DNA of 64,000 nucleotides. It comes from a virus. Taxonomy: Duplodnaviria; Caudoviricetes. Both the position numbers and the translations under genes were made by a program. The stretch covers positions 160,067 through 224,066 of the IMG/VR virus record IMGVR_UViG_3300029288_000067; one strand, written 5' to 3'. A model generated the notes under the pieces. It did not search any database, had not been told where the DNA came from, and was given only the letters and a program-made list of their open reading frames with translations. Each line of letters starts with the position of its first letter. Positions within the stretch are counted from its first letter, which is position 1. Of this stretch, positions 1-64,000 are shown in pieces.

Positions 1-289
1 GGGCTCGAATAATTGCAGTTTTACCCCGATTTGTTTCTCCAACAAAAGTATAAAACTTGGAATCTTCAAAATCTATTGTGAGGTCGGCAATGCTCTGAAA
101 ATTGACAATGCGAAGTCTGTACATTCTTTATTCCCTATTTTATTGGTATTTCCACGGTATAACTTGCAACCACCGGGTTATTTCCCCCTTGATAAGAACA
201 CCCAACAATTGACCCAAAAGACATGAAAAAGTAAAAAACAATGAAAGACACAATTGCTAAATTAATGAATTTGTTCATATCAAATACTT

Positions 290-742
290 TTAGGACCGTT
301 TCACACATACAACCTTTTCACACATCTTAATAAGTCTTCGGTTAATTCTTAATTCACCCCAGAGGGCAATATCATCCTCTTCGCTTTTAAACTTTTTCAA
401 ACATTTTTTTATCACGTTATGACAGGTTTTGATTTCCCCTCGATATTCTCGTAAACAATCCCTCGTAGCAGCAAGCATAGACCAATCCGGGTGAAATTTC
501 GATTCTTGATGTTTTTTAAGTTCTGCTTGCAGGCTTTCAATTTCATCAAGGGCTTCCTCTAAACCTTTATCAGCTTTTCCTGCCCCGAAAGTATGATCTA
601 TACATTTCCTAAGCTCTTGTATTCGTTCTGGCTTCATTATTTGTCCCTCTAAAACCCACATATATAAAAACGCCTCAACACACTGTAACGCATGTTGAGG
701 CATAAAATCAAGTTCTTTATGAGATAACCCGGTTACCGCCAC
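290..742 (-). CDS. hypothetical protein
   Basis: 150-aa ORF co-oriented with neighbours; the true start may be the internal MKPERIQ. Confidence 0.6.
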   Translation of the reverse strand: MAVTGLSHKELDFMPQHALQCVEAFLYMWVLEGQIMKPERIQELRKCIDHTFGAGKADKGLEEALDEIESLQAELKKHQESKFHPDWSMLAATRDCLREYRGEIKTCHNVIKKCLKKFKSEEDDIALWGELRINRRLIKMCEKVVCVKRS

Positions 743-1103
743 CGATAATCATCGGACCCTTTGGAGGGGTTACAATCCCGGAAAGCTGGCTCTTAATAGT
801 GTCTACGGTTTGAAAATAAGCACTCTTCAAATCAGCATCTTCAATCTCACAAAGGAATGCATCATACCCCATCCTCTTGAATTTCATGGTTCGAGAGACG
901 GGAAGAAGAGGCCGAAGATACGAGGTCTTTTTTGGCTCTTGTGTCGTGGGGTCTTTTTGTACCATCACATCTAAAACCATTGGCAGGTTCCAATAGGTTG
1001 TTCCGTCAGTACATGTATATTCCTCGAAACAAATAACTTCCAGGTTCTTTGTAAGAAAAGATCTGTAAACCATCCCGCCTTCTACACCAGTAATAGCCGT
1101 CAT
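717..1103 (-). CDS. hypothetical protein
   Basis: Long ORF trimmed to ATG 1103 (MTAITGVE), which has a GGAG RBS and avoids overlap with the upstream gene. Confidence 0.65.
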   Translation of the reverse strand: MTAITGVEGGMVYRSFLTKNLEVICFEEYTCTDGTTYWNLPMVLDVMVQKDPTTQEPKKTSYLRPLLPVSRTMKFKRMGYDAFLCEIEDADLKSAYFQTVDTIKSQLSGIVTPPKGPMIIGGGNRVIS

Positions 1104-1140
1104 TAAAAAATCTCCTTGTATTATACTTTCAAAACAATTG

Positions 1141-1377
1141 TTATTGTTTCTTTCTCCGAATGGGTTCAATGTGGGATTTCGTTTGATTCCTTGTGAGGGG
1201 TTTAAAATCTCTCGGAGGTTCTCCCCACATTTTAAATGTGGGGGCCGATACCAATCTAAATGCTGTGCTCCCACATTTGGGACAAACCTTCATATCTTCT
1301 ACATCTTTAATTGAAGATACAATCTCAAAAACATGCAGGCATTCCTCATTACTGCATCTAAAATCATACCATGGCAT
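1141..1377 (-). CDS. FmdB-family zinc-ribbon protein
   Basis: MPWYDFRC..C.HVFE...CPKCGS...RLVSAP matches the FmdB/CxxC_CxxC pattern. Confidence 0.85.
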   Translation of the reverse strand: MPWYDFRCSNEECLHVFEIVSSIKDVEDMKVCPKCGSTAFRLVSAPTFKMWGEPPRDFKPLTRNQTKSHIEPIRRKKQ

Positions 1378-1412
1378 CTATTTATTCTCCTGATATTGGT
1401 TTTGATATTTAA

Positions 1413-1697
1413 TCACAGATTGACTTTTTTTGCAAGAACTTCTGGATCAAAATATACTTCTTTTGTTCTCCCGAATTTATCCGTGATAATTTTTGAATAT
1501 GCTTTTGCAATCGGGCAGCAAAAGGACTCACAAAATTGTGGTTTTCCTACTTTAATCATGCAACAATCAACAATTCTTCCTTTTTTGTGTGCAAGGATTC
1601 TACAATGCTTGAATTCATCGAATCCTTTTCTTTTTGCTTCCAAAACAGGGGGTTCCGGGGCGCATTGACCACAAGTGGGGCATTTATACATATTCAA
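1413..1697 (-). CDS. Cys-rich hypothetical protein
   Basis: CPTCG and several Cys clusters; overlaps the nrdG stop. Confidence 0.6.
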   Translation of the reverse strand: MNMYKCPTCGQCAPEPPVLEAKRKGFDEFKHCRILAHKKGRIVDCCMIKVGKPQFCESFCCPIAKAYSKIITDKFGRTKEVYFDPEVLAKKVNL

Positions 1698-2271
1698 CGT
1701 AGTCCTGCCAAAAAATAGGTATTTGAGGGTACTTCTTCAAAAATTCTTTTATTGGTTCGATCTCAATGCCTGGATATTTTGTTACACGGAATTCAAAGGG
1801 AATGTTGTGCTCAATGCAAGAATCAAAAGACTTGGAAATTTTATACAGATATTCATCATCAGAGATATCAGATTCTATTACTTTTTTCACATCTTTTGCT
1901 GCTTTTATATCAAAAGAGTACATATCCACCATTTTGAATTCGTTGCAGTACGCAATAATATCACAGTTGAAAGCATTGGAGAAAATTTTAACTTTTAGTT
2001 TAAAGGATTTGATTATCTCAATCAACCCTATTAGATCTTTTCCCCATACCGTAGGCTCTCCTCCGGAAAGAACAACAGCAGTGTGCAGGGGATTTAGATT
2101 ATCAATTAAAAGATTATTCACAGATTCTTTTAGCCACTTATCCGGATCATAAATAAATCCCTTAGAGTGGCAAAAAGAGCAGCGGAAATTACAAAGAGCA
2201 CAACAAATTCCAAGAGATATTTCATTTTTATACTCTTGAAAAACTTCCGGGATAATCTTGGCAACTCTCAT
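1684..2271 (-). CDS. nrdG: anaerobic ribonucleotide reductase activating enzyme (radical SAM)
   Basis: CNFRCSFC (CxxxCxxC), LSGGEPT; near nrdD. Confidence 0.9.
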   Translation of the reverse strand: MRVAKIIPEVFQEYKNEISLGICCALCNFRCSFCHSKGFIYDPDKWLKESVNNLLIDNLNPLHTAVVLSGGEPTVWGKDLIGLIEIIKSFKLKVKIFSNAFNCDIIAYCNEFKMVDMYSFDIKAAKDVKKVIESDISDDEYLYKISKSFDSCIEHNIPFEFRVTKYPGIEIEPIKEFLKKYPQIPIFWQDYVEYV

Positions 2272-2435
2272 TTTTTAGCTGCTTCCATGCATTTCTTGCA
2301 TTTTTGCAAAGATTTCATTTTCAAGAAAATATTCTTATCCGTTAAGAACTTATCGCCTTTCACCTTCAACACTTCGACTTTTTCTCCACAAACAGTGGAT
2401 TTTTCATCCTTCCGTAAATGAACTAACATTTTCAT
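2268..2435 (-). CDS. small Cys/His protein (55 aa)
   Basis: Manually translated MKMLVHLRKDEKSTVCGEK...CKKCMEAAKK; ATGA overlap with nrdG. Confidence 0.55.
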   Translation of the reverse strand: MKMLVHLRKDEKSTVCGEKVEVLKVKGDKFLTDKNIFLKMKSLQKCKKCMEAAKK

Positions 2436-2449
2436 TCCCCTTTATGGAT

Positions 2450-2479
2450 AGCTCCCCGGAAAATATTTTCCGGGGAGCT
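2450..2479. terminator. perfect 30-bp palindrome after nrdD
   Basis: AGCTCCCCGGAAAAT/ATTTTCCGGGGAGCT. Confidence 0.6.
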
Positions 2480-2485
2480 TATTTT

Positions 2486-4492
2486 TTACGCATTCGTTTC
2501 AATTTCTGCCAAGATGTTTGTGTTGTCATAAGAGTGTCTTCCGGGGTAATCCACCATTCTTCGCACCTTATTCCACGCAGACACCTTACTAAGATATCCC
2601 ACAACACGAGTGTATTCATTCACAATTTTTTCTTTACAGGCGGGGCATTCCTTTTGTTTACCGATGCTGTAATGTCCCGAAGCACATTCAACAAAAGCCC
2701 GATTAATTGCAAAATAGGTTGTTCCTGATTTTCGAGCTTGATTCAAAAGCATGAAGAACTGATCCGGAGTTAAAGCTTCTGCATCGTGCAAAGTAATATG
2801 CAGAATTGCGCCCCCGGAAGTCAAAGAATCATATGTTCCTTGCAGTTTAAATCGATCATATATGGAGGCTTCTTCCCACAAAGGGAGATACTGATTTGAA
2901 TATAGGTCAAATTTATTGGGGTTGTATCCAAGGATTGTATCCAATTGACATAGTTTAACCGCTTGGGATTCTGCAGGAATTTGCTCACAATTCCAAATTG
3001 TTCCCTCAATTTCTTGCCAATGAATTAATTTGGATTCTATTTTCTTGAGAAGTTTAACCCCTTCTACAATGGCAGATTCATCAGTTGCCTTCAAACCTTT
3101 ATTCTTAAAGTATTCATGCATTCCCACAAAACCTACCGTAGAGTATTGTCTCTTCAAAGAAATCCATCCAGAGGTATAAAGAGGGAGTGTGCCGGATTCA
3201 ATATTGTGTTCAATCAGTTTTCGATGTGATGCAAGGATATTGTGTAAACATTGTGTTGTTTCTTCAAAAATATTGGGGTTGTCTTTTTCCAACAGAGCCA
3301 TTCTTGGAAGATTGATGCCCGCACAACGATGGGATCCAATAGATAATCCACCAACCCCGAAAGAGTTTGTATATCCAAGGCTTGAGCTTTTTGCAAGGTC
3401 CAGTTTCAAACGACAACAAGAGCTATATGATGTGGGTTCTCCAACGTACATGTTACCAAGACATTTTTCAGAGTTGATACTGCACACCCATTTTACGAAA
3501 TCCGGGTCGATGAAATTTCCTTCAGGATCTTTTGAAATTGCCAGAGTCATAACAGGGAAAGTAAACAACCCTTCTTTTGAATTTATCTCGGTATAATATT
3601 CAAAAAAGGATTTGGACAACTCCGAAGAAGATTGCACATTTGCTTTTGTGTTGTCGGGAAGAATATAATCCTGTCCATTGATCCCTTCTTTTGTGAAAAG
3701 AGCTTTCATAAACCCCGAATCCATAACAGATAGGTTCGTAAAAGCAGATTGTCCCGCCCCCCGAAATGGGAAGTTTACGGAATAAATCCAGTTCTGAAAT
3801 AAATTCTTGAGATGGGAGGAGATGATGGGGTCTGTTTTGATTCTTTGCGAATAATCCTCTCCAAATTCTTTCCGAAGGTACCAGTCAAGGCATACGAAAA
3901 AATCGGGGAAGGAGGCCGCCCCGGCAATTTGATTACTAATATATGCAACAGTCTGGATCATAAGAGTAATAAATGTGTCAGATCGTTTGGGTGGATGAAT
4001 CTTAAAGTTGCCTTTGAAGAAATTCATTCCTCCGAAAAGAAGGTTGCGAAGATCAAAAGAAAAACAGTAGGGGTAGTTATATTTTGTGGCATCATTTAAG
4101 AAAATTTCACCATTCATCAACTTCTCTAATGCAATATCTGCATCTTTTTTACTGTAACACTTTTCAACCCACTCATACATCGTTGCAATAGAATTCAATT
4201 TCTGTAAAGCTTTTGTACTTTCAGCATCATAATGACTAATATTTTTTTCCGAGACGTTTGCATTATCATCTACGGAAACATCTGCAATATTTGCAACAGA
4301 TTTACTGAAAAAATCTTCAGAAAACAATGCAATATCCAGATTTCTATTGGCAATACCAGAAACTTCAAAAACAGGATCCCCGTATTTTCTGTGCAATCGA
4401 TTGAGGGTATTGATAAAATTTCGATTGAACGTATGGCTTACGGAATATTCTTTCAAATTATCTGGAATTTGCTCAATAGGAATAGCGGTCAT
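2486..4492 (-). CDS. nrdD: class III anaerobic ribonucleoside-triphosphate reductase
   Basis: SSCCRL active-site motif, C-terminal Zn Cys pairs, glycyl-radical motif TRVVGY; no ATP cone. Confidence 0.95.
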   Translation of the reverse strand: MTAIPIEQIPDNLKEYSVSHTFNRNFINTLNRLHRKYGDPVFEVSGIANRNLDIALFSEDFFSKSVANIADVSVDDNANVSEKNISHYDAESTKALQKLNSIATMYEWVEKCYSKKDADIALEKLMNGEIFLNDATKYNYPYCFSFDLRNLLFGGMNFFKGNFKIHPPKRSDTFITLMIQTVAYISNQIAGAASFPDFFVCLDWYLRKEFGEDYSQRIKTDPIISSHLKNLFQNWIYSVNFPFRGAGQSAFTNLSVMDSGFMKALFTKEGINGQDYILPDNTKANVQSSSELSKSFFEYYTEINSKEGLFTFPVMTLAISKDPEGNFIDPDFVKWVCSINSEKCLGNMYVGEPTSYSSCCRLKLDLAKSSSLGYTNSFGVGGLSIGSHRCAGINLPRMALLEKDNPNIFEETTQCLHNILASHRKLIEHNIESGTLPLYTSGWISLKRQYSTVGFVGMHEYFKNKGLKATDESAIVEGVKLLKKIESKLIHWQEIEGTIWNCEQIPAESQAVKLCQLDTILGYNPNKFDLYSNQYLPLWEEASIYDRFKLQGTYDSLTSGGAILHITLHDAEALTPDQFFMLLNQARKSGTTYFAINRAFVECASGHYSIGKQKECPACKEKIVNEYTRVVGYLSKVSAWNKVRRMVDYPGRHSYDNTNILAEIETNA

Positions 4493-4611
4493 ACAGAAAA
4501 GCTCCTGATGGTTTAAAATTCAGTCCGGTATTAATGAGGGTCTCACGATGATATTACTATATAATTTGTATCATTTTTCATAACAATAATCTGAGATATT
4601 CTACCACAATT

Positions 4612-4806
4612 TCAGGCTTTGTCAATCTCTTCTCTTATTCTTTTATTCTCTTTTTCTTCTTCGGCTAATAAAATGAAATAGCAAGCTTCCTTACGACAAG
4701 AACATTTAAAAACTTTGTATCTGCCGCAAGATCCACCCCGACAATGATCTTTTATATTTGAATTCTCTTGTTCTAGGGCTTTCTTATTCCTCTTATTTTT
4801 TGCCAA
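4612..4806 (-). CDS. hypothetical protein
   Basis: 64-aa Cys-containing ORF in strand context. Confidence 0.45.
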   Translation of the reverse strand: MAKNKRNKKALEQENSNIKDHCRGGSCGRYKVFKCSCRKEACYFILLAEEEKENKRIREEIDKA

Positions 4807-4818
4807 AGGACAATCCTA

Positions 4819-5271
4819 TCAATCTGGAATTCTTACATCATCATCTCTTGGAGTTAATTCTTTATCGTACAAATAACGATCCCAACGACCTTCATATTCT
4901 TTGGAAATAACATTCATAATCTTTGCACAACGATTTTGAATGTCTACATTGTCTTTTGCAACTTTTTGCAAATCCTGAACCAATTTATTAAATTCATTAA
5001 TTAATTCAGGGATTTCTTGACATTTTGGTTTATCCCCATGCACAGGACAAATTTTTTCTGCCTTCTTTGTTATTGATGGCTTTTCCTTAGCTCTTTCGCT
5101 GCTTCCTACGAAGTATTTGTTCCACAATGGGATCGCTATTATCCCGAATACTAAGACTATACTCATGAAAATCAGGTCTTCGGGAGTTGTCAACTTCGAT
5201 ACAATCTTTTCTATGACTTTCACAAACAGTTCTATTACCATGTCTGCTCTCCCAAAAAATTGCGACTCCAC
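4819..5271 (-). CDS. membrane protein with coiled-coil tail
   Basis: TM segment LIFMSIVLVFGIIAIPLW; probable start at the internal MVIELF. Confidence 0.6.
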   Translation of the reverse strand: MESQFFGRADMVIELFVKVIEKIVSKLTTPEDLIFMSIVLVFGIIAIPLWNKYFVGSSERAKEKPSITKKAEKICPVHGDKPKCQEIPELINEFNKLVQDLQKVAKDNVDIQNRCAKIMNVISKEYEGRWDRYLYDKELTPRDDDVRIPD

Positions 5272-5369
5272 TTACAACACCGATAATTATTCCATAAAGA
5301 ATAAAAGATACTAAAGCGTCAATCATTCTAATACTCCTTAAACCATCAGGAATTTATCGACAATAAAAA

Positions 5370-5400
5370 AGCAACCATGCACATAATCTGTGTGGTTGCT
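5370..5400 (-). terminator. probable intrinsic terminator
   Basis: AGCAACCATGCA..TGTGTGGTTGCT hairpin with an A-run on the left (U-run on the minus strand). Confidence 0.55.
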
Positions 5401-5733
5401 CATATTTAAATTGTCGAGTAGATTCTGCATTTGTAACATCCCAACATTAAAAATCTTCAAGGATGTTTAATGCAACATGTTTTTAATAGATCCTATTTTC
5501 CCGGGAATAAAGGGGCCGAAATAAGATCTCCCCATTCCCGTAAAACAAGCCCCTTACCCCATTTTTTTTGCAACACTTTGAAAACTGTCCACCCTAACCC
5601 CGTTATTGCCCCACGGGTTTCTATGTCTCTCCGACAAACAAGGCATTTACACATTCTTTGTAAAGCTTCCGAAAGACCTTGTTTTTCAGTTGTCTCACAA
5701 AGGTTGCAGTATTTTATCACTATTTTTACCCTT

Positions 5734-6111
5734 TTAATGAATTCGGTACATGCGGAGGGGAAGATCAATCTTTTTCTTATCCACGGTTGCACCCCAAATC
5801 AATGCAGCAAAAAATGCCTCTACAATTTCATAGGGAGTGTCCAACCTAAATTCCCGCATAACAGGTGTTTTACCGTAGAAAGCCAAACGAAAACTATCTC
5901 CTTGCGGGGACATAAAAATATCCACATAGGGAAGATTCTTTATTGGAATTTTATGCGGGAAGTTTTGTTGAAATCTTATAACATCCATTTTAAGAGATTT
6001 GTTTTCTTCATCAGAAAATTCAACATCTTTTAACAAAAAGGATTTCAACTCTCCCCCGTATTTTTGTTCAATAAAGAGTCTTAATTTATGGATATAATCA
6101 ACCGGGGTCAT
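5734..6111 (-). CDS. hypothetical protein
   Basis: 125-aa ORF in a tightly packed operon. Confidence 0.65.
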   Translation of the reverse strand: MTPVDYIHKLRLFIEQKYGGELKSFLLKDVEFSDEENKSLKMDVIRFQQNFPHKIPIKNLPYVDIFMSPQGDSFRLAFYGKTPVMREFRLDTPYEIVEAFFAALIWGATVDKKKIDLPLRMYRIH

Positions 6112-6307
6112 TTTCTGGTAATGGCTCCGTTACGGGCTCCCCTTCTTTTACTTTTTCCGCCAGCTTAGAAATAGAATGCTTTGGGGCCTTTTTCAGATCT
6201 GCTAAAAAGGCCCGTCTTTGTTTTCGATTCATTTGATTCATATGCTCCCGAAGAGGAATCTTAACCCCATTAGCCACATAGGACAATTCATCAATATTGA
6301 TTGTCAT
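6098..6307 (-). CDS. hypothetical protein
   Basis: 69 aa, MNRKQRR basic motif, translational overlaps on both sides. Confidence 0.6.
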   Translation of the reverse strand: MTINIDELSYVANGVKIPLREHMNQMNRKQRRAFLADLKKAPKHSISKLAEKVKEGEPVTEPLPENDPG

Positions 6308-6840
6308 GCTTTTGGTGCTTCCTTAACAGTAAAAGTTACTTTATACCCTAGAGCATAGTAGCTCATAAAGCGAAAGAATATGCTTCTCCAATAAATACGC
6401 ATTTGATAACCATATTGAGCTTTCAATACTTCTGAAGAGGGGGGTTGTTCCCCTTTCCAACCTTTATTAAAAATGGTCACAAAATTATCAAATTGCTTGA
6501 ATGATGGGGCCGATTTATCACACTCCATAAAGTAATCATCTTTGAAAGTCCCCGAATTTCCTTTATCCAATTCCCGAATAAGAGCAATGCAGATTGCAGA
6601 TTTATTCGGGAAATCAGTAATAAACTTATGATCGCCCTCAAAAACTTCCGGGGCATACAACCAACTCCCTGGAACATAATAAGACGCAGAAATAACTTCT
6701 TGCGCGGGGGGAAGGGTATCATTTGGTGGTTCCACTTTTACAGCATATTGAACTCCCACCGGAATTTTATTCTTAACTTCCGGAACAATATTTGTTTCTT
6801 TTTGAACTTCTTTTGCAACTTCTTTTTTCTTACGAGCCAT
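6304..6840 (-). CDS. hypothetical protein
   Basis: 178-aa ORF with RBS. Confidence 0.7.
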   Translation of the reverse strand: MARKKKEVAKEVQKETNIVPEVKNKIPVGVQYAVKVEPPNDTLPPAQEVISASYYVPGSWLYAPEVFEGDHKFITDFPNKSAICIALIRELDKGNSGTFKDDYFMECDKSAPSFKQFDNFVTIFNKGWKGEQPPSSEVLKAQYGYQMRIYWRSIFFRFMSYYALGYKVTFTVKEAPKA

Positions 6841-6851
6841 TTATATTTTCC

Positions 6852-7337
6852 TCAACTTGAAATAGATTGATTCAAAAACTCTTCGAATTTTGTAATTAAA
6901 ATTCGAACATGCTCCCGGAGCAATTCCATAGACGTTGGTTCCCAAGGAACTTGCAGTAAAGTCATACCAACATCACTTAGCAATTTATCTGCTTTTCGCA
7001 TGTTGCATCGTTGGCAGGATGCAACACAATTTTTGAAATGACTGGTTCCCCCTTTGGACCGGGGAATAACATGATCTATTGTGATAGAGGATTTTGTTAA
7101 ATCCTTCCCACAATATTGACATCGATATCGGTCCCGCAAATAAACTGCGCGATTGGTGTATTTGAGTGGTTTCTTCACAATTTTTTGTCGATAATGCAAC
7201 AACTGTAGAATATCGGGAAGTAAAAAATTTGCTTTTTTAAGATAATTCAACTTCATCGCTCTTTTCCAAGAAATAGAGCGAAGAGGTGTGAAAACTTTAT
7301 CAATCAGTAAAACACTGTTTGATAGGCTATCCTGCAT
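6852..7337 (-). CDS. HNH endonuclease (McrA-like)
   Basis: RDRYRCQYCG...TIDHVIPRSKGG...NCVASCQRCN.RK. Confidence 0.92.
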   Translation of the reverse strand: MQDSLSNSVLLIDKVFTPLRSISWKRAMKLNYLKKANFLLPDILQLLHYRQKIVKKPLKYTNRAVYLRDRYRCQYCGKDLTKSSITIDHVIPRSKGGTSHFKNCVASCQRCNMRKADKLLSDVGMTLLQVPWEPTSMELLREHVRILITKFEEFLNQSISS

Positions 7338-7569
7338 ATTTTTCTTGGAACAATACATCCACATATTCTTTTAAGTTTGTTTTCTTCACTTGTTCGGCAA
7401 TTTCAACAACTTCTTCGGGAGCTAAGTTTTCTCGAACAATTTTACACACATAATCGGGCTCAGTATAGGCATCCAGACAAAATTCATCTCTCAAATATGA
7501 AAAAGTGGGGTTGGTTGTATACAATTTCTTAATAAATGTCCCAACTTTAACAATAGCTTTGGAATCCAT
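7327..7569 (-). CDS. hypothetical protein
   Basis: Trimmed to the MDSKAIV start with GGAG RBS. Confidence 0.6.
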   Translation of the reverse strand: MDSKAIVKVGTFIKKLYTTNPTFSYLRDEFCLDAYTEPDYVCKIVRENLAPEEVVEIAEQVKKTNLKEYVDVLFQEKYAG

Positions 7570-7570
7570 A

Positions 7571-8059
7571 CTACTTTTTAATACTCCTGTTTTCTGAATA
7601 GAATTTGAATAGAACAAAGAACTTGAAGTAAATCAAATCTACCGCATTATCCCGGTACGTGTCAATATCTTTTGGTGTTTTGTTGGAAAAAAGAAAAGAG
7701 ATGTATTTCTTCGATTGCGTGTGAGCTTCAGATGTTTTGATGAATACAAAGAAATTCTCGATTTTGGGGAGTATAGCCTCTCGATATCTTTTCCAATCTT
7801 TGAACAAATTTCCAATTTGATTTTCCTCACTACTGTTCAAAAAGGATTTGGATATTGTACATCTATATCCTTTCGGAAATTTTTCCGTGGGAAGGGTCAA
7901 GAGATACTGATAAGCCTGTAAGGGGTCCGTGAATGTTTTACCGGCCCCAAGATAAATAACATCATTCTTTGGGGTAACCGGAACATCAATTTTTTCTTCC
8001 TCCGGAGGATCATTCACACCCAAATATGAAAAGGACTCCATAAAGAGATTTTTATTCAT
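7571..8059 (-). CDS. hypothetical protein
   Basis: 162-aa ORF overlapping the upstream stop. Confidence 0.65.
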   Translation of the reverse strand: MNKNLFMESFSYLGVNDPPEEEKIDVPVTPKNDVIYLGAGKTFTDPLQAYQYLLTLPTEKFPKGYRCTISKSFLNSSEENQIGNLFKDWKRYREAILPKIENFFVFIKTSEAHTQSKKYISFLFSNKTPKDIDTYRDNAVDLIYFKFFVLFKFYSENRSIKK

Positions 8060-8625
8060 TCAAAAACTCTTGGAATACCATTTTTACAATACACTTGATA
8101 CTGTGTCGTTGGCAAAGCCTGAAACCATTTACTAATGTTCAGCACATGTTCTTGAAAACGAGCTTCACGAGAGCTTCCAATAGCAACCATACCATATTTC
8201 GATAAAGCCACGTAACAAGAGTAAATCTTTCTAATTTCCTTCAAATTGATATGAGACCTCAAAGAATATTCACAAACCCCCGGGCCAAATAGAGAGAAGT
8301 CCCACTCTCCTAGAGAAATATTCATATTTGGGAGGATTGCCCGTTTATTGATATTTTTGGGCATATGTCCAAAAGTTCTGCAGGTCAAAGGACGAATATC
8401 GTAAACCCCACAACCCTTCTCGGTTCGATAAGGACACCCAGAAGTGTATTCGAATGGAGTAAAGTTCCGATACATACGGATAAGTTCCGGGAGGGTCATC
8501 CAAATGACATCGTTGGTGCAGCATTTGTTGCAATCACTAACACAAGAAACCTGTGAGGCTTGGTCTGCCCAAGTATACAGGGTATCCAAATCTTTGTAAG
8601 TCTCCGAGAAATCGATCAATTTCAT
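8056..8625 (-). CDS. YkgJ/CxxCxxCC-family Fe-S or Zn cluster protein
   Basis: CVSDCNKCC ... CPY...GCGVYDIRPLTCRTF. Confidence 0.85.
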   Translation of the reverse strand: MKLIDFSETYKDLDTLYTWADQASQVSCVSDCNKCCTNDVIWMTLPELIRMYRNFTPFEYTSGCPYRTEKGCGVYDIRPLTCRTFGHMPKNINKRAILPNMNISLGEWDFSLFGPGVCEYSLRSHINLKEIRKIYSCYVALSKYGMVAIGSSREARFQEHVLNISKWFQALPTTQYQVYCKNGIPRVFE

Positions 8626-8638
8626 TTATATCTCCGTA

Positions 8639-9106
8639 TTATTTGATCCAGTTGAATGCTCTTGCACCAATAACAGGGGCAACAAATCCAAGAACAAAAT
8701 TCAAATTTCTCTGAAACCGGGATCTTCGAACAGTTGTGTTCGCCTGTTTTTGCATTGCAGAGTAATTTTCATGCCATTCGGAAATAATGCTCTTATAGGA
8801 GGTAATAGATTCCCGGTAAATAGCAATAGACTCTTGTTTCATTTTGTCCAAGTCTTTATATTTATCGATCAAAGCATCCTGTAATGCCTTCATTTGTCTA
8901 TAGTTCTCCAACAATTCCTTGTATTCTTTTACCAACTCCTGATTCTTCTCGGCAGATTCCATTTTCTCTTTCATCTTATTCAATTCGGGGAGAGAGAAAA
9001 ACAAACCCTCTTCCTTAGCAATAAAAGGCTTGCCCGGTTTTACCACCTCGGTTGCATAGATGGAAGAAGAAATAAAAATGAACAGCAAACACAATTTTTT
9101 AAACAT
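8639..9106 (-). CDS. secreted coiled-coil protein with C-terminal hydrophobic segment (spanin-like)
   Basis: Signal peptide, long heptad region, C-terminal FVLGFVAPVIGA. Confidence 0.6.
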   Translation of the reverse strand: MFKKLCLLFIFISSSIYATEVVKPGKPFIAKEEGLFFSLPELNKMKEKMESAEKNQELVKEYKELLENYRQMKALQDALIDKYKDLDKMKQESIAIYRESITSYKSIISEWHENYSAMQKQANTTVRRSRFQRNLNFVLGFVAPVIGARAFNWIK

Positions 9107-9112
9107 ATTTTC

Positions 9113-9478
9113 TCACTTTCCTACAATGGTATCCCAGTATTTTTTGGAGTCTTCTGCGGAGGTATCTGGAACAACCACAACAGGTTTATTCTCCACAGTA
9201 GACACTTGACCCTCTTTATCTTTGATGGTCTGATTTAAATCAGAAACTTTGCGAGAATCCTTCTCAATCTCTTTTTCAATTTCAGCCGGTTTACTCGTCT
9301 CCGTGGGGGCAGTCGAAACCCGACCGTCCGTAAATCCGGTTTGTACCAATAAGTCATCCGGTTTTTTCGGTACTTTGGTATTTTGAGATCTCCACCAAAA
9401 GTAGAATAACAAAACCAGAATAAAAGAGACTAAGAAGACTCCCACACCCACGTACAAATAAATAGTATTGATTGCCAT
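9113..9478 (-). CDS. N-terminally anchored membrane protein (possible i-spanin-like)
   Basis: N-terminal TM followed by a charged coiled region. Confidence 0.6.
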   Translation of the reverse strand: MAINTIYLYVGVGVFLVSFILVLLFYFWWRSQNTKVPKKPDDLLVQTGFTDGRVSTAPTETSKPAEIEKEIEKDSRKVSDLNQTIKDKEGQVSTVENKPVVVVPDTSAEDSKKYWDTIVGK

Positions 9479-9962
9479 AGTTTAGGTATTATACTCCATG
9501 TCCTAAAAGTTTTAAAGGTTTTTATTTCCTTGTATTTTCTCCCCTTTTTTCTTATTGGAATATGAGAGAGAATTGTACGGTTAGTTTTCTTTGATTTTTT
9601 CTAAACCCCCCCAAAAAAGGGTATTCCTTGCCCCCCCCTTTAATGTAAGAGGTTGATTCAAACTCTGTGGTATCTCATGAAATATCTCTTTCCTAGCAAA
9701 ATATATAAAAACCCAAAACAAATACAAAAACCTAGGAAAGAAGACAAACTCACCTCCGTACTCTATCATGAGTTTGAATCAAAGTCAACCCTAAAGATTT
9801 GCCTTTTTTAGTGCTAAACTGCACAGGTTTTGTGAGAAAAACGGAGAAGAATGTACAAAAACCTCGGCAAGAGCCCGACCCCAACCGGTTTTGTGGGGAC
9901 ATCTTCCAAGACAGAAATTTTCTCATTTTGCTACGGTTTCACTCTGAATGTTAAAAACTCTT

Positions 9963-10407
9963 GGAGATCTTCATTGGGTGCATGTCTCAGCATGTTTTGA
10001 TACTTAAAAAATTCAAAAGTATCTATAATGTATTATTTTTCTGATAATATCCGGAGACTCTCATTGGATGCACATCACAGCATGTTTTGATACTTAAAAA
10101 ATTCAAAAGTATCTATAATGTATTATTTTTCTGATAATAGGCTCGGAGATCTGCATCCGGTAAGGGTCTCCATACATTTTGAGACAAATATATTCAAAGG
10201 TCTCAATAATGTATTATTTTTCTGATAATAGAGGAGATACACATTGGGTGCTGATCTCCAAAGGTTTGAGGTTTAATCAGTTAAAAAGTATCAATAATGT
10301 ATTATTTTTCTGATAATAGCTGGAACCCTGCATCAGATGCACATCCCATCAAATTTTGAGACAAATATATTCAAAGGTCTCAATAATGTATTATTTTTCT
10401 GATAATA
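9963..10407. repeat. five tandem ~90-nt structured repeats
   Basis: Invariant ATAATGTATTATTTTTCTGATAATA at 10025, 10115, 10206, 10294 and 10383; the intervening parts are homologous to each other. Confidence 0.92.
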
Positions 10408-10495
10408 GGTTTTCCAGGAAAATTGAATCTCTTATCTACATATTAATCTTCTCAGGGGTAATACCCATCAGAATTTTGTGTAAGGTAGGATTAAA

Positions 10496-12664
10496 ATGAA
10501 AAAAGATACAAAGGTTAAACAAGTGTCAAAAGCCGTTAAAATCAAGGACTCTTCCCCCACAAGAGGCTCCTATGACTCCGTAAAGGGATTACTTCCAAAA
10601 AAAATGGAAAAAACTGCATCTATTGATAATATGGTGAAAGAGGAGTTCTTTCCTTCACATTGGAAAGACAAAAAATCGGATTCAAAGTTTGCCGCAGTTG
10701 CTTTTAAAGACCCCCGGAGTAGTGCAGCATCTTCTGCCCATTTCGGCAGTATGGAAGATTTGTCTACTTTTATGGCGGGAAACGGCATTAATGTCCATCG
10801 GGACGATTTTGACACCCTAGACCTTTTTGCCCAACACATCATCTCCCTCATCAACACGGATGTGTATTCTATTGCAAACCTGACAAAACATGAAAGATTT
10901 ATTCTTTTGCGGTATTTTTATCGCAGTAATCCTATTTTGGGTCGGGTAATCGATCTTCATACTGAAATTCCCCTCTCCAAACTTCGTCTGCAACCCCCAC
11001 AAGATTGCCCAAAGATTGTGAAAGATTACATGACGATGTTTTTCGAGAAAATATTTAATAGAATTAATTTCACGGAAGTCTTGAAAGATGTTGTATTGTT
11101 CTATCAATTGCTGGGGGAAGGTTACGCAATGGTGGATGATTACTTTGCGGAACATCCCAGAAAATTACAATCTATTGAGGATTTATCCGGAAAGAGTTTT
11201 GATTACAAGGAAGAAGATCTTAAGTTCATCGAAAAAATTGAAAAAGAGTATGAAGCGGATCCAAAGAAAGTAACCGTTGCAGACCGACAAAAATACTTTG
11301 AAAAGAAATTTTTGGGCTTTTTTACAAAGAGCTATAATGGTCCTGATCGTCTTCGTGCTTTGAAATTTTACGATATCACAGAATACTTCACAAATGAGGA
11401 AATTGGTTTTGAGGCAATTCGGCATCGTATTTCGGATGGAGTCCAAACCATTCTTCAAGATCATAATGTAGCAAGAGATTCCCGAAATGATGATGATTAT
11501 TCTGCTTTGAAGGACATGGGATATTCCAAGGGATTCATTGAGCTTTTGAAACAAAACCGAGATTCCCGGGATATTGTTGTGGATAATGATATTTATTCCG
11601 GATTGCCCTTTTTGATTCTTTTTAAGAGATTTGAAACAACCTCTTTGGCATACCGGGTTTTAGATGCTTGTCTTGCTTGGGATGCTTCTCATAAGGCAAT
11701 GAAGGCTAAAATCAAAACAATTGGACGAGTTGGACGCATTGTTAAGGCCCCTGAGTTGGGTATTGATCAATTGAATGCTTTGGTTGCCGAAGTAAAACAA
11801 ATGATCGAAGACCCAACTTATGCTGTGGTTGTGAACTATGATCTGACGTGGGAAGAAACAAATGCTTTCTTGAAAGACGAGCTAAATCAGCTTATTGAAG
11901 CTCAAGATCGTTTGAAGCAATTGATTTCTACTGGTATGGGTATTCCTGAGTCTTTGTTGTCCGGTGAATCTCAATATACTGGGGACAATATCAAAGTAGA
12001 AATTTTGAATACCCAGTACTTTGCTTTCAAAGTTAAATTTCAAAATTTGCTGGAAGATTGTTTTATGAAACCTATGGCTTTGCGAAAAGGTTTCATTGGA
12101 TTGGATGATTGGGGTAATCTCCGACTTTTCTATCCTAAACTTACTTTCAGTCTTTTGAATCTTCGCTCCTCGGAATATTTCGAGATGTTGATGAATCTTT
12201 ACAACAAAGGCTCCCTCAATATCGATGTTATTTATGATTTATTGAATTTGGACGGAGACGGCATTATTCACGCTTTGAAAGAGGATTTGTGGTCCTTGAA
12301 ATCAGATAAGATGAATGTGTTGGTTGAAGATATGCTCCATGCTGCCGCTGAAAAAATGGTGCAAGACACCGATTATGCCGATAAAATCATCGAAGCTCTT
12401 GGATTGAGCAAGAAATCTTCCGTGCAACAAGCAGAAGATGAATTGAAATCCGGAGGTGGGGCAGCGGGTGGTGGATCTTCCGGGGGAGGTATGAGTATGC
12501 CTTCCGGTGGAGGAAGTATGGATATGGGAGATTTAGGGGATATGGGGGATGAAGGTGAGGCTCCTGCAGAAGGGGAGACCCCGGACTCTCCAGAACCTGA
12601 AGTGGGGGGAGGAATTCCTTCCGAACTTCCGAAAGAAAAAATTCCCGTTCCTCCGGGACAATAG
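10496..12664 (+). CDS. portal protein (putative)
   Basis: RYFYRSNPILGRVIDLHTEIPLSKL and GMGIPESLLSGE motifs typical of large-phage portals; Gly/acidic tail; first gene of the structural block. Confidence 0.75.
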   Translation: MKKDTKVKQVSKAVKIKDSSPTRGSYDSVKGLLPKKMEKTASIDNMVKEEFFPSHWKDKKSDSKFAAVAFKDPRSSAASSAHFGSMEDLSTFMAGNGINVHRDDFDTLDLFAQHIISLINTDVYSIANLTKHERFILLRYFYRSNPILGRVIDLHTEIPLSKLRLQPPQDCPKIVKDYMTMFFEKIFNRINFTEVLKDVVLFYQLLGEGYAMVDDYFAEHPRKLQSIEDLSGKSFDYKEEDLKFIEKIEKEYEADPKKVTVADRQKYFEKKFLGFFTKSYNGPDRLRALKFYDITEYFTNEEIGFEAIRHRISDGVQTILQDHNVARDSRNDDDYSALKDMGYSKGFIELLKQNRDSRDIVVDNDIYSGLPFLILFKRFETTSLAYRVLDACLAWDASHKAMKAKIKTIGRVGRIVKAPELGIDQLNALVAEVKQMIEDPTYAVVVNYDLTWEETNAFLKDELNQLIEAQDRLKQLISTGMGIPESLLSGESQYTGDNIKVEILNTQYFAFKVKFQNLLEDCFMKPMALRKGFIGLDDWGNLRLFYPKLTFSLLNLRSSEYFEMLMNLYNKGSLNIDVIYDLLNLDGDGIIHALKEDLWSLKSDKMNVLVEDMLHAAAEKMVQDTDYADKIIEALGLSKKSSVQQAEDELKSGGGAAGGGSSGGGMSMPSGGGSMDMGDLGDMGDEGEAPAEGETPDSPEPEVGGGIPSELPKEKIPVPPGQ

Positions 12665-12667
12665 ACA

Positions 12668-13090
12668 ATGATTACAAAGTACTCCTGCATGAAACGTAGG
12701 GCAGATGTTCCGGCAAAAATGGAGCCGGTAGAGTCTGAAGGCTACAAATTTGTGCAGGAGTATTGGGATCATAAAGCAAAATACCCTATGGTGTTGGTAG
12801 ACATTGCCAAAGTAGATAAAGCGTGGTCCTTGGATAAGGATATGTATATCGGCCCCGGAGGAACAGGTAACAATATTAAAACAAGGTATCCAGATTTCCA
12901 GAATTGGTTGAGGGAGAATCCAGAAACCCCAATTATTATGCCCAATCTTGGATGGTCGGAATACGGGGAAAAAATTACTTTTGGAAATGGACGACATCGA
13001 TTTTCAGTTCTCCGAGATATGGGTGTAAAAAAGATTTGGGTAACAATCCCAAGGGAACAAATCAAGTTATTCAAAGAGAATTTTGCATGA
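12668..13090 (+). CDS. ParB/Srx-like domain protein
   Basis: FGNGRHRFSVLRDMG resembles the ParB-N DGxHR motif. Confidence 0.65.
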   Translation: MITKYSCMKRRADVPAKMEPVESEGYKFVQEYWDHKAKYPMVLVDIAKVDKAWSLDKDMYIGPGGTGNNIKTRYPDFQNWLRENPETPIIMPNLGWSEYGEKITFGNGRHRFSVLRDMGVKKIWVTIPREQIKLFKENFA

Positions 13091-13515
13091 TTAAAAAGTA
13101 TTCTTTCTTGAAAAATTCCGGCTGGGTTAAAATATTTGAGGATTGGGAATATGAACCTAGTTCTGAACTAGATGTTGCTTTTTCAGAATATGAGACAATT
13201 AGGGATTCTTACTTGGAATCTTTCATAGAAGAAAATAAGGAAGAAATTTTATTTAAGTTACAAAATAAATATGGTTTTCTTCCTTTTAAGAATTTTAAGG
13301 CTCTCGCAGTAAAAGAGAATTCATTACAGGGAAATGTAGCAAAATACTTAGTTGGTACATACTCTGAGCCCCGAATTGTAATAGATATGGCAAAACATGG
13401 TGTTAATGAATTTGAAATTAAAGCATCCCTATTACATGAGCTTTCTCATGCTATTCAAGAATCAAAAGAAGAAGACTTGAATGAAAATGACGCGGAGGAT
13501 ATAAATTATGATTAA
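13087..13515 (+). CDS. HExxH metallopeptidase-like protein
   Basis: LLHELSHAIQE; start set at the ATGA overlap (MIKKYS). Confidence 0.6.
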   Translation: MIKKYSFLKNSGWVKIFEDWEYEPSSELDVAFSEYETIRDSYLESFIEENKEEILFKLQNKYGFLPFKNFKALAVKENSLQGNVAKYLVGTYSEPRIVIDMAKHGVNEFEIKASLLHELSHAIQESKEEDLNENDAEDINYD

Positions 13516-14128
13516 AAAGTATTCAATTCTGAAAAGAAGAGCATTGCAAGAAATCCCGCAGATTGTTCGGGATGCTTTTGTTGCACTGGGAGAAGCACAA
13601 AGGGATAAACCCGAACAAGCAATGTTGAATATTCAAAATGCTGCCGGGGGAGGAGTACTTTCTGTTGTTGTAGAACACGCGGGGGATCTTATCCATCGAA
13701 TGACACATATGCTGAAATGGACCATGCGGGATAATGCGTATCGAACGGGATATGAGTACGTTGCGGATAAGGTGGGGAAAGTTCTTCGATATCTCACAAA
13801 TGAATATGGATTTGAAAGAGAAATGCAGGAAAACATTCGAAACAATGCAGTATATGCAAAAAAGGACCCCACAGCTTTTGCAGAGAGTGTTTATGCTCTT
13901 TTGGCAGAATATGCAAAAGAACACAAATTCTTGAAAGTTTACAACCGGGCACAATGGTTGGCAAGGGAAGCCTGTGTTGCGATTGGCAACAAAGACTTTA
14001 AAACGGCAAGATTTATTTTACGACAAATTGAAGAAAAATTAAAGACCCCGGAAGAATGGGATAATTTTGCATCGGAGTATCAGTTGAATCCCGATGGTTC
14101 CCCTATGGAATATCCTTGGAAAAAGTAA
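13508..14128 (+). CDS. hypothetical protein (possible internal virion protein)
   Basis: 206 aa, begins MIKKYSILKRRA. Confidence 0.7.
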   Translation: MIKKYSILKRRALQEIPQIVRDAFVALGEAQRDKPEQAMLNIQNAAGGGVLSVVVEHAGDLIHRMTHMLKWTMRDNAYRTGYEYVADKVGKVLRYLTNEYGFEREMQENIRNNAVYAKKDPTAFAESVYALLAEYAKEHKFLKVYNRAQWLAREACVAIGNKDFKTARFILRQIEEKLKTPEEWDNFASEYQLNPDGSPMEYPWKK

Positions 14129-14164
14129 TCTCGTGTTTCATTTTGTCTTTGATGGGGCTTTAAA

Positions 14165-16123
14165 ATGTCAGAAATAAAATCCTTAAATTTCCTTCCGGAA
14201 AACCTGCAAGGTGAAGAGTTTTACACTCAACTTTGTCAGGTTGTGGATTATATTCTTGACAAGTATCACACCCAAAATATAGACATTCTTCGGGCACTTT
14301 ATGACATCAAGAACTCCAATTTTGATCACGAGAGAATATTGCATCTTCTCGGGTCAGAAAATTTTGTACAATTTGATTTGTCCGAAGATCAATTTAAAAT
14401 CCTTTGTATTCTTCTTTCCAACCTTTACGAAATAAAGGGAACAAAAAAAGGATTAAGATATCTTCTCCATTTGTTGAATCTCGATGCAAATGTTTATGAG
14501 TGGTATGATATCAATAAAGCACATTCGGCGGGGGATCCTCTTTGGCCGGAGGAAGTTCCTCGATGTTCTATTGTTTTGGAATTGGTGACCGGGACACCAT
14601 TTGGTATTTGTGACCAATTTTCAAAATGGGCTATTCCAAAAACAGGAGCCCCGGAAGAAGAATTACTTCCTCCCGGAAAAGCTTTCGAAGATGTAGAAGG
14701 TAAATTTGCAGAATTTGCAAGCAAACTACTCTGGGTTTGTGTTAAATTGCATGAAATCCGATGGATGATTCGATTTGAAGAGTATGTTACCACAACATCA
14801 CAACTTACATACTCGGATGAATATGTTTTCTACTCTAAGTACTCCCCATATGTCACAAATTGTGGATATGATTCATTGCAGATTGGATTTCCGGTTTTCA
14901 ACAATTTCCCAACAATTGGAACGGCAGGAGTAAAAATTGGGGATTATCAATATTTAAGTCAACCCCTCACAATAAGAACTAATCAGGAATACACTCAGCC
15001 CATAAATTATGATGGATGGGAAAACACAGGCTTTATTGGACAAAGCACAGAAGAAATTTCTGTTCCGATAATTGGAAATGCATCGCTTGAGATTGGAAAA
15101 AACTTCTACTGGAATCCTCTCAATAGCTACCCTGTTTGGTATAAAATTGGGGAATCAAGAACCACGGGAAGCATCTCGGAAGGAACAAAACTAATCTCGG
15201 GTTGTGCCCCTTCAAAAATTGAAAGTGTATTGAGTGATATTGACTTTTCAACACAATATGCAATCAAACATGGAATTGTCATTGATCCTGAGAGATCTAT
15301 CGGGGCAGGATATATCATTGGTGAAGATCCTGGGGATATCTTAATTCATGTTGATACACTCTCTTTGGAAGATGTTCAATACACCTCTGAAACAAATTTG
15401 CAATATGTGGAATCCGAATTGTATTCCAATATTTCAGATTTATACACTCACTGGAAAATTGGGGATGCTCAATTGCTTGTTGGTGATGTGAACATTCGCA
15501 TTGGAATTGATTATTTTGTTGAAGATTTGCAGATTTATGAATCTGATACATTACAAGAGACTTTTTATACCTCTTGCCGACAAATTGGGAATTGGGGTTA
15601 TGCAGGATCTGGTTCTATTGGAATTCCTTCAGTAATTGGTACTTCTGTTGTTATTGGTGGTCCATATACTCTTGGTGTTGGGCAAGTTATTGGGGCAGGC
15701 TACAATTATATTGGGGATTGTGCTCCATACGACGCTCAAAACATTGCACAAAATCAAAACTTAATTGTGGATCATCTTGTTGAAATCCTCCCCGTGCATG
15801 AAATTGAAGAAAATGTTGCAATAGTAGAAAATACTGAAGCAATTTCCCAGTATGATGCTTCCGAGTCTTTCTTGATGAATACTTTCCAATATCTTATTGG
15901 AGCGGGGTGGTATATTGGTACTTCTGGGGCAACAATTGGAAATACAGATCCACCTCAATTATTGTTGATTGAAACCGGGGAAGTCTTTTTATCAAATCCT
16001 GAAGACGGTGTAAATCCCGCATATTTTACGTTGAATGAGACTGGAACATATGAATATGATCCACTCATGAACCCTTACAATATTATTTCCTCTACATTTA
16101 ATTTCACAATAGAAGAGGATTAA
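14165..16123 (+). CDS. baseplate wedge/tail protein (gpI-like N-terminus)
   Basis: LYEIKGTKKGLRYLL...VYEWY motif; many IG micro-repeats. Confidence 0.7.
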   Translation: MSEIKSLNFLPENLQGEEFYTQLCQVVDYILDKYHTQNIDILRALYDIKNSNFDHERILHLLGSENFVQFDLSEDQFKILCILLSNLYEIKGTKKGLRYLLHLLNLDANVYEWYDINKAHSAGDPLWPEEVPRCSIVLELVTGTPFGICDQFSKWAIPKTGAPEEELLPPGKAFEDVEGKFAEFASKLLWVCVKLHEIRWMIRFEEYVTTTSQLTYSDEYVFYSKYSPYVTNCGYDSLQIGFPVFNNFPTIGTAGVKIGDYQYLSQPLTIRTNQEYTQPINYDGWENTGFIGQSTEEISVPIIGNASLEIGKNFYWNPLNSYPVWYKIGESRTTGSISEGTKLISGCAPSKIESVLSDIDFSTQYAIKHGIVIDPERSIGAGYIIGEDPGDILIHVDTLSLEDVQYTSETNLQYVESELYSNISDLYTHWKIGDAQLLVGDVNIRIGIDYFVEDLQIYESDTLQETFYTSCRQIGNWGYAGSGSIGIPSVIGTSVVIGGPYTLGVGQVIGAGYNYIGDCAPYDAQNIAQNQNLIVDHLVEILPVHEIEENVAIVENTEAISQYDASESFLMNTFQYLIGAGWYIGTSGATIGNTDPPQLLLIETGEVFLSNPEDGVNPAYFTLNETGTYEYDPLMNPYNIISSTFNFTIEED

Positions 16124-16223
16124 AAATCTTTCGGATACTTTTTTAAAATCCCTTCGAAAGAACTTTTAATTTATTGATATCTTACAATCTATGTAGATTG
16201 CTATTTTTTTGAAGGGGTAACAT

Positions 16224-16781
16224 ATGAGTTCCAATAACCTCAGAGACAAAGTAAGTTCTCGAAATGACCTTACCTTGTCGGAAGTTCACTCTATTGACGA
16301 TAAAATCTTGGTTCGAGGCTCTGTAAAATGTTTTGTGGAAGAAAATGGGGTTGTTACACTTCACCACGAAAAACACAATTTAATTGTTAATGGGGCAAGA
16401 AAAGCTCTTGCACATCTTATCGGGGAAGCTCTTACTGCTTACCGAGTGGATATGTTTAAATTGGGTACTGGTGGACATTTACCCGGGGATATTTTAACCC
16501 CGGTATCTCCAACCATTACGGATACGGACTTAGAAGAACCATTTTTCTCCAAAGCATTAGATCATGGTTCCGATGTATACAATCCTGCTTCTCCAAATGA
16601 AACCTCTATTACTTTTACTGTTGCTATTGAAAAGTATGAAGGAAATGGAACAGGTATTGTTCCTTATACCGAAGCGGGATTGGTAACACAAAATGGAACA
16701 CTTTTCGCCCGAGAAACTTTTCCGGCAATTGTTAAAAACTCTTCCAGAAAAGTTACTTTTCAATGGTCCATTTTGTTCTAA
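16224..16781 (+). CDS. baseplate/tail-fibre attachment protein
   Basis: HNLIVNG..., TEAGL...LFARETFPAIVKN...FQWSILF. Confidence 0.75.
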   Translation: MSSNNLRDKVSSRNDLTLSEVHSIDDKILVRGSVKCFVEENGVVTLHHEKHNLIVNGARKALAHLIGEALTAYRVDMFKLGTGGHLPGDILTPVSPTITDTDLEEPFFSKALDHGSDVYNPASPNETSITFTVAIEKYEGNGTGIVPYTEAGLVTQNGTLFARETFPAIVKNSSRKVTFQWSILF

Positions 16782-16839
16782 GCACTCTTAAGTAAGTGAT
16801 AAATCTCAATTTTTGAGGAAACAATAAAAGGAGTCTCGA

Positions 16840-19800
16840 ATGCCTACAAATCTTCCTTTCGAAAATATTACTTGGTTGCAAAACGGAGAGCCCATTTCTG
16901 GTGGGGTTTCTGGAAATAGCGACGGAGTTCTTAACAGACCTCTTGTACAGTTGCACGACAATGTGGATGAAGTAAGAGATAATCTCGATGCAACCACAGC
17001 AGAAGTTGTTGCCGCAAGAGACGGTGAAGCTACTTTGTTGAACAAAATCAACTCTTTGGAAGATTTGATTAATGCTCTCGGGGTTTCTGCAACAGCAATG
17101 AATTCGGAATCTGTTGCAAAAATTAACAGAGATAAATTTCCTTCTGGTTTCAATATTGATGTTCTCAAAGAATCTCTTGAACTTCAGGAAGTAAATGCAG
17201 CTTCCATTATGGGTTCTGGAACCAATATTCCTCGTAACCTTATCACTTCTGGTCTAGGGTTTCCCCGCATTGCTGGTATCTCCACTGCGGATTCCAACAA
17301 AGCTTATTACATGGGTTCTCCGAAGCCTCTTTATGCTCACGGTCACCCCATTAAATTAGAAGCTCGACCGGAATACGGTGCTTCTCTTGTTATTGCTCAC
17401 CCCACCGCTCCTTCTACGGGAACTCGCCAAGAAATGGCTTTTGTAGAAATCTGGAAAGAAGAAATCAAACTTGGTGTTGCGGATTCTGTTGCTTTCCCTT
17501 ACGGCAATGTGAATTTCGAAAACACAAAAACGGGAACTTATGACACCTGCACACTCCTCAACACAAATGCAAGTGGTGGAAATTATCCTGCTTATCTTGC
17601 TGCTTCTGGAACTCATGGCTTTTATGTAAAAACGGACGATGCAAATTTCCTTGAATTTGCTAAAAACCCTGAAAACAACATCATCATCGATGGAGATAAG
17701 ATTTATCAGTTGCTTTTCCGTGTTCGTGTTGTCACCGCAGCTCCTACTTCACGTCATCCCTGGATGGATACTACCATCAAAGCTCAAGGTAAATTGGCTT
17801 CTGCTTCCGCTATTGCCTTCAATCCAAATGCTGATGATGTAGGGGAATCTTTTGCTTCTGATGCTTCTCTTGCATCCGATGGAAAAGTATACGCTTATCC
17901 TCTTTACATTGCTCATCGCCGCAACTCAACTGTTTGGTCTTATGCGAACCCCAACGGTGCCGGTTCTATTTCCTCTGGGGTGTCTGGAAGACCTGATGGA
18001 AAATTCTACGATCAGATTAGCATCGATGATGTTCTTGATCTTCGCTGCCACATCTCTTTGAACAATCAACACGATGTCAAAGATATCTACGAAAGAACTC
18101 TCAACAAGATTCTCTCTTGCAACCTGAAGACCTCTTGGGAGGGTTTGAATTCTGATTCTGATGGCAATGAAACATACAAAGCTCTCGATATTCACGCCAC
18201 CAAATTACTCCGTGCAGAAGGTGTTTGTGGAACAGATACTTTCGATGCTTCCGATGAAGTTATCTGGGCAAAGAAAGCCTCCAATGGAATCTCTGCGGAA
18301 TTCGATGGTTTCCGCAGTTATTTCTCTGATATCGGTGGAGATCAAACTGTTACTGGTTTGATTTCAAATGCAGGAGTTGACGGAGTTAATCCTACCAATA
18401 TCTTCACTTATGTTGCTTCCTCTCGCACTTTGACAATTGATGCAACAGATTTGAAGTCCAATGCAGGATTGGCTCAGACTGCTCGTACCAAAGTCTCTAT
18501 TCGCAGACCTCATCTTGTTTGGTCAGCGAAAAGATCCGGTGCTGCATCCACTGAAAATGCTCCTATGGTCGCGGGAACTTGGTCCGGTTTGGGTGGAGAT
18601 TCAGCCAGTTTTGTTGCAGATAACACTTCTACTGTTTCTATTGGCGATACTTGGGATCTTTCGACTTTAGTGGTGGGTGCTGTTTATACATCCCCCAACG
18701 GGGTTTCTTGCACTGCCTTAGAAAGACAAGCCCAAAACACAGCTTATTTTGCAGATTTTTCATTTTCAGGATCTACGGTCCCGACTGTTCTAGGTACGTG
18801 GACCAAAGTTTCTGGAACTGGTCCTTCCACATTTGTTGGAACGGGTACTGCGTCTTTAACACTGGGCTACTATCGCAATTTAAATAACACTCTTATTTAC
18901 ATCGGCGAAGGTGCAAACCTCCACTCCGGTCACGGCATCCATGTAAATGCCTACTTCACATTCCAGTCCGGTTCTGGTTTTATTGCCCGTGTTCCTTACC
19001 AGAATGAACAGTCTATCAAAGCTACTCATTACAAGGTGCAGGTTGGTGGGGTTCCTACGAATATTCTCCCCAACAATGGTGTTGGTTTCATTCCATTTGG
19101 TAACACGGTTGATCCGGTGAATGATGGTAATGTGGCTCAGGACACGCACACAAAATCAACCTCGATGATGGGTTTTGTTTACAAAGATCCAGTTATGGGC
19201 AAGAGCAATCCCAAAGTTCCCGATTTTGTGGGAGCGAGAGAAGGTGCTTTTCTCAAATTCGGGACTAATGATTATCGTGGATGGTACGGTGCATATGATG
19301 GGGATAAATACATTTTGGTTTATGCAACCTCCACAGATGGTATTTCCTGGACAAAGGATTACAACAAAACTCTTTCCGGAGGTAAGATGGCTGATGGATT
19401 GGATGCTCTTGAAATCTCCTCCCCCTGTGTGTTACTCGATGGTTCAACATACAAGATGTGGGCTACCATCGTGGACTCTTCTTCTATCTATCACATCGCC
19501 TATCTTGAATCCACGGATTTTATTAACTGGTCAATTCCTATTCTTTCTCTCACCGGGGGAAATCTGGCACCTTATGATTCTTACATGTGTGACAGACCTT
19601 CAGTAATCAAAGATGGAGATTTGTTCAAAGTCCTTTATGCAGTTCTTGATTCAGGTAATGGTAGTTATCGAACTATGTATGCAGAATCAACCAATGGTGT
19701 CTCTTGGACAAATTTTAGAATCGCCTTTGATATCACTGCCGGGGGAGCATATTCAACAAAGCATCTTTATAACCCCTGTTGGATGAAAGATGGTTTAACT

Positions 19801-21603
19801 TACAAAGCGTGGTTGTCTGCATATGATAGCACCAATGTCCGTATTTTGTACTCCACATCATCAGACACGATTACTTGGACTACCCCTGTTCTTGTTATTG
19901 ATAAAGGCTTAATTAGTGCCGCTGTTGATGGAACATATGCATATAAGCCTTGTGTAATTCTTGATGGATCTACCTACAAAATTTGGTATTCTGTATCTGG
20001 GACTCAAGCTGTTGCAAGAACAGCTTACTCTACCTCCTCGAATGGTACCACATGGTTAACTCCCATTATTTCGATTAATATAGGTGGAGAGGTCAATGGG
20101 TATCAGGGTGGATCCTCTTATACTCCATCAGTTATTAACGACGCGGGAACATACAAGATGTGGTTTACCGGGTATGGTACTGATAACAAAGGGAGAATCT
20201 TGTATTCAACATCTTCTGACTGTATCACATGGTCTACTCCTGTTCTTGCTTTGAATGCGGGAAATGAACCTAATGGTTACGACAGTCAACGTGCTGAAGC
20301 CCCCTCTGTTATCAAAGATGGACTCACATATAAAATGTGGTATTCCGGTTATAACAACAGCAATACAAGAACTTTGTATACCACGTCTTCAGATGGTATC
20401 ACATGGGCAACTCCAGTTCTTGTTATGAACATTGGAACCGAACCTAACGGGTACAATACACACAACAACTTCTCGCAGACTGTTATCAAAGATGGCTCCA
20501 CATATAAATTGTGGTTTGCTGGTGCTAATGCATCGGTATATCGAATTCTGTATTCTACCTCTTCAGATGGTTTAACATGGTCAACTCCTGTTCTGGCCTT
20601 GAATGCAGGAATTGATCCCCATGGCTATACAGCAACGTATTCATATCTTCCCCATGTAATTAAGGATGGCTCAGTATATCGAATGTGGGTTGTTGGTGTG
20701 GCTAATTCTCGCACCCGAATTCTTCAATCAATCTCCTTGGACGGGATTAACTGGTCTTCAACAAGTTTGGTTGTAGACTTTAGTTCTCTTCTTGGATTTT
20801 CTCCTGCCCAAACGTATACCCCATTTGTTATTAAAGACGGAGTTTCCTATAGAATGTGGTTCTCTATGAGCATTGGCGGGTATTCTAAAACATTCTATGC
20901 AACCCTTGCCCTCACGGATGCCTCCAATGTAGGTTCTTCTACGACAGGGGTTTACACAACACCCGGCCCGATCAACTGCTGTCCTCCCGCAGATTCTCAG
21001 GTTGTTATGTTTTACGAGGCGAATGCAGAACAATATCCACATTCTGAAGTGTCTGGAAAATCCTTTAAGGTTTATCCCGCTCTTGATATTGATAAACTTT
21101 ATGTTACCAATTACAGCACAAGTGCGTCGGTGGATTCTACAGTTACTCAAAGAGACGTGTATGCCACATTGTTTCCTGCATATTCTGCAATTCTTCCGTA
21201 TTCTGTTAAATCTTACCTGTCTCTCAACTTAGGAAATTGGGCATATGGTGATGCAATTGTTACAGGGTCTGCACCAGAAGATTACAATACCAGATTTACA
21301 CATGTCCCGCTTGTTTCTGGAAATACTTCTTCTTTGATAGATCCAAAGACAATCTCAGTTTCCTCAACAGTCTATTCATATAGTGCTGGAACGGCATCTG
21401 TGCCTGTTTTGGAATATTATCTCACAAATAACCGGTTTGTAACTCTTGCTAAGTATGAACAAGAACATCTTCTTTTGGGTTTCTGGTTACAAAGATGGAA
21501 TAATTCATACGTGGTAGCATTTCAGACCGGAATGACAGGTAATCGAGGGGCCACAACTCATATTAAACCTCTCCTTCCTCTCGGTCGTCCTATCGTGAAG
21601 TAA
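16840..21603 (+). CDS. large tail fibre/spike with glycoside-hydrolase-like beta-propeller repeats
   Basis: N-terminal GVLNRP fibre anchor; about 9 blades of PSVIKDGxxYKMWY...RILYSTSSDGITW. Confidence 0.8.
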   Translation: MPTNLPFENITWLQNGEPISGGVSGNSDGVLNRPLVQLHDNVDEVRDNLDATTAEVVAARDGEATLLNKINSLEDLINALGVSATAMNSESVAKINRDKFPSGFNIDVLKESLELQEVNAASIMGSGTNIPRNLITSGLGFPRIAGISTADSNKAYYMGSPKPLYAHGHPIKLEARPEYGASLVIAHPTAPSTGTRQEMAFVEIWKEEIKLGVADSVAFPYGNVNFENTKTGTYDTCTLLNTNASGGNYPAYLAASGTHGFYVKTDDANFLEFAKNPENNIIIDGDKIYQLLFRVRVVTAAPTSRHPWMDTTIKAQGKLASASAIAFNPNADDVGESFASDASLASDGKVYAYPLYIAHRRNSTVWSYANPNGAGSISSGVSGRPDGKFYDQISIDDVLDLRCHISLNNQHDVKDIYERTLNKILSCNLKTSWEGLNSDSDGNETYKALDIHATKLLRAEGVCGTDTFDASDEVIWAKKASNGISAEFDGFRSYFSDIGGDQTVTGLISNAGVDGVNPTNIFTYVASSRTLTIDATDLKSNAGLAQTARTKVSIRRPHLVWSAKRSGAASTENAPMVAGTWSGLGGDSASFVADNTSTVSIGDTWDLSTLVVGAVYTSPNGVSCTALERQAQNTAYFADFSFSGSTVPTVLGTWTKVSGTGPSTFVGTGTASLTLGYYRNLNNTLIYIGEGANLHSGHGIHVNAYFTFQSGSGFIARVPYQNEQSIKATHYKVQVGGVPTNILPNNGVGFIPFGNTVDPVNDGNVAQDTHTKSTSMMGFVYKDPVMGKSNPKVPDFVGAREGAFLKFGTNDYRGWYGAYDGDKYILVYATSTDGISWTKDYNKTLSGGKMADGLDALEISSPCVLLDGSTYKMWATIVDSSSIYHIAYLESTDFINWSIPILSLTGGNLAPYDSYMCDRPSVIKDGDLFKVLYAVLDSGNGSYRTMYAESTNGVSWTNFRIAFDITAGGAYSTKHLYNPCWMKDGLTYKAWLSAYDSTNVRILYSTSSDTITWTTPVLVIDKGLISAAVDGTYAYKPCVILDGSTYKIWYSVSGTQAVARTAYSTSSNGTTWLTPIISINIGGEVNGYQGGSSYTPSVINDAGTYKMWFTGYGTDNKGRILYSTSSDCITWSTPVLALNAGNEPNGYDSQRAEAPSVIKDGLTYKMWYSGYNNSNTRTLYTTSSDGITWATPVLVMNIGTEPNGYNTHNNFSQTVIKDGSTYKLWFAGANASVYRILYSTSSDGLTWSTPVLALNAGIDPHGYTATYSYLPHVIKDGSVYRMWVVGVANSRTRILQSISLDGINWSSTSLVVDFSSLLGFSPAQTYTPFVIKDGVSYRMWFSMSIGGYSKTFYATLALTDASNVGSSTTGVYTTPGPINCCPPADSQVVMFYEANAEQYPHSEVSGKSFKVYPALDIDKLYVTNYSTSASVDSTVTQRDVYATLFPAYSAILPYSVKSYLSLNLGNWAYGDAIVTGSAPEDYNTRFTHVPLVSGNTSSLIDPKTISVSSTVYSYSAGTASVPVLEYYLTNNRFVTLAKYEQEHLLLGFWLQRWNNSYVVAFQTGMTGNRGATTHIKPLLPLGRPIVK

Positions 21604-21616
21604 AAGTAACAGACTT

Positions 21617-21646
21617 CCCTCGGGTAGCTTAAAAACTACCCGAGGG
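21617..21646 (+). terminator. hairpin after tail spike gene
   Basis: CCCTCGGGTAG/CTACCCGAGGG. Confidence 0.55.
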
Positions 21647-21697
21647 TTGACCTTTCTGGTTGTGCCAGAAGGACAAGTTAAAGTTTAGGAGTTTTGT

Positions 21698-22678
21698 ATG
21701 GGTACAGTTCAAGGTTACAGTGATGTTATCTCCCGGGGTAATTTGGCAACAAATGGTACTTTTCAGATCAACCAAAGAGGAACTTTCTCTAGTTGGACTG
21801 CTGCAAAATCACAAGATTATATCTCAGATGCTTGGTATTTCAGTTCGATTGGGGTTGATTTTCTCGAAGCTTACAATGTAGTTGGAAGCACCACAGGGGG
21901 ATTTATCCAACTTCGTGGTAGAGGCAAAAAAGGACAAGTCATTGGTATTTCTAGTAAGGATACTTCTGGTTTTGGTGGGATGGATTTAACTGCTAATGGG
22001 TGGGTAAATAATAGAGCCCCAATCACAGCTTCAGCATGGATTCTTGCAGATGTTTCTTCCGTCCCTGTTCAAATGTCTGTTCAACCTCGCTATTTGTCAA
22101 CTAATTTTGCAGGTATTCATGCATACTATGCAAAAGTTAACAAAAATAAGCAAGTTGACCGGGCAGTATCTGCATTTGCCACACAACTTCGTGGTGGCTT
22201 CAACTACGCTGCCGTTATATATGTTACTCTTCTTGCAGACGGAGATTTTAATGTAATTGTTTCTGGTTTTCAGGAACTTATTGGTTCTTATAAGAACCCT
22301 CCTCAAGAAGCACCCGTTCACTACTCCGAAGATCTTGCCCGGTGCAAGAGATATTACCAAACTGCCAGTTGTTATGAGCATATTAGAGCAATGCAATATG
22401 TTGCAGATCGTGCTTATTTTACAATAACTAAACCCCTTCCTGTAGAAATGGCTGGAACGCCTTCAACATCTCTTATTGTTTCCAATGTTGCAGCATATGA
22501 TGGTCTTGGCAGTTCAACATCCCTTATTTCTTCCGTAAATACGGGGACTATGTATGTTGTTGCTTCTGCGACAAGTACAACGGCCACTTTCAATGTTGAT
22601 TGGAACCAAGCTACTTACGGAGCGCAGATGTATAACTATGGACTTTATCTCAATCTCGCTTCCAAAATGACAGTATAA
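21698..22678 (+). CDS. tail-fibre-associated protein
   Basis: NLATNGTFQINQRG and EDLARCKRYY motifs common in phage tail proteins. Confidence 0.75.
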   Translation: MGTVQGYSDVISRGNLATNGTFQINQRGTFSSWTAAKSQDYISDAWYFSSIGVDFLEAYNVVGSTTGGFIQLRGRGKKGQVIGISSKDTSGFGGMDLTANGWVNNRAPITASAWILADVSSVPVQMSVQPRYLSTNFAGIHAYYAKVNKNKQVDRAVSAFATQLRGGFNYAAVIYVTLLADGDFNVIVSGFQELIGSYKNPPQEAPVHYSEDLARCKRYYQTASCYEHIRAMQYVADRAYFTITKPLPVEMAGTPSTSLIVSNVAAYDGLGSSTSLISSVNTGTMYVVASATSTTATFNVDWNQATYGAQMYNYGLYLNLASKMTV

Positions 22679-22692
22679 GGAGCAAATAACAA

Positions 22693-23328
22693 ATGCCAAA
22701 TCTTTCACAAATTATTTTCAATGGTATCACCGTTCTACCTATGCGCCCGGAATATTCTGCTCTTTCTTTCAGTTCCGCAGACGTTCCACACGGCACTGAC
22801 TCTGTGTATTATAAAGCTGCAAAGATTCTGATTCAGGAACATCAACAGAATATTCCTCTTCCTGTTTTTACAGCAGAAGAAATTGCAGATAAGAAAACCG
22901 CTAAGGTTGCTGCTCTTTCCCTGTTTGTTGTTCTTGATGGAGAAGGTAATCCTACTGGAAAAACAGAATTGAAGTTGGGTTCTGAAGTTGTTGCTTCTTA
23001 CACTCAAGCTCAATTCACTTCCGAAATCAAAGAACTTCGCAGAATCTATTTGGTTGATGGAATGCCCGGGATGCAGCAGGAAGTAAAAGCCCCTGTTGAC
23101 GCACAGGGCAACATCGTTCCTGAATTTGATAATTTTGGACAAGAAATTGTTCGAAATTGGAAATTCGCGGATGATGCCGCTGCTTATGCTTCTATTCTTG
23201 AAGGGCAGAAAGTAACAACAGCTTCTTTCCTTGTAGACAAAGCGATTGAACAGTGTCTTGAAGTTCCTACACTCTCTGCAGAATTCAAGGCTCTTTTCAC
23301 TCTCGCGGAAGTTCCTGAAATGCAATAA
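22693..23328 (+). CDS. hypothetical structural/chaperone protein
   Basis: 211 aa, strong AAGGAG RBS. Confidence 0.7.
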   Translation: MPNLSQIIFNGITVLPMRPEYSALSFSSADVPHGTDSVYYKAAKILIQEHQQNIPLPVFTAEEIADKKTAKVAALSLFVVLDGEGNPTGKTELKLGSEVVASYTQAQFTSEIKELRRIYLVDGMPGMQQEVKAPVDAQGNIVPEFDNFGQEIVRNWKFADDAAAYASILEGQKVTTASFLVDKAIEQCLEVPTLSAEFKALFTLAEVPEMQ

Positions 23329-23334
23329 GATTGT

Positions 23335-23365
23335 GCCCCCTCCTGCTGTAAAAGGTAGGAGGGGC
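23335..23365 (+). terminator. intrinsic terminator
   Basis: CCCCTCCTGC/GTAGGAGGGG hairpin followed by TTGTATTTT. Confidence 0.6.
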
Positions 23366-23390
23366 TTGTATTTTAAAATAGGAGAAGTAT

Positions 23391-23870
23391 ATGGATGAAG
23401 TAGCAACAATGACCCAGATATTGCCAGAAATGGCAAATATGTCTTTTTGGATTTTGACAAAGATGTGGATATTCTCAAATTTTGGGACATTTTTAAGTAT
23501 GATTGTTTTTTCAATTCTTGTCCCAATTTTTTCCCCAATTGTTGTGTATTTAACTATGTGGGTAAAGTCATCTTTTGATCAGAAAGTATTCAATACGGCA
23601 CTTTCGAATACAAAAGAATTGGTGAAATTAACTGTTGCGGAATCCAATCAGAAGTTCATCACAAAATATCCTGGGGCAAATAATGTTCCTCAAGACGTAA
23701 AAGAAAAAGCATTTAAAACCGCTTTTGATAAGATTATGGTTTTTATGCCTTCTTTGGACAAGCAAGTTATTTTGGCGAGACACAGTGATTTGAATTCGTT
23801 CATCACTTCCTTGATTGAAGCAGAGGTTTTATTGCAAGCCCAATTTACGGATTTCGATAAAGTTTCTTAA
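23391..23870 (+). CDS. putative holin-like membrane protein
   Basis: N-terminal TM segments; C-terminal ITSLIEAEV reminiscent of LL-H-type holins. Confidence 0.5.
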   Translation: MDEVATMTQILPEMANMSFWILTKMWIFSNFGTFLSMIVFSILVPIFSPIVVYLTMWVKSSFDQKVFNTALSNTKELVKLTVAESNQKFITKYPGANNVPQDVKEKAFKTAFDKIMVFMPSLDKQVILARHSDLNSFITSLIEAEVLLQAQFTDFDKVS

Positions 23871-23877
23871 TAACGGC

Positions 23878-23917
23878 ATAAAACCACCGAGATAAACAAT
23901 ATTCTCGGTGGTTTTAT
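23878..23917. terminator. bidirectional terminator-like hairpin
   Basis: ATAAAACCACCGAGA/TCTCGGTGGTTTTAT. Confidence 0.6.
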
Positions 23918-23962
23918 CTTCCTATTAATTCTCTCTTTTTGTAGAAAGGGAGAATTTTCAAA

Positions 23963-24448
23963 ATGTCTATTTTCAAGAATTTAACGCAGTTGGCAGAAGC
24001 ACTAGAGATAAATCCACAGGATTTGTTTATGATTGTGCAATCTGCAACAAACCTTTCGAAGAAAATAACATTTGAAACAATTTCACAGGCATTGACGATT
24101 GATGTTACTTCCACGGATGTAGATAATTTATCCACAGTTTCTGGGGCAACTGTAACAGAGGCTTTGAATAATATTCAAGCAGGAATCACAATGCCTGCAG
24201 AAATGGTGGATATTCAACATCGATTTTCTGAATTTTCCGCATACACAATCAATAGAGACCCAGATGGTTTTGTTGGTTCTATTGTTGCTCCATTATTCGG
24301 GGGAGTTGATAAAACATGGTCTTTTACGAGAGACATTAATGGAATGGTTCAGACAATTAATATTCACAAATCGGATAACTCTTACGACAAGACATATACA
24401 TTTAATAGGACCACTGATGGTTTTGTTACAAGTGTTGTTATTTCCTAA
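23963..24448 (+). CDS. virion structural protein (putative)
   Basis: C-terminal repeats (T/F)xRxxDGxV. Confidence 0.65.
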   Translation: MSIFKNLTQLAEALEINPQDLFMIVQSATNLSKKITFETISQALTIDVTSTDVDNLSTVSGATVTEALNNIQAGITMPAEMVDIQHRFSEFSAYTINRDPDGFVGSIVAPLFGGVDKTWSFTRDINGMVQTINIHKSDNSYDKTYTFNRTTDGFVTSVVIS

Positions 24449-24472
24449 TTATTTTACGAGGAAAAAGAAAAA

Positions 24473-24847
24473 ATGTGGAATATTAACTTAGAGCCAACAA
24501 TCGGGAAGAAGATGGTTGGATCTTCCCGGGGAAGTGTTACGAATGTGGATACTTCTGGGGCGGTTGTTTTACTTCCAATCACAAAATTGGCAGAAATATC
24601 TCAAATGGCAATAAAACATTTGGGGGGTGGTTCTTTTTCTATTGAGATTTATGATAATTCCATTTTATCCAACAATGTTTTTAAAGCGGAGTCCGATGCT
24701 TTGGGGGATAGATGGGATCTTTCTAAAATGCAATTTAGATATGAGAATATGGATACTCCTAAACAAAATTTTATTTATATAAAAGTGATTCCAACATCGG
24801 GAAGTGGTCATGAGTTCTTAGTTTCTTTTTTTTACGATAAACTTTAA
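24473..24847 (+). CDS. small beta-rich structural protein
   Basis: Similar to the C-terminal domain of the next gene. Confidence 0.65.
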   Translation: MWNINLEPTIGKKMVGSSRGSVTNVDTSGAVVLLPITKLAEISQMAIKHLGGGSFSIEIYDNSILSNNVFKAESDALGDRWDLSKMQFRYENMDTPKQNFIYIKVIPTSGSGHEFLVSFFYDKL

Positions 24848-24860
24848 TTAGGAGTATAGT

Positions 24861-27080
24861 ATGGCAGCTAAACTTATTTTTCCTTTGTCTGCGGAGATTA
24901 TGGATTCTCGCAGAATTCTCGGGGATGCTGAGAATTTACACGGTAAGGTAGATTCTGTAAAATTAAAAACAGATAACCTCCCAGCAGATACCGCGTCAAC
25001 CCTCTCAACTCTTTCTTCTGACCTAGCAACAGTAGATACGGTCGTAGATGCGATTAAGGTTAAAACAGATAACCTCCCAGCAAATACGGCAACAACTCTT
25101 TCTGGAATTGAAACAAAGATTGACACAGTAGATACAGTTGTTGATGCAATTAAGGTTAAAACTGATAACCTTCCAGTTGACACTGCAACTGTTCTTTCCA
25201 CAATTGATACTGTTGTAGATGCGATTAAGGTTAAGACCGATAACCTACCGGCAGATACGGCAACAACTCTTTCCGGTATTGAAACAAAGATCGACACAGT
25301 AGATACCGTTGTAGATGCAATCAAGGTTAAAACAGACAACCTGCCTGCAAATACGGCAACAACTCTTTCCGGTATTGAGACAAAGATTGACACGGTAGAC
25401 ACTGTTGTTGATGGCATTGCAACCGATGTAAATGCAATTGAAACAGATGTAAACACTATTGATTCTAATGTGGGTGTTCCTGCTGCTCTCGGTGGTGGAA
25501 CTGCAACAGTTTCTGGAATGTTGGCCTCTATTGCAGGATCTGGTTTTACTGCCTCTGACAGCTTGAAAGATGTAAAAGCTGCTGTTATGTCGATCCATAA
25601 CAACACAAGCTTTACTGCTTCTGTTGTTCCTATTATGGAAAAACCGGAAACCGGAAGCAATGATTACCAAGCTCTTGTTAACGTATATGATGGCGACGGA
25701 CATTTGATTGATGCAGATTTGCAAACAGGTCTTGTAAAAGTTCTCAATTCTGCTGGAACTTCTCGAAACGATAAATTGTTCAATGATGCGGCACAAACCG
25801 GTGCTGCAACTAAGTTGTCTATCCACACAATCACGGCTCCTTCTACGGCTCCTACTGCGGGGGCAACCTATGAAGACTCCAATAACACCGTTCTTACTGT
25901 TATTGGAATGATTGGTACGACAAAACTTATCGCTTCTTGGACCGGGGTAACAGAGCCTGTTACTGGAACTCTTACGAAGTTGACTGGAACGGGTGATGCA
26001 ACTCTCACCTCTTCCGCTGTTGATAATTCTTATGTAAGAATGCATCGTGAAGGAACAGGTCAATACCACACGTTCTACAACGTTCTTTCTACGGATACAA
26101 AAGAATCTCTTGCTTTCCGTTTTGCATATTTTGAAACAGGTTTATTCCATGCCTACGACAGAGCATCTGCAATTCAGGATTATGAAGCAACAGCCACAAT
26201 TTCCGGAGAAGTGTGGGATGTTCTTACTACCGCCCACACAACAGCAGGATCTTATGGTTTGTTGGTTTCTGGAATGGCGGGAACAGGTTTTGTTGCTTCA
26301 ACAGATTCTCTCCATGCTTTAAAGGGTCGCTTGGATACAATCGATACAACTCTTTCTACGATTTCTGGAAAAGTTGATACGGTTGATACCATTGTAGACG
26401 CAATCAAGGTTAAAACAGATAACCTCCCTGCGGATACTGCGGCTGCATTGACGAGTATTGAAGGTAAGGTTGATGTTGTTGATACAAACGTTGATGCAAT
26501 TAAAGCCAAAACCGATAATCTTCCTGCAAATACTTCTACAACCCTTTCTGGTATTGAAACAAAAGTTGATACTGTGGATACGGTTGTGGATGCAATTAAG
26601 GTTAAGACAGACAACTTACCTGCAAACACTTCAACTGTTCTTGGAACCCCTGCAAACGGTTCTTTGGCAGCAGATATTGCTGATGTTAAATCAACAATTC
26701 AATCTCAGCCTTCTTATCCGACAACTTTTGAAGGAACAAAAGCCACTGCATCTCTTGCTCAATCTGCAAGTGAAACATTGGAATTTTCAACTGCTGAAGG
26801 CATGATCACAAACAATGCTCAAATGTCTCAGTTGAAGATTTCTGTTACGGGAGCATCGTCCAACTTTAAGGTTGAAATCTTTGAAAAAACCGGTGGAGCC
26901 AATAAGATTTACGAAGTACAACAAGGGGACTTCAACGGTTTAAACTTGGATCTCAATGGGCAGATTTTCCGCAACAAAGATAATACACCGATCAATAAAG
27001 TGTATATCAAGATCACAAATGTTGCAGATGCTGGTAACTCTACATTCTCTACGGAATTCCGTGGTATTGTAAACGCTTAA
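24861..27080 (+). CDS. fibrous coiled-coil virion protein with tandem repeats
   Basis: About 8 copies of DTVVDAIKVKTDNLPA in two blocks. Confidence 0.8.
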   Translation: MAAKLIFPLSAEIMDSRRILGDAENLHGKVDSVKLKTDNLPADTASTLSTLSSDLATVDTVVDAIKVKTDNLPANTATTLSGIETKIDTVDTVVDAIKVKTDNLPVDTATVLSTIDTVVDAIKVKTDNLPADTATTLSGIETKIDTVDTVVDAIKVKTDNLPANTATTLSGIETKIDTVDTVVDGIATDVNAIETDVNTIDSNVGVPAALGGGTATVSGMLASIAGSGFTASDSLKDVKAAVMSIHNNTSFTASVVPIMEKPETGSNDYQALVNVYDGDGHLIDADLQTGLVKVLNSAGTSRNDKLFNDAAQTGAATKLSIHTITAPSTAPTAGATYEDSNNTVLTVIGMIGTTKLIASWTGVTEPVTGTLTKLTGTGDATLTSSAVDNSYVRMHREGTGQYHTFYNVLSTDTKESLAFRFAYFETGLFHAYDRASAIQDYEATATISGEVWDVLTTAHTTAGSYGLLVSGMAGTGFVASTDSLHALKGRLDTIDTTLSTISGKVDTVDTIVDAIKVKTDNLPADTAAALTSIEGKVDVVDTNVDAIKAKTDNLPANTSTTLSGIETKVDTVDTVVDAIKVKTDNLPANTSTVLGTPANGSLAADIADVKSTIQSQPSYPTTFEGTKATASLAQSASETLEFSTAEGMITNNAQMSQLKISVTGASSNFKVEIFEKTGGANKIYEVQQGDFNGLNLDLNGQIFRNKDNTPINKVYIKITNVADAGNSTFSTEFRGIVNA

Positions 27081-27088
27081 TCGTTCTC

Positions 27089-27120
27089 AGCCCGGGGATA
27101 TTATTTGATATCCCCGGGCT
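27089..27120 (+). terminator. intrinsic terminator
   Basis: AGCCCGGGGATAT/ATATCCCCGGGCT followed by ATTTT. Confidence 0.65.
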
Positions 27121-27149
27121 ATTTTCAATATTCATAGGGGATTGTTGAT

Positions 27150-27869
27150 ATGCCGAAAGTTTTTGGACCCTCACAACCATTAAATACTTATTCTGGGGTT
27201 ATTGGTGATGTTTCAGCATATATTTCAGTTCCCCCAATTTTGCACCAAGATACAACTGGAAATGCGGCAAATGTTACGGGAATTGTTGGAGTTGAACATG
27301 GTGGAACAGGTGTAACAACAAAAACAGGCACAGGGAATGTTGTTTTAAGTGATTCTCCTGTTTTAGTTGCTCCAGCAATAGGAACCCCTGTTTCAGGAGA
27401 TTTACAAAATTGTTCCTTTCCCACATTAAATCAAAACACTACAGGAACAGCAGCAAATGTTACGGGAACAGTTCAACTCGACCACGGGGGAACCGGGGCA
27501 ACAACAGCCGCTGCCGCAAGAACAAATTTATCTCTCAATTTTTATTCTTTTGGGGGGTGTTTTATTGGAACTCCCGCAGTAAGTTCCACAATTTTTCTTT
27601 TTGTTTCGGATAATAGTTTTACTCTCCCAACAAATCTTTCGGGGTCTTATTTCAAATGCGGAGGAAATCCTTCCTCGACAACAGTATTGAATATTTATTT
27701 AAATAATTCTCTGATTGGAACTGGAACAATTAGTTTTTCTACCGGGGGAGTTGCCACAATTACAACAACACAACAATCAATTGTTCCTGGGGATGTTATT
27801 AAGATCACGACTCCCGCCAACGTGTATGGAATTTCTAACTTAGTATGGACTATTAAAGGAACGTATTAA
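27150..27869 (+). CDS. tail fibre protein
   Basis: HGGTGATTAAAARTNL repeats typical of fibres. Confidence 0.75.
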   Translation: MPKVFGPSQPLNTYSGVIGDVSAYISVPPILHQDTTGNAANVTGIVGVEHGGTGVTTKTGTGNVVLSDSPVLVAPAIGTPVSGDLQNCSFPTLNQNTTGTAANVTGTVQLDHGGTGATTAAAARTNLSLNFYSFGGCFIGTPAVSSTIFLFVSDNSFTLPTNLSGSYFKCGGNPSSTTVLNIYLNNSLIGTGTISFSTGGVATITTTQQSIVPGDVIKITTPANVYGISNLVWTIKGTY

Positions 27870-27871
27870 GA

Positions 27872-30652
27872 ATGCCTGTTATTTCTTCTTCCAATAACAA
27901 ATCGATCCTCACAATTACACCTGATAGGGGTTCGATAGCGGGGGGAACTGAAGTTATTATTAAAAATAACCTTGGTGCAGATGCTTTTTGTTCCGGAGGA
28001 GATATTGTACAAACAAATACCCATATTATTCACACTTTTAAAACAAGTGGGACTTTTGTTGTTCCTTCTGATAGAACTGTTGAAGTTTTGGTAGTTGCAG
28101 GAGGAGGTGGGGGAGGGGGAACTATTGGAGGAGGTGGCGGGGGAGGGGGAGTAAGATACAGTTCCTCTTTCGTGGTTGCCGCAGGTTCTTATACCATTAC
28201 TGTTGGAAATGGTGGAACAGGGTATGTTGGTTCTGCTTATCAAACCGGTGGGGGAACACAAGGACAAAATTCCATTTTCTCAACTCTCACAGCAATTGGT
28301 GGAGGAGGGGGCGGAAATTATAATGACACTTCCAATGGAGCTACCACAGGAGGTTGTGGTGGTGGAATAGGTGCAGGTAGTTCTGCTTCTGCAATGGCGG
28401 GAACAGCAGGGCAAGGAAGTGCTGGGGGAATTTCTTCGGCAAACACCAACAATGGTGGTGGGGGTGGTGGAGGTGCAACCGTTGGGAATAATGGAGTAAG
28501 CACAGTTTCTGGGGTTGGAGGAGTTGGAGCCCTTATTTCGATCTCTGGAAAAACAGAATATTTTAGTGGTGGTGGTGGGGGTGGTGCTAGAAACGGTGTT
28601 GGAGTTTGGGGGGCAAATGGGGGAGTTGGTGGAGGAGGTAATGGGGGATATTCCGGGGGAAATGGAAGCCCCGGGGTAACAAATACCGGTGGTGGTGGGG
28701 GTGGGGGTGGTTATTTAAACTCCCCTGTTACATATGGTTCTGGGGGAAATGGGGGTTCCGGGATTGTTATTATCAAATACCCCATGTCTAATAAATGCTT
28801 TCAAGCACATAGCACCGGATATGGACAAACAATTGGAAATGGGGGAACAATCACTTTCACTTCCACGCATACCATTCACACTTTTACATCAGGTGGGTTT
28901 TTTTCGGTCCCAACAGAAAGAAATGTTGAAATATTTGCTTGGGGTGCTGGGGGAGCCGGAGGGCAAACTGCTGCTTGGTCTAGTGGTTCTTTGGGGGGAG
29001 CAGGGGGTGCTGCAAAAGGAACTTTGAAAGCACAACCGGGGGCTTTGTATAAAATAACTGTTGGAGGAGCGGGGCAAAAAGCTTCCACAGTTTGGACCAT
29101 TGGGGGAGGTGCTCCTTCTTCCAACAATGGTTCTGACAATAATTATTGTGGTGGTGGTGGTGGGTATTCCGCTGTATTTTTAAATTCCGAAATACAAGCA
29201 AACACAATTATTCTTGCTGCGGGTGGAGGTGGAGGCGGAAACTACGCTGCCACAGGTACAGGAAATGGTGGAGGAGCCGGGGGTGGTGCAACTGGGCAAA
29301 ATGGATACAGCATTTATGTTTCCTCCGCATATGGTGGAAAGGGTGGAACTCAAACCGCTGCTGGTGCAAATGCTTCTTACACTTATGCAGCAGGAACGGG
29401 TGGTTTGCAAGATGCTTTGAAGGGTGGAGTAACTTTTTCTGGTTCTTATGGAGGAGGTGGAGGTGGGGGATATTGGGGAGGTTCAGCCGGAGGATATTAT
29501 TACACATCTCCATATGAAATGGGTGGGGGAGCCGGTGGTTCCAGTTACGTAAATTCTTCCTATATTTATTCAGGAACATTAACAGGCGGCACTGCAAACA
29601 CTCCTGGGGATTCAACAAACACTCTTCGAGGAACTGCAGGAAACGGTGGGGCAATTAATGGAAATGGAAATCCCGGAATTGTTATCATTCGTTATCCCAC
29701 TTTGATTGGGTACGGTGGGGATGTCACTTTCACAAACACTCACGTTGTTCACACTTTTAAATCTTCTGGATCTTTCACTGTTCCTTCTGCAAGAAATGTA
29801 GAAGTTTTGGTGGTTGCGGGAGGGGGCGGAGGTGGTGGATCTCCTATCGCCGGGGGAGGAGGAGCGGGAGGTCTTGTATACAATCCTTCCTTTGCTGTTT
29901 CTGGAACCGTAACTGTAACGGTCGGGGCAGGGGGTCTGGGGGGAACCGGAATGATGGTTTCTCCGTGGACAAATGAAATTGGTGGGCGAGGGGGAGATTC
30001 GGTATTTTCCACAATCACCGCAAATGGTGGAGGTGGGGGTGGAACGTACAATGCAAAAGCCGCTGCAAACGGGGGGTCTGGTGGTGGTGCTGGATATGCC
30101 GGAGCAATTGGATACGAAACGTCTCAACCTACCGGATATGGAAATAACGGAGGAACAAGTAGCCTTTCTGCTAATTATGGATGTGGTGGTGGGGGTGGTG
30201 CGGGTTCTGTTGGTGGAAATGGGGGTACAACCTTCGGAGGAAAAGGTGGAGATGGAAAATTATTCTGGGATGTTTATTATGCCGGTGGTGGGGGCGGTTC
30301 TATTACTTTCACAGGAACTCCCGGAGCAGGAGGAATTGGGGGAGGGGGAGCGGGATCTTTAGGGGACGGTGTTTCTGCAACACCAAATACCGGAGGTGGT
30401 GGTGGCGGGGCCGAACGAAATGGACCTACAGGTTCCGGTGGAGCGGGGGGTTCCGGGATTGTGATTGTTCGATATCCAATTGAGAACACCCCGGTTACCT
30501 TCGGAGGAACTTCTGCAACAAAATCCTCCGCTCTCGATTTGAATGCGGTTATTGCAACAACTCCTGCAAAAACCGCAGGAACTGTTGATGTGGTAGTAAC
30601 AAATGCAGATGGTACAACAATAACTGCAACGAATGGATTTACTTATGAGTAA
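27872..30652 (+). CDS. glycine-rich fibre/adhesin with IPT/TIG domain
   Basis: Three HTFxSxGxF...VEVLVVAGGGGGG...GIVI(I/V)xYP-type modules; IPT-like termini. Confidence 0.8.
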   Translation: MPVISSSNNKSILTITPDRGSIAGGTEVIIKNNLGADAFCSGGDIVQTNTHIIHTFKTSGTFVVPSDRTVEVLVVAGGGGGGGTIGGGGGGGGVRYSSSFVVAAGSYTITVGNGGTGYVGSAYQTGGGTQGQNSIFSTLTAIGGGGGGNYNDTSNGATTGGCGGGIGAGSSASAMAGTAGQGSAGGISSANTNNGGGGGGGATVGNNGVSTVSGVGGVGALISISGKTEYFSGGGGGGARNGVGVWGANGGVGGGGNGGYSGGNGSPGVTNTGGGGGGGGYLNSPVTYGSGGNGGSGIVIIKYPMSNKCFQAHSTGYGQTIGNGGTITFTSTHTIHTFTSGGFFSVPTERNVEIFAWGAGGAGGQTAAWSSGSLGGAGGAAKGTLKAQPGALYKITVGGAGQKASTVWTIGGGAPSSNNGSDNNYCGGGGGYSAVFLNSEIQANTIILAAGGGGGGNYAATGTGNGGGAGGGATGQNGYSIYVSSAYGGKGGTQTAAGANASYTYAAGTGGLQDALKGGVTFSGSYGGGGGGGYWGGSAGGYYYTSPYEMGGGAGGSSYVNSSYIYSGTLTGGTANTPGDSTNTLRGTAGNGGAINGNGNPGIVIIRYPTLIGYGGDVTFTNTHVVHTFKSSGSFTVPSARNVEVLVVAGGGGGGGSPIAGGGGAGGLVYNPSFAVSGTVTVTVGAGGLGGTGMMVSPWTNEIGGRGGDSVFSTITANGGGGGGTYNAKAAANGGSGGGAGYAGAIGYETSQPTGYGNNGGTSSLSANYGCGGGGGAGSVGGNGGTTFGGKGGDGKLFWDVYYAGGGGGSITFTGTPGAGGIGGGGAGSLGDGVSATPNTGGGGGGAERNGPTGSGGAGGSGIVIVRYPIENTPVTFGGTSATKSSALDLNAVIATTPAKTAGTVDVVVTNADGTTITATNGFTYE

Positions 30653-31010
30653 TAATGTTCCAACTTTGAATGAAGAAGCAAGAATTGGTGAAGATTATCG
30701 ATTATCCTTTAAATTTTTGAATCCTAATGGAACCCCAGCGGTTTTGTCCGGATCATCAATACAATCAATTTTTCGATACCAGGATTCTTCCGGGGATACA
30801 GAAGCATTTCCTTTAACAACAGTAATTAATTTTACAACGGGGGAAATTCAACTATCTCTTCCACATACAACCACAGTAAATATGCGGGAAGCTGTGGGAG
30901 AATATGATGTTGTTTTAATTGATTCTCTTGGAATAAAAGAAGTCATTTTGCATGTGACTTTGAGTATGCAATGGTCGGTTACCTTATCTCCAGTGCCAAC
31001 ACCTGTATAA
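30645..31010 (+). CDS. Ig-like structural protein (BppU-like)
   Basis: GEIQLSLPHTTT...GEYDVVL. Confidence 0.6.
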   Translation: MSNNVPTLNEEARIGEDYRLSFKFLNPNGTPAVLSGSSIQSIFRYQDSSGDTEAFPLTTVINFTTGEIQLSLPHTTTVNMREAVGEYDVVLIDSLGIKEVILHVTLSMQWSVTLSPVPTPV

Positions 31011-31013
31011 ATA

Positions 31014-31505
31014 ATGGATAAAAATTTTATTTTAAAAATAGACAATAATTCCACAAGGGTTATTGTCCTCGATTGTGGAAAAAAATTGGAGGTAAAGCAA
31101 AACAAATATGTTTTGGCTTTTCTTCAAGCTCAAGGATTGCCTGGACCTTCTTCAGATTTAATAACAGGTATTGCGGGGGAAAACATTGAGACCGGAAAAG
31201 TGGTTTATTATCGGGATGGTTTTTTCTATAATGCCTCTTTTGATGACCCTTATTTGAAAACTGCCTCGGCATTGTTTTTTGCTTTTTCAAACAATTCTGC
31301 ACTATTGGGGGCACAAATACAGCTTAAGTTGTATGGTTTTGTAAATGTGGCTTCAGTAGTAACTCCCAATACATTTTATTACTTAGGTAGTAATGGGGAC
31401 ATTGTTGGTATTGCTCCTACTTCTGGGATTATTTTACTTGTTGGGCAAGCAACAACATCAAGTTTTTTAATTTCTTTTGGGAATCCGATTATTTTGCGAG
31501 AATAA
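31014..31505 (+). CDS. structural protein (putative)
   Basis: AGENIETGKVVY...YYLGSNG...VGQA pattern seen in fibre/decoration proteins. Confidence 0.6.
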   Translation: MDKNFILKIDNNSTRVIVLDCGKKLEVKQNKYVLAFLQAQGLPGPSSDLITGIAGENIETGKVVYYRDGFFYNASFDDPYLKTASALFFAFSNNSALLGAQIQLKLYGFVNVASVVTPNTFYYLGSNGDIVGIAPTSGIILLVGQATTSSFLISFGNPIILRE

Positions 31506-31514
31506 AGTTGAAAA

Positions 31515-31790
31515 ATGGCTATTCGAATTCCTCTTGTTCAAATAAATGGAAGATTGTCGGAATTGCCTTCAACCGACAAAATTCCAAATGAAACGGTTGC
31601 AACTTTTGAGCACGAACAATTAACCCCACAAGATGTATGGACAATTGAGCATAAAATGAAAAAGTACCCTTCAGTCACAATTGTATTACCAGATGGGACT
31701 GAGGTATCTGGGATGAAAGTATATGCAGATGAAAACACAGTAGTTTTGTCATTTTCCAAGCCTATTGTTGGAAGAGCATTTTTAAATTAA
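31515..31790 (+). CDS. small tail-fibre-associated protein
   Basis: WTIEHKMKKYPSVTIV...GRAFLN motif. Confidence 0.7.
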   Translation: MAIRIPLVQINGRLSELPSTDKIPNETVATFEHEQLTPQDVWTIEHKMKKYPSVTIVLPDGTEVSGMKVYADENTVVLSFSKPIVGRAFLN

Positions 31791-31802
31791 TGTAGGGAGT
31801 TC

Positions 31803-32990
31803 TTGAATATGTTATATTTGCATGACCTAAATTTGGATCAGAATGAGTTACAAAGTGCGGTTATTGAAAATCGTGCTTCGGCTCCAACCTCTCCGGCCCC
31901 TATTGCGGGGCAAATATACTTCAACACAACCACAAACAAGTTTTATGTGTTTGATGGTACAAGCTGGATTACTTTTGATTCTGGTGCTGTTACATCTATT
32001 ACTGCTAATGCCCCTCTTTCTGCTAACACTCCTAGCGGTGCAGTTACTCTTTCAATTGCAGATGCAACAACTACAACCGTTGGTGTAATTAAACTTGCGG
32101 GGGATTTGGGGGGAACTGGTCTTCTTCCAACTGTTGAATCCGTAGGTGGAGCATCTAAAGCTAACATCGCAGATGCAGTAACAAAAAGACACACTCAAAA
32201 CACAGATACTGGAACCACTGCAACTTCTTTCCAGATTGATTCTGGAAATTCTGGTCCTCGTCTTTTCAACAACGGGGGTATTGCAGAAATTCGCAATGCC
32301 GCAAATTCTGCTCTTGCAAATCTTCGCTGTAATGATTTGGCTGTTGAAGGAACCCTCACATACTTGCATTCCACTGAAGTGTTTATCGGGGATCAATATG
32401 TTGTTCTGAATGCACAGGTTCTTGAGTCTACAAACAACAGTAATGGCGGTTTTGAGGTTAGAAGACTTATTGCTGATGCAGTAGGAACAGGAACTATTTC
32501 AGGATCTTTAGTAACAATAACCGGGGTTAGCACTACTTTCTTGACGGATCTTGCTATTGGGGACGTTCTTATTTTTGGGGCACAGCGAAGAACGGTTATT
32601 GACGTTGCTTCTGATACCTCTCTTACTGTTGATGAAGCATTCAATCCTCAACCATCCACTTCTGCATATTCCTTTGCAAAACAAGCAAATGCCCGAATTT
32701 TCTTCGATGTTACGTCCAATATTTGGAGAGTTATCGATGGAACCACTGCGGCTCCACAAACCTTCAGCATTGCCCGTAAACATTCTGCTTCCGTGGGTGA
32801 TGGATCTGCTCTAACATACGTGGTAACACATAATCTCAACACACGAGATGTGCAAGTTAATTTCTATCAGACTGCCTCACCGTATGCAATGGTAATGACC
32901 GATTGGGAAGCCACCTCAGTAAGTACAATTACAGTTAAATTCAAGAAAGCACCGACAAGTAATCAGTACCGTGTTGTAATTACCGGATAA
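31803..32990 (+). CDS. tail fibre protein
   Basis: GQIYFNT, C-terminal VTHNLNTRDV...YRVVITG. Confidence 0.75.
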   Translation: MNMLYLHDLNLDQNELQSAVIENRASAPTSPAPIAGQIYFNTTTNKFYVFDGTSWITFDSGAVTSITANAPLSANTPSGAVTLSIADATTTTVGVIKLAGDLGGTGLLPTVESVGGASKANIADAVTKRHTQNTDTGTTATSFQIDSGNSGPRLFNNGGIAEIRNAANSALANLRCNDLAVEGTLTYLHSTEVFIGDQYVVLNAQVLESTNNSNGGFEVRRLIADAVGTGTISGSLVTITGVSTTFLTDLAIGDVLIFGAQRRTVIDVASDTSLTVDEAFNPQPSTSAYSFAKQANARIFFDVTSNIWRVIDGTTAAPQTFSIARKHSASVGDGSALTYVVTHNLNTRDVQVNFYQTASPYAMVMTDWEATSVSTITVKFKKAPTSNQYRVVITG

Positions 32991-33003
32991 TGTGACAAAT
33001 GAT

Positions 33004-33045
33004 GGGTGCCCATGAAGTCTTAAAAGCTTTGTGGGCACCCCTTTT
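33004..33045 (+). terminator. intrinsic terminator
   Basis: GGGTGCCCATGAAG/CTTTGTGGGCACCC followed by a T-run. Confidence 0.6.
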
Positions 33046-33064
33046 TAATCGAAAGGATACAAAT

Positions 33065-33319
33065 ATGCCCATTACATTCAATAAAACCCAGACTAAAGCC
33101 CCAACAAATCTTTCTGCGGATACCGCACCTCTTGAAAATGTTTCTGCAATTGTTAAAAGTTCTGTTGGGTTGAAGTTCAGCAATGGATATGAGTTCAACA
33201 TTATCTTTCAAAATAAAAAGATGATAGTTTCCGCAACAATAGAAGGAAAAGAAGCTTTTTATCTGGATGATATTCCACAAGAATTCATTGACTCCCTAAA
33301 ATCTTTGTTGGACAAATGA
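33065..33319 (+). CDS. hypothetical protein
   Basis: Start moved to MPITFNK, after the terminator and an AAGGA RBS. Confidence 0.55.
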   Translation: MPITFNKTQTKAPTNLSADTAPLENVSAIVKSSVGLKFSNGYEFNIIFQNKKMIVSATIEGKEAFYLDDIPQEFIDSLKSLLDK

Positions 33320-33843
33320 AATTTTTAAATGATATTGATTCTGATCAAAATGAAGTTACACAACATAGACTTCATAACCTTTCTTCGCCCCCGGGAACCC
33401 CTGTTGTAGGACAGATTTATTATGACACGGCATATAACCGTTCTTATATATGGAATGGGACTGTGTGGGTTGAGATAACCAGAAATAATGCCTATGATTT
33501 GTATACTACTACAGGAACAACCACATCCACTACCTTTTCGGCATATCGGACGTGGACAACTCCTATAATTGTTGCGGGGACATATAGGATTGGTTGGTCA
33601 TTATTGTGGCAACATTCTACGGCAAATCAAAACTCGGAATTTAAAGTTACTGTGGATGGAGCATCGATTTGGAATTCAATTGTGAGAAACCCACAGGCCA
33701 ATGTGTTGAGACAATCTATAACAGCTTTTGACTATATTGTTTTTCCAACAACTACAACATATTCTATTGCTTTAAATTTTAGAATTACTGGATCTGGAAC
33801 ATTATCCGTTTTTGAAAATTCTTTTGAATTGACTGGGTTTTAA
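33316..33843 (+). CDS. short fibre protein
   Basis: N-terminus paralogous to the 31803 product. Confidence 0.7.
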   Translation: MKFLNDIDSDQNEVTQHRLHNLSSPPGTPVVGQIYYDTAYNRSYIWNGTVWVEITRNNAYDLYTTTGTTTSTTFSAYRTWTTPIIVAGTYRIGWSLLWQHSTANQNSEFKVTVDGASIWNSIVRNPQANVLRQSITAFDYIVFPTTTTYSIALNFRITGSGTLSVFENSFELTGF

Positions 33844-33845
33844 AT

Positions 33846-34526
33846 ATGGGCAACTCTTATTACTTCACACAAACAATAAATTCAGACCGATTGAATTTAG
33901 AGATATCTTCGCACCCAACTTTTGCTTCTTATACTATTGAAGGAATTTTAACTTCCGAGGAAAATGTTGAGATTTTGTTCACTGAAGAATTGACACCCGA
34001 AGAAGAAAATACACTTCTTTCAATTGTTTCGGCACATAATCCTGCACCTCTTCCTGATCCGGGGGTATATGGTGCTGATTCATATTGTGTGGATATTGAT
34101 CAATGGACATGGAATGGAACTACATATTTTGCAAACATAGAGCATAATACCCTCACTTCGGATGTTATCGTACAAGCTTTTTCTAAAGCAAATAATAAAA
34201 CGGTCTTATTGGGAGATATTGAAAGAATATCCAATAACATTTTACGGATTTTCTCTTCAACAAATACAGATACTCTTAGAATTGTTGTGTTGAAAACTGC
34301 AAGATTAAAACACAATGATCTTATTTCTTCTTGGACATATCTTAATTCCTTGTTTTACTCTGATGTATCTCATAATTTTGGCACTCTCGATGTTATTGTT
34401 GATACATATTCTTCTGAGACAAATAAAACTGTTTTTGTGGAAGAAGTGGAACGGTTAAATGTAAACACAGTAAGAATTTGGGTTCAAATTGAGGAAGATG
34501 TGAAAGTGTCTGTTGTTTGCCCATAA
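33846..34526 (+). CDS. fibre-associated protein
   Basis: Internal duplication HN(T/F)xTxDVIV...NKTV. Confidence 0.7.
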   Translation: MGNSYYFTQTINSDRLNLEISSHPTFASYTIEGILTSEENVEILFTEELTPEEENTLLSIVSAHNPAPLPDPGVYGADSYCVDIDQWTWNGTTYFANIEHNTLTSDVIVQAFSKANNKTVLLGDIERISNNILRIFSSTNTDTLRIVVLKTARLKHNDLISSWTYLNSLFYSDVSHNFGTLDVIVDTYSSETNKTVFVEEVERLNVNTVRIWVQIEEDVKVSVVCP

Positions 34527-34589
34527 CTCTTAATCCTATTTAATAGGAATTGGGAAAATTCCCGAATAAGGCAGTAAGAAAGGCTTGAT

Positions 34590-37500
34590 ATGAAAGTAAA
34601 AGGTAAATTTAATTTTGAAGCAAAACCCCAATTTAATGGGGTTGATTTGTTGGCTACTGGCGATATCACTAAAACAACTTTGGGCTTATCTAATGTAGAT
34701 AATACTAGTGACACAAACAAGCCTATTTCTACTTTACAACAAGATGCTTTGGATCTTTTGAATTCACGAATAAAATTTAATACTTCTTCTTGTTTAATTT
34801 CTGGTGGAAATATTTCCGTAAATCTTACAGATCCTTCTAAATTTGATGTTGAGGCGGGTACTGGGATAGTTGTTGACAATTATACAAATCCCGAAAACCC
34901 AACATTATTATTAGTGGAGTGGAATACCACTACGGGAATTTCTACTCCTTATCTATCTACGGCAGATTCCAGCTATATCTATGTGAATGCGGAGGGGAAC
35001 ATTAATTGTAAAGAAATAGCTCTGGATGCAATTGAACGTCGTTATTTAATTTCTCTTGGGTGGGTTGATCATGCAGACCGAGAAAGTATTACGGCATTTG
35101 GTCTTCAACCAGATGTTGCCTTCGCAATTGCTTCCCAATTTCAGGATTTGATTCAAGCACAAGGGGTTTTTAATGTTCAAGGAAACACCTATGCAGCACA
35201 TACCGGTCTTACTCTTAAAAGGTCTGCTGGTTCCACATTTGAACCAAACGTTAACTATGTAAATGAGCCAAGATCCCCTCACATTATTTCTACCCCTGAA
35301 GAAACTTCTATTAATATTTTATATTCATATAGACTTGCAACTCCGGGGGAATGGGAAAATGGATCTCCTTTAGTTTCTACTGTAGATCCAAATAATTGGG
35401 ATGATGGTTCGGGAACTCTTCAACAAGTGCCTACTGGAATGTGGACGGCTCAAATTATTTCATTTTATGCAGGATACTCCGCAAATGATATTCAATATGG
35501 GCAAGGGGTGTTTAATACAAAGGAAGAAGCAATAAATTCGATTTCAAACACAATTGAATTAAATCCTTGGAATTCTATTTGGGATACATATCGAGCAATC
35601 TTGATTGTAAAGCAAGGTGCAACAGATTTAACAAATGAAAATCAAGCAGTTTTTATAGATAGGGGTAAAGAAGGGGTTTTGGAGACTCTTTTGCATAATT
35701 CCTATAATCTACCATATCATAGTCATCTTGCAGGTATTGAGGGATCTTATCCAACAATAACACAAGGTACGGGAGAAAATGAGGGAAAAGTTTCTATCTC
35801 TTCCGCAGTTGTTTGGTTTTATTCCGATGAAAATAGATTATCTATGGTTCGTAAACAGATTATTGGAGGATCATGGATTACCCTTACTGAAAATGCTACA
35901 CATTATGTTTGTGCAGATAGAATTACTTCAGATTGGGCCATTTTATTGAGTAAAGATAGTATTGATTATCTTAGATATATTCCGTTTTATATGGTTTTCA
36001 TTCGAAGTGGTAGTAGTTTGCCTCATTTTCAAGAAATTTCTTTACCCATACACGGAGAAGTTGAAAACAATCACCACCGACTTCTTTTTTCTGGAGAACG
36101 ATATAGACTTGAGGAGGGTTCTTTTACATCAGTAACAATTAACTCTTCATTAGAGCTATCATTAAGCCCCGGAAATGTCTGGGTTGCAAATAAAAGATAT
36201 TCTATCCCCGCTGTGACACAAAGTACTCGAACTTATACCTGTGTTAATACTGGGTCGGATTATTCCATCACAGATGAAACGGCGCATCCTTTCAACAACA
36301 CTCAATATAATGGTCCTACAGGACTCGTAACAATGACCTCCGGGTATTGGAAAAGTTCTTATCTGTATCGAGGAATTGAAGACCGGGATCATTTATATGT
36401 TATTATGAGTTCTTCTGAATATGAAACACCTGTTTTAGCACAAGCAGATAATTCCACCCCCACTCCTCCAGAGCTTGTAAACTCACATGCATATTTTTTA
36501 GGAAGAGTTATATCTCAAAAAGATGCAACTTCCGGATTTATTTTTGAATCCTCAACAGCTACAAAATTCACGGGGGCAGCAGCAATTACATCTCATGGAT
36601 CATTATCAGGTCTTTCTAATAATGATCATCCCCAATATCAATTAATTTCAGCAAAAGGGTCTCCTTCTGGATATTGTGGGTTGAATTCAAATTCAAAAGT
36701 TTCTTCCACAAATCTGGACTTTGGAACTACTGCAACAACATCTTGTATTGGGAATGATTCTCGGTTATCTAATTCAAGAACCCCAACCGCCCACGCTTCT
36801 ACACACACAAATGGTACCGATGATATTCAAAATGCCACAGCCTCTCAAAAAGGGTTAGCAACTGCCGCTCAAATAACAAAATTAGATGCTATCCCTACTC
36901 TTGGAACTTCTTGTACAAAAAATATCCCGGCTTCTGGAAATGCCTCTGTAACGGAGGTAGTCTATGGAACAGATACCCGACTCACAAACTCTCGAACCCC
37001 TACATCTCATGCAGGAACACATTTACCCGGGGGTGTGGATGCTTTGGTAAGAACCGTTACGGTTACTGCCGGAACTACATATCCAATCCTCGACACCGAT
37101 GATATTGTTTTGGTTTCTTCTGGATGGCAGACAATTGTAAATCTTCCAACGGCTGTGGGTAAAACAGGTAAAACATATTTGGTAAAGTTGATGGATGCAA
37201 ATTCCTTTCCAATTGTTCCTTTTGGCTCTGAAACAATAGATGGTGTTGCCGGAAACTTAACTTTGCAATACTTAGAATCTGTTCATCTTGTTTCCGATGG
37301 CACAAATTGGAGTCGAATTTCATACGATCTTTACAATCATATTCGGTTTAAGTGGTCACAAGGCGGGGATACCACAACTTCTACATCTTTTTTAGGAACC
37401 ACATCCAACCAACAATTGAATATTGGTCAGAATTCTATTTCGAGAATTCAACTCTTAACAACAGGGGTTGTCAATATTCCTGGGGCTCTTCTTGCAAATC

Positions 37501-37868
37501 CTATTCTTGGAATATTTAATGATTCCGTTTCTGAAAATGTAACAAGAACCACTACATCAACTTCTTATACTGTAATGACAAATATGACAATTACTCCAGG
37601 AGCGGGAACATATTTAGCATTATTTTCTGCAGATTACCTTTCGAGTTCTTCTGTTCAAGTGCTTACTTATGCAATACATGTTAATGGAGTAAGAGAAGAA
37701 GGATCTACGAGAATGAACCGAACTTCCAGCACTTCAATACGAGCCAATCTACAAACATTTGCTATTGTTACGGTTACTGCAGGACAAGCAATAGATTTGC
37801 GTTGGTTGGTAAGCAATGGAACTGCAACCTCTTTTGGGCATAGCTTATCTCTTTTGAGATTATCATAA
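34590..37868 (+). CDS. long tail fibre protein
   Basis: GLSNVDNTSDTNKPIST, GNDSRLSNSRTPTAH repeats, LPTAVG..GKTY. Confidence 0.8.
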   Translation: MKVKGKFNFEAKPQFNGVDLLATGDITKTTLGLSNVDNTSDTNKPISTLQQDALDLLNSRIKFNTSSCLISGGNISVNLTDPSKFDVEAGTGIVVDNYTNPENPTLLLVEWNTTTGISTPYLSTADSSYIYVNAEGNINCKEIALDAIERRYLISLGWVDHADRESITAFGLQPDVAFAIASQFQDLIQAQGVFNVQGNTYAAHTGLTLKRSAGSTFEPNVNYVNEPRSPHIISTPEETSINILYSYRLATPGEWENGSPLVSTVDPNNWDDGSGTLQQVPTGMWTAQIISFYAGYSANDIQYGQGVFNTKEEAINSISNTIELNPWNSIWDTYRAILIVKQGATDLTNENQAVFIDRGKEGVLETLLHNSYNLPYHSHLAGIEGSYPTITQGTGENEGKVSISSAVVWFYSDENRLSMVRKQIIGGSWITLTENATHYVCADRITSDWAILLSKDSIDYLRYIPFYMVFIRSGSSLPHFQEISLPIHGEVENNHHRLLFSGERYRLEEGSFTSVTINSSLELSLSPGNVWVANKRYSIPAVTQSTRTYTCVNTGSDYSITDETAHPFNNTQYNGPTGLVTMTSGYWKSSYLYRGIEDRDHLYVIMSSSEYETPVLAQADNSTPTPPELVNSHAYFLGRVISQKDATSGFIFESSTATKFTGAAAITSHGSLSGLSNNDHPQYQLISAKGSPSGYCGLNSNSKVSSTNLDFGTTATTSCIGNDSRLSNSRTPTAHASTHTNGTDDIQNATASQKGLATAAQITKLDAIPTLGTSCTKNIPASGNASVTEVVYGTDTRLTNSRTPTSHAGTHLPGGVDALVRTVTVTAGTTYPILDTDDIVLVSSGWQTIVNLPTAVGKTGKTYLVKLMDANSFPIVPFGSETIDGVAGNLTLQYLESVHLVSDGTNWSRISYDLYNHIRFKWSQGGDTTTSTSFLGTTSNQQLNIGQNSISRIQLLTTGVVNIPGALLANPILGIFNDSVSENVTRTTTSTSYTVMTNMTITPGAGTYLALFSADYLSSSSVQVLTYAIHVNGVREEGSTRMNRTSSTSIRANLQTFAIVTVTAGQAIDLRWLVSNGTATSFGHSLSLLRLS

Positions 37869-37881
37869 AAGGATCATTGAT

Positions 37882-38853
37882 ATGTCTATAAAATATTCTC
37901 TTTTAATTTCTACAACCCCAAATAATTCTATCAATTCAGATCGTTTGGCAGATGAGATTCGAAAATCTGAAATATCGGTTGCATTGGATTACATTGAAAC
38001 AGATGCAACCACAGTAGATATTTGGATGAAAGCCTCTTTATCTGTTGAAGAAGAAGCTATTTTGCAAAATGTTGTGTATACTCACTCTGGTTTGGAATTA
38101 GTGGAACAAGTATATTCCACTAATGATATTTATACAACACTTGCAAAAGTAAACGCAATTCGCCGGGAAATAAATGCTCCTTTGTATGCCACCGCAAAAG
38201 TTAAGTTTGGGTTGGTAACATTAATGGATGTTTTTTGTGTCACTTCTGAAGGGATTAAATTTCATGTAGATGGTGGGATGCTTGACAATTCTTCGGAATG
38301 GATTGCAGTTCAGAGTTTTGTGAATCTCCCCATTAAACTCTATGACAAACGAATTGTCTCACACAATCTTGCAGATTCTACGGCATGGACACAAACACCG
38401 GGAAGCTCCCTGTTTGTTATTACTCCGGATCCGGGATCAAAATTTATATTGACACACTCTATTGTAAGATTCCCGGATAATTTGAAGATTGTACCCACAA
38501 ACAAATTGTACTATCAAGTTTTTCTTTCTCTTGATAATGTTACCCCCCCAACACAACCAGTAATTTCTCTTGTGTATGAGAAAGTAACGGATCTATTTAG
38601 AAAAGCAACAGCACCTTTTGTTGTTGCCCCCGCAATTGTCCCGGAGTTGGGAACAAATAAAGTTGTGGAAGTTTTATTTCAATATGCAGACCCACACACC
38701 TTAAAAGGATCCCCAATTACTCTTCGAGCCTCTCTTGGAGAAAAAATACAGGTTTATTTGGAAGGAAATACTCCATTCTTGGATATTGATGACAACCCTA
38801 TTCTTCAAGAATGCACAATTGCAATGAATTTTAGAAAAACTGTGGAATTTTAA
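37882..38853 (+). CDS. fibre-associated protein
   Basis: N-terminus similar to the 33846 product (INSDRL..EI). Confidence 0.65.
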   Translation: MSIKYSLLISTTPNNSINSDRLADEIRKSEISVALDYIETDATTVDIWMKASLSVEEEAILQNVVYTHSGLELVEQVYSTNDIYTTLAKVNAIRREINAPLYATAKVKFGLVTLMDVFCVTSEGIKFHVDGGMLDNSSEWIAVQSFVNLPIKLYDKRIVSHNLADSTAWTQTPGSSLFVITPDPGSKFILTHSIVRFPDNLKIVPTNKLYYQVFLSLDNVTPPTQPVISLVYEKVTDLFRKATAPFVVAPAIVPELGTNKVVEVLFQYADPHTLKGSPITLRASLGEKIQVYLEGNTPFLDIDDNPILQECTIAMNFRKTVEF

Positions 38854-38868
38854 AAAAGGGATACGTGT

Positions 38869-39360
38869 ATGAGCTTTATCATTCCCGACAAAATAAATCC
38901 AGGGTACTTAGTGGCAACAACTGGTATTTATTCTCCCTTGTCTTTCGGCATCCGAAAGTTTTTGGACTGTGATTATTCTCATAATGCCATTTATATTGGG
39001 AATGGTGAAATAATTGAATCCGATTGGGGCGGGGTTGTAATAAACCCTCTTTCCAAATATTTGGATAATAAATGGTATCGAACAAAAATTTTTGATACCA
39101 AACTATCTTATGAGCAATCTACAAAGCTGGTTAATTTTGCAAAAGGGCTCCTGAAAGAAGAATATGATTATTCTGTTGTTCTTGGGTATCTTTTTTCCAA
39201 AATTTGGCGACGATCTCGACAGATGAGGGCTTTGTGGAATACTACCACAGGATGGACTTGTTCTGAATTTGCCGCAACTTGTTATGCTCATGCTGGGGTG
39301 GAGTTTAAATTACCCCTAGCACAAATCACCCCAAAGGATTTAATCGGACACTTTTCTTGA
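38869..39360 (+). CDS. permuted papain-like NlpC/P60 (YiiX/YebB-type) protein
   Basis: YSHNAIY (His) precedes TCSEFA (Cys); YD and ITPKDL motifs. Confidence 0.85.
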   Translation: MSFIIPDKINPGYLVATTGIYSPLSFGIRKFLDCDYSHNAIYIGNGEIIESDWGGVVINPLSKYLDNKWYRTKIFDTKLSYEQSTKLVNFAKGLLKEEYDYSVVLGYLFSKIWRRSRQMRALWNTTTGWTCSEFAATCYAHAGVEFKLPLAQITPKDLIGHFS

Positions 39361-39382
39361 TCTCCTCCTCACACCTCCAGTT

Positions 39383-41143
39383 TTGGCTGCAAGAAATTTT
39401 TTTCTTGCAGTCTTTTTTATACCTGTGGTATCCTTTTTCAATTATCATTCGGGGAATTTCGTGGAAACAATTAGTCTTGAAGTAAAGAAGCCGTGGGAAA
39501 ACTTTCAGTTGGTCCGAATTCCCGAAATGAAAGAAAACATCAAGTTTTATGATTTTCAAGCATATGCAATATACCAAGCTTTAAATAAATCCCGGTATAT
39601 TCTTGGATTTGCTACTGGGTTGGGAAAATCAATTACTTCTCTTGCCACTTTTTTCTATTATCGAAAAGTATATCCCAACACAAAATTGTTGATCATAACA
39701 AAAACTTCGGCAATGTACCAATTTGCTGAAGAAACAGATAAATTTTTCAATCATGGGTTAAATATCCGGGTTGCTCATGCCTCCTCGAAAGAATTGAAGA
39801 ATAAAAAGAATTACAAGAATCTTCGAAAAGAATTGTTCTTGTCTTGGGGGAGTATTTCATCTGCCCCGGAGATTATTGTCACAAATTATCCCATGTTAAG
39901 GATTGAAAAAGAAACAATACAGTCTGCGGTTTGTTCTCTGCGTAAAGCAGGGCATCAGGTTTTTCTTGTCCTGGATGAAGCAACAATGTTCAAGAATCTT
40001 GCCTCACAGACCTCAAAAGCCGTGTATACAATCCAGAGTTATTGTGAAAGAGTATTATCTCTCACAGCAACCCTCACAAAAGGCAAGATTGAGGAGATGT
40101 ACAATCTTTTCAAGGGTGTGGGTTTGTTGCTGGCACAAAACAAGAAAGAATTTGAAAAGCAATACTGTATTATTTGGCAGCATCCTCAATATTTTTACAT
40201 CCGGTCTATCCAGGGATACAAAAACATTGAAACCTTGAAATTTAAAATAGAGCCCTATTCTTTGATTGTTAAAAAATCAGATGCTGGGGCATCTTTGCCA
40301 AAGTTCCAATTTCAGAAGAGGATATTGGAACACTCCGAAGAACAAATGGAATTGATAAAGGAGATTTATACGGGCCTATTGAATACCTCCAATGACCCTA
40401 TTGATTTTTCAAATATTACTGCAATGGGGGATTTAAAAGATGCAAAAATTCTTCAACAATTATCTGAGACAGGGTATGTAAAACGGGCTCTTATTTCCCC
40501 AGAAATTGTTGCCCCGGATCGATTTCAAGAAAATTGCCCGAAAACAGTAGAAATACTGGAAATGTTGGAAGAAGAATTCTCGGATGAAAAAATTGTCATA
40601 TACACCCCCTCCAAGAAATATTTGAAAATACTGAAAAAAGAGATATCTGCTTGCAAAAGTTTGCCGGATCATTACCGACACCCCTTTGAGATTTGTGGGG
40701 ATGTTTCTCCGGAAGTTCGATATGAGTATCAGCAAAAGTTTTCTCAACCCGAGGGAAACCACAATATCATGATTATTGATAATGCCGGGACCGAGGCGAT
40801 AAATCTGCAAGCTGCCTCGGTTATGATTATCACATCCCTTCCAGATACCGCTGGGGATCTTCTGCAGTTGGTCGGAAGAATAAGACGTATCGGCAGTAAA
40901 CACACAAATTTGTTGCTTATTTACCTCTTGCATGAAAACTCTCAGGATATGATAGAATACCAAATTGTAATGCAACAATTGCTTCTTTTCCAAGGAATTC
41001 ATGGGGAGTCCGAAGAAGGGTTGTTGGATCTACAGGCAATAAAGGGGAAGGACTCAGATATCTCCGACGAAGATTTTGTGAGCAAGAGTGTACAGTATCT
41101 TATCCTTAAAAAACGAGAAAGTCTTGCAAAACAATATATTTGA
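39383..41143 (+). CDS. SNF2-family helicase/translocase
   Basis: TGLGKS, LDEAT, TATL, AINLQAAS, QLVGRIRRIG; the true start is probably downstream. Confidence 0.9.
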   Translation: MAARNFFLAVFFIPVVSFFNYHSGNFVETISLEVKKPWENFQLVRIPEMKENIKFYDFQAYAIYQALNKSRYILGFATGLGKSITSLATFFYYRKVYPNTKLLIITKTSAMYQFAEETDKFFNHGLNIRVAHASSKELKNKKNYKNLRKELFLSWGSISSAPEIIVTNYPMLRIEKETIQSAVCSLRKAGHQVFLVLDEATMFKNLASQTSKAVYTIQSYCERVLSLTATLTKGKIEEMYNLFKGVGLLLAQNKKEFEKQYCIIWQHPQYFYIRSIQGYKNIETLKFKIEPYSLIVKKSDAGASLPKFQFQKRILEHSEEQMELIKEIYTGLLNTSNDPIDFSNITAMGDLKDAKILQQLSETGYVKRALISPEIVAPDRFQENCPKTVEILEMLEEEFSDEKIVIYTPSKKYLKILKKEISACKSLPDHYRHPFEICGDVSPEVRYEYQQKFSQPEGNHNIMIIDNAGTEAINLQAASVMIITSLPDTAGDLLQLVGRIRRIGSKHTNLLLIYLLHENSQDMIEYQIVMQQLLLFQGIHGESEEGLLDLQAIKGKDSDISDEDFVSKSVQYLILKKRESLAKQYI

Positions 41144-41179
41144 TGGTAAAATCCCTGAAAATACAGAAAAGGCAGGAAT

Positions 41180-42169
41180 ATGGTAGAAGATTCTTCTAAT
41201 TTTGAAGAGAGTGTTTCTGAGCCGGTACGTTACAGTCCCTTGCAAAGGGTTTTACCCAATATTGTTCCGGATATTAATTGTCCGCAGTGTAAAGGACAAG
41301 GGGTGGTATATTCTTCTTCCGGGGAAGTTTTGGATTGCCCCTGTAAAATCATCCGAAAGAAACGAGCGTATTTGACTCCACAATATGCAGACGCCTATTG
41401 GAATAAAGATCTTGATATTTCCAAGTTGCAGGGAAAAAATTTGATCTTGGAGTGCAATCGCCCTACTTTTCAATCCTTCGTGAAATCCTTTTTGTTGAAC
41501 TCCGAAAGGGAGTATCACCACTACACTATTTTTGGGAATGCATTGTTTCAATTTTACTTTTCCGCAAGGGAGTCTAAGGATTGGGCCAATCTTTGTGAAA
41601 AGGTTGATATTGTCATCCTTATGCTAACTCATGATGCCAACAATAAAATGTATGGCTCAATTCTTACTCAATTTTTAGAGAAACGTATTTTATTGAAATT
41701 ACCGGTATGGATTTTCGCCCCGCAAGGAAGATTGTCCGAAGATTTTCAAACAAAATATTCTCTTTCTTTTTCCTCCTATCTGGAAGATTGCAGAAGAACG
41801 GTGGATTTGGTGTTGGTAACGTATAGTTTGGCAACAAAAGCTTCTTCGGTGGAAACAAAAGAAAAGGTCCCCGAAAGCCCAATTATCCCCGTAGAAGAGA
41901 AAAAAGAGATTGCCCCTGTGGAAACTCCCCCGAGAATTATTCCCACCGTGGAGCCCCCTCCGGCAAGTGTTGAACCTCCCCCAGTAGAAACCCTCTCGGA
42001 GGGCACACAGGAAGACGAGAATGAGGAAGAGAATGAGGAAGATAGTTTTGAAAAAAAGAAAAAGGGGAGACCGGCAGGGAGTAAAAATAAACCCCGAGAT
42101 AAACCGAAAGAAAAAAAGCCCTTCATCAATAAAACTAAGGAATATAAAGAAAAGAGTTCTCCGGAATGA
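41180..42169 (+). CDS. Zn-finger protein, degenerate DnaC/helicase-loader-like
   Basis: CPQC...CPC, adjacent to the DnaB-like gene; no intact Walker A; Pro/acidic tail. Confidence 0.5.
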   Translation: MVEDSSNFEESVSEPVRYSPLQRVLPNIVPDINCPQCKGQGVVYSSSGEVLDCPCKIIRKKRAYLTPQYADAYWNKDLDISKLQGKNLILECNRPTFQSFVKSFLLNSEREYHHYTIFGNALFQFYFSARESKDWANLCEKVDIVILMLTHDANNKMYGSILTQFLEKRILLKLPVWIFAPQGRLSEDFQTKYSLSFSSYLEDCRRTVDLVLVTYSLATKASSVETKEKVPESPIIPVEEKKEIAPVETPPRIIPTVEPPPASVEPPPVETLSEGTQEDENEEENEEDSFEKKKKGRPAGSKNKPRDKPKEKKPFINKTKEYKEKSSPE

Positions 42170-43635
42170 GTGCAAAAAACCTACTCAAAGCTTTTGTTTT
42201 ATCCTCGTCTATCACAAAATGGGGGTTTTTTCGAGATTTTTATTACACGAATCTCAAAGAGCGGGATGCAATATACGATGAGGCTGTGCATTTTATTGAA
42301 GAATATTTTGATCAATCTAAAATATTCCCCACATTTGAATCTTTCCGCAGAGAGTTGACGGCAAATCAAGACGGCAATTTGCTTCAGTTCTTTACCGATT
42401 TGGAGACAAATCCGGATTATTCTACAACCGCCTGTATGGACGATGCTACATTCTTTTCCGAGATACAAATTCTCAAAAAAATGCTTTATGAAATTGATCT
42501 GTATGGGACGGTTAGTGATTTCGGGAAAGAATTGCACGGGTTGGATAAAAAAGATTTACCATCTTTTGTTGAAAAGACAGAGCAATTTATTGCCCGATTG
42601 CATACCGTGAAAGACAGAGCCTTGTACTCCAAAGCAATAACAGCATCCTTGGAATATGGAACCGCTGCCACAAACCATTTGAAAGAGTTGTATCAAAATA
42701 TTGTTGATAAAAAGCGGAGGGATGAGGCTCTTTACTACACTCTGGGATTCAATCAATTATCACATGTCAAAATTTGCCGGGGAGATTTAGTTGTTATCGG
42801 TGGATTTACATCCCATGGTAAATCGGCTCTTCTTAGAAGTATCGTATATCGAATGTTGGTGGATTATGGCTTGAACTGCTACTACAACACTTTGGAAATG
42901 ACTCATGAGCATATCAAAATTCTTTTCCAAATCCTACATGCAAACAATAGAAAAAAATTCCCGAATAAGCCCCGAATATCCTTTGAAAAATTCAAAGAAG
43001 GTGAATTATCCGAGGAAGAACAAAAATGGTTGTGGGAAGCATCGGAAGATTTTTCGAACAATAAAGAGTATGGAACTTTGTTTTTGGAATTCCCGGATAA
43101 GACAAAGTACAAACTGTCTGATTTAAAATCTCGTATATCGGAATTATCCAACACAATCATGGACATTCATGTTTGTGCCGTGGATTATATCACCCTTATG
43201 TGTCCTGTGGAATCCGACAAGGCCCGGGTGGCTTCCGAAGACTACAACCAAATGATTAAAAACTTCAAGCATATGGCAATTTCCCACCGAAATAGTAAAG
43301 GGGAAAGTGCTCCATTTATTGCATTAACCCCGGCACAGATTTCAAGAAAGGGGTTGGATGAGGCAGTAAAAAACAACAATATGTTTGAATTGGATGCTTT
43401 ACGACAATATACAGAGTTGGAGGGGTCCGCAGATGTGGTTTTAACAGTAATGCTACTGGATGAAATGAGACAGGCACAAGAAATCCAGTTGCAGAACTTA
43501 AAGAATAGAAGTGGTAAGTTGAAAACAGACCCATATAGATTTCATATCGATTTGGACTACGGTATGTCTATTTCGGAAATATCGAAGAAGAGCGCAAAGG
43601 AAGAAGTAAAAGCTTTGAAGGACCTCGATATATGA
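42166..43635 (+). CDS. DnaB-like replicative helicase
   Basis: GGFTSHGKS, TLEM, VDYITL, AQISR, ADVV, KNRSG. Confidence 0.9.
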   Translation: MSAKNLLKAFVLSSSITKWGFFRDFYYTNLKERDAIYDEAVHFIEEYFDQSKIFPTFESFRRELTANQDGNLLQFFTDLETNPDYSTTACMDDATFFSEIQILKKMLYEIDLYGTVSDFGKELHGLDKKDLPSFVEKTEQFIARLHTVKDRALYSKAITASLEYGTAATNHLKELYQNIVDKKRRDEALYYTLGFNQLSHVKICRGDLVVIGGFTSHGKSALLRSIVYRMLVDYGLNCYYNTLEMTHEHIKILFQILHANNRKKFPNKPRISFEKFKEGELSEEEQKWLWEASEDFSNNKEYGTLFLEFPDKTKYKLSDLKSRISELSNTIMDIHVCAVDYITLMCPVESDKARVASEDYNQMIKNFKHMAISHRNSKGESAPFIALTPAQISRKGLDEAVKNNNMFELDALRQYTELEGSADVVLTVMLLDEMRQAQEIQLQNLKNRSGKLKTDPYRFHIDLDYGMSISEISKKSAKEEVKALKDLDI

Positions 43636-43828
43636 AACAAAAGCTCCCGGGGAGAAAGATGTGCTCTTTTATCCGTGTACAGAAATATCTCTACGGAGAA
43701 ATATACACCTGTTGTCAATTTCCCGCGAAGAACGGTAAGCAGTTTTGTGGGAAACATTTGAAAGAAGAAAAGAAAGTTTTGAATAAATGAAGCTCTCACG
43801 GTAATATATCTTCAACGGAGGAATAGAT

Positions 43829-44083
43829 ATGGAAAAACTCTTAGTAATTTGTCTTATTGCAGTTATTGTTATTGGGGTGGCGGGGCTTTTTCTCCCGAAT
43901 ACTTTTGCTAAAGCTTTTGGGGGAACGTTGGAAATTTCCACTCCAAAAGGATTTACTGCTCTCAATGTAACATGGAAAAACTCAGATCTATGGGTTTTGA
44001 TGAAAAATGATTCCACGGGGGAATTGGTGTTTCAGGAATACTCTCGTTTCGGGATTTTACAGGGTAAAGTCATCATCAAGTAG
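43829..44083 (+). CDS. small membrane-anchored protein
   Basis: N-terminal TM; NVTWKNSDLW motif. Confidence 0.7.
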   Translation: MEKLLVICLIAVIVIGVAGLFLPNTFAKAFGGTLEISTPKGFTALNVTWKNSDLWVLMKNDSTGELVFQEYSRFGILQGKVIIK

Positions 44084-44097
44084 GCAGGAGCACACAT

Positions 44098-44550
44098 ATG
44101 AAAAAGAGCATAAAAGTTGTGGATTACCTACACACCCCAGAACAGTTACATATCTTGGATATTATGAAAAGTTGTGATGAGCTTCTCTTTAAAGAATCTG
44201 GGAGCTACCACCCTGTAAATTTTATTAATACGTTCAAACTGGACGATCTTCTTTTTGGGTGTGTGTGGGAAACTGGGGGACAATCTGGGGGAAGTTGTTG
44301 GGGTGGTAACCCACAGCAATACCACACCTCGAATAGAGAGCCAGATTTGAAGTCCCTTGATTTGATCCTGAAAGAAAAATACCCACAAATCTCTTATCTG
44401 GAATACCGAGAACTTGTATCTGATCTGTTTGTGTATGATACGGATTATCGGAGTGAATACTATGGGAATGGGACAGATTATGCTGTGAAATATTGCAAAT
44501 TGTCTGCCTTCTTGGAGAAATTGAATGCTTTCTTGAGTAGAAAGGAATGA
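44098..44550 (+). CDS. conserved phage hypothetical protein
   Basis: WETGGQSGGSCWG and EYYGN motifs. Confidence 0.75.
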   Translation: MKKSIKVVDYLHTPEQLHILDIMKSCDELLFKESGSYHPVNFINTFKLDDLLFGCVWETGGQSGGSCWGGNPQQYHTSNREPDLKSLDLILKEKYPQISYLEYRELVSDLFVYDTDYRSEYYGNGTDYAVKYCKLSAFLEKLNAFLSRKE

Positions 44551-44553
44551 CAC

Positions 44554-44994
44554 ATGCAAAAAGTTATTTTTATTGTGGGCTTGCCCGGGAGTGGAAAAAC
44601 ATTTTTGGGGAAGAGACTCCAAGATGCTTTCAATTCGGCAGGAATCAAGAATTTGTTCATCGATGATGCTTCCACAAAGGATCAAATAAAAATTGTTTTG
44701 GGGTTAATGAAGTCGGGGGAAACATTCAAAGATCTTGCATTCGATAATACGGAGTTTCTGATCATCACGGACCCCATGCTTTGTCACAAACAAGCCCAAG
44801 AGGTAGCAAAAGAAAGTTTTCATGGGGTGACACAAACTTGGGTTTACTTCGAGAATAATCCTGAGCAATGCGTCAAAAACATCCATGGAAGAGATGAGCG
44901 AGTAATTTCCCCCGGGTGGGTAACACATCTTTCCCAGATCTATCATATTCCGGAAGATGCATTCATTCACAAAGTTTTTTGTAAGGAATCTTGA
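44554..44994 (+). CDS. P-loop kinase (polynucleotide-kinase/AAA_33-like)
   Basis: IVGLPGSGKT, IDD, C..N...R lid. Confidence 0.8.
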   Translation: MQKVIFIVGLPGSGKTFLGKRLQDAFNSAGIKNLFIDDASTKDQIKIVLGLMKSGETFKDLAFDNTEFLIITDPMLCHKQAQEVAKESFHGVTQTWVYFENNPEQCVKNIHGRDERVISPGWVTHLSQIYHIPEDAFIHKVFCKES

Positions 44995-45039
44995 AGTTTT
45001 GTGCCTCTCGCGGTAATATATGAGCAGAGGAAAATAAAA

Positions 45040-45507
45040 ATGTTGAAATATTCACAAATGGAAGAAATTGAAGGTAGAATTGCAGAACTTGCCAAAAGCT
45101 CCACATATGCAAGTGTTGCGGTAACACACCGGGCATCGGATATTCCAACTGTGGGTCTGTGGTGGTACTTCAATGGGGTTGTTGTGGGGCATCCCGAAAA
45201 GGCAGAGAATTGTGAAAATGGTGCTCAGATCTGTACGGGCAAAGAACATAACCGGGTTTGGCCTTTTCTGCAGAAGGAGTATGCCGAAAAATACCCCGAG
45301 GTTTTGGATGTGGCCTACAATCAAGTAGAGCGAGGTCGTGTGTGGTATATCCCTGCGGATAAGTCATTCTTGATTACTTGCTCTACAAATATTAAAAAGG
45401 ATGGGGTAGCAATCCAAAAAATTCAAAATTTCTTCAATCTTTTCGGGAAGAGAGTTGTTGTGCAAGCTCAACCTGCACTGTACGATCGAGAAATAAAATT
45501 GAAATAG
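45040..45507 (+). CDS. hypothetical protein, paralog A
   Basis: YNQVERGRVWY; start trimmed to MLKYSQ. Confidence 0.75.
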   Translation: MLKYSQMEEIEGRIAELAKSSTYASVAVTHRASDIPTVGLWWYFNGVVVGHPEKAENCENGAQICTGKEHNRVWPFLQKEYAEKYPEVLDVAYNQVERGRVWYIPADKSFLITCSTNIKKDGVAIQKIQNFFNLFGKRVVVQAQPALYDREIKLK

Positions 45508-45522
45508 GGAAAAGGACGATGT

Positions 45523-45966
45523 ATGAGAAAAATTCTTGTGGTTGATGAGCCATTTGAAAAGGATAGCACCGGAACTGTTGCCAAGATTATTACCTCTTCT
45601 CAGCCAATGGTGGGTATTTGGTGGCTTGTGATGGGAGAGTGCTATGCTTTTCAGGAAAATGCTCATGAATGTCCACAAGGGCGAATTGTATGCACAAATA
45701 AAGAGCATTCGCGTGTGTTCTATAAGCTACAAGAAATGCTCTCCTCTGAAATTCCTGAAATAAATGTAGTCCAGTATAATGAGGTGGAGAGGGGCCGCGT
45801 ATGGTTTGTTCCAGCAACAAAGGGATATCTTATCACTTGCTCTACAGAAATTTCAGAAAACCCAAAAGCAATCAATAGAATAAAAGAAGCTTTTGGTATT
45901 TCTTCGAAAATGGTACAAGTCCGAGTAGAAGTTCAGTACGATGTTTTTGAGACAAAATTGAAATAG
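45523..45966 (+). CDS. hypothetical protein, paralog B
   Basis: YNEVERGRVWF; co-linear with paralog A. Confidence 0.75.
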   Translation: MRKILVVDEPFEKDSTGTVAKIITSSQPMVGIWWLVMGECYAFQENAHECPQGRIVCTNKEHSRVFYKLQEMLSSEIPEINVVQYNEVERGRVWFVPATKGYLITCSTEISENPKAINRIKEAFGISSKMVQVRVEVQYDVFETKLK

Positions 45967-45996
45967 TTGACTTTTATCAATAAACGTGGTTAAATG
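45967..45996 (+). promoter_or_regulatory. sigma70-like promoter for the TROVE operon
   Basis: TTGACT followed 14 nt later by TGGTTAAAT; imperfect -10. Confidence 0.45.
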
Positions 45997-46022
45997 TCCT
46001 AAATTCCAAACATACAGGAGAT

Positions 46023-46451
46023 ATGCATATGGGTACGAACAAAAAGAAGAGACCGGTTCTTGCTTCTGAGAGTGTTGTGAAGCGTGGGAATTTCGTGTTT
46101 CGCATGATCAGTGTTGCATCCAAGAAACGGACCTACGCTCTGTTGATTTCTGCCCCTGCCGGAGTTGAAGAAATGCTTCGGGGTGGACCTCGTGTTCGGG
46201 GAACAGCAAAGTTGAATCCTTCGGATACGTGGAATATCGAAGAAGGGCAGAAGGTTGCCATTAACCGGGCTCTTGCGAAGGTTGAACGCCGGGTTACCGT
46301 GGCAATGCGAAAGAAGGCAAAGCAGATTTCGGGAATCATGTCCGGTGTGAAGATCCCTGTTCCCAATAAAACGGATGAAACCCACAAAAAGCGTGGTCGC
46401 CCGAAGAAGGTTGAAACGTCTGGAAAGTCCGAAAATCCCGTAACAGAATAA
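46023..46451 (+). CDS. hypothetical phage protein
   Basis: GTAKLNPSDTWNIEEGQKVAINRAL motif; basic tail. Confidence 0.7.
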   Translation: MHMGTNKKKRPVLASESVVKRGNFVFRMISVASKKRTYALLISAPAGVEEMLRGGPRVRGTAKLNPSDTWNIEEGQKVAINRALAKVERRVTVAMRKKAKQISGIMSGVKIPVPNKTDETHKKRGRPKKVETSGKSENPVTE

Positions 46452-46468
46452 TACAAGGGGAAAACAAG

Positions 46469-48118
46469 ATGAACAAGAAGATTTTTGCAAACTCTACGGC
46501 TACCAAGAAAGTTCCTGTGGCTGATACCAAAAATTTGGCGGGTGGGAAAGCCTACAGCATGACCGATGAACATGCCCTTGCACAGATTGCTTCTACGGGC
46601 TGTTTCGGCAACACCTACTATGCCAACGCGGAAGATCAGCTTGAGAAGGTCCTTGAATTGGTAAAGAAGGTAGATCCGGTCTTTGTTGCAAAATTGGCTG
46701 TGTACTCTCGGAAAGAGGGCTACATGAAGGATATGCCTGCAGTTCTTGCCGCGTATCTTTCCACGGTGGATGCCGGATTGCTCCGTAAAATTTTCGCACA
46801 AGTTGTTGATAATGGGAAGATGTTGCGGAACTTCTTTCAGGCAATCAAATCGGGGAAGTTTGGTCGTACGTCTTTCGGACGGGCTCCAAGTTCCCTCATT
46901 CAGGGGTGGTTTGACTCCCACGATGAAGATTACATTTTCCGGAACAGTATTGGAAATGATCCTTCATTCTCGGATATCATCCACAACATCCACATCAAGC
47001 CAAAAAATAAGGCCCGGGAAGCCCTTTACGGTTACATCATGGGTAAGAAAGTAGTAACAAATGCGAAGGACATGGTTAAATCCAAGTCCGGCAAGTTTGT
47101 TACCGTACAAGAAAAAACCCTCCCGGGCATCGTTCGAGAGTATGAGGCATTCAAACGATTCAAGTTGGACGGGAAGAAGTGTGTTGGTCTCCCGGATGTT
47201 CCTTTCCAGATGTTGGATAGTCTCAACCTCTCCTCTGAAGATTGGAAGGAAGTTGCAAAAAATGCCCCGTGGCATATGTGCCGTATGAACTTGAACACCT
47301 TCATGCGTCATGGTGTATTTGCCGATTCTGAAATGGTGACTTTGATTGCAGATAAGTTGAAAAATGAGTATGCAATCAAGAAATCCAAGGTATTCCCATA
47401 CCAGTTGTTCTCTGCCTTCACGTATGCGGATGCGGCAATGCCACATGCTATTCGGGAAGCCTTGCAGGATGCTTTGGATGTTTCTCTCTACAATGTTCCG
47501 GAGATGGCGGGGAATATTGTGGTGTGTCCTGATGTTTCTGGAAGCATGAAATCTCCTATCACGCAGGCCCGGGGAGTTGCTTCTAAGATTCGCTGTGTGG
47601 ATGTTGCCGGTCTTGTGGCCTCTGCTATCCTCCGAAAGAATAAGAGTGCTCGGGTTATTCCTTTCGAGAATGATGTTGTGAATATTCCTCTGAATTCTCG
47701 GGACTCCGTAATGACCAATGCGGCAAAACTTGCTGCGGTTGGTGGTGGTGGAACTTGTTGCGCGGCCCCTCTTGTCAAGCTCATCAAAGAAGATGCAAAG
47801 GTTGATTTGATCGTGTATGTCTCCGATAATGAATCTTGGATCAACCCAGCAAGACACACGGGATATGGGTGGGGAAGAACATCGACAAGTGGAACCGCTG
47901 TAATGGATCTTTTCCAGAAGTTGAAGCACAAGAATCCGAATTTGAAGATGGTTTGTATTGATCTCACCCCGAATACAACCCTGCAGGCTCCTGACCGAAA
48001 GGACATCCTCAACATCGGGGGGTTCTCGGATACAGTGTTTGAATTGATGGATCTCTTCCATCAGGGTTTGTTGGATGCAAAGCATTGGGTGGATGTTGTT
48101 AAAAAAGTTCAACTTTAA
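46469..48118 (+). CDS. rsr: Ro60/TROVE-domain RNA-binding protein (Rsr-like)
   Basis: NLAGGKAY, TGCFGNTYY, GYMKDMP, MNLNTF.RHGVF, VFPYQL; vWA DVSGSM, GGGT, SDNESW, IGGFSD. Confidence 0.95.
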   Translation: MNKKIFANSTATKKVPVADTKNLAGGKAYSMTDEHALAQIASTGCFGNTYYANAEDQLEKVLELVKKVDPVFVAKLAVYSRKEGYMKDMPAVLAAYLSTVDAGLLRKIFAQVVDNGKMLRNFFQAIKSGKFGRTSFGRAPSSLIQGWFDSHDEDYIFRNSIGNDPSFSDIIHNIHIKPKNKAREALYGYIMGKKVVTNAKDMVKSKSGKFVTVQEKTLPGIVREYEAFKRFKLDGKKCVGLPDVPFQMLDSLNLSSEDWKEVAKNAPWHMCRMNLNTFMRHGVFADSEMVTLIADKLKNEYAIKKSKVFPYQLFSAFTYADAAMPHAIREALQDALDVSLYNVPEMAGNIVVCPDVSGSMKSPITQARGVASKIRCVDVAGLVASAILRKNKSARVIPFENDVVNIPLNSRDSVMTNAAKLAAVGGGGTCCAAPLVKLIKEDAKVDLIVYVSDNESWINPARHTGYGWGRTSTSGTAVMDLFQKLKHKNPNLKMVCIDLTPNTTLQAPDRKDILNIGGFSDTVFELMDLFHQGLLDAKHWVDVVKKVQL

Positions 48119-48121
48119 CGC

Positions 48122-48150
48122 TTGCATAAAACAAAATGTTGTGGTAAGGT
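48122..48150 (+). promoter_or_regulatory. sigma70-type promoter of the Y-RNA/tRNA operon
   Basis: TTGCAT-17 nt-TAAGGT with extended TGn; overlapped by a 14-bp inverted repeat (48138-48182). Confidence 0.65.
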
Positions 48151-48185
48151 AGAAACGTAAGGACAAAATACCTTACCACAACTAC

Positions 48186-48222
48186 AGCCCCCCTAAAGGG
48201 CTAGGTCTTTGAATAATTAAAT
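48186..48222 (+). promoter_or_regulatory. boxB/boxA-like antitermination site
   Basis: Hairpin AGCCC/GGGCT then GGTCTTTGAATAATTAAAT. Confidence 0.55.
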
Positions 48223-48229
48223 AGTTAAA

Positions 48230-48300
48230 AACTGGAACTACCGAGTGGTTTACATTTGTATCATCACAAAACCAAACAACTACTCAAAATTTGTCCAGTT
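48230..48300 (+). ncRNA. Y-RNA-like element 1 (minimal)
   Basis: AACTGGA/TCCAGTT outer stem, ACTAC loop, GAGTGGTT/AACTACTC inner stem, TACA. Confidence 0.75.
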
Positions 48301-48308
48301 CGATTTTA

Positions 48309-48455
48309 AGGTGGAAACTACGCAAGGGATTACATGGACATTAAATCCCCCGCTGTAAAAAGCATGTAGGTTCGAGTCCTACTCTCCCCACTCATGGGGA
48401 GATGGCGAAATTGGTAGACGCAGGAAAAAAATATCTCTTCATCTTTGATCCACCT
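48309..48455 (+). ncRNA. Y-RNA-like element 2 (permuted tRNA-Leu-like domain)
   Basis: AGGTGGA/TCCACCT stem; T-arm, then loop-closed acceptor TCTCCCCA-CTCA-TGGGGAGA, then D-arm. Confidence 0.85.
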
Positions 48456-48471
48456 GATTTTATAAGTTAGT

Positions 48472-48537
48472 GCTTGAAACTATCCGAGGGATTACATTTT
48501 TTGGTAAAATAACAATCTCTCACTATTTTGTTCAAGC
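48472..48537 (+). ncRNA. Y-RNA-like element 3 (minimal)
   Basis: GCTTGAA/TTCAAGC and GAGGGATT/AATCTCTC stems. Confidence 0.75.
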
Positions 48538-48540
48538 CAT

Positions 48541-48613
48541 AGGGTATTAGTTCAGCGGCTTAGAATCCTGGCTTGTCACGCCGGAGACACGGGTTCAAAT
48601 CCCGTATACCCTG
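48541..48613 (+). tRNA. tRNA-Asp(GTC)
   Basis: Cloverleaf, acceptor AGGGTAT/ATACCCT, loop TTGTCAC. Confidence 0.9.
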
Positions 48614-48614
48614 C

Positions 48615-48750
48615 TGTGAGGAAACTACCAAAAAGGGGTTACTTCAATGTTAATGACGTGATGGGGGTTCGAGTCCCCTCCTGGAGGTCTAACTTCTGGG
48701 TAGTTTAATGGTAAAACCCGAAAAATACCTCTTTATTTTTGTTCCTCATA
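48615..48750 (+). ncRNA. Y-RNA-like element 4 (permuted tRNA domain, GTT loop remnant)
   Basis: TGTGAGGAA/TTCCTCATA stem; T-arm before D-arm TAGTTTAATGGTAAAAC. Confidence 0.85.
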
Positions 48751-48753
48751 TAT

Positions 48754-48826
48754 GCCCTCATCGAATAATGGCTTAGTTCGCCAGCCTTTCAAGTTGGAAA
48801 TACCGGTTCAAATCCGGTTGGGGGTA
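48754..48826 (+). tRNA. tRNA-Glu(TTC)
   Basis: Cloverleaf, loop CTTTCAA. Confidence 0.9.
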
Positions 48827-48829
48827 CTG

Positions 48830-48975
48830 GATCGAGATACTGTCACAAGGTTTACAACGCGGATCTTTGGCCATGGGTTCGAGTCCCATTCCTCCCCCTG
48901 TAGGAGTTCTATGGGGAGGATAGCTCAGTTGGTAGAGCAAAAGAATAAAATAACTTTGTATTTTTGATCTCGATC
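48830..48975 (+). ncRNA. Y-RNA-like element 5 (permuted tRNA domain)
   Basis: GATCGAGA/TCTCGATC stem; T-arm, TCCTCCCC/GGGGAGGA, TAGCTCAGTTGGTAGAGC. Confidence 0.85.
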
Positions 48976-48983
48976 ATCTTTTT

Positions 48984-49094
48984 CTGTAAGAGACTCACAA
49001 AGGGATTACATTTTAAGTTCAATTCTTAATTCCCCCACTCACGGGGGAATAGCCTAAATGGTAAAGGCAAATCTCTTATTACTCGCTCTTACAG
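48984..49094 (+). ncRNA. Y-RNA-like element 6 (compact YrlA-like)
   Basis: CTGTAAGAG/CTCTTACAG stem; T-arm, TTCCCCC-ACTCAC-GGGGGAA, D-arm. Confidence 0.85.
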
Positions 49095-49098
49095 TCTT

Positions 49099-49181
49099 GC
49101 GGGAGTGGTGGAACGGCAGACACGCAAGTTCGAGAGACTTGTGGGCGAAAGCTCGTGAAGGTTCAACTCCTTTCTTCCGCA
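49099..49181 (+). tRNA. tRNA-Leu(GAG)
   Basis: Class II cloverleaf, loop TCGAGAG (C33 atypical), A73. Confidence 0.8.
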
Positions 49182-49222
49182 CTGTATGTGGACAAAGATC
49201 CGGACAAAATGACCGAGTAGTT

Positions 49223-49352
49223 TCAAGGCACTACAAAAGGGTTTACAGGATATGTCGCCTAAATGGTAAGGCAGCTTCTATGGAAATAGGAGAAGATTTT
49301 CGGTTCAACTCCGAATGTACCCCCAGACCTAACTCTTTTCATTTGGCCTTGA
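49223..49352 (+). ncRNA. Y-RNA-like element 7 (non-permuted tRNA-like cargo ending CCA)
   Basis: TCAAGGC/GCCTTGA stem enclosing D-arm, hairpin, T-arm and CCA at 49248-49325. Confidence 0.8.
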
Positions 49353-49355
49353 TTT

Positions 49356-49437
49356 GCCAGCATGGCGAAATTTGGTAGACGCAGCAGACTTAGGATCTGC
49401 CGGTTAATCCGTGGGGGTTCGATTCCCTCTGTTGGCA
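49356..49437 (+). tRNA. tRNA-Leu(TAG)
   Basis: Class II cloverleaf, loop CTTAGGA. Confidence 0.92.
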
Positions 49438-49441
49438 TTGT

Positions 49442-49594
49442 ATACGAGAAAACTACACAAGGGATTACATTACGCATAGGCTTGTTAAGCCTTGGCAACT
49501 TATGTGGGTTCGAGTCCCACCTGTGTTGAGAGTTATTAACACTGTGGCGGAATTGGTCTTGTTGCCATAATCTCTTAACCTTTGTTTCTCGTAT
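49442..49594 (+). ncRNA. Y-RNA-like element 8 (tRNA permuted in the D-loop)
   Basis: ATACGAGAAA/TTTCTCGTAT stem; AGGC-TTGTTAA-GCCT arm, T-arm, acceptor, TGGCGGAATTGGT. Confidence 0.8.
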
Positions 49595-49597
49595 CTT

Positions 49598-49669
49598 GGG
49601 GCTTTAGTTTAGGTGGGAAAACGTGGGCTTTGCAAGCCTAAATCCTCGGATCATACCCGGGAAGCTCCA
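49598..49669 (+). tRNA. tRNA-Ala(TGC)
   Basis: G3:U70 pair, loop TTTGCAA, atypical T-loop ATCATAC. Confidence 0.8.
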
Positions 49670-49706
49670 TTCTTATCTTTCTGCATATCAAATAAAGGAA
49701 ATATAC

Positions 49707-50399
49707 ATGCATTTTTACCACTTCGGGTATTATGATCATGACTCCCACTCTGACCGGGCTTTCATGCATGAGAAAAAATATACCAAGGCACAATTAGAGA
49801 GCTTTTTTACGAAAGCAACAATTTCTGTTTTCAATAAAAAGTGTGTTGAGGAATATTCGGACTTTATTAAGGAAACTATTCCGGATGCAGAAACCTTTCT
49901 TTCTTTTTGGGAAGAGCTTAAAAGTGCTCATGAGAAAGACACAGAAGAATATGTGTCAGATCTGTTTCATTTCATCCAAAAAAACCGGCACACTTTTAAA
50001 TACCGGGATAAAGATGCCCCGGATACGCCAAATGACGCATTTGACAAATATTTCCAGATCGAGCCCTATGACAAGGCTTACTATATGGAAAAAACCAAGC
50101 ACCTTGTATATATGTCAGAGCACGTCTCGGACATGATCTGTTTTATTTATGAAGTTCTGGAAAAAGAGTATGGGTTTATTCCCGTGAAGTTTGAGACGGA
50201 TTTTTATGTAAACAATATCAATTTTTACAGTTGCGGGTGGGATACACAGCCCTTTGATAAAAAATTTGCATCTCGGGTTCGGAGAGAAACAAATAAGCAA
50301 TTGAAAGATTTATCGGAGCATTTCAAAAAGATCTTGCCAAAAGAAACAAAGGGTGTTAAGATTTATCTTTGTCACAAGTATCCAAAAACAGCCTCTTAA
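49707..50399 (+). CDS. hypothetical protein inserted in the RNA operon
   Basis: Start moved to MHFYHF after an AAGGA RBS; the upstream ORF part overlaps tRNA-Ala. Confidence 0.7.
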   Translation: MHFYHFGYYDHDSHSDRAFMHEKKYTKAQLESFFTKATISVFNKKCVEEYSDFIKETIPDAETFLSFWEELKSAHEKDTEEYVSDLFHFIQKNRHTFKYRDKDAPDTPNDAFDKYFQIEPYDKAYYMEKTKHLVYMSEHVSDMICFIYEVLEKEYGFIPVKFETDFYVNNINFYSCGWDTQPFDKKFASRVRRETNKQLKDLSEHFKKILPKETKGVKIYLCHKYPKTAS

Positions 50400-50462
50400 C
50401 TCAGTTGGTAGAGTGTCTGCTTTACACGCAGATTGTCGTCGGTTCAATCCCGGCAGAGGCTA
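50390..50462 (+). tRNA. tRNA-Val(TAC)
   Basis: Cloverleaf, loop TTTACAC; overlaps the upstream stop codon. Confidence 0.9.
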
Positions 50463-50463
50463 C

Positions 50464-50584
50464 TGCAAGGAACTACGAAGGGGATTACAAGGATAAAATC
50501 TCTACCTCCGTGTAGTGGTGAGAGTGTTCGAAGCACTCAAAACAGTCGAAAGGCTGTTCAATCTCTTTCATTTTTGTCCTTGTA
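50464..50584 (+). ncRNA. Y-RNA-like element 9
   Basis: TGCAAGGA/TCCTTGTA stem, GAAGGGGATT/AATCTCTTTC; T-arm-like GAGTG-TTCGAAG-CACTC and a GAAA hairpin. Confidence 0.8.
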
Positions 50585-50587
50585 TTT

Positions 50588-50671
50588 GCCGGGATGGCGG
50601 AACTGGTATACGCGCAAGTCTCAAACACTTGTGGGAGCAATCTCTTGGGGGTTCGAGTCCCCCTCCCGGCA
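50588..50671 (+). tRNA. tRNA-Leu(CAA)
   Basis: Class II cloverleaf, loop CTCAAAC. Confidence 0.92.
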
Positions 50672-50698
50672 CTGTTTACATCTACAGGAGATACATAA

Positions 50699-51184
50699 AT
50701 GAGCAGTCTTTATTCCGACATTATTTGGGATAAATTGGGTCATAAGGATGTAGTAATCCCCAATCTTTCCGAAAAAGAAATTTTGGGTTACTTCAAAGAA
50801 TACCTGAGCAAAGCATCAAAAGAGGATATCGAGGCTTTGTTGGAAGACCTTGTTTGTAATTTCCAAATCACAAAGAATGTGGATTGGTATGATGGTCCTA
50901 TCCATGTTTGCAAAGTGGTAACGCATGAAGATCATGTAAGGCATCTTCCAGAAGATCCTGGATGGGTGGAAATGAAAGCACATATGATGGAGCTTTCTAT
51001 TCTGCCTCTTCTTATTCGATTGTTTTCAGCCTTTCCTCAGTATCTGGATGACATTGAAACAATTAAATTGTTTGTGGAGAAGATGAATGAAAAAAAGCCC
51101 TCTGAGGGGAAAAAAGATTCCGAAGTGTGTCCTACAAAAAAGGACGATCTCCTTCCACAACAATTACCCGAAGAAAAGGTATGA
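50699..51184 (+). CDS. hypothetical protein
   Basis: 161 aa, AGGAG RBS. Confidence 0.7.
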   Translation: MSSLYSDIIWDKLGHKDVVIPNLSEKEILGYFKEYLSKASKEDIEALLEDLVCNFQITKNVDWYDGPIHVCKVVTHEDHVRHLPEDPGWVEMKAHMMELSILPLLIRLFSAFPQYLDDIETIKLFVEKMNEKKPSEGKKDSEVCPTKKDDLLPQQLPEEKV

Positions 51185-51200
51185 TTTTTATTGGGCAATA

Positions 51201-51356
51201 ATGAGTATCCTGCCGGAATCCTTTACAATGAAAGAGGCAGCGAAGTTACTTTCATATTCACTTTCACATACCCGAAAGCTTATCTGTGAGTTGAAAGAGA
51301 TAGGTCAGGTCTTTTTATCCCCGGAGAATATATGGGTGAAAGAAAAAAAGGAATAG
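51201..51356 (+). CDS. small HTH protein
   Basis: FTMKEAAKLLSYSLSHTRKLI. Confidence 0.5.
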   Translation: MSILPESFTMKEAAKLLSYSLSHTRKLICELKEIGQVFLSPENIWVKEKKE

Positions 51357-51520
51357 GTAAAGCAAAACTTCTGAAAGCAATACAGAAGAAATGCTTGGAG
51401 TGTTGTTGTGGGGTTTCCCGGGAAGTTCGAGAGTGCTGCATTAAAGATTGCCCCCTGTGGGAATATCGAAATACTACGGAAGTAAAAAAGCAAGAGATTG
51501 TTGTTAAATCCTTACTTTGA
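51332..51520 (+). CDS. small Cys-rich phage protein
   Basis: KAIQKKCLECC...EVREC...CPLWEYR. Confidence 0.7.
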   Translation: MGERKKGIGKAKLLKAIQKKCLECCCGVSREVRECCIKDCPLWEYRNTTEVKKQEIVVKSLL

Positions 51521-51523
51521 GCC

Positions 51524-51829
51524 TTGAGAGTGAATTATTGTACAGATGCAACCAATTACACGGGCACAGGATCAATCCTTTGTGACCAATGTACAAACTC
51601 TTGTTACTTCTCCAGTGCGAGTGATAGACCTCAAAGTGCTTGTGGGTCTTATTATTCAAAACGAGGCAAAGAAGTTACTGTTTACAATACTTCCCAGAAT
51701 CCAACCCCATGTCTTCACCAAGAGATTATCAAAGAGATTGAGCACAAGCGTCGTAAATTTTGCAAAAAGTGCAACAATCAACGTTTTATCTATCGACAAG
51801 GTAAAATGATTCCTTGCCCCCGGTGCTAA
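51524..51829 (+). CDS. Cys-rich hypothetical protein
   Basis: CDQC, CKKC, CPRC. Confidence 0.5.
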   Translation: MRVNYCTDATNYTGTGSILCDQCTNSCYFSSASDRPQSACGSYYSKRGKEVTVYNTSQNPTPCLHQEIIKEIEHKRRKFCKKCNNQRFIYRQGKMIPCPRC

Positions 51830-51886
51830 TCTTTTAATTTGTATGTGAATACTCCTTCTGTAGGAAACACAAAAGGAGTACAAGTA

Positions 51887-52582
51887 ATGCAAAGTGATCT
51901 TTTGGAACTGTCTTTTGAAGAGTGTCTTGTGTGTTCTGATTTGCACTTCCCGGGGCACTCTGTTAAATGGGTTCGAGAGTTGATCAAGTATGGACGTATG
52001 CACAACGTCAAGAAAATAATCCACTCGGGAGATTTGTTCAACTTTGATGCTCTTTCCCGGTTTGAATTGAAGGATAAAAAATTTCCCCTCGACAAAGAAT
52101 TGGAAATTGGGAAAAAGGTTCTCTTGGAGTTGAGGCAGCATTTTAACGGTTTTTACACTGTGCGGGGAAACCACGATAAGAGACTGCCTCTTGCAATGAA
52201 TGATTCTATTGATTTTGCAACAGCCTTGAATCTATTGCTCGATAACAAGGTGGTTGCAACCAATAGAGACCACCTTTTCTTATATTCCGGGGGAGAGAAA
52301 TTCCGTATCTGTCACCCAGATAAATACTCCACGGTAAAGGGTAAGGTTGCGGGTGGTTTAGCACACGATCTACAAGAACATGTTATTATGGGCCACCCAC
52401 ATTATTTTTCAATGGCTTACAACAAAACTGGGAGATATATGGCAATTGAAATGCCTTGTATGTGTGATAAAATGGCATTTCAGTATAAGAATGAAGCAAC
52501 TACTGGTTGTCCCGAGTGGAATAATGGATTTTTGCACATCAAAAAAGGGAAAGTAAGAGTAATTACCGAATTGACTTTTTAA
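51887..52582 (+). CDS. calcineurin-like metallophosphoesterase
   Basis: SDLH, GDLFN, GNHD, GHPH motifs. Confidence 0.9.
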   Translation: MQSDLLELSFEECLVCSDLHFPGHSVKWVRELIKYGRMHNVKKIIHSGDLFNFDALSRFELKDKKFPLDKELEIGKKVLLELRQHFNGFYTVRGNHDKRLPLAMNDSIDFATALNLLLDNKVVATNRDHLFLYSGGEKFRICHPDKYSTVKGKVAGGLAHDLQEHVIMGHPHYFSMAYNKTGRYMAIEMPCMCDKMAFQYKNEATTGCPEWNNGFLHIKKGKVRVITELTF

Positions 52583-52639
52583 GCCAATCTGTTTTAGAAT
52601 ACCTGCTGTAGAGCAGGTATTTTTCTTTTAGGAGAAAGT

Positions 52640-52861
52640 ATGCAAGAATATCCCCCGTTAAAAGGGAAAATGGAATTTATTGAAATAAGTCCCGAAGAGA
52701 CTATTGAGAAGAAGCCGGTTGAATATAAACAAGATGATTATTATTTGGAGAAGGAGATTAAGCCGGAAGACCTCACATGTTTTTATTGTCTCAACAAAGA
52801 TTCCTGCCCGTGCTCGGGAGATCTGTACAATACCGATGGTGATTGTTTGTGGATCAAGTAA
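52640..52861 (+). CDS. small Cys protein
   Basis: CFYC...CPC..DLYNTDGDCL; AGGAG RBS. Confidence 0.65.
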   Translation: MQEYPPLKGKMEFIEISPEETIEKKPVEYKQDDYYLEKEIKPEDLTCFYCLNKDSCPCSGDLYNTDGDCLWIK

Positions 52862-53355
52862 TCACAAGTGCAAAGACCTCCGTAAATTCCAAGAAATTAC
52901 CAGCTATTTTTAAAAAAATAGAATGTGTGTGGACTCACGGTGCAATTAATGTGGATTACGGGGGCGGAAAGTATGACATTGCCACAGATTACTTACAAGA
53001 GAAAAATATACTTAATTTGATCTATGACCCCTTCAATCGTAGTGCCGAATATAATGCTATAGTCCTTACCACACTAAGATATTACCCAGCAGACACGGCA
53101 ACAATTTCAAATGTGCTCAATGTTATTCGAGAAAAAGAGATCCGAAAAAGGGTAACTCAGCATGTCTACGATTTGTTGAAACCCGAAGGAAAAGCTTTCT
53201 TTTCTTTTTATGCGGGGGACCGTTCGGGGGTGGGAAAAGAAACCAGTAAAGGTTGGCAAGAAAACAGAATTGCCAAGAGCTATATCGTGGAAATAGAAGA
53301 AGTTTTTCCCGTGGTTTTCATCACCAATTCCATTGTTTTTGCAGAAAAACGTTGA
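52843..53355 (+). CDS. SAM-dependent methyltransferase-like protein
   Basis: VDYGGG, YDPFN, SNVLNVI, LKPEG. Confidence 0.8.
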   Translation: MFVDQVITSAKTSVNSKKLPAIFKKIECVWTHGAINVDYGGGKYDIATDYLQEKNILNLIYDPFNRSAEYNAIVLTTLRYYPADTATISNVLNVIREKEIRKRVTQHVYDLLKPEGKAFFSFYAGDRSGVGKETSKGWQENRIAKSYIVEIEEVFPVVFITNSIVFAEKR

Positions 53356-53380
53356 CTTTTTTTAAGACCCCTGATAATGT
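53352..53380 (+). promoter_or_regulatory. sigma70-type promoter
   Basis: TTGACT-17 nt-TAATGT with extended TGn. Confidence 0.6.
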
Positions 53381-53423
53381 GTAACAGTTCGTGCTAAATT
53401 TAATACATAAGGAGATTTTTTCT

Positions 53424-53792
53424 ATGACAGAAGAAATCAAGGCCCCAGAATTCAAAACCCTTTCCCCCAGTTTTTTCAAGAGAACCACCAAAAGTCAAAT
53501 TTCACATATCGTGAAATATTCGGGTGTTGCAGAAAAGATTGAGGAATACAAAAGGGCTCTGAAGGATGGGCTCTGCAAGCTTGAAGTTTTAACTCGCAAG
53601 CAGTTTGCAGATTTGACAAAGTTCGGTGTGGAAGTTCCCTTGGAATTCCGCCCGCCCATGACCGACAAGGTTAAGAATGCCCTTTTGTCGAAACGGCATG
53701 TGGATCGTCTGTGGATGGAATTTGGTATCAAAGCTCCTGATGCAATGCTTCCTGTGAAGAAGCCCCGTGTGAAGAAAACTCCTGCGGCATAA
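53424..53792 (+). CDS. basic hypothetical protein
   Basis: Start trimmed to MTEEIK after AAGGAG; followed by a terminator-like hairpin at about 53804-53841. Confidence 0.7.
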   Translation: MTEEIKAPEFKTLSPSFFKRTTKSQISHIVKYSGVAEKIEEYKRALKDGLCKLEVLTRKQFADLTKFGVEVPLEFRPPMTDKVKNALLSKRHVDRLWMEFGIKAPDAMLPVKKPRVKKTPAA

Positions 53793-53855
53793 TAACTGCC
53801 CTCTTGGGGGAGTCTCTTTTCGGAGGCTCCCCCAAATTTTTTAAAAGAGAAATAC

Positions 53856-54785
53856 ATGAAAAAATTTATTTTCCTGCAAGCACATCTGAAAGAAATACAG
53901 AATATGTTTTTGGCAAAAGGGGATAATATCCGGATGTCTGCATTATTTAATGGCATCAAGGGTGTGGGGAAATACTCTTTCATAAAAGACACAATTAAAA
54001 AATGGAATTGCTCTTCGCAGGAGGATTGTAATTGCCCGGTCTGCGAGAAAATAGATAAGAACAGTACAATGGATATTTGTGAATTCAATTCCTCGGAATC
54101 AATACAGGACTTTCGAAAAAGCTTGCAACAATTTCAGAATACTCCCCCGATGGAATTGAGGCATAAGTATTTGATTTTGCGGAATATGGACTATTACAGC
54201 AAAGAGATTATTGATTTGTTGTTGAAGACAATTGAAGAAAAAACAAATTTCCATATTTTTGCTACTGCTGTGGATATCGATAGAATTCGCCCCGCAATGT
54301 TATCCCGTTTTAAAAGATATTTTGTGAGCAATTATTCCCGGGAGGATCTGAAGAGTATTATCTCACATGATTTTAAATTGGCATATTTGTCAAATATGGA
54401 AAATAAGTATCCGTTTTCATCTATCTTTGAGATGGATGTATTTTTCCGATTTGCTTTCTCAAATTATTACAGCCTTCTTTTTGAAAAGGCAAAAACACCC
54501 ACAGATATTATCATGTCTGTAAATTCTTTTATGTCCCCGATAAATGCCTTACCAATCTGTGAAAAGCTGCCAACAATTGGGGCCTTTATCGAGTACTGCA
54601 TGATACAGGTCCGGGAAGAATCCTCGGAGAGATACCAACAGTATTTGCGAAAAGTTCTTTCTCGGTATTCCCCCTCGCTCTTGTCCAATTTGAATAATCC
54701 GGAATATTATGCACAAATCAATTTGGACAATCAGATAATGTCCTTGTTTCTCAGCTTGTTTATTTTAAAATCTATTGTGGAATAA
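53856..54785 (+). CDS. clamp-loader subunit, delta-prime (HolB)-like
   Basis: GIKGVGK, C..C.C..C Zn motif, LLKTIEE, MLSRF. Confidence 0.75.
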   Translation: MKKFIFLQAHLKEIQNMFLAKGDNIRMSALFNGIKGVGKYSFIKDTIKKWNCSSQEDCNCPVCEKIDKNSTMDICEFNSSESIQDFRKSLQQFQNTPPMELRHKYLILRNMDYYSKEIIDLLLKTIEEKTNFHIFATAVDIDRIRPAMLSRFKRYFVSNYSREDLKSIISHDFKLAYLSNMENKYPFSSIFEMDVFFRFAFSNYYSLLFEKAKTPTDIIMSVNSFMSPINALPICEKLPTIGAFIEYCMIQVREESSERYQQYLRKVLSRYSPSLLSNLNNPEYYAQINLDNQIMSLFLSLFILKSIVE

Positions 54786-54787
54786 AT

Positions 54788-55777
54788 ATGCAAGACATTG
54801 ATTTTCTGTTGTCCGAAAAGCCACAAATAAAGCGGCTGATGACATACGTACATTCTTTGGGGGTTCTGAAAGGACCCCTCGTGAAGAAGTACCGGAGCAT
54901 TTTGCAAAACAAAGAGTATGAGATTCGGGAAATTTCTGAGGAAAATATTCGGGACCTGCAGGCGGGATCCTTGTTCGGTAGTGTGGCATTTTTAATTAAT
55001 TTTCAAACGTACTCCGAAGAATTTTTGAAAAAAATGATGGACACATACGCCGATGGGGATAATAAATGCCTTATCTGTATGTCAGCCGAAGAATTTAAAA
55101 AGGTGAAAGAAAATTCAAAAGAGTTTGCAAAAGAACTGAATCCCATTTTCGAGGTTGAAAAAGATAAAGAGAATTTCAAGAGTGTTTGTCAATATGTCCT
55201 ACAAAAAGAGTTGGGCTGTGCCGAAGGAGACTTTAATAACTACCCCGTTTTTAAAGTAGCAATAGAGGATCTGTATTTCAACCACACAGAGAATATTTTA
55301 GACTTTTTCAGTAATTTTCATTTTATTTCTAATATCTGTATTCAACAAACAGGAGAAAAGATTGATTTTGATCTTTCCTTGTTTCGAAAAATTCTTCCGG
55401 AAATAAGGAAAAAGGAATACTACAAGGCACATATTTTGTTGGGTACCTTCATAAAGTATCCCAACAAAGATACCCTTGCACCTCTTTTCTCTTTTGTCTC
55501 CGCAGTGGTGAAAGATGCAACAATGATTCGGTATGCTCTGGATACAATCTATCGAACAACTTTTGAATTGTTGCAATTACATCCCTCTTTCGAGGGCGCA
55601 AAACATAACTTCAGTGAGTTCAAAGTAAAACAACTTTCTGGGGTTGCAAATATTCCTCTTGTGAATACTTTTCAGTTCATGGTAAGATTCTCAGAGATGG
55701 AAGTGGTTTTCAATAAGAGAAACTTCTTGTTGAATTTTCACAATTTTTTGATGGATCTTTTAAAGGTAATTAGATAA
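54788..55777 (+). CDS. clamp-loader subunit, delta (HolA)-like (tentative)
   Basis: Size, GSLFG motif and position next to the holB-like gene. Confidence 0.45.
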   Translation: MQDIDFLLSEKPQIKRLMTYVHSLGVLKGPLVKKYRSILQNKEYEIREISEENIRDLQAGSLFGSVAFLINFQTYSEEFLKKMMDTYADGDNKCLICMSAEEFKKVKENSKEFAKELNPIFEVEKDKENFKSVCQYVLQKELGCAEGDFNNYPVFKVAIEDLYFNHTENILDFFSNFHFISNICIQQTGEKIDFDLSLFRKILPEIRKKEYYKAHILLGTFIKYPNKDTLAPLFSFVSAVVKDATMIRYALDTIYRTTFELLQLHPSFEGAKHNFSEFKVKQLSGVANIPLVNTFQFMVRFSEMEVVFNKRNFLLNFHNFLMDLLKVIR

Positions 55778-56263
55778 GTGCCTGCCTTCGATAAAAACAC
55801 TTTTGCATACTTACTTACAAAATGTATGCAAAGTCATAAGAGAGAAGACTTTGACACCATTTATGCCCAACTTGTTAAAAAGCTGGGATTAGGTGGGTGT
55901 GGGTTTCATTCGGATAAAATGCAAGAGCCTTGTTACCCCTGTCTTCGTGAATTGATTGATACCTTGGGCCTTCTCGTTTTTCCATTCATTGGACCAAATG
56001 TTGATGAATACTTGGTGGTGAATTCCCTTCTTTTCTTGGAGACTCCAAAGCAAGATGTAATTGTTCCCGATGCTTTGTATCTCTTGCCCGAGGGGGGTTA
56101 TTGGGGGAGAATCTCACAAGTCTTTTCATCCTCCGATCTGCTGGTTATTGAATATGCTCCAGAGGTTTTTATTAGTTTAAAGAAATCTGTTCTCTATAAA
56201 TTTTTCAAGGAAGACGTGGGCTACTACGGTATTTGCATAGGGTCCGTAAAAAAGAAAAAATAA
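55778..56263 (+). CDS. hypothetical protein
   Basis: 161-aa ORF abutting the upstream stop. Confidence 0.6.
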   Translation: MPAFDKNTFAYLLTKCMQSHKREDFDTIYAQLVKKLGLGGCGFHSDKMQEPCYPCLRELIDTLGLLVFPFIGPNVDEYLVVNSLLFLETPKQDVIVPDALYLLPEGGYWGRISQVFSSSDLLVIEYAPEVFISLKKSVLYKFFKEDVGYYGICIGSVKKKK

Positions 56264-56267
56264 ATTG

Positions 56268-56296
56268 TTGACGCAACCGAAGAGACGTGTTAGAGT
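56268..56296 (+). promoter_or_regulatory. sigma70-type promoter of tRNA operon 2
   Basis: TTGACG-17 nt-TAGAGT with extended TGn. Confidence 0.7.
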
Positions 56297-56319
56297 TGAA
56301 GACAGGAGCTAACAAGAAA

Positions 56320-56421
56320 ATGAAGAAGTTTAATAAACATAGTTTTATTAGTTTTTCCGGAATCAAATCCGGAAATGCTTCCTCACACTCTTGTTGGTAT
56401 AATGGAGCGAACCGCATCTAG
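56320..56421 (+). CDS. putative leader peptide (33 aa)
   Basis: Manual translation MKKFNKHSFISFSGIKSGNASSHSCWYNGANRI; AGGAG at 56304-56308. Confidence 0.6.
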   Translation: MKKFNKHSFISFSGIKSGNASSHSCWYNGANRI

Positions 56422-56498
56422 TTTCTCCTAAGCCCTCGAAGAGTAGGATTAACAGGAAGCGGTAGCCGAAAGGCATAATCGCTCCATTTTGTGTTTTA
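56401..56498 (+). promoter_or_regulatory. attenuator-like multi-stem structure
   Basis: AATGGAGCGA/TCGCTCCATT closing stem, ACCGC/GCGGT, GCC-GAAA-GGC, then a T-rich tract. Confidence 0.6.
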
Positions 56499-56500
56499 CT

Positions 56501-56518
56501 GATATTTGAAAACTAAAT
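56501..56518 (+). promoter_or_regulatory. boxA-like site
   Basis: GATATTTGAAAACTAAAT directly before the first tRNA. Confidence 0.5.
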
Positions 56519-56531
56519 CTTGTCAAGTCAC

Positions 56532-56603
56532 AGGTCGCTGGTGAAATTGGAATCATTGCTGTCTCCAAAATAGTAGTTTCGGGTTCGAGTCCCGGGCGGC
56601 CTG
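56532..56603 (+). tRNA. tRNA-Trp(CCA)
   Basis: Cloverleaf, loop CTCCAAA. Confidence 0.88.
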
Positions 56604-56605
56604 CT

Positions 56606-56690
56606 GGTATGTGTATCCAAGTGGTTAAAGGGGGTAGATTGTGGATCTACTGGCTTCGTGCCTTCGCGGGTTCAAATCCCGTCACATACC
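56606..56690 (+). tRNA. tRNA-His(GTG) with long variable arm
   Basis: G-1:C73, loop TTGTGGA, V-arm GGC-TTCGT-GCC. Confidence 0.85.
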
Positions 56691-56696
56691 CCGTAT

Positions 56697-56783
56697 GGAG
56701 AAGTGGCAGAGCCCGGTTTATTGCATCACGGTGCTAACGTGAAGTGGGGAAACTCACCACAGGTTCAAATCCTGTCTTCTCCG
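56697..56783 (+). tRNA. tRNA-Ser(GCT)
   Basis: Class II, loop GTGCTAA, G73. Confidence 0.9.
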
Positions 56784-56859
56784 CTGGTCTGAATCCAAAA
56801 TTATAGGGGGATGCTATGTCACAGCTAAACGCAATGTAAAAAAGAGACGTGGGTTTGTC

Positions 56860-57150
56860 TTGTTGGGGGAAACAAAAGAAGGTTATAAAGTGGTGGGAAA
56901 TGTTTTTCTGTTGTGTGAATCCCGGGGACTTCCACTGGAATTCATAATTGACTCTTTAAAAGATGAAGGTTTTGTGATATCATGGGTAGACTTCTACGAG
57001 GATTCCTTAAATGCTCTGTGGAGTCCTGAAACAACCTTATCCAAGATTCAAAATGCCCTTAATGAGACATACGGAAAAGAATATAGCAATGATGTAATAC
57101 TTCGGTTACGGGCTTACATTGGTTCAAAGCACACTGGAGAGGTCGCATAG
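56860..57150 (+). CDS. small protein resembling an alanyl-tRNA synthetase helical segment
   Basis: VFLLCESRGLPLEFI...EGFVISWVDF resembles AlaRS AFxLYDTYGFPxD...GLxVDxxGF; start uncertain. Confidence 0.6.
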   Translation: MLGETKEGYKVVGNVFLLCESRGLPLEFIIDSLKDEGFVISWVDFYEDSLNALWSPETTLSKIQNALNETYGKEYSNDVILRLRAYIGSKHTGEVA

Positions 57151-57220
57151 TGGTCTAGTGCGCTCGCTTGGAAAGCGAGTAGGCGTAACAGCCTCGGGGG
57201 TTCGACTCCCCCTCTCTCCG
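57136..57220 (+). tRNA. tRNA-Ser(GGA)
   Basis: Class II, loop TTGGAAA. Confidence 0.92.
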
Positions 57221-57284
57221 CTGAAATGTAATAAAAGAAAGGATAAATCAGTGTATGGATTCCGATGGTTTTTGTGGTTCATGA

Positions 57285-57357
57285 GCCGGGAAAGCTAATC
57301 TGGTGAAAGCGTTGGACTGAAAATCCAAAGAGGTCAGATCGTAACTGACTCCCGGCA
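57285..57357 (+). tRNA. tRNA-Phe(GAA)
   Basis: Loop CTGAAAA; atypical A8 and T-loop ATCGTAA. Confidence 0.8.
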
Positions 57358-57364
57358 TTGTTTT

Positions 57365-57455
57365 GGGTAGGCTGCTAAGTTTGGTGCTTTAGCACGAGTC
57401 TGTAAAACTCGGCCCTAACGGGATAAGATAATAGGTTCGATTCCTATCCTACCCA
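57365..57455 (+). tRNA. tRNA-Tyr(GTA)
   Basis: Loop CTGTAAA, long variable region, atypical D-arm. Confidence 0.8.
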
Positions 57456-57468
57456 CTGAATGTTGAAT

Positions 57469-57553
57469 GCGTAGGTGCCCGAGTGGTCGAAGGGAGGGGT
57501 CTGCAAAACCCCCGGGATAACACCCCACGTTGGTTCAAATCCATCCCTACGCT
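57469..57553 (+). tRNA. tRNA-Cys(GCA) with long variable arm
   Basis: Loop CTGCAAA, U73, V-arm GGG-ATAACA-CCC. Confidence 0.85.
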
Positions 57554-57562
57554 TAGATATTT

Positions 57563-57634
57563 GGGAACGTAGCTCAATGGTTGAGCAACTGGCTGTTAAC
57601 CAGTAGGTTGCAGGTTCAAGCCCTGCCGTTCCCG
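57563..57634 (+). tRNA. tRNA-Asn(GTT)
   Basis: Cloverleaf, loop CTGTTAA. Confidence 0.92.
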
Positions 57635-57644
57635 CTGTTGCAAT

Positions 57645-57791
57645 ACTCACAGGAGTTATATACAGATAGACCGAAATTTGAATGGGGGTAGGTTTTTGCA
57701 AGAACTCAAACCCAAAGGTCTGAAACCGGGACACTCGGATAAATAGACCGTTAATTGTAGGGAACATTGTGAAATCCTGTATTCTGTGGGT
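57645..57791 (+). ncRNA. unclassified structured RNA candidate
   Basis: ACTCACAGGA/TTCTGTGGGT and ATACAG/CTGTAT closing stems; internal AGACC/GGTCT and CCGGG/CTCGG. Confidence 0.45.
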
Positions 57792-57802
57792 TCAATTTGT
57801 TT

Positions 57803-57883
57803 GCCACATTAGCCTAGCGGTAAGGCATCTGGCTGTAAACCAGACGGGGAAACCTATCGGTGGTTCAAATCCATCATGTGGCA
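57803..57883 (+). tRNA. tRNA-Tyr(GTA), second copy
   Basis: Loop CTGTAAA, A73, short V-arm GG-GAAA-CC. Confidence 0.85.
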
Positions 57884-57892
57884 TTGGAAAAC

Positions 57893-57963
57893 GGGTTCAT
57901 AGCTCAACGGTAGAGCATCTGACTTTTAATCAGTCGATGATGGTTCAATTCCATCTGGACCCA
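57893..57963 (+). tRNA. tRNA-Lys(TTT)
   Basis: Cloverleaf, loop CTTTTAA. Confidence 0.92.
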
Positions 57964-57984
57964 TTGTTTTGAAAGGTGTGACAT

Positions 57985-58230
57985 ATGAAAAAATATTCTG
58001 TCCGGTTCGAACATCCTTATGTGGGTAACAAAGGTGAATGTGCTTTTGTCTGTGTTCTTGCAGAAAATGAGCGGGATGCAATTGCACAATCTAAGGTTTT
58101 GTTGAAAAAGGAAATAAAAGAATCCAATTGTAAGGAATACCCCGTAAAAGATTCCTATTTTCATGCCTATCCGGATAGAAATGGGGTTGTCGGGGAAAAG
58201 AAAGTGTATGATGGAGATGAGCGATTGTAG
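57985..58230 (+). CDS. hypothetical protein
   Basis: 81 aa between tRNAs, AAGGTG RBS. Confidence 0.6.
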   Translation: MKKYSVRFEHPYVGNKGECAFVCVLAENERDAIAQSKVLLKKEIKESNCKEYPVKDSYFHAYPDRNGVVGEKKVYDGDERL

Positions 58231-58235
58231 TGTTT

Positions 58236-58308
58236 CGGGCGATTGTACAGTTGGTAGTACGCCACTCTGATATGGTGGAGGTCGGCGGTTCGATTCCGCC
58301 TCGCCCGA
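58236..58308 (+). tRNA. tRNA-Ile(GAT)
   Basis: Cloverleaf, loop CTGATAT. Confidence 0.9.
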
Positions 58309-58390
58309 TTGTACGTTCAGATTTTCAGAATGTTCGCGGATGTTGAACAAGAGGAAAATCTGAACGCAGGCTCTACGAAAGGGTTTCTAA

Positions 58391-58476
58391 GGAAGGTTGG
58401 CAGAAAGGCTATTGCACCAGTCTTGAAAACTGGAAATCCTGCAAAGGGTTTGTGGGTTCGAGTCCCACACCTTCCT
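58391..58476 (+). tRNA. tRNA-Ser(TGA)
   Basis: Class II, loop CTTGAAA, U73. Confidence 0.88.
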
Positions 58477-58492
58477 CTGAGAAAGGATTGAT

Positions 58493-58681
58493 ATGGGGAA
58501 TACAAAAGAAGTGAATGAAGCTCTTATCCGGGTGCTTGACAAGATGAAGAAAGATCCGGATCTGAAGAAGAAGTTTGATGAGCATAAACCGGGGTGGATT
58601 TACTGGTCTCTTTTGGATTCAGGGGCTTTTCCCGATGAAGATGAACAGATTCCCGGGCAGAATATTAAGAAACTAAAATAA
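58493..58681 (+). CDS. hypothetical protein
   Basis: 62 aa, AAGGA RBS. Confidence 0.6.
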   Translation: MGNTKEVNEALIRVLDKMKKDPDLKKKFDEHKPGWIYWSLLDSGAFPDEDEQIPGQNIKKLK

Positions 58682-58748
58682 GACTTGCAAACAACATAAA
58701 AACGTGGTGTAATCTATGCACCACGTTTTTTATCTTTTGGGAGGAAAA

Positions 58749-60020
58749 TTGATTTCACTTCCTTTAAAACACAGACCACAAAGGTTTGAGGATTTAATAG
58801 GGCAACCTTTGTTGGTGAGATATCTTAAGAGTATTTCTAAGAAGAAAATAGCAAAAAGTCTTATCTTCTTTGGGGGTTATGGGTGTGGGAAAACATCTTC
58901 GGCAAGGATATATGCGAAGAGCTTGAATTGTTTGTCCCCTGTAGATGGTTCCCCCTGCTTCATTTGTGACTCCTGCAAGGAGAATTTAACCCTTGAGGTG
59001 GATGCATCTACCGCAGGGGCAAAGGAAAATCTTTTGGCATTGTTGGAGGTTGCAAAGAATCCTCCGTTGCTGGGTCAATACCGGGTGATTATTCTTGATG
59101 AAGTGCAGAATATGAGTAAAGCCGCGTGGGACTCTTTGTTGAAGCCTATTGAAGAACCCAAGCCTTTTCAAGTCTTTATTCTTTGTACAACCGAGGTAGA
59201 AAAAATTCGACCTTCTATCAGATCCCGCTGTCAACAATTAGAGGTCAAGAATTTGTCGGATACTTCCAGTATGGACTATTTGCAAGATATTTGCAAAAAA
59301 GAGGGGCTGCAATATGAGGAAACCGCTCTTTCCATTATTACTCATTTCTCAAAAGGATCTTTGCGGGATTTGATTAATTACTTGGAACAGGTTTCATACA
59401 TGGGTGATATTACTGTTGAAAATACCTCGGTTATCTTCAATTTAGGATTTTTAACCCCCCTGTTTACAACCTTTGCATCCTTGTTTACCCTGGGGACAAA
59501 AACTTTCCGGCAACAAATACAGAGCTTCGGGGAATCTCCCAAGAAAATTGCAGAATTTTTGAAACAACTCTCATTATTTTTGTTGTATCGAAATGTAAGA
59601 AATGATAGCAGTGTTGAAACAAATCCGGCATTCGCTCTTATTCCAGAGCAAGACCTAAGAAATATGTGGAAATTGGTCCAAGGTGTTTTTGGGGTTAATT
59701 GTGAACAGAAATACAGTGACTTTTTGAATAAAGTAAATGCAATGCAAGATTCCTCCCTTATTTCTTTGGAAATTGCTCTTTTGGATTTACATGATTTCTT
59801 ACATAGGGCTACGATTACAACAACTGGAACAATCTCCCCCACGGAAGAAAATAAAACCCCGGCAAAAAAACCTCGCAGACAATTTTTGCATCTCCCAACA
59901 AATGGAGTAGTTAAGGAAGTTCCCCCGATTACCGTAGAAGAAAAAACAATTGCACAACAAATGCTTGATTCCGGCCTTGTAACAGAGTTGGATCAATCCG
60001 GCATTGTTATCAAGGAGTAA
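58749..60020 (+). CDS. dnaX: DNA polymerase III gamma/tau clamp-loader subunit
   Basis: KHRPQRFEDLIGQ, GGYGCGKTS, Zn Cys, LDEVQNMS, LLKPIEEP, SRC, GSLRD; probable TTG start after GGAGG. Confidence 0.92.
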   Translation: MISLPLKHRPQRFEDLIGQPLLVRYLKSISKKKIAKSLIFFGGYGCGKTSSARIYAKSLNCLSPVDGSPCFICDSCKENLTLEVDASTAGAKENLLALLEVAKNPPLLGQYRVIILDEVQNMSKAAWDSLLKPIEEPKPFQVFILCTTEVEKIRPSIRSRCQQLEVKNLSDTSSMDYLQDICKKEGLQYEETALSIITHFSKGSLRDLINYLEQVSYMGDITVENTSVIFNLGFLTPLFTTFASLFTLGTKTFRQQIQSFGESPKKIAEFLKQLSLFLLYRNVRNDSSVETNPAFALIPEQDLRNMWKLVQGVFGVNCEQKYSDFLNKVNAMQDSSLISLEIALLDLHDFLHRATITTTGTISPTEENKTPAKKPRRQFLHLPTNGVVKEVPPITVEEKTIAQQMLDSGLVTELDQSGIVIKE

Positions 60021-60023
60021 AGT

Positions 60024-61406
60024 ATGTTGGAAAAATCCACACAATACCGTTTTATTTATGTCAATATTTCTTTCAAGAACAACCAGAAATTCATAAAGTC
60101 CTTGGAAAAAAGTTTCTCGGTGGAAATACCTTATGCTTACCTGGAATTGAATTCTGAGTTGAAAGAATCCCTGGATTCCTATTTCTATATTGTGGACACC
60201 CCCGAATTTATCACAATATTCAAGAAGATTTGTTCAAAGTACCCGAAAGCATCCTTTTCGGTTCTCGGGAAGATTCGGGGCGGGGATATTCTTCGTTTCT
60301 TGAACTTGTGCAAAGAAGAAAACACGGTCTTTTTTAAGCCCGGGGATTTTGTTCAATTAATGGCCGGGGAGTTCAAAGGGTTGATTGGAAAGGTGAAAGA
60401 TCTACAGAGGGACACAGTAACCATGGAATATCAATTGTTGAAAGAATCTCACTGCAGAACATTTCCGTTGTCAGATATTATTTCTTATTCTGGGCAAGAA
60501 ATTGTTATTGAACAATTTAAGGATATGGAGAAACAATATCTCGATAAAGGTATTCGGCGAACCCTCTTGTTTGACGGAACAGATTGTTTACACCGGGGAA
60601 TAAAAACAAACAATACAAAGTACAATGGGGATAAATTGTTCATTGGCGGTATTTTCAGCTTCTACTTCAATTTATTGAAAATGAAAGAACTTTACCCAGA
60701 ATATGACATCATTGTTGTTTTTGACAATGATCCTTTAGAAGGTCGATCCGAGTTGTACAAAAAAGCTTTTCAACTGAATATGAAAGAATGCAAAGAGCTT
60801 GTGAACAATATTGGATATAAGACTGCCGTGGGATCCGCAAAAGACATTATTTTTTCCATCTGCCAAAAGGATAAGGGTGAATCGGACAATATCCTTATTT
60901 ACTCATCCAATCCAACCTATCAATCTCTCGTATCCAATATTGTGCATGTTTTATTCCCCAAGACAACTTTTCGGGGAAATTCTTTTTTACGGACCCCTGA
61001 AACAGTAAAAGCTCTTTGGTCTGTAAATGATGTGCCCAAGGTGGCTTGGGTGCTTGCAATTATGGGGTGTCAGAATATCCTTGGAATAAATGATTTCAAC
61101 AGAAATATGAAAAAATCTGATGTGAAGAAGATTAAAGAAGCAGATTTCTTGCCGGAATTAATAAATGCAAATACCTCAATAGAATTTGCAACAACATTGG
61201 TATTTAAGCCAGATTTCAGTCAGTTTGTTGCGGAACACTTTTATAACAATCTCCAAAAATTACTCTTCAAAGAGATCCCAATCAATCTTTCACCCAAAGG
61301 GGATTTCAAAGAAAAGGAAATGATTGATCAATTGGAGAGATTACAACTATACAAAGAAGTGGAATTAATCGAAAGATCCAAAAGAATATTCAAGGGGATG
61401 TGGTGA
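60024..61406 (+). CDS. NusG-like (KOW) domain fused to a degenerate 5'-3' exonuclease domain
   Basis: FKPGDFVQLMAGEFKGLIGKV KOW motif; LLFDG...HR...VVFD PIN/FEN-like N-domain. Confidence 0.7.
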   Translation: MLEKSTQYRFIYVNISFKNNQKFIKSLEKSFSVEIPYAYLELNSELKESLDSYFYIVDTPEFITIFKKICSKYPKASFSVLGKIRGGDILRFLNLCKEENTVFFKPGDFVQLMAGEFKGLIGKVKDLQRDTVTMEYQLLKESHCRTFPLSDIISYSGQEIVIEQFKDMEKQYLDKGIRRTLLFDGTDCLHRGIKTNNTKYNGDKLFIGGIFSFYFNLLKMKELYPEYDIIVVFDNDPLEGRSELYKKAFQLNMKECKELVNNIGYKTAVGSAKDIIFSICQKDKGESDNILIYSSNPTYQSLVSNIVHVLFPKTTFRGNSFLRTPETVKALWSVNDVPKVAWVLAIMGCQNILGINDFNRNMKKSDVKKIKEADFLPELINANTSIEFATTLVFKPDFSQFVAEHFYNNLQKLLFKEIPINLSPKGDFKEKEMIDQLERLQLYKEVELIERSKRIFKGMW

Positions 61407-61407
61407 T

Positions 61408-62049
61408 ATGGATTCTTCATTTGATCATAAGCCGGAATTTTTCTCCCTCATAGCAAAAAACTCAAATCAACAAAATCAGAAAAACTATATTAAAAATATT
61501 ATTCGAGATTCTTTTGAGTTTGTTGCCAGATACCTTAATTTCCTTCCACCAATCGATCAAGATATTGCCCGACTGTATTATGTCGATGGTCTATCCCAGG
61601 ACCAAATAAAAAAGCTTTTTGGTGTTTGTCAGGCAGCAATTTCCCGAAGAGTTAAGTTTATTTTTGTAAGAATAAAGTTTCTGTTGAAAATGCCCTCCCT
61701 CAACCCAATCCAGGTTCGGGAAGATTTACAAGCCTTGTTCGAGGATGATCTTTTTGAATTTGCTTACTTCTTTTATTGGGAGTTGGCACAAAACCGGGTG
61801 AAATATTATATCGAGACCTCACAATCCGGGGCGGCAAATAAGTTGATAAAGATTATTGCATATCTGAAACAGTTACGGGACACCCCAGACACCGGGGATA
61901 GTGTCCTTGAGAGGAAAAAATATTTGGCTCTTGTTTATTTGGATTACTTTGAGTTTATTTATCGAAGATCCAATGTTATTACATGGGTTTTTAAAAAATC
62001 AGATAAGTATCGAAATCAGCCCGTTTTTGTGGGCGATCCCATAATTTAA
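61408..62049 (+). CDS. sigma-70 region-4-like HTH protein
   Basis: LPPIDQDIARLYYVDGLSQDQI..LFGVCQAAISRR. Confidence 0.75.
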   Translation: MDSSFDHKPEFFSLIAKNSNQQNQKNYIKNIIRDSFEFVARYLNFLPPIDQDIARLYYVDGLSQDQIKKLFGVCQAAISRRVKFIFVRIKFLLKMPSLNPIQVREDLQALFEDDLFEFAYFFYWELAQNRVKYYIETSQSGAANKLIKIIAYLKQLRDTPDTGDSVLERKKYLALVYLDYFEFIYRRSNVITWVFKKSDKYRNQPVFVGDPII

Positions 62050-62060
62050 AAGGAATACAT

Positions 62061-62267
62061 ATGAAACTTTCAACTAGGTTATTTCATGAAGCTCGTTTTA
62101 TGGTGGCAGAGGTGTTTTGTCCTAATGGGTGTAAAAATGATTGGAAGAAAGAAAAAGAGGGATATGTTTGCACAACTTGTAAATGCAATTATATTGTTTG
62201 TGCAGATTGTGACCCCAATTTGAAACGTGCCGATGGAACAATATCAATCATTGAAATAGAAGATTGA
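62061..62267 (+). CDS. small Zn-ribbon protein
   Basis: CPNGC...CTTC.C...CADC. Confidence 0.6.
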   Translation: MKLSTRLFHEARFMVAEVFCPNGCKNDWKKEKEGYVCTTCKCNYIVCADCDPNLKRADGTISIIEIED

Positions 62268-62349
62268 TTTTCCTGATAAGAAAGTGTTGGATGAAACAAT
62301 ATTGAAATTATTTCTTTTTTGATATGAATTTCTATAAAGGAAAAAAGGT

Positions 62350-62805
62350 ATGGCAATTGTAAAATATTTTACGGAAATGAAAACTGCTGCCCCGGAAACT
62401 CCTGCGGCTCCTCCCGCACCTCCGGCAGCACCAGATAAAGGACCTGCCGGGGATGTTCCTCCTCCCCCACCGATGCCCGAGGGTAGTGAGATGGATGCTC
62501 CCCCAGAAGAAAATCCTGCAACAAAAGAAGTAGAGAAAGCCAATCCTGAAAAGGATGCTGTGAAGTTTAAGCTTCAAGTAGAACAAAAAGCTTCTGAGCA
62601 GGGACATTCTGTTACTGTGTCTATTTCTTCTACAAACAAAACCATGTCCATTACCTTGAATGCCGAAGAAGATATCATCACTCAAAAAGATGCTATCAAA
62701 TTGGCAGTAACTGTTGATGACTTGGATCCTAATTGGCGTTTGATGGATGAGCCCCTGCAGAAGGCTGGACCTTCTTGGGCCATTCGGATGACGAGAAACA
62801 AATAA
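62350..62805 (+). CDS. Pro-rich hypothetical (possible virion) protein
   Basis: MAIVKYFTEMKTAA followed by a Pro/Ala linker. Confidence 0.7.
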   Translation: MAIVKYFTEMKTAAPETPAAPPAPPAAPDKGPAGDVPPPPPMPEGSEMDAPPEENPATKEVEKANPEKDAVKFKLQVEQKASEQGHSVTVSISSTNKTMSITLNAEEDIITQKDAIKLAVTVDDLDPNWRLMDEPLQKAGPSWAIRMTRNK

Positions 62806-62813
62806 GGGGCATT

Positions 62814-63203
62814 ATGTCACAAGATTTATTTGAATCATCTGTGTTCAATAAATTGAACAACTGTATCCGAAAAGTTAAAAGAGTTGCCTATTCGGATGAA
62901 AAATTTTCTTCTGAGATTGTTTCAAATGTCTTGAAATTTGATGCTCTGAAAAAGAAAGATCCGAAGGCTAAGATTTTCCAAACCATGGATGGAACCTACG
63001 ATATAAGATTGTCTCGTCCTCATATTGCATTTGATTTTTCAACATTAATGCAAGAAGATAATCAAGACGTGGATCTAATGTTTACAGATGATCTGTTGGA
63101 GTTCGAGCCGGAAGATGAAATGATTCATAAAAGCAAAATCCCTTTGTGGGTCATTTGCCCTCTTGAGGGTGGCAATAGAGTTTTAATTAAACGAGCATGG
63201 TAA
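62814..63203 (+). CDS. hypothetical protein
   Basis: Start trimmed to MSQDLF after AAGGGG. Confidence 0.65.
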   Translation: MSQDLFESSVFNKLNNCIRKVKRVAYSDEKFSSEIVSNVLKFDALKKKDPKAKIFQTMDGTYDIRLSRPHIAFDFSTLMQEDNQDVDLMFTDDLLEFEPEDEMIHKSKIPLWVICPLEGGNRVLIKRAW

Positions 63204-63213
63204 AGGTAACAAT

Positions 63214-64000
63214 ATGAGCAATAATGAACAGTTTAACTTTGATAACGTTTCCTTTGATCCTGTCGATATGGATGAATTGGAAGTAACACATCTCACGGAT
63301 GATGGGGATATTGATCTAAATTTAAATGAATTAAACGATCATAATGATATCCCTGTAAGTGTTCATATTGCTCCTAAATCTGCGGAACAGTTGGCGGAAG
63401 CAGTTGAGGATGTTGTGTTGTCTCTTTTGGAATCCGAGGAGAAACCAACCCTTCTGCTGATTACTGGGGAAAGACCAGATCTTAATATTGATATTGATGA
63501 AAAGGTCCATTCCAGTTTTGTTTCAGAATACACCCAAGCTTGTATGTTCAATCCGGCAATCAAATGGTATGCGAAATTGGCAAACATTTTACAGAGTGGG
63601 CAGTTTGGAGTAAAAGATGGGCAGTTGTTCATCAATATTCCAAAATCTGTTTTGGAAAAAATGGTCCTCCCATTTTCTGGGGATTTTGATCGTAAATTTT
63701 ATGAAACCTCTCCCATTGTTCACCTTGTTTTGGATTGTCTTGAAAATCACTCTTCTAAAAAATTGAGTGCCTCCAAAGAAAAATTCACTCAAGAAAAATC
63801 CCGAGAATTTGATACGGATGGATTGGATCTTTCAATGTCTGATTTGGACAACATGTGGGATACTGATGATGTTGCGGCTGCTGGCAATATGCGAGTAGAG
63901 GATAACAACAGTCTCAATCAAACCGAAATCAAAGAAGTCACTGCAAGTTTAAGATTTGCGGATCTGTCCAACAAAGCTATTGCAGACTATTTGTTGGCCA
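63214..64000 (+). CDS. acidic hypothetical protein, truncated by the window end
   Basis: Manual translation MSNNEQFNFDNV...; the frame appears open to the end of the window. Confidence 0.7.
   Translation, partial: MSNNEQFNFDNVSFDPVDMDELEVTHLTDDGDIDLNLNELNDHNDIPVSVHIAPKSAEQLAEAVEDVVLSLLESEEKPTLLLITGERPDLNIDIDEKVHSSFVSEYTQACMFNPAIKWYAKLANILQSGQFGVKDGQLFINIPKSVLEKMVLPFSGDFDRKFYETSPIVHLVLDCLENHSSKKLSASKEKFTQEKSREFDTDGLDLSMSDLDNMWDTDDVAAAGNMRVEDNNSLNQTEIKEVTASLRFADLSNKAIADYLLA

Follow-up and report, generated by a model that had tools for sequence, protein, structure and literature searches.

Positions 56268-56531 of the phage DNA studied here are probably a transcription attenuator of the ribosome-mediated (leader-peptide) kind, which would gate a tRNA operon of the phage. 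This reading is based on sequence features and their statistics, on alternative pairings found in silico, and on the recurrence and frame conservation of the unit in relatives. From these observations we infer that the leader is translated, that transcription can terminate ahead of the operon, and that the outcome responds to tRNA supply. The first-pass annotation of this DNA had proposed a translated leader that is matched to the operon tRNAs and gates a transcription stop. The core of that proposal is supported by the relatives; the identity of the terminator and the logic of the switch are revised below.

The source record is a 224,066-bp genome of an uncultured IMG/VR virus that is about 90% complete. 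The window, i.e., the whole stretch of 64,000 nucleotides that was analysed, is its final 64 kb. The only sequencing run listed with this stretch is a DNA run of a landfill metagenome, which is probably the source sample; no RNA run with it is listed. The genome contains 31 tRNA genes that cover all 20 amino acids and are grouped in three clusters:

Cluster 1, minus strand: Arg, Thr, Met, Gly, Gln and Pro
Cluster 2, window 48.5-50.7 kb: Asp, Glu, Leu, Ala and Val, interleaved with Y-RNA-like elements
Cluster 3, the operon behind the leader, 56532-58477, plus strand: 12 tRNA genes with two small protein genes among them (ARAGORN and Rfam tRNA matches)

The tRNA genes of the operon follow in the order Trp, His, Ser-GCU, Ser-GGA, Phe, Tyr, Cys, Asn, Tyr, Lys, Ile and Ser-UGA. 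The same set, with three genes for Ser and two for Tyr, had been named in the first-pass annotation and is confirmed here. Leader-like ORFs were also sought at the two other tRNA clusters of the genome, and none were found.

Several tRNA genes of this genome have an unusual shape. In the operon, tRNA-His (GTG, 56607-56692) and tRNA-Cys (GCA, 57469-57553) are 85-86 nt long and apparently have long variable arms, which is unusual for these specificities; both reach the Rfam tRNA threshold (51.6 and 50.8 bits, respectively). In cluster 2 (48230-50560) the tRNAs are interleaved with repeated structured elements that have common short scaffold motifs, and weak matches to the Rfam family YrlA (Y-RNA-like) are found at 48632-48737 and 48851-48965. 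The same cluster includes an ARAGORN-called tRNA with a four-base anticodon (GGAA, 49248-49324) and an Rfam tRNA-like match that is spread over 124 nt (48914-49037), which suggests an insertion or a permuted form.

The operon lies among replication genes. Clamp-loader genes and dnaX are adjacent in relatives (L010, 8114-8703) but are separated here by about 2.4 kb (window 55778-58716). This intervening DNA consists of the leader, the 12 tRNAs and three small ORFs. The relatives L010-L018, which were found via the DnaX neighbour (a NusG-like/exonuclease-like protein), have adjacent clamp-loader genes and no tRNA array there. The array is thus a lineage-specific insertion or cargo, and for the same reason synteny cannot be used to find its relatives. 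A 197-kb relative (G001) has a block of three tRNAs without a leader, and no relatives were found for the upstream 161-aa protein, which is an orphan. A DNA similarity search of 50,697 phage records gave only generic single-tRNA matches. Scans of viral contigs for exact patterns (a 21-mer from tRNA-Trp and an 18-mer from the leader) gave only unrelated loci.

A promoter-like site, an AGGAG and a short ORF had been noticed ahead of the operon, and all three are present:

56268-56296, plus strand: sigma-70-like promoter, with -35 TTGACG (56268-56273), a 17-nt spacer, TG (56288-56289) and -10 TAGAGT (56291-56296)
56305-56309, plus strand: Shine-Dalgarno sequence AGGAG, 10 nt 5' of the ATG
56320-56421, plus strand: leader ORF of 33 codons and a stop codon, which starts 24 nt past the -10 element

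Transcription is predicted to start at about 56301-56304. The promoter has 9 of 12 matches in a consensus scan, together with an extended -10. Taken alone it is weak, as the scan finds 5 sites in 3.5 kb and 6.0 are expected by chance; stronger TTGACA / TATAAT-like promoters occupy the same relative position in related units. AGGAG is found ahead of 9.7% of the long ORFs of this genome and at 1.2% of random positions. The phage thus uses AGGAG-type sites.

The composition of the leader peptide mirrors the operon. All nine amino acids served by the operon tRNAs are present, and they make up 26 of the 32 non-initiator residues (0.81). The Ser codons of the leader (AGT, TCC, TCT and TCA) fit the anticodons GCT, GGA and TGA of the three tRNAs-Ser. 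Leu, Asp, Glu and Val are absent, as are Thr, Pro and Gln. Codons for Gly, Ala and Arg, which have their tRNAs in the other clusters, fall within the last six codons of the ORF. The earlier statements on matched residues, Ser isoacceptors and the missing Leu, Asp, Glu and Val therefore hold in every detail.

The statistical comparison that had been suggested for this composition shows an enrichment above chance. Background short ORFs have a mean fraction of the nine amino acids of 0.45-0.47 (standard deviation 0.11-0.12), and none of the 579 short ORFs in the window reaches 0.81. Of the genome's 566 ATG ORFs with 28-45 codons, the leader ORF scores highest, and it ranks 6th among 10,447 nested ORFs. 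When the ORF was shuffled 20,000 times with its dinucleotides preserved, a single shuffle attained 26 of 32. The element's two remaining frames score 0.47 and 0.33. It had been cautioned that Lys, Phe, Asn, Ile and Tyr are favoured by AT-rich DNA. In view of the shuffles, the other frames and the short-ORF background, AT-rich codons do not explain the enrichment.

The RNA is predicted to be highly structured. Positions 56301-56524 fold as one nested structure (-75 kcal/mol, z = -7.5), and every domain is significant alone. In the minimum-free-energy fold the predicted 5' end of the RNA pairs with 56518-24, and the Shine-Dalgarno sequence lies inside a helix. The parts of the structure that matter for the proposed switch are listed below.

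56308-56317, plus strand: helix 5' strand, the region between the Shine-Dalgarno sequence and the ATG, which pairs with codons 24-27 in the minimum-free-energy fold
56389-56398, plus strand: helix 3' strand, which covers Ser24, Cys25, Trp26 and Tyr27
56392-56400, plus strand: predicted control codons Cys25-Trp26-Tyr27 (UGU-UGG-UAU), from ribosome-mask folding
56402-56410, plus strand: segment 1, within the ORF (codons 28-31), which can form a 9-bp long-range stem with segment 4 (56479-87)
56411-56430, plus strand: segment 2, which takes in the end of the ORF with its stop codon and the next 9 nt; 5' side of the antiterminator arm
56444-56463, plus strand: segment 3, which makes up the antiterminator arm on the 3' side; the last part of the segment (56455-63) doubles as the terminator 5' strand
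56455-56485, plus strand: predicted local intrinsic-terminator hairpin with a GAAA tip (-14.6 kcal/mol)
56486-56497, plus strand: U-rich tract 3' of the hairpin, with an 11-nt stretch common to L027 unit 1
56501-56512, plus strand: 12-nt box, common to the stretch just 5' of the first tRNA in related arrays

The helix between 56308-17 and codons 24-27 would, if it forms, close the ribosome-binding site after one round of translation. The predicted terminator and its U tract lie about 34-44 nt 5' of tRNA-Trp, and a consensus scan found no promoter-like site between the U tract and this gene. The 12-nt box was not found as a repeated (promoter) motif in this genome.

Folding predicts that segment 2 pairs with the terminator 5' strand before the 3' strand exists, and that a ribosome on the last codons or the stop codon abolishes this pairing. 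For each position of the ribosomal A site we also computed the partner of the terminator 3' strand (ribosome-mask folding):

No ribosome, or codons up to 24: the 3' strand pairs with 56402-10 (long-range stem)
Cys25, Trp26 or Tyr27: the 3' strand has no local partner, since 56411-30 occupies 56455-63
Codon 28 to the stop codon: the 3' strand pairs with 56455-61 (local terminator)

These results change the earlier picture of the switch, in which a stem between 56401-10 and 56488 was the terminator and a stalled ribosome masked it. The 9-bp long-range stem and the U-rich tract are present in the sequence, but the predicted terminator that is conserved is the local hairpin at 56455-56485. The dependence of folding on ribosome position is also borne out in silico, though it works through the alternative hairpins (56411-30/56444-63) and not only through steric masking of the long-range stem. 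The antiterminator 56411-30/56444-63 competes with the local terminator, and hence the logic is of the classical alternative-hairpin kind.

The role of the long-range stem would determine which codons are sensed. The run Ser-His-Ser-Cys-Trp-Tyr (56383-56400), which had been pointed out in the first-pass annotation, ends directly 5' of the stem 56402-10/56479-87, after which the U-rich tract follows. In a simple masking model the long-range stem is disturbed only by ribosomes on codons 25-34, and 20 of the 26 matched residues lie within the first 24 codons. If the long-range stem terminates transcription, the modelled switch would answer mainly to decoding of Cys, Trp and Tyr, and stalls in the first 24 codons would turn the operon off, not on. 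Under this assumption only about three codons of the run, Cys25, Trp26 and Tyr27, would give read-through in the folding model. If the long-range stem does not terminate, the unit would act like its relatives, and any delay before codon 28 would lead to read-through.

The search for relatives made use of the operon itself, since the two small proteins embedded in it have homologues within tRNA arrays of other uncultured phages. The first (56860-57150) is a conserved protein of about 80-96 aa that belongs to no Pfam family and is found in tRNA arrays of many uncultured phages (L027-L031, L041-L056). In most loci a tRNA, mostly for Ser, Thr or Val, lies within a few hundred bases 3' of it, and in this window its frame extends 15 nt into tRNA-Ser. 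The second (57985-58230) has 81 aa and homologues with 38-52% identity (L032, L037). Besides homologues in tRNA arrays, this protein has some that lie in ordinary gene rows (L033-L040); of three further ones, P0021 and P0024 lie outside arrays, and P0022 is on an array fragment without an array head.

A similar unit recurs at the heads of such arrays. It consists of a strong sigma-70-like promoter, a Shine-Dalgarno sequence with ATG, an ORF of 35-50 codons, and a canonical hairpin with a T-run, and the first tRNA lies 15-120 nt 3' of the T-run. A mechanical unit finder reports exactly one unit in this window and one per listed relative contig:

L027, L028, L030, L044 and L045: units of one type (L027 type)
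L032, L043 and L052: further relatives with a unit, each separate from the L027 type

When the tRNA condition is removed from the criteria of the finder, it reports 12 units in 448 kb of this genome, and so a unit would be met by chance in 0.9% of 320-nt stretches. No close relatives of this exact unit were found, and its link to the others is formed by short common stretches and by architecture. This unit and the L027 type have in common a 13-nt stretch of the ORF, the tract after the terminator and the 12-nt box 5' of the first tRNA. The 13-nt stretch, shared with L027 unit 1, corresponds to leader codons 6-10 and occurs once in this genome. In the alignment the local hairpin corresponds to the canonical terminators of the related units; the stem sequences differ and still pair.

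The presence of a unit is not universal. In two related large contigs (L041 and L054) no unit precedes the first tRNA that was called within the examined part of the array. A crude block screen for leaders in three unrelated phages (a 642-kb uncultured phage, Ochrobactrum phage vB_OspM_OC and Aeromonas phage Akh-2) gave no clear signal, with some hints of leaders in the 642-kb phage. The statistic needs larger blocks than the one to three tRNAs present there.

Some peculiarities of the related arrays should be mentioned. In L027 two paralogous leader units (800-1078 and 1079-1443) stand in tandem before tRNA-Asn, and the same is true for L030; they may represent tandem attenuation, or the first may be a remnant of a tRNA block that was lost. 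Unit 2 has a small hairpin (L027 1112-1140) located 3' of the -10 element and 5' of the Shine-Dalgarno sequence. In comparison with L044 and L028 this hairpin apparently keeps its pairing through a change on both strands, from G-C to A-U, and it may be a 5' stabiliser. L030 has a 195-aa ORF with HNH endonuclease-like motifs (1191-1778) that is inserted between tRNA-Asn and tRNA-Asp relative to L027; homing endonucleases may reshuffle these tRNA arrays. Finally, L054 contains at 4425-4520 a tRNA-like sequence that ARAGORN did not call. It ends with CCA, and about 25 nt are inserted past its anticodon region, so that this array may be headed by a tRNA with an intron.

A potential antiterminator is a common property of the units. 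The 3' part of each unit's ORF has a stretch that is similar to the terminator 3' strand and can pair with the terminator 5' strand before the 3' strand is transcribed. The terminator stem sequences differ among the units, and the ORF stretch changes along with them. Even with the full terminator present, the minimum-energy fold of L052 and of L032 is the antiterminator. The fraction of shuffled controls that reach the observed pairing is 0.05 for this window, 0.07 to 0.32 for three L027/L028 units and 0/300 for L032. Taken unit by unit this control is weak overall, being moderate for this window and strong for L032; GC-rich strands find partners easily.

Matched residues tend to precede the pairing stretch. 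Across the units they make up 82 of 153 residues 5' of it and 12 of 49 from the stretch onward (Fisher p = 2.8e-4), and in this window 23 of 26 before segment 2 and 3 of 6 from segment 2 on. This contrast is partly expected anyway, because segment 2 and the corresponding pairing stretches are GC-rich.

The peptides also follow the tRNA content of their arrays, which the first-pass annotation had proposed to check. In a 5 x 5 table of peptides and tRNA sets, each of the five independent units has its highest z-score with its own set, and the diagonal is the top of 120 permutations. The following examples illustrate this:

L027 type: tRNAs seen are Asn, Asp, Glu, His, Ser and Lys; the peptide has Asp and Glu
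L032: tRNAs seen are Ser, Asn (three) and Glu (four); the peptide is rich in Ser, Asn and Glu and has no Asp
L052: tRNAs seen are Lys, Lys, Ala and Ile, and then the contig ends; 18 of the 19 residues 2-20 are Lys, Ala, Ile, Thr, Asn or Val

The arrays of L054 and L041, which are homologous to that of L052, go on with Thr, Asn and Val. Codons for Asp or Glu are present in the leaders only where tRNA-Asp or tRNA-Glu follow. Most of the relatives' arrays are truncated by contig ends; the missing tRNAs should make the match poorer and not create it.

In related units the ORF is also conserved as a reading frame. Among five close variants of the L027-type unit 2, the two indels within the ORF are of 9 and 3 nt. 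The six indels outside it are of 1, 2, 1, 4, 1 and 1 nt and are located in the 5' leader, the gap between the stop codon and the terminator, the loop of the terminator and the region 3' of it. Within the conserved 3' half, several changes at third positions are synonymous. This evidence for a kept frame comes from the related unit-2 variants, as the exact unit of this window has no close relative.

Other explanations of the element should be weighed against this evidence. It could be an ordinary gene for a small protein with its own promoter and terminator that lies ahead of the array by chance. The tRNAs would then come from leaky read-through or a different start, and the peptide would either act in trans or be inactive. 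Unit 1 of L027 has such an arrangement, with promoter, ORF and terminator followed by unit 2 and not by tRNAs. The peptide around codons 6-10 is common to units, which composition sensing alone does not require, and L032 has a TTGACA between the terminator and the first tRNA. Nevertheless we consider a small-protein gene unlikely. A peptide devoid of Leu, Asp, Glu, Val, Thr, Pro and Gln would be odd for a protein, and the peptides of the five units differ widely, each fitting its own array best. Changes in the terminator stem are accompanied by changes in the 3' part of the ORF, and the gap between the U tract and tRNA-Trp is short (44 nt), with no promoter-like site found in it.

A structured non-coding RNA was our initial reading, which was dropped once the relatives showed the same unit at array heads. 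Such an RNA would be stable and would be freed between the transcription start and the RNase P cut at tRNA-Trp, with the ORF being incidental. The strong fold of 56301-56524 with its individually significant domains and paired 5' end fits this explanation, and other structured RNAs are encoded in the second tRNA cluster of the phage. The tRNA region of phage T4 also has stable RNAs of unknown role. Still, the z-score does not discriminate between the two explanations because attenuators fold strongly too, and the remaining data make a non-coding RNA improbable. A scan of 48000-59000 with 4227 Rfam models, including T-box (RF00230), gave no match within 56268-56531 even at E <= 1. The YrlA-type scaffold motifs of 48230-50560 are absent from the element, and weak YrlA matches are confined to 48632-48965. 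Moreover, nucleotide content fails to explain the frame-specific composition, and the indels in relatives are frame-preserving inside the ORF only. A random ORF in an AT-rich leader, spotted post hoc, is also to be considered: the statistic was picked after seeing the data, and five other nested ORFs of the genome score equal or higher for the same amino-acid set. But this ORF also has a Shine-Dalgarno sequence, an ATG, the proper position and a terminator, and the pattern recurs in four further independent arrays, which makes mere chance very improbable.

The leader-peptide attenuator would work as follows. Transcription would begin at about 56301-04. A ribosome would load at AGGAG and read 33 codons, nearly all of which are served by the 12 downstream tRNAs. 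The ORF end (56411-30) would pair with 56444-63 and thereby sequester the 5' strand of the hairpin 56455-85, i.e., act as an antiterminator. A fast-decoding ribosome would reach the last codons or the stop codon and cover 56411-30; the terminator would then form, and transcription would end before tRNA-Trp. If the ribosome is slowed on the matched codons, the antiterminator would stay, and the polymerase would continue into the tRNA genes. In this phage the extra strand 56402-10 may also pair with the terminator 3' strand. If the long-range stem terminates too, read-through would need a ribosome on Cys25-Trp26-Tyr27. That depletion or cleavage of host tRNAs is the trigger, as had been suggested, is a speculation.

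More generally, we tentatively suggest that large phages may carry a sensor of decoding capacity. A multi-codon leader would sample the tRNAs encoded behind it and open the operon on slow reading, and such leaders could form a widespread and so far undescribed class of tRNA-gene regulation. Codons might be read slowly if the host tRNAs were shut off or outcompeted, or if anticodon-nuclease defences cut them, and the phage would then replace exactly the failing tRNAs. If this is true, the element shows how phages time the production of their own tRNAs. It would thus bear on the debate on why phages carry tRNAs, in which codon usage, host shut-off and escape from tRNA-cutting defences are the options. 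It would also be a compact natural sensor for the decoding speed of chosen codons. For annotation it would provide a rule by which the peptide predicts the tRNAs that share one transcription unit. Our full-text search of the literature found no description of leader-peptide attenuation controlling tRNA genes.

Ribosome-mediated attenuation is textbook for amino-acid operons. Enterobacterial leaders can be multivalent, as for thr (Thr/Ile) and ilvGMEDA (Ile/Val/Leu); trpL, hisL, pheL and leuL are further examples of leaders. Like these attenuators, the phage unit has a promoter, a usable ribosome-binding site with a short ORF between the promoter and the regulated genes, and an enrichment of this ORF in codons for the sensed amino acids. 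An intrinsic terminator is predicted by sequence between the leader ORF and the first regulated gene, ahead of the structural genes. In silico it is accompanied by a mutually exclusive antiterminator that depends on ribosome position, and there is a pairing able to close the leader ribosome-binding site. The differences are also clear. The phage-encoded unit would govern 12 tRNA genes and two small ORFs, whereas in the strict sense the attenuators of amino-acid operons govern biosynthesis or synthetase genes. A single phage peptide would sample as many as nine amino acids. The unit would sense decoding capacity, i.e., the amount or integrity of tRNAs in the infected cell, and not the supply of amino acids, and a third pairing (56402-10/56479-87) replaces the classical 1:2 hairpin.

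Two other systems are close to the phage unit in what they regulate. The attenuator of E. coli pheST (phenylalanyl-tRNA synthetase) has a Phe-rich leader peptide, pheM. It, too, attenuates by means of a leader peptide, and the translation component under its control serves the very amino acid that is sensed. Unlike the phage unit, pheST is a host element that senses one amino acid and regulates a synthetase rather than tRNAs. T-box riboswitches resemble the phage unit in having a leader RNA of about 200 nt ahead of genes of the aminoacylation system and a choice between terminator and antiterminator that depends on tRNA status. However, T-boxes bind uncharged tRNA directly and without translation, whereas the phage element has a Shine-Dalgarno sequence, an ATG and an ORF.
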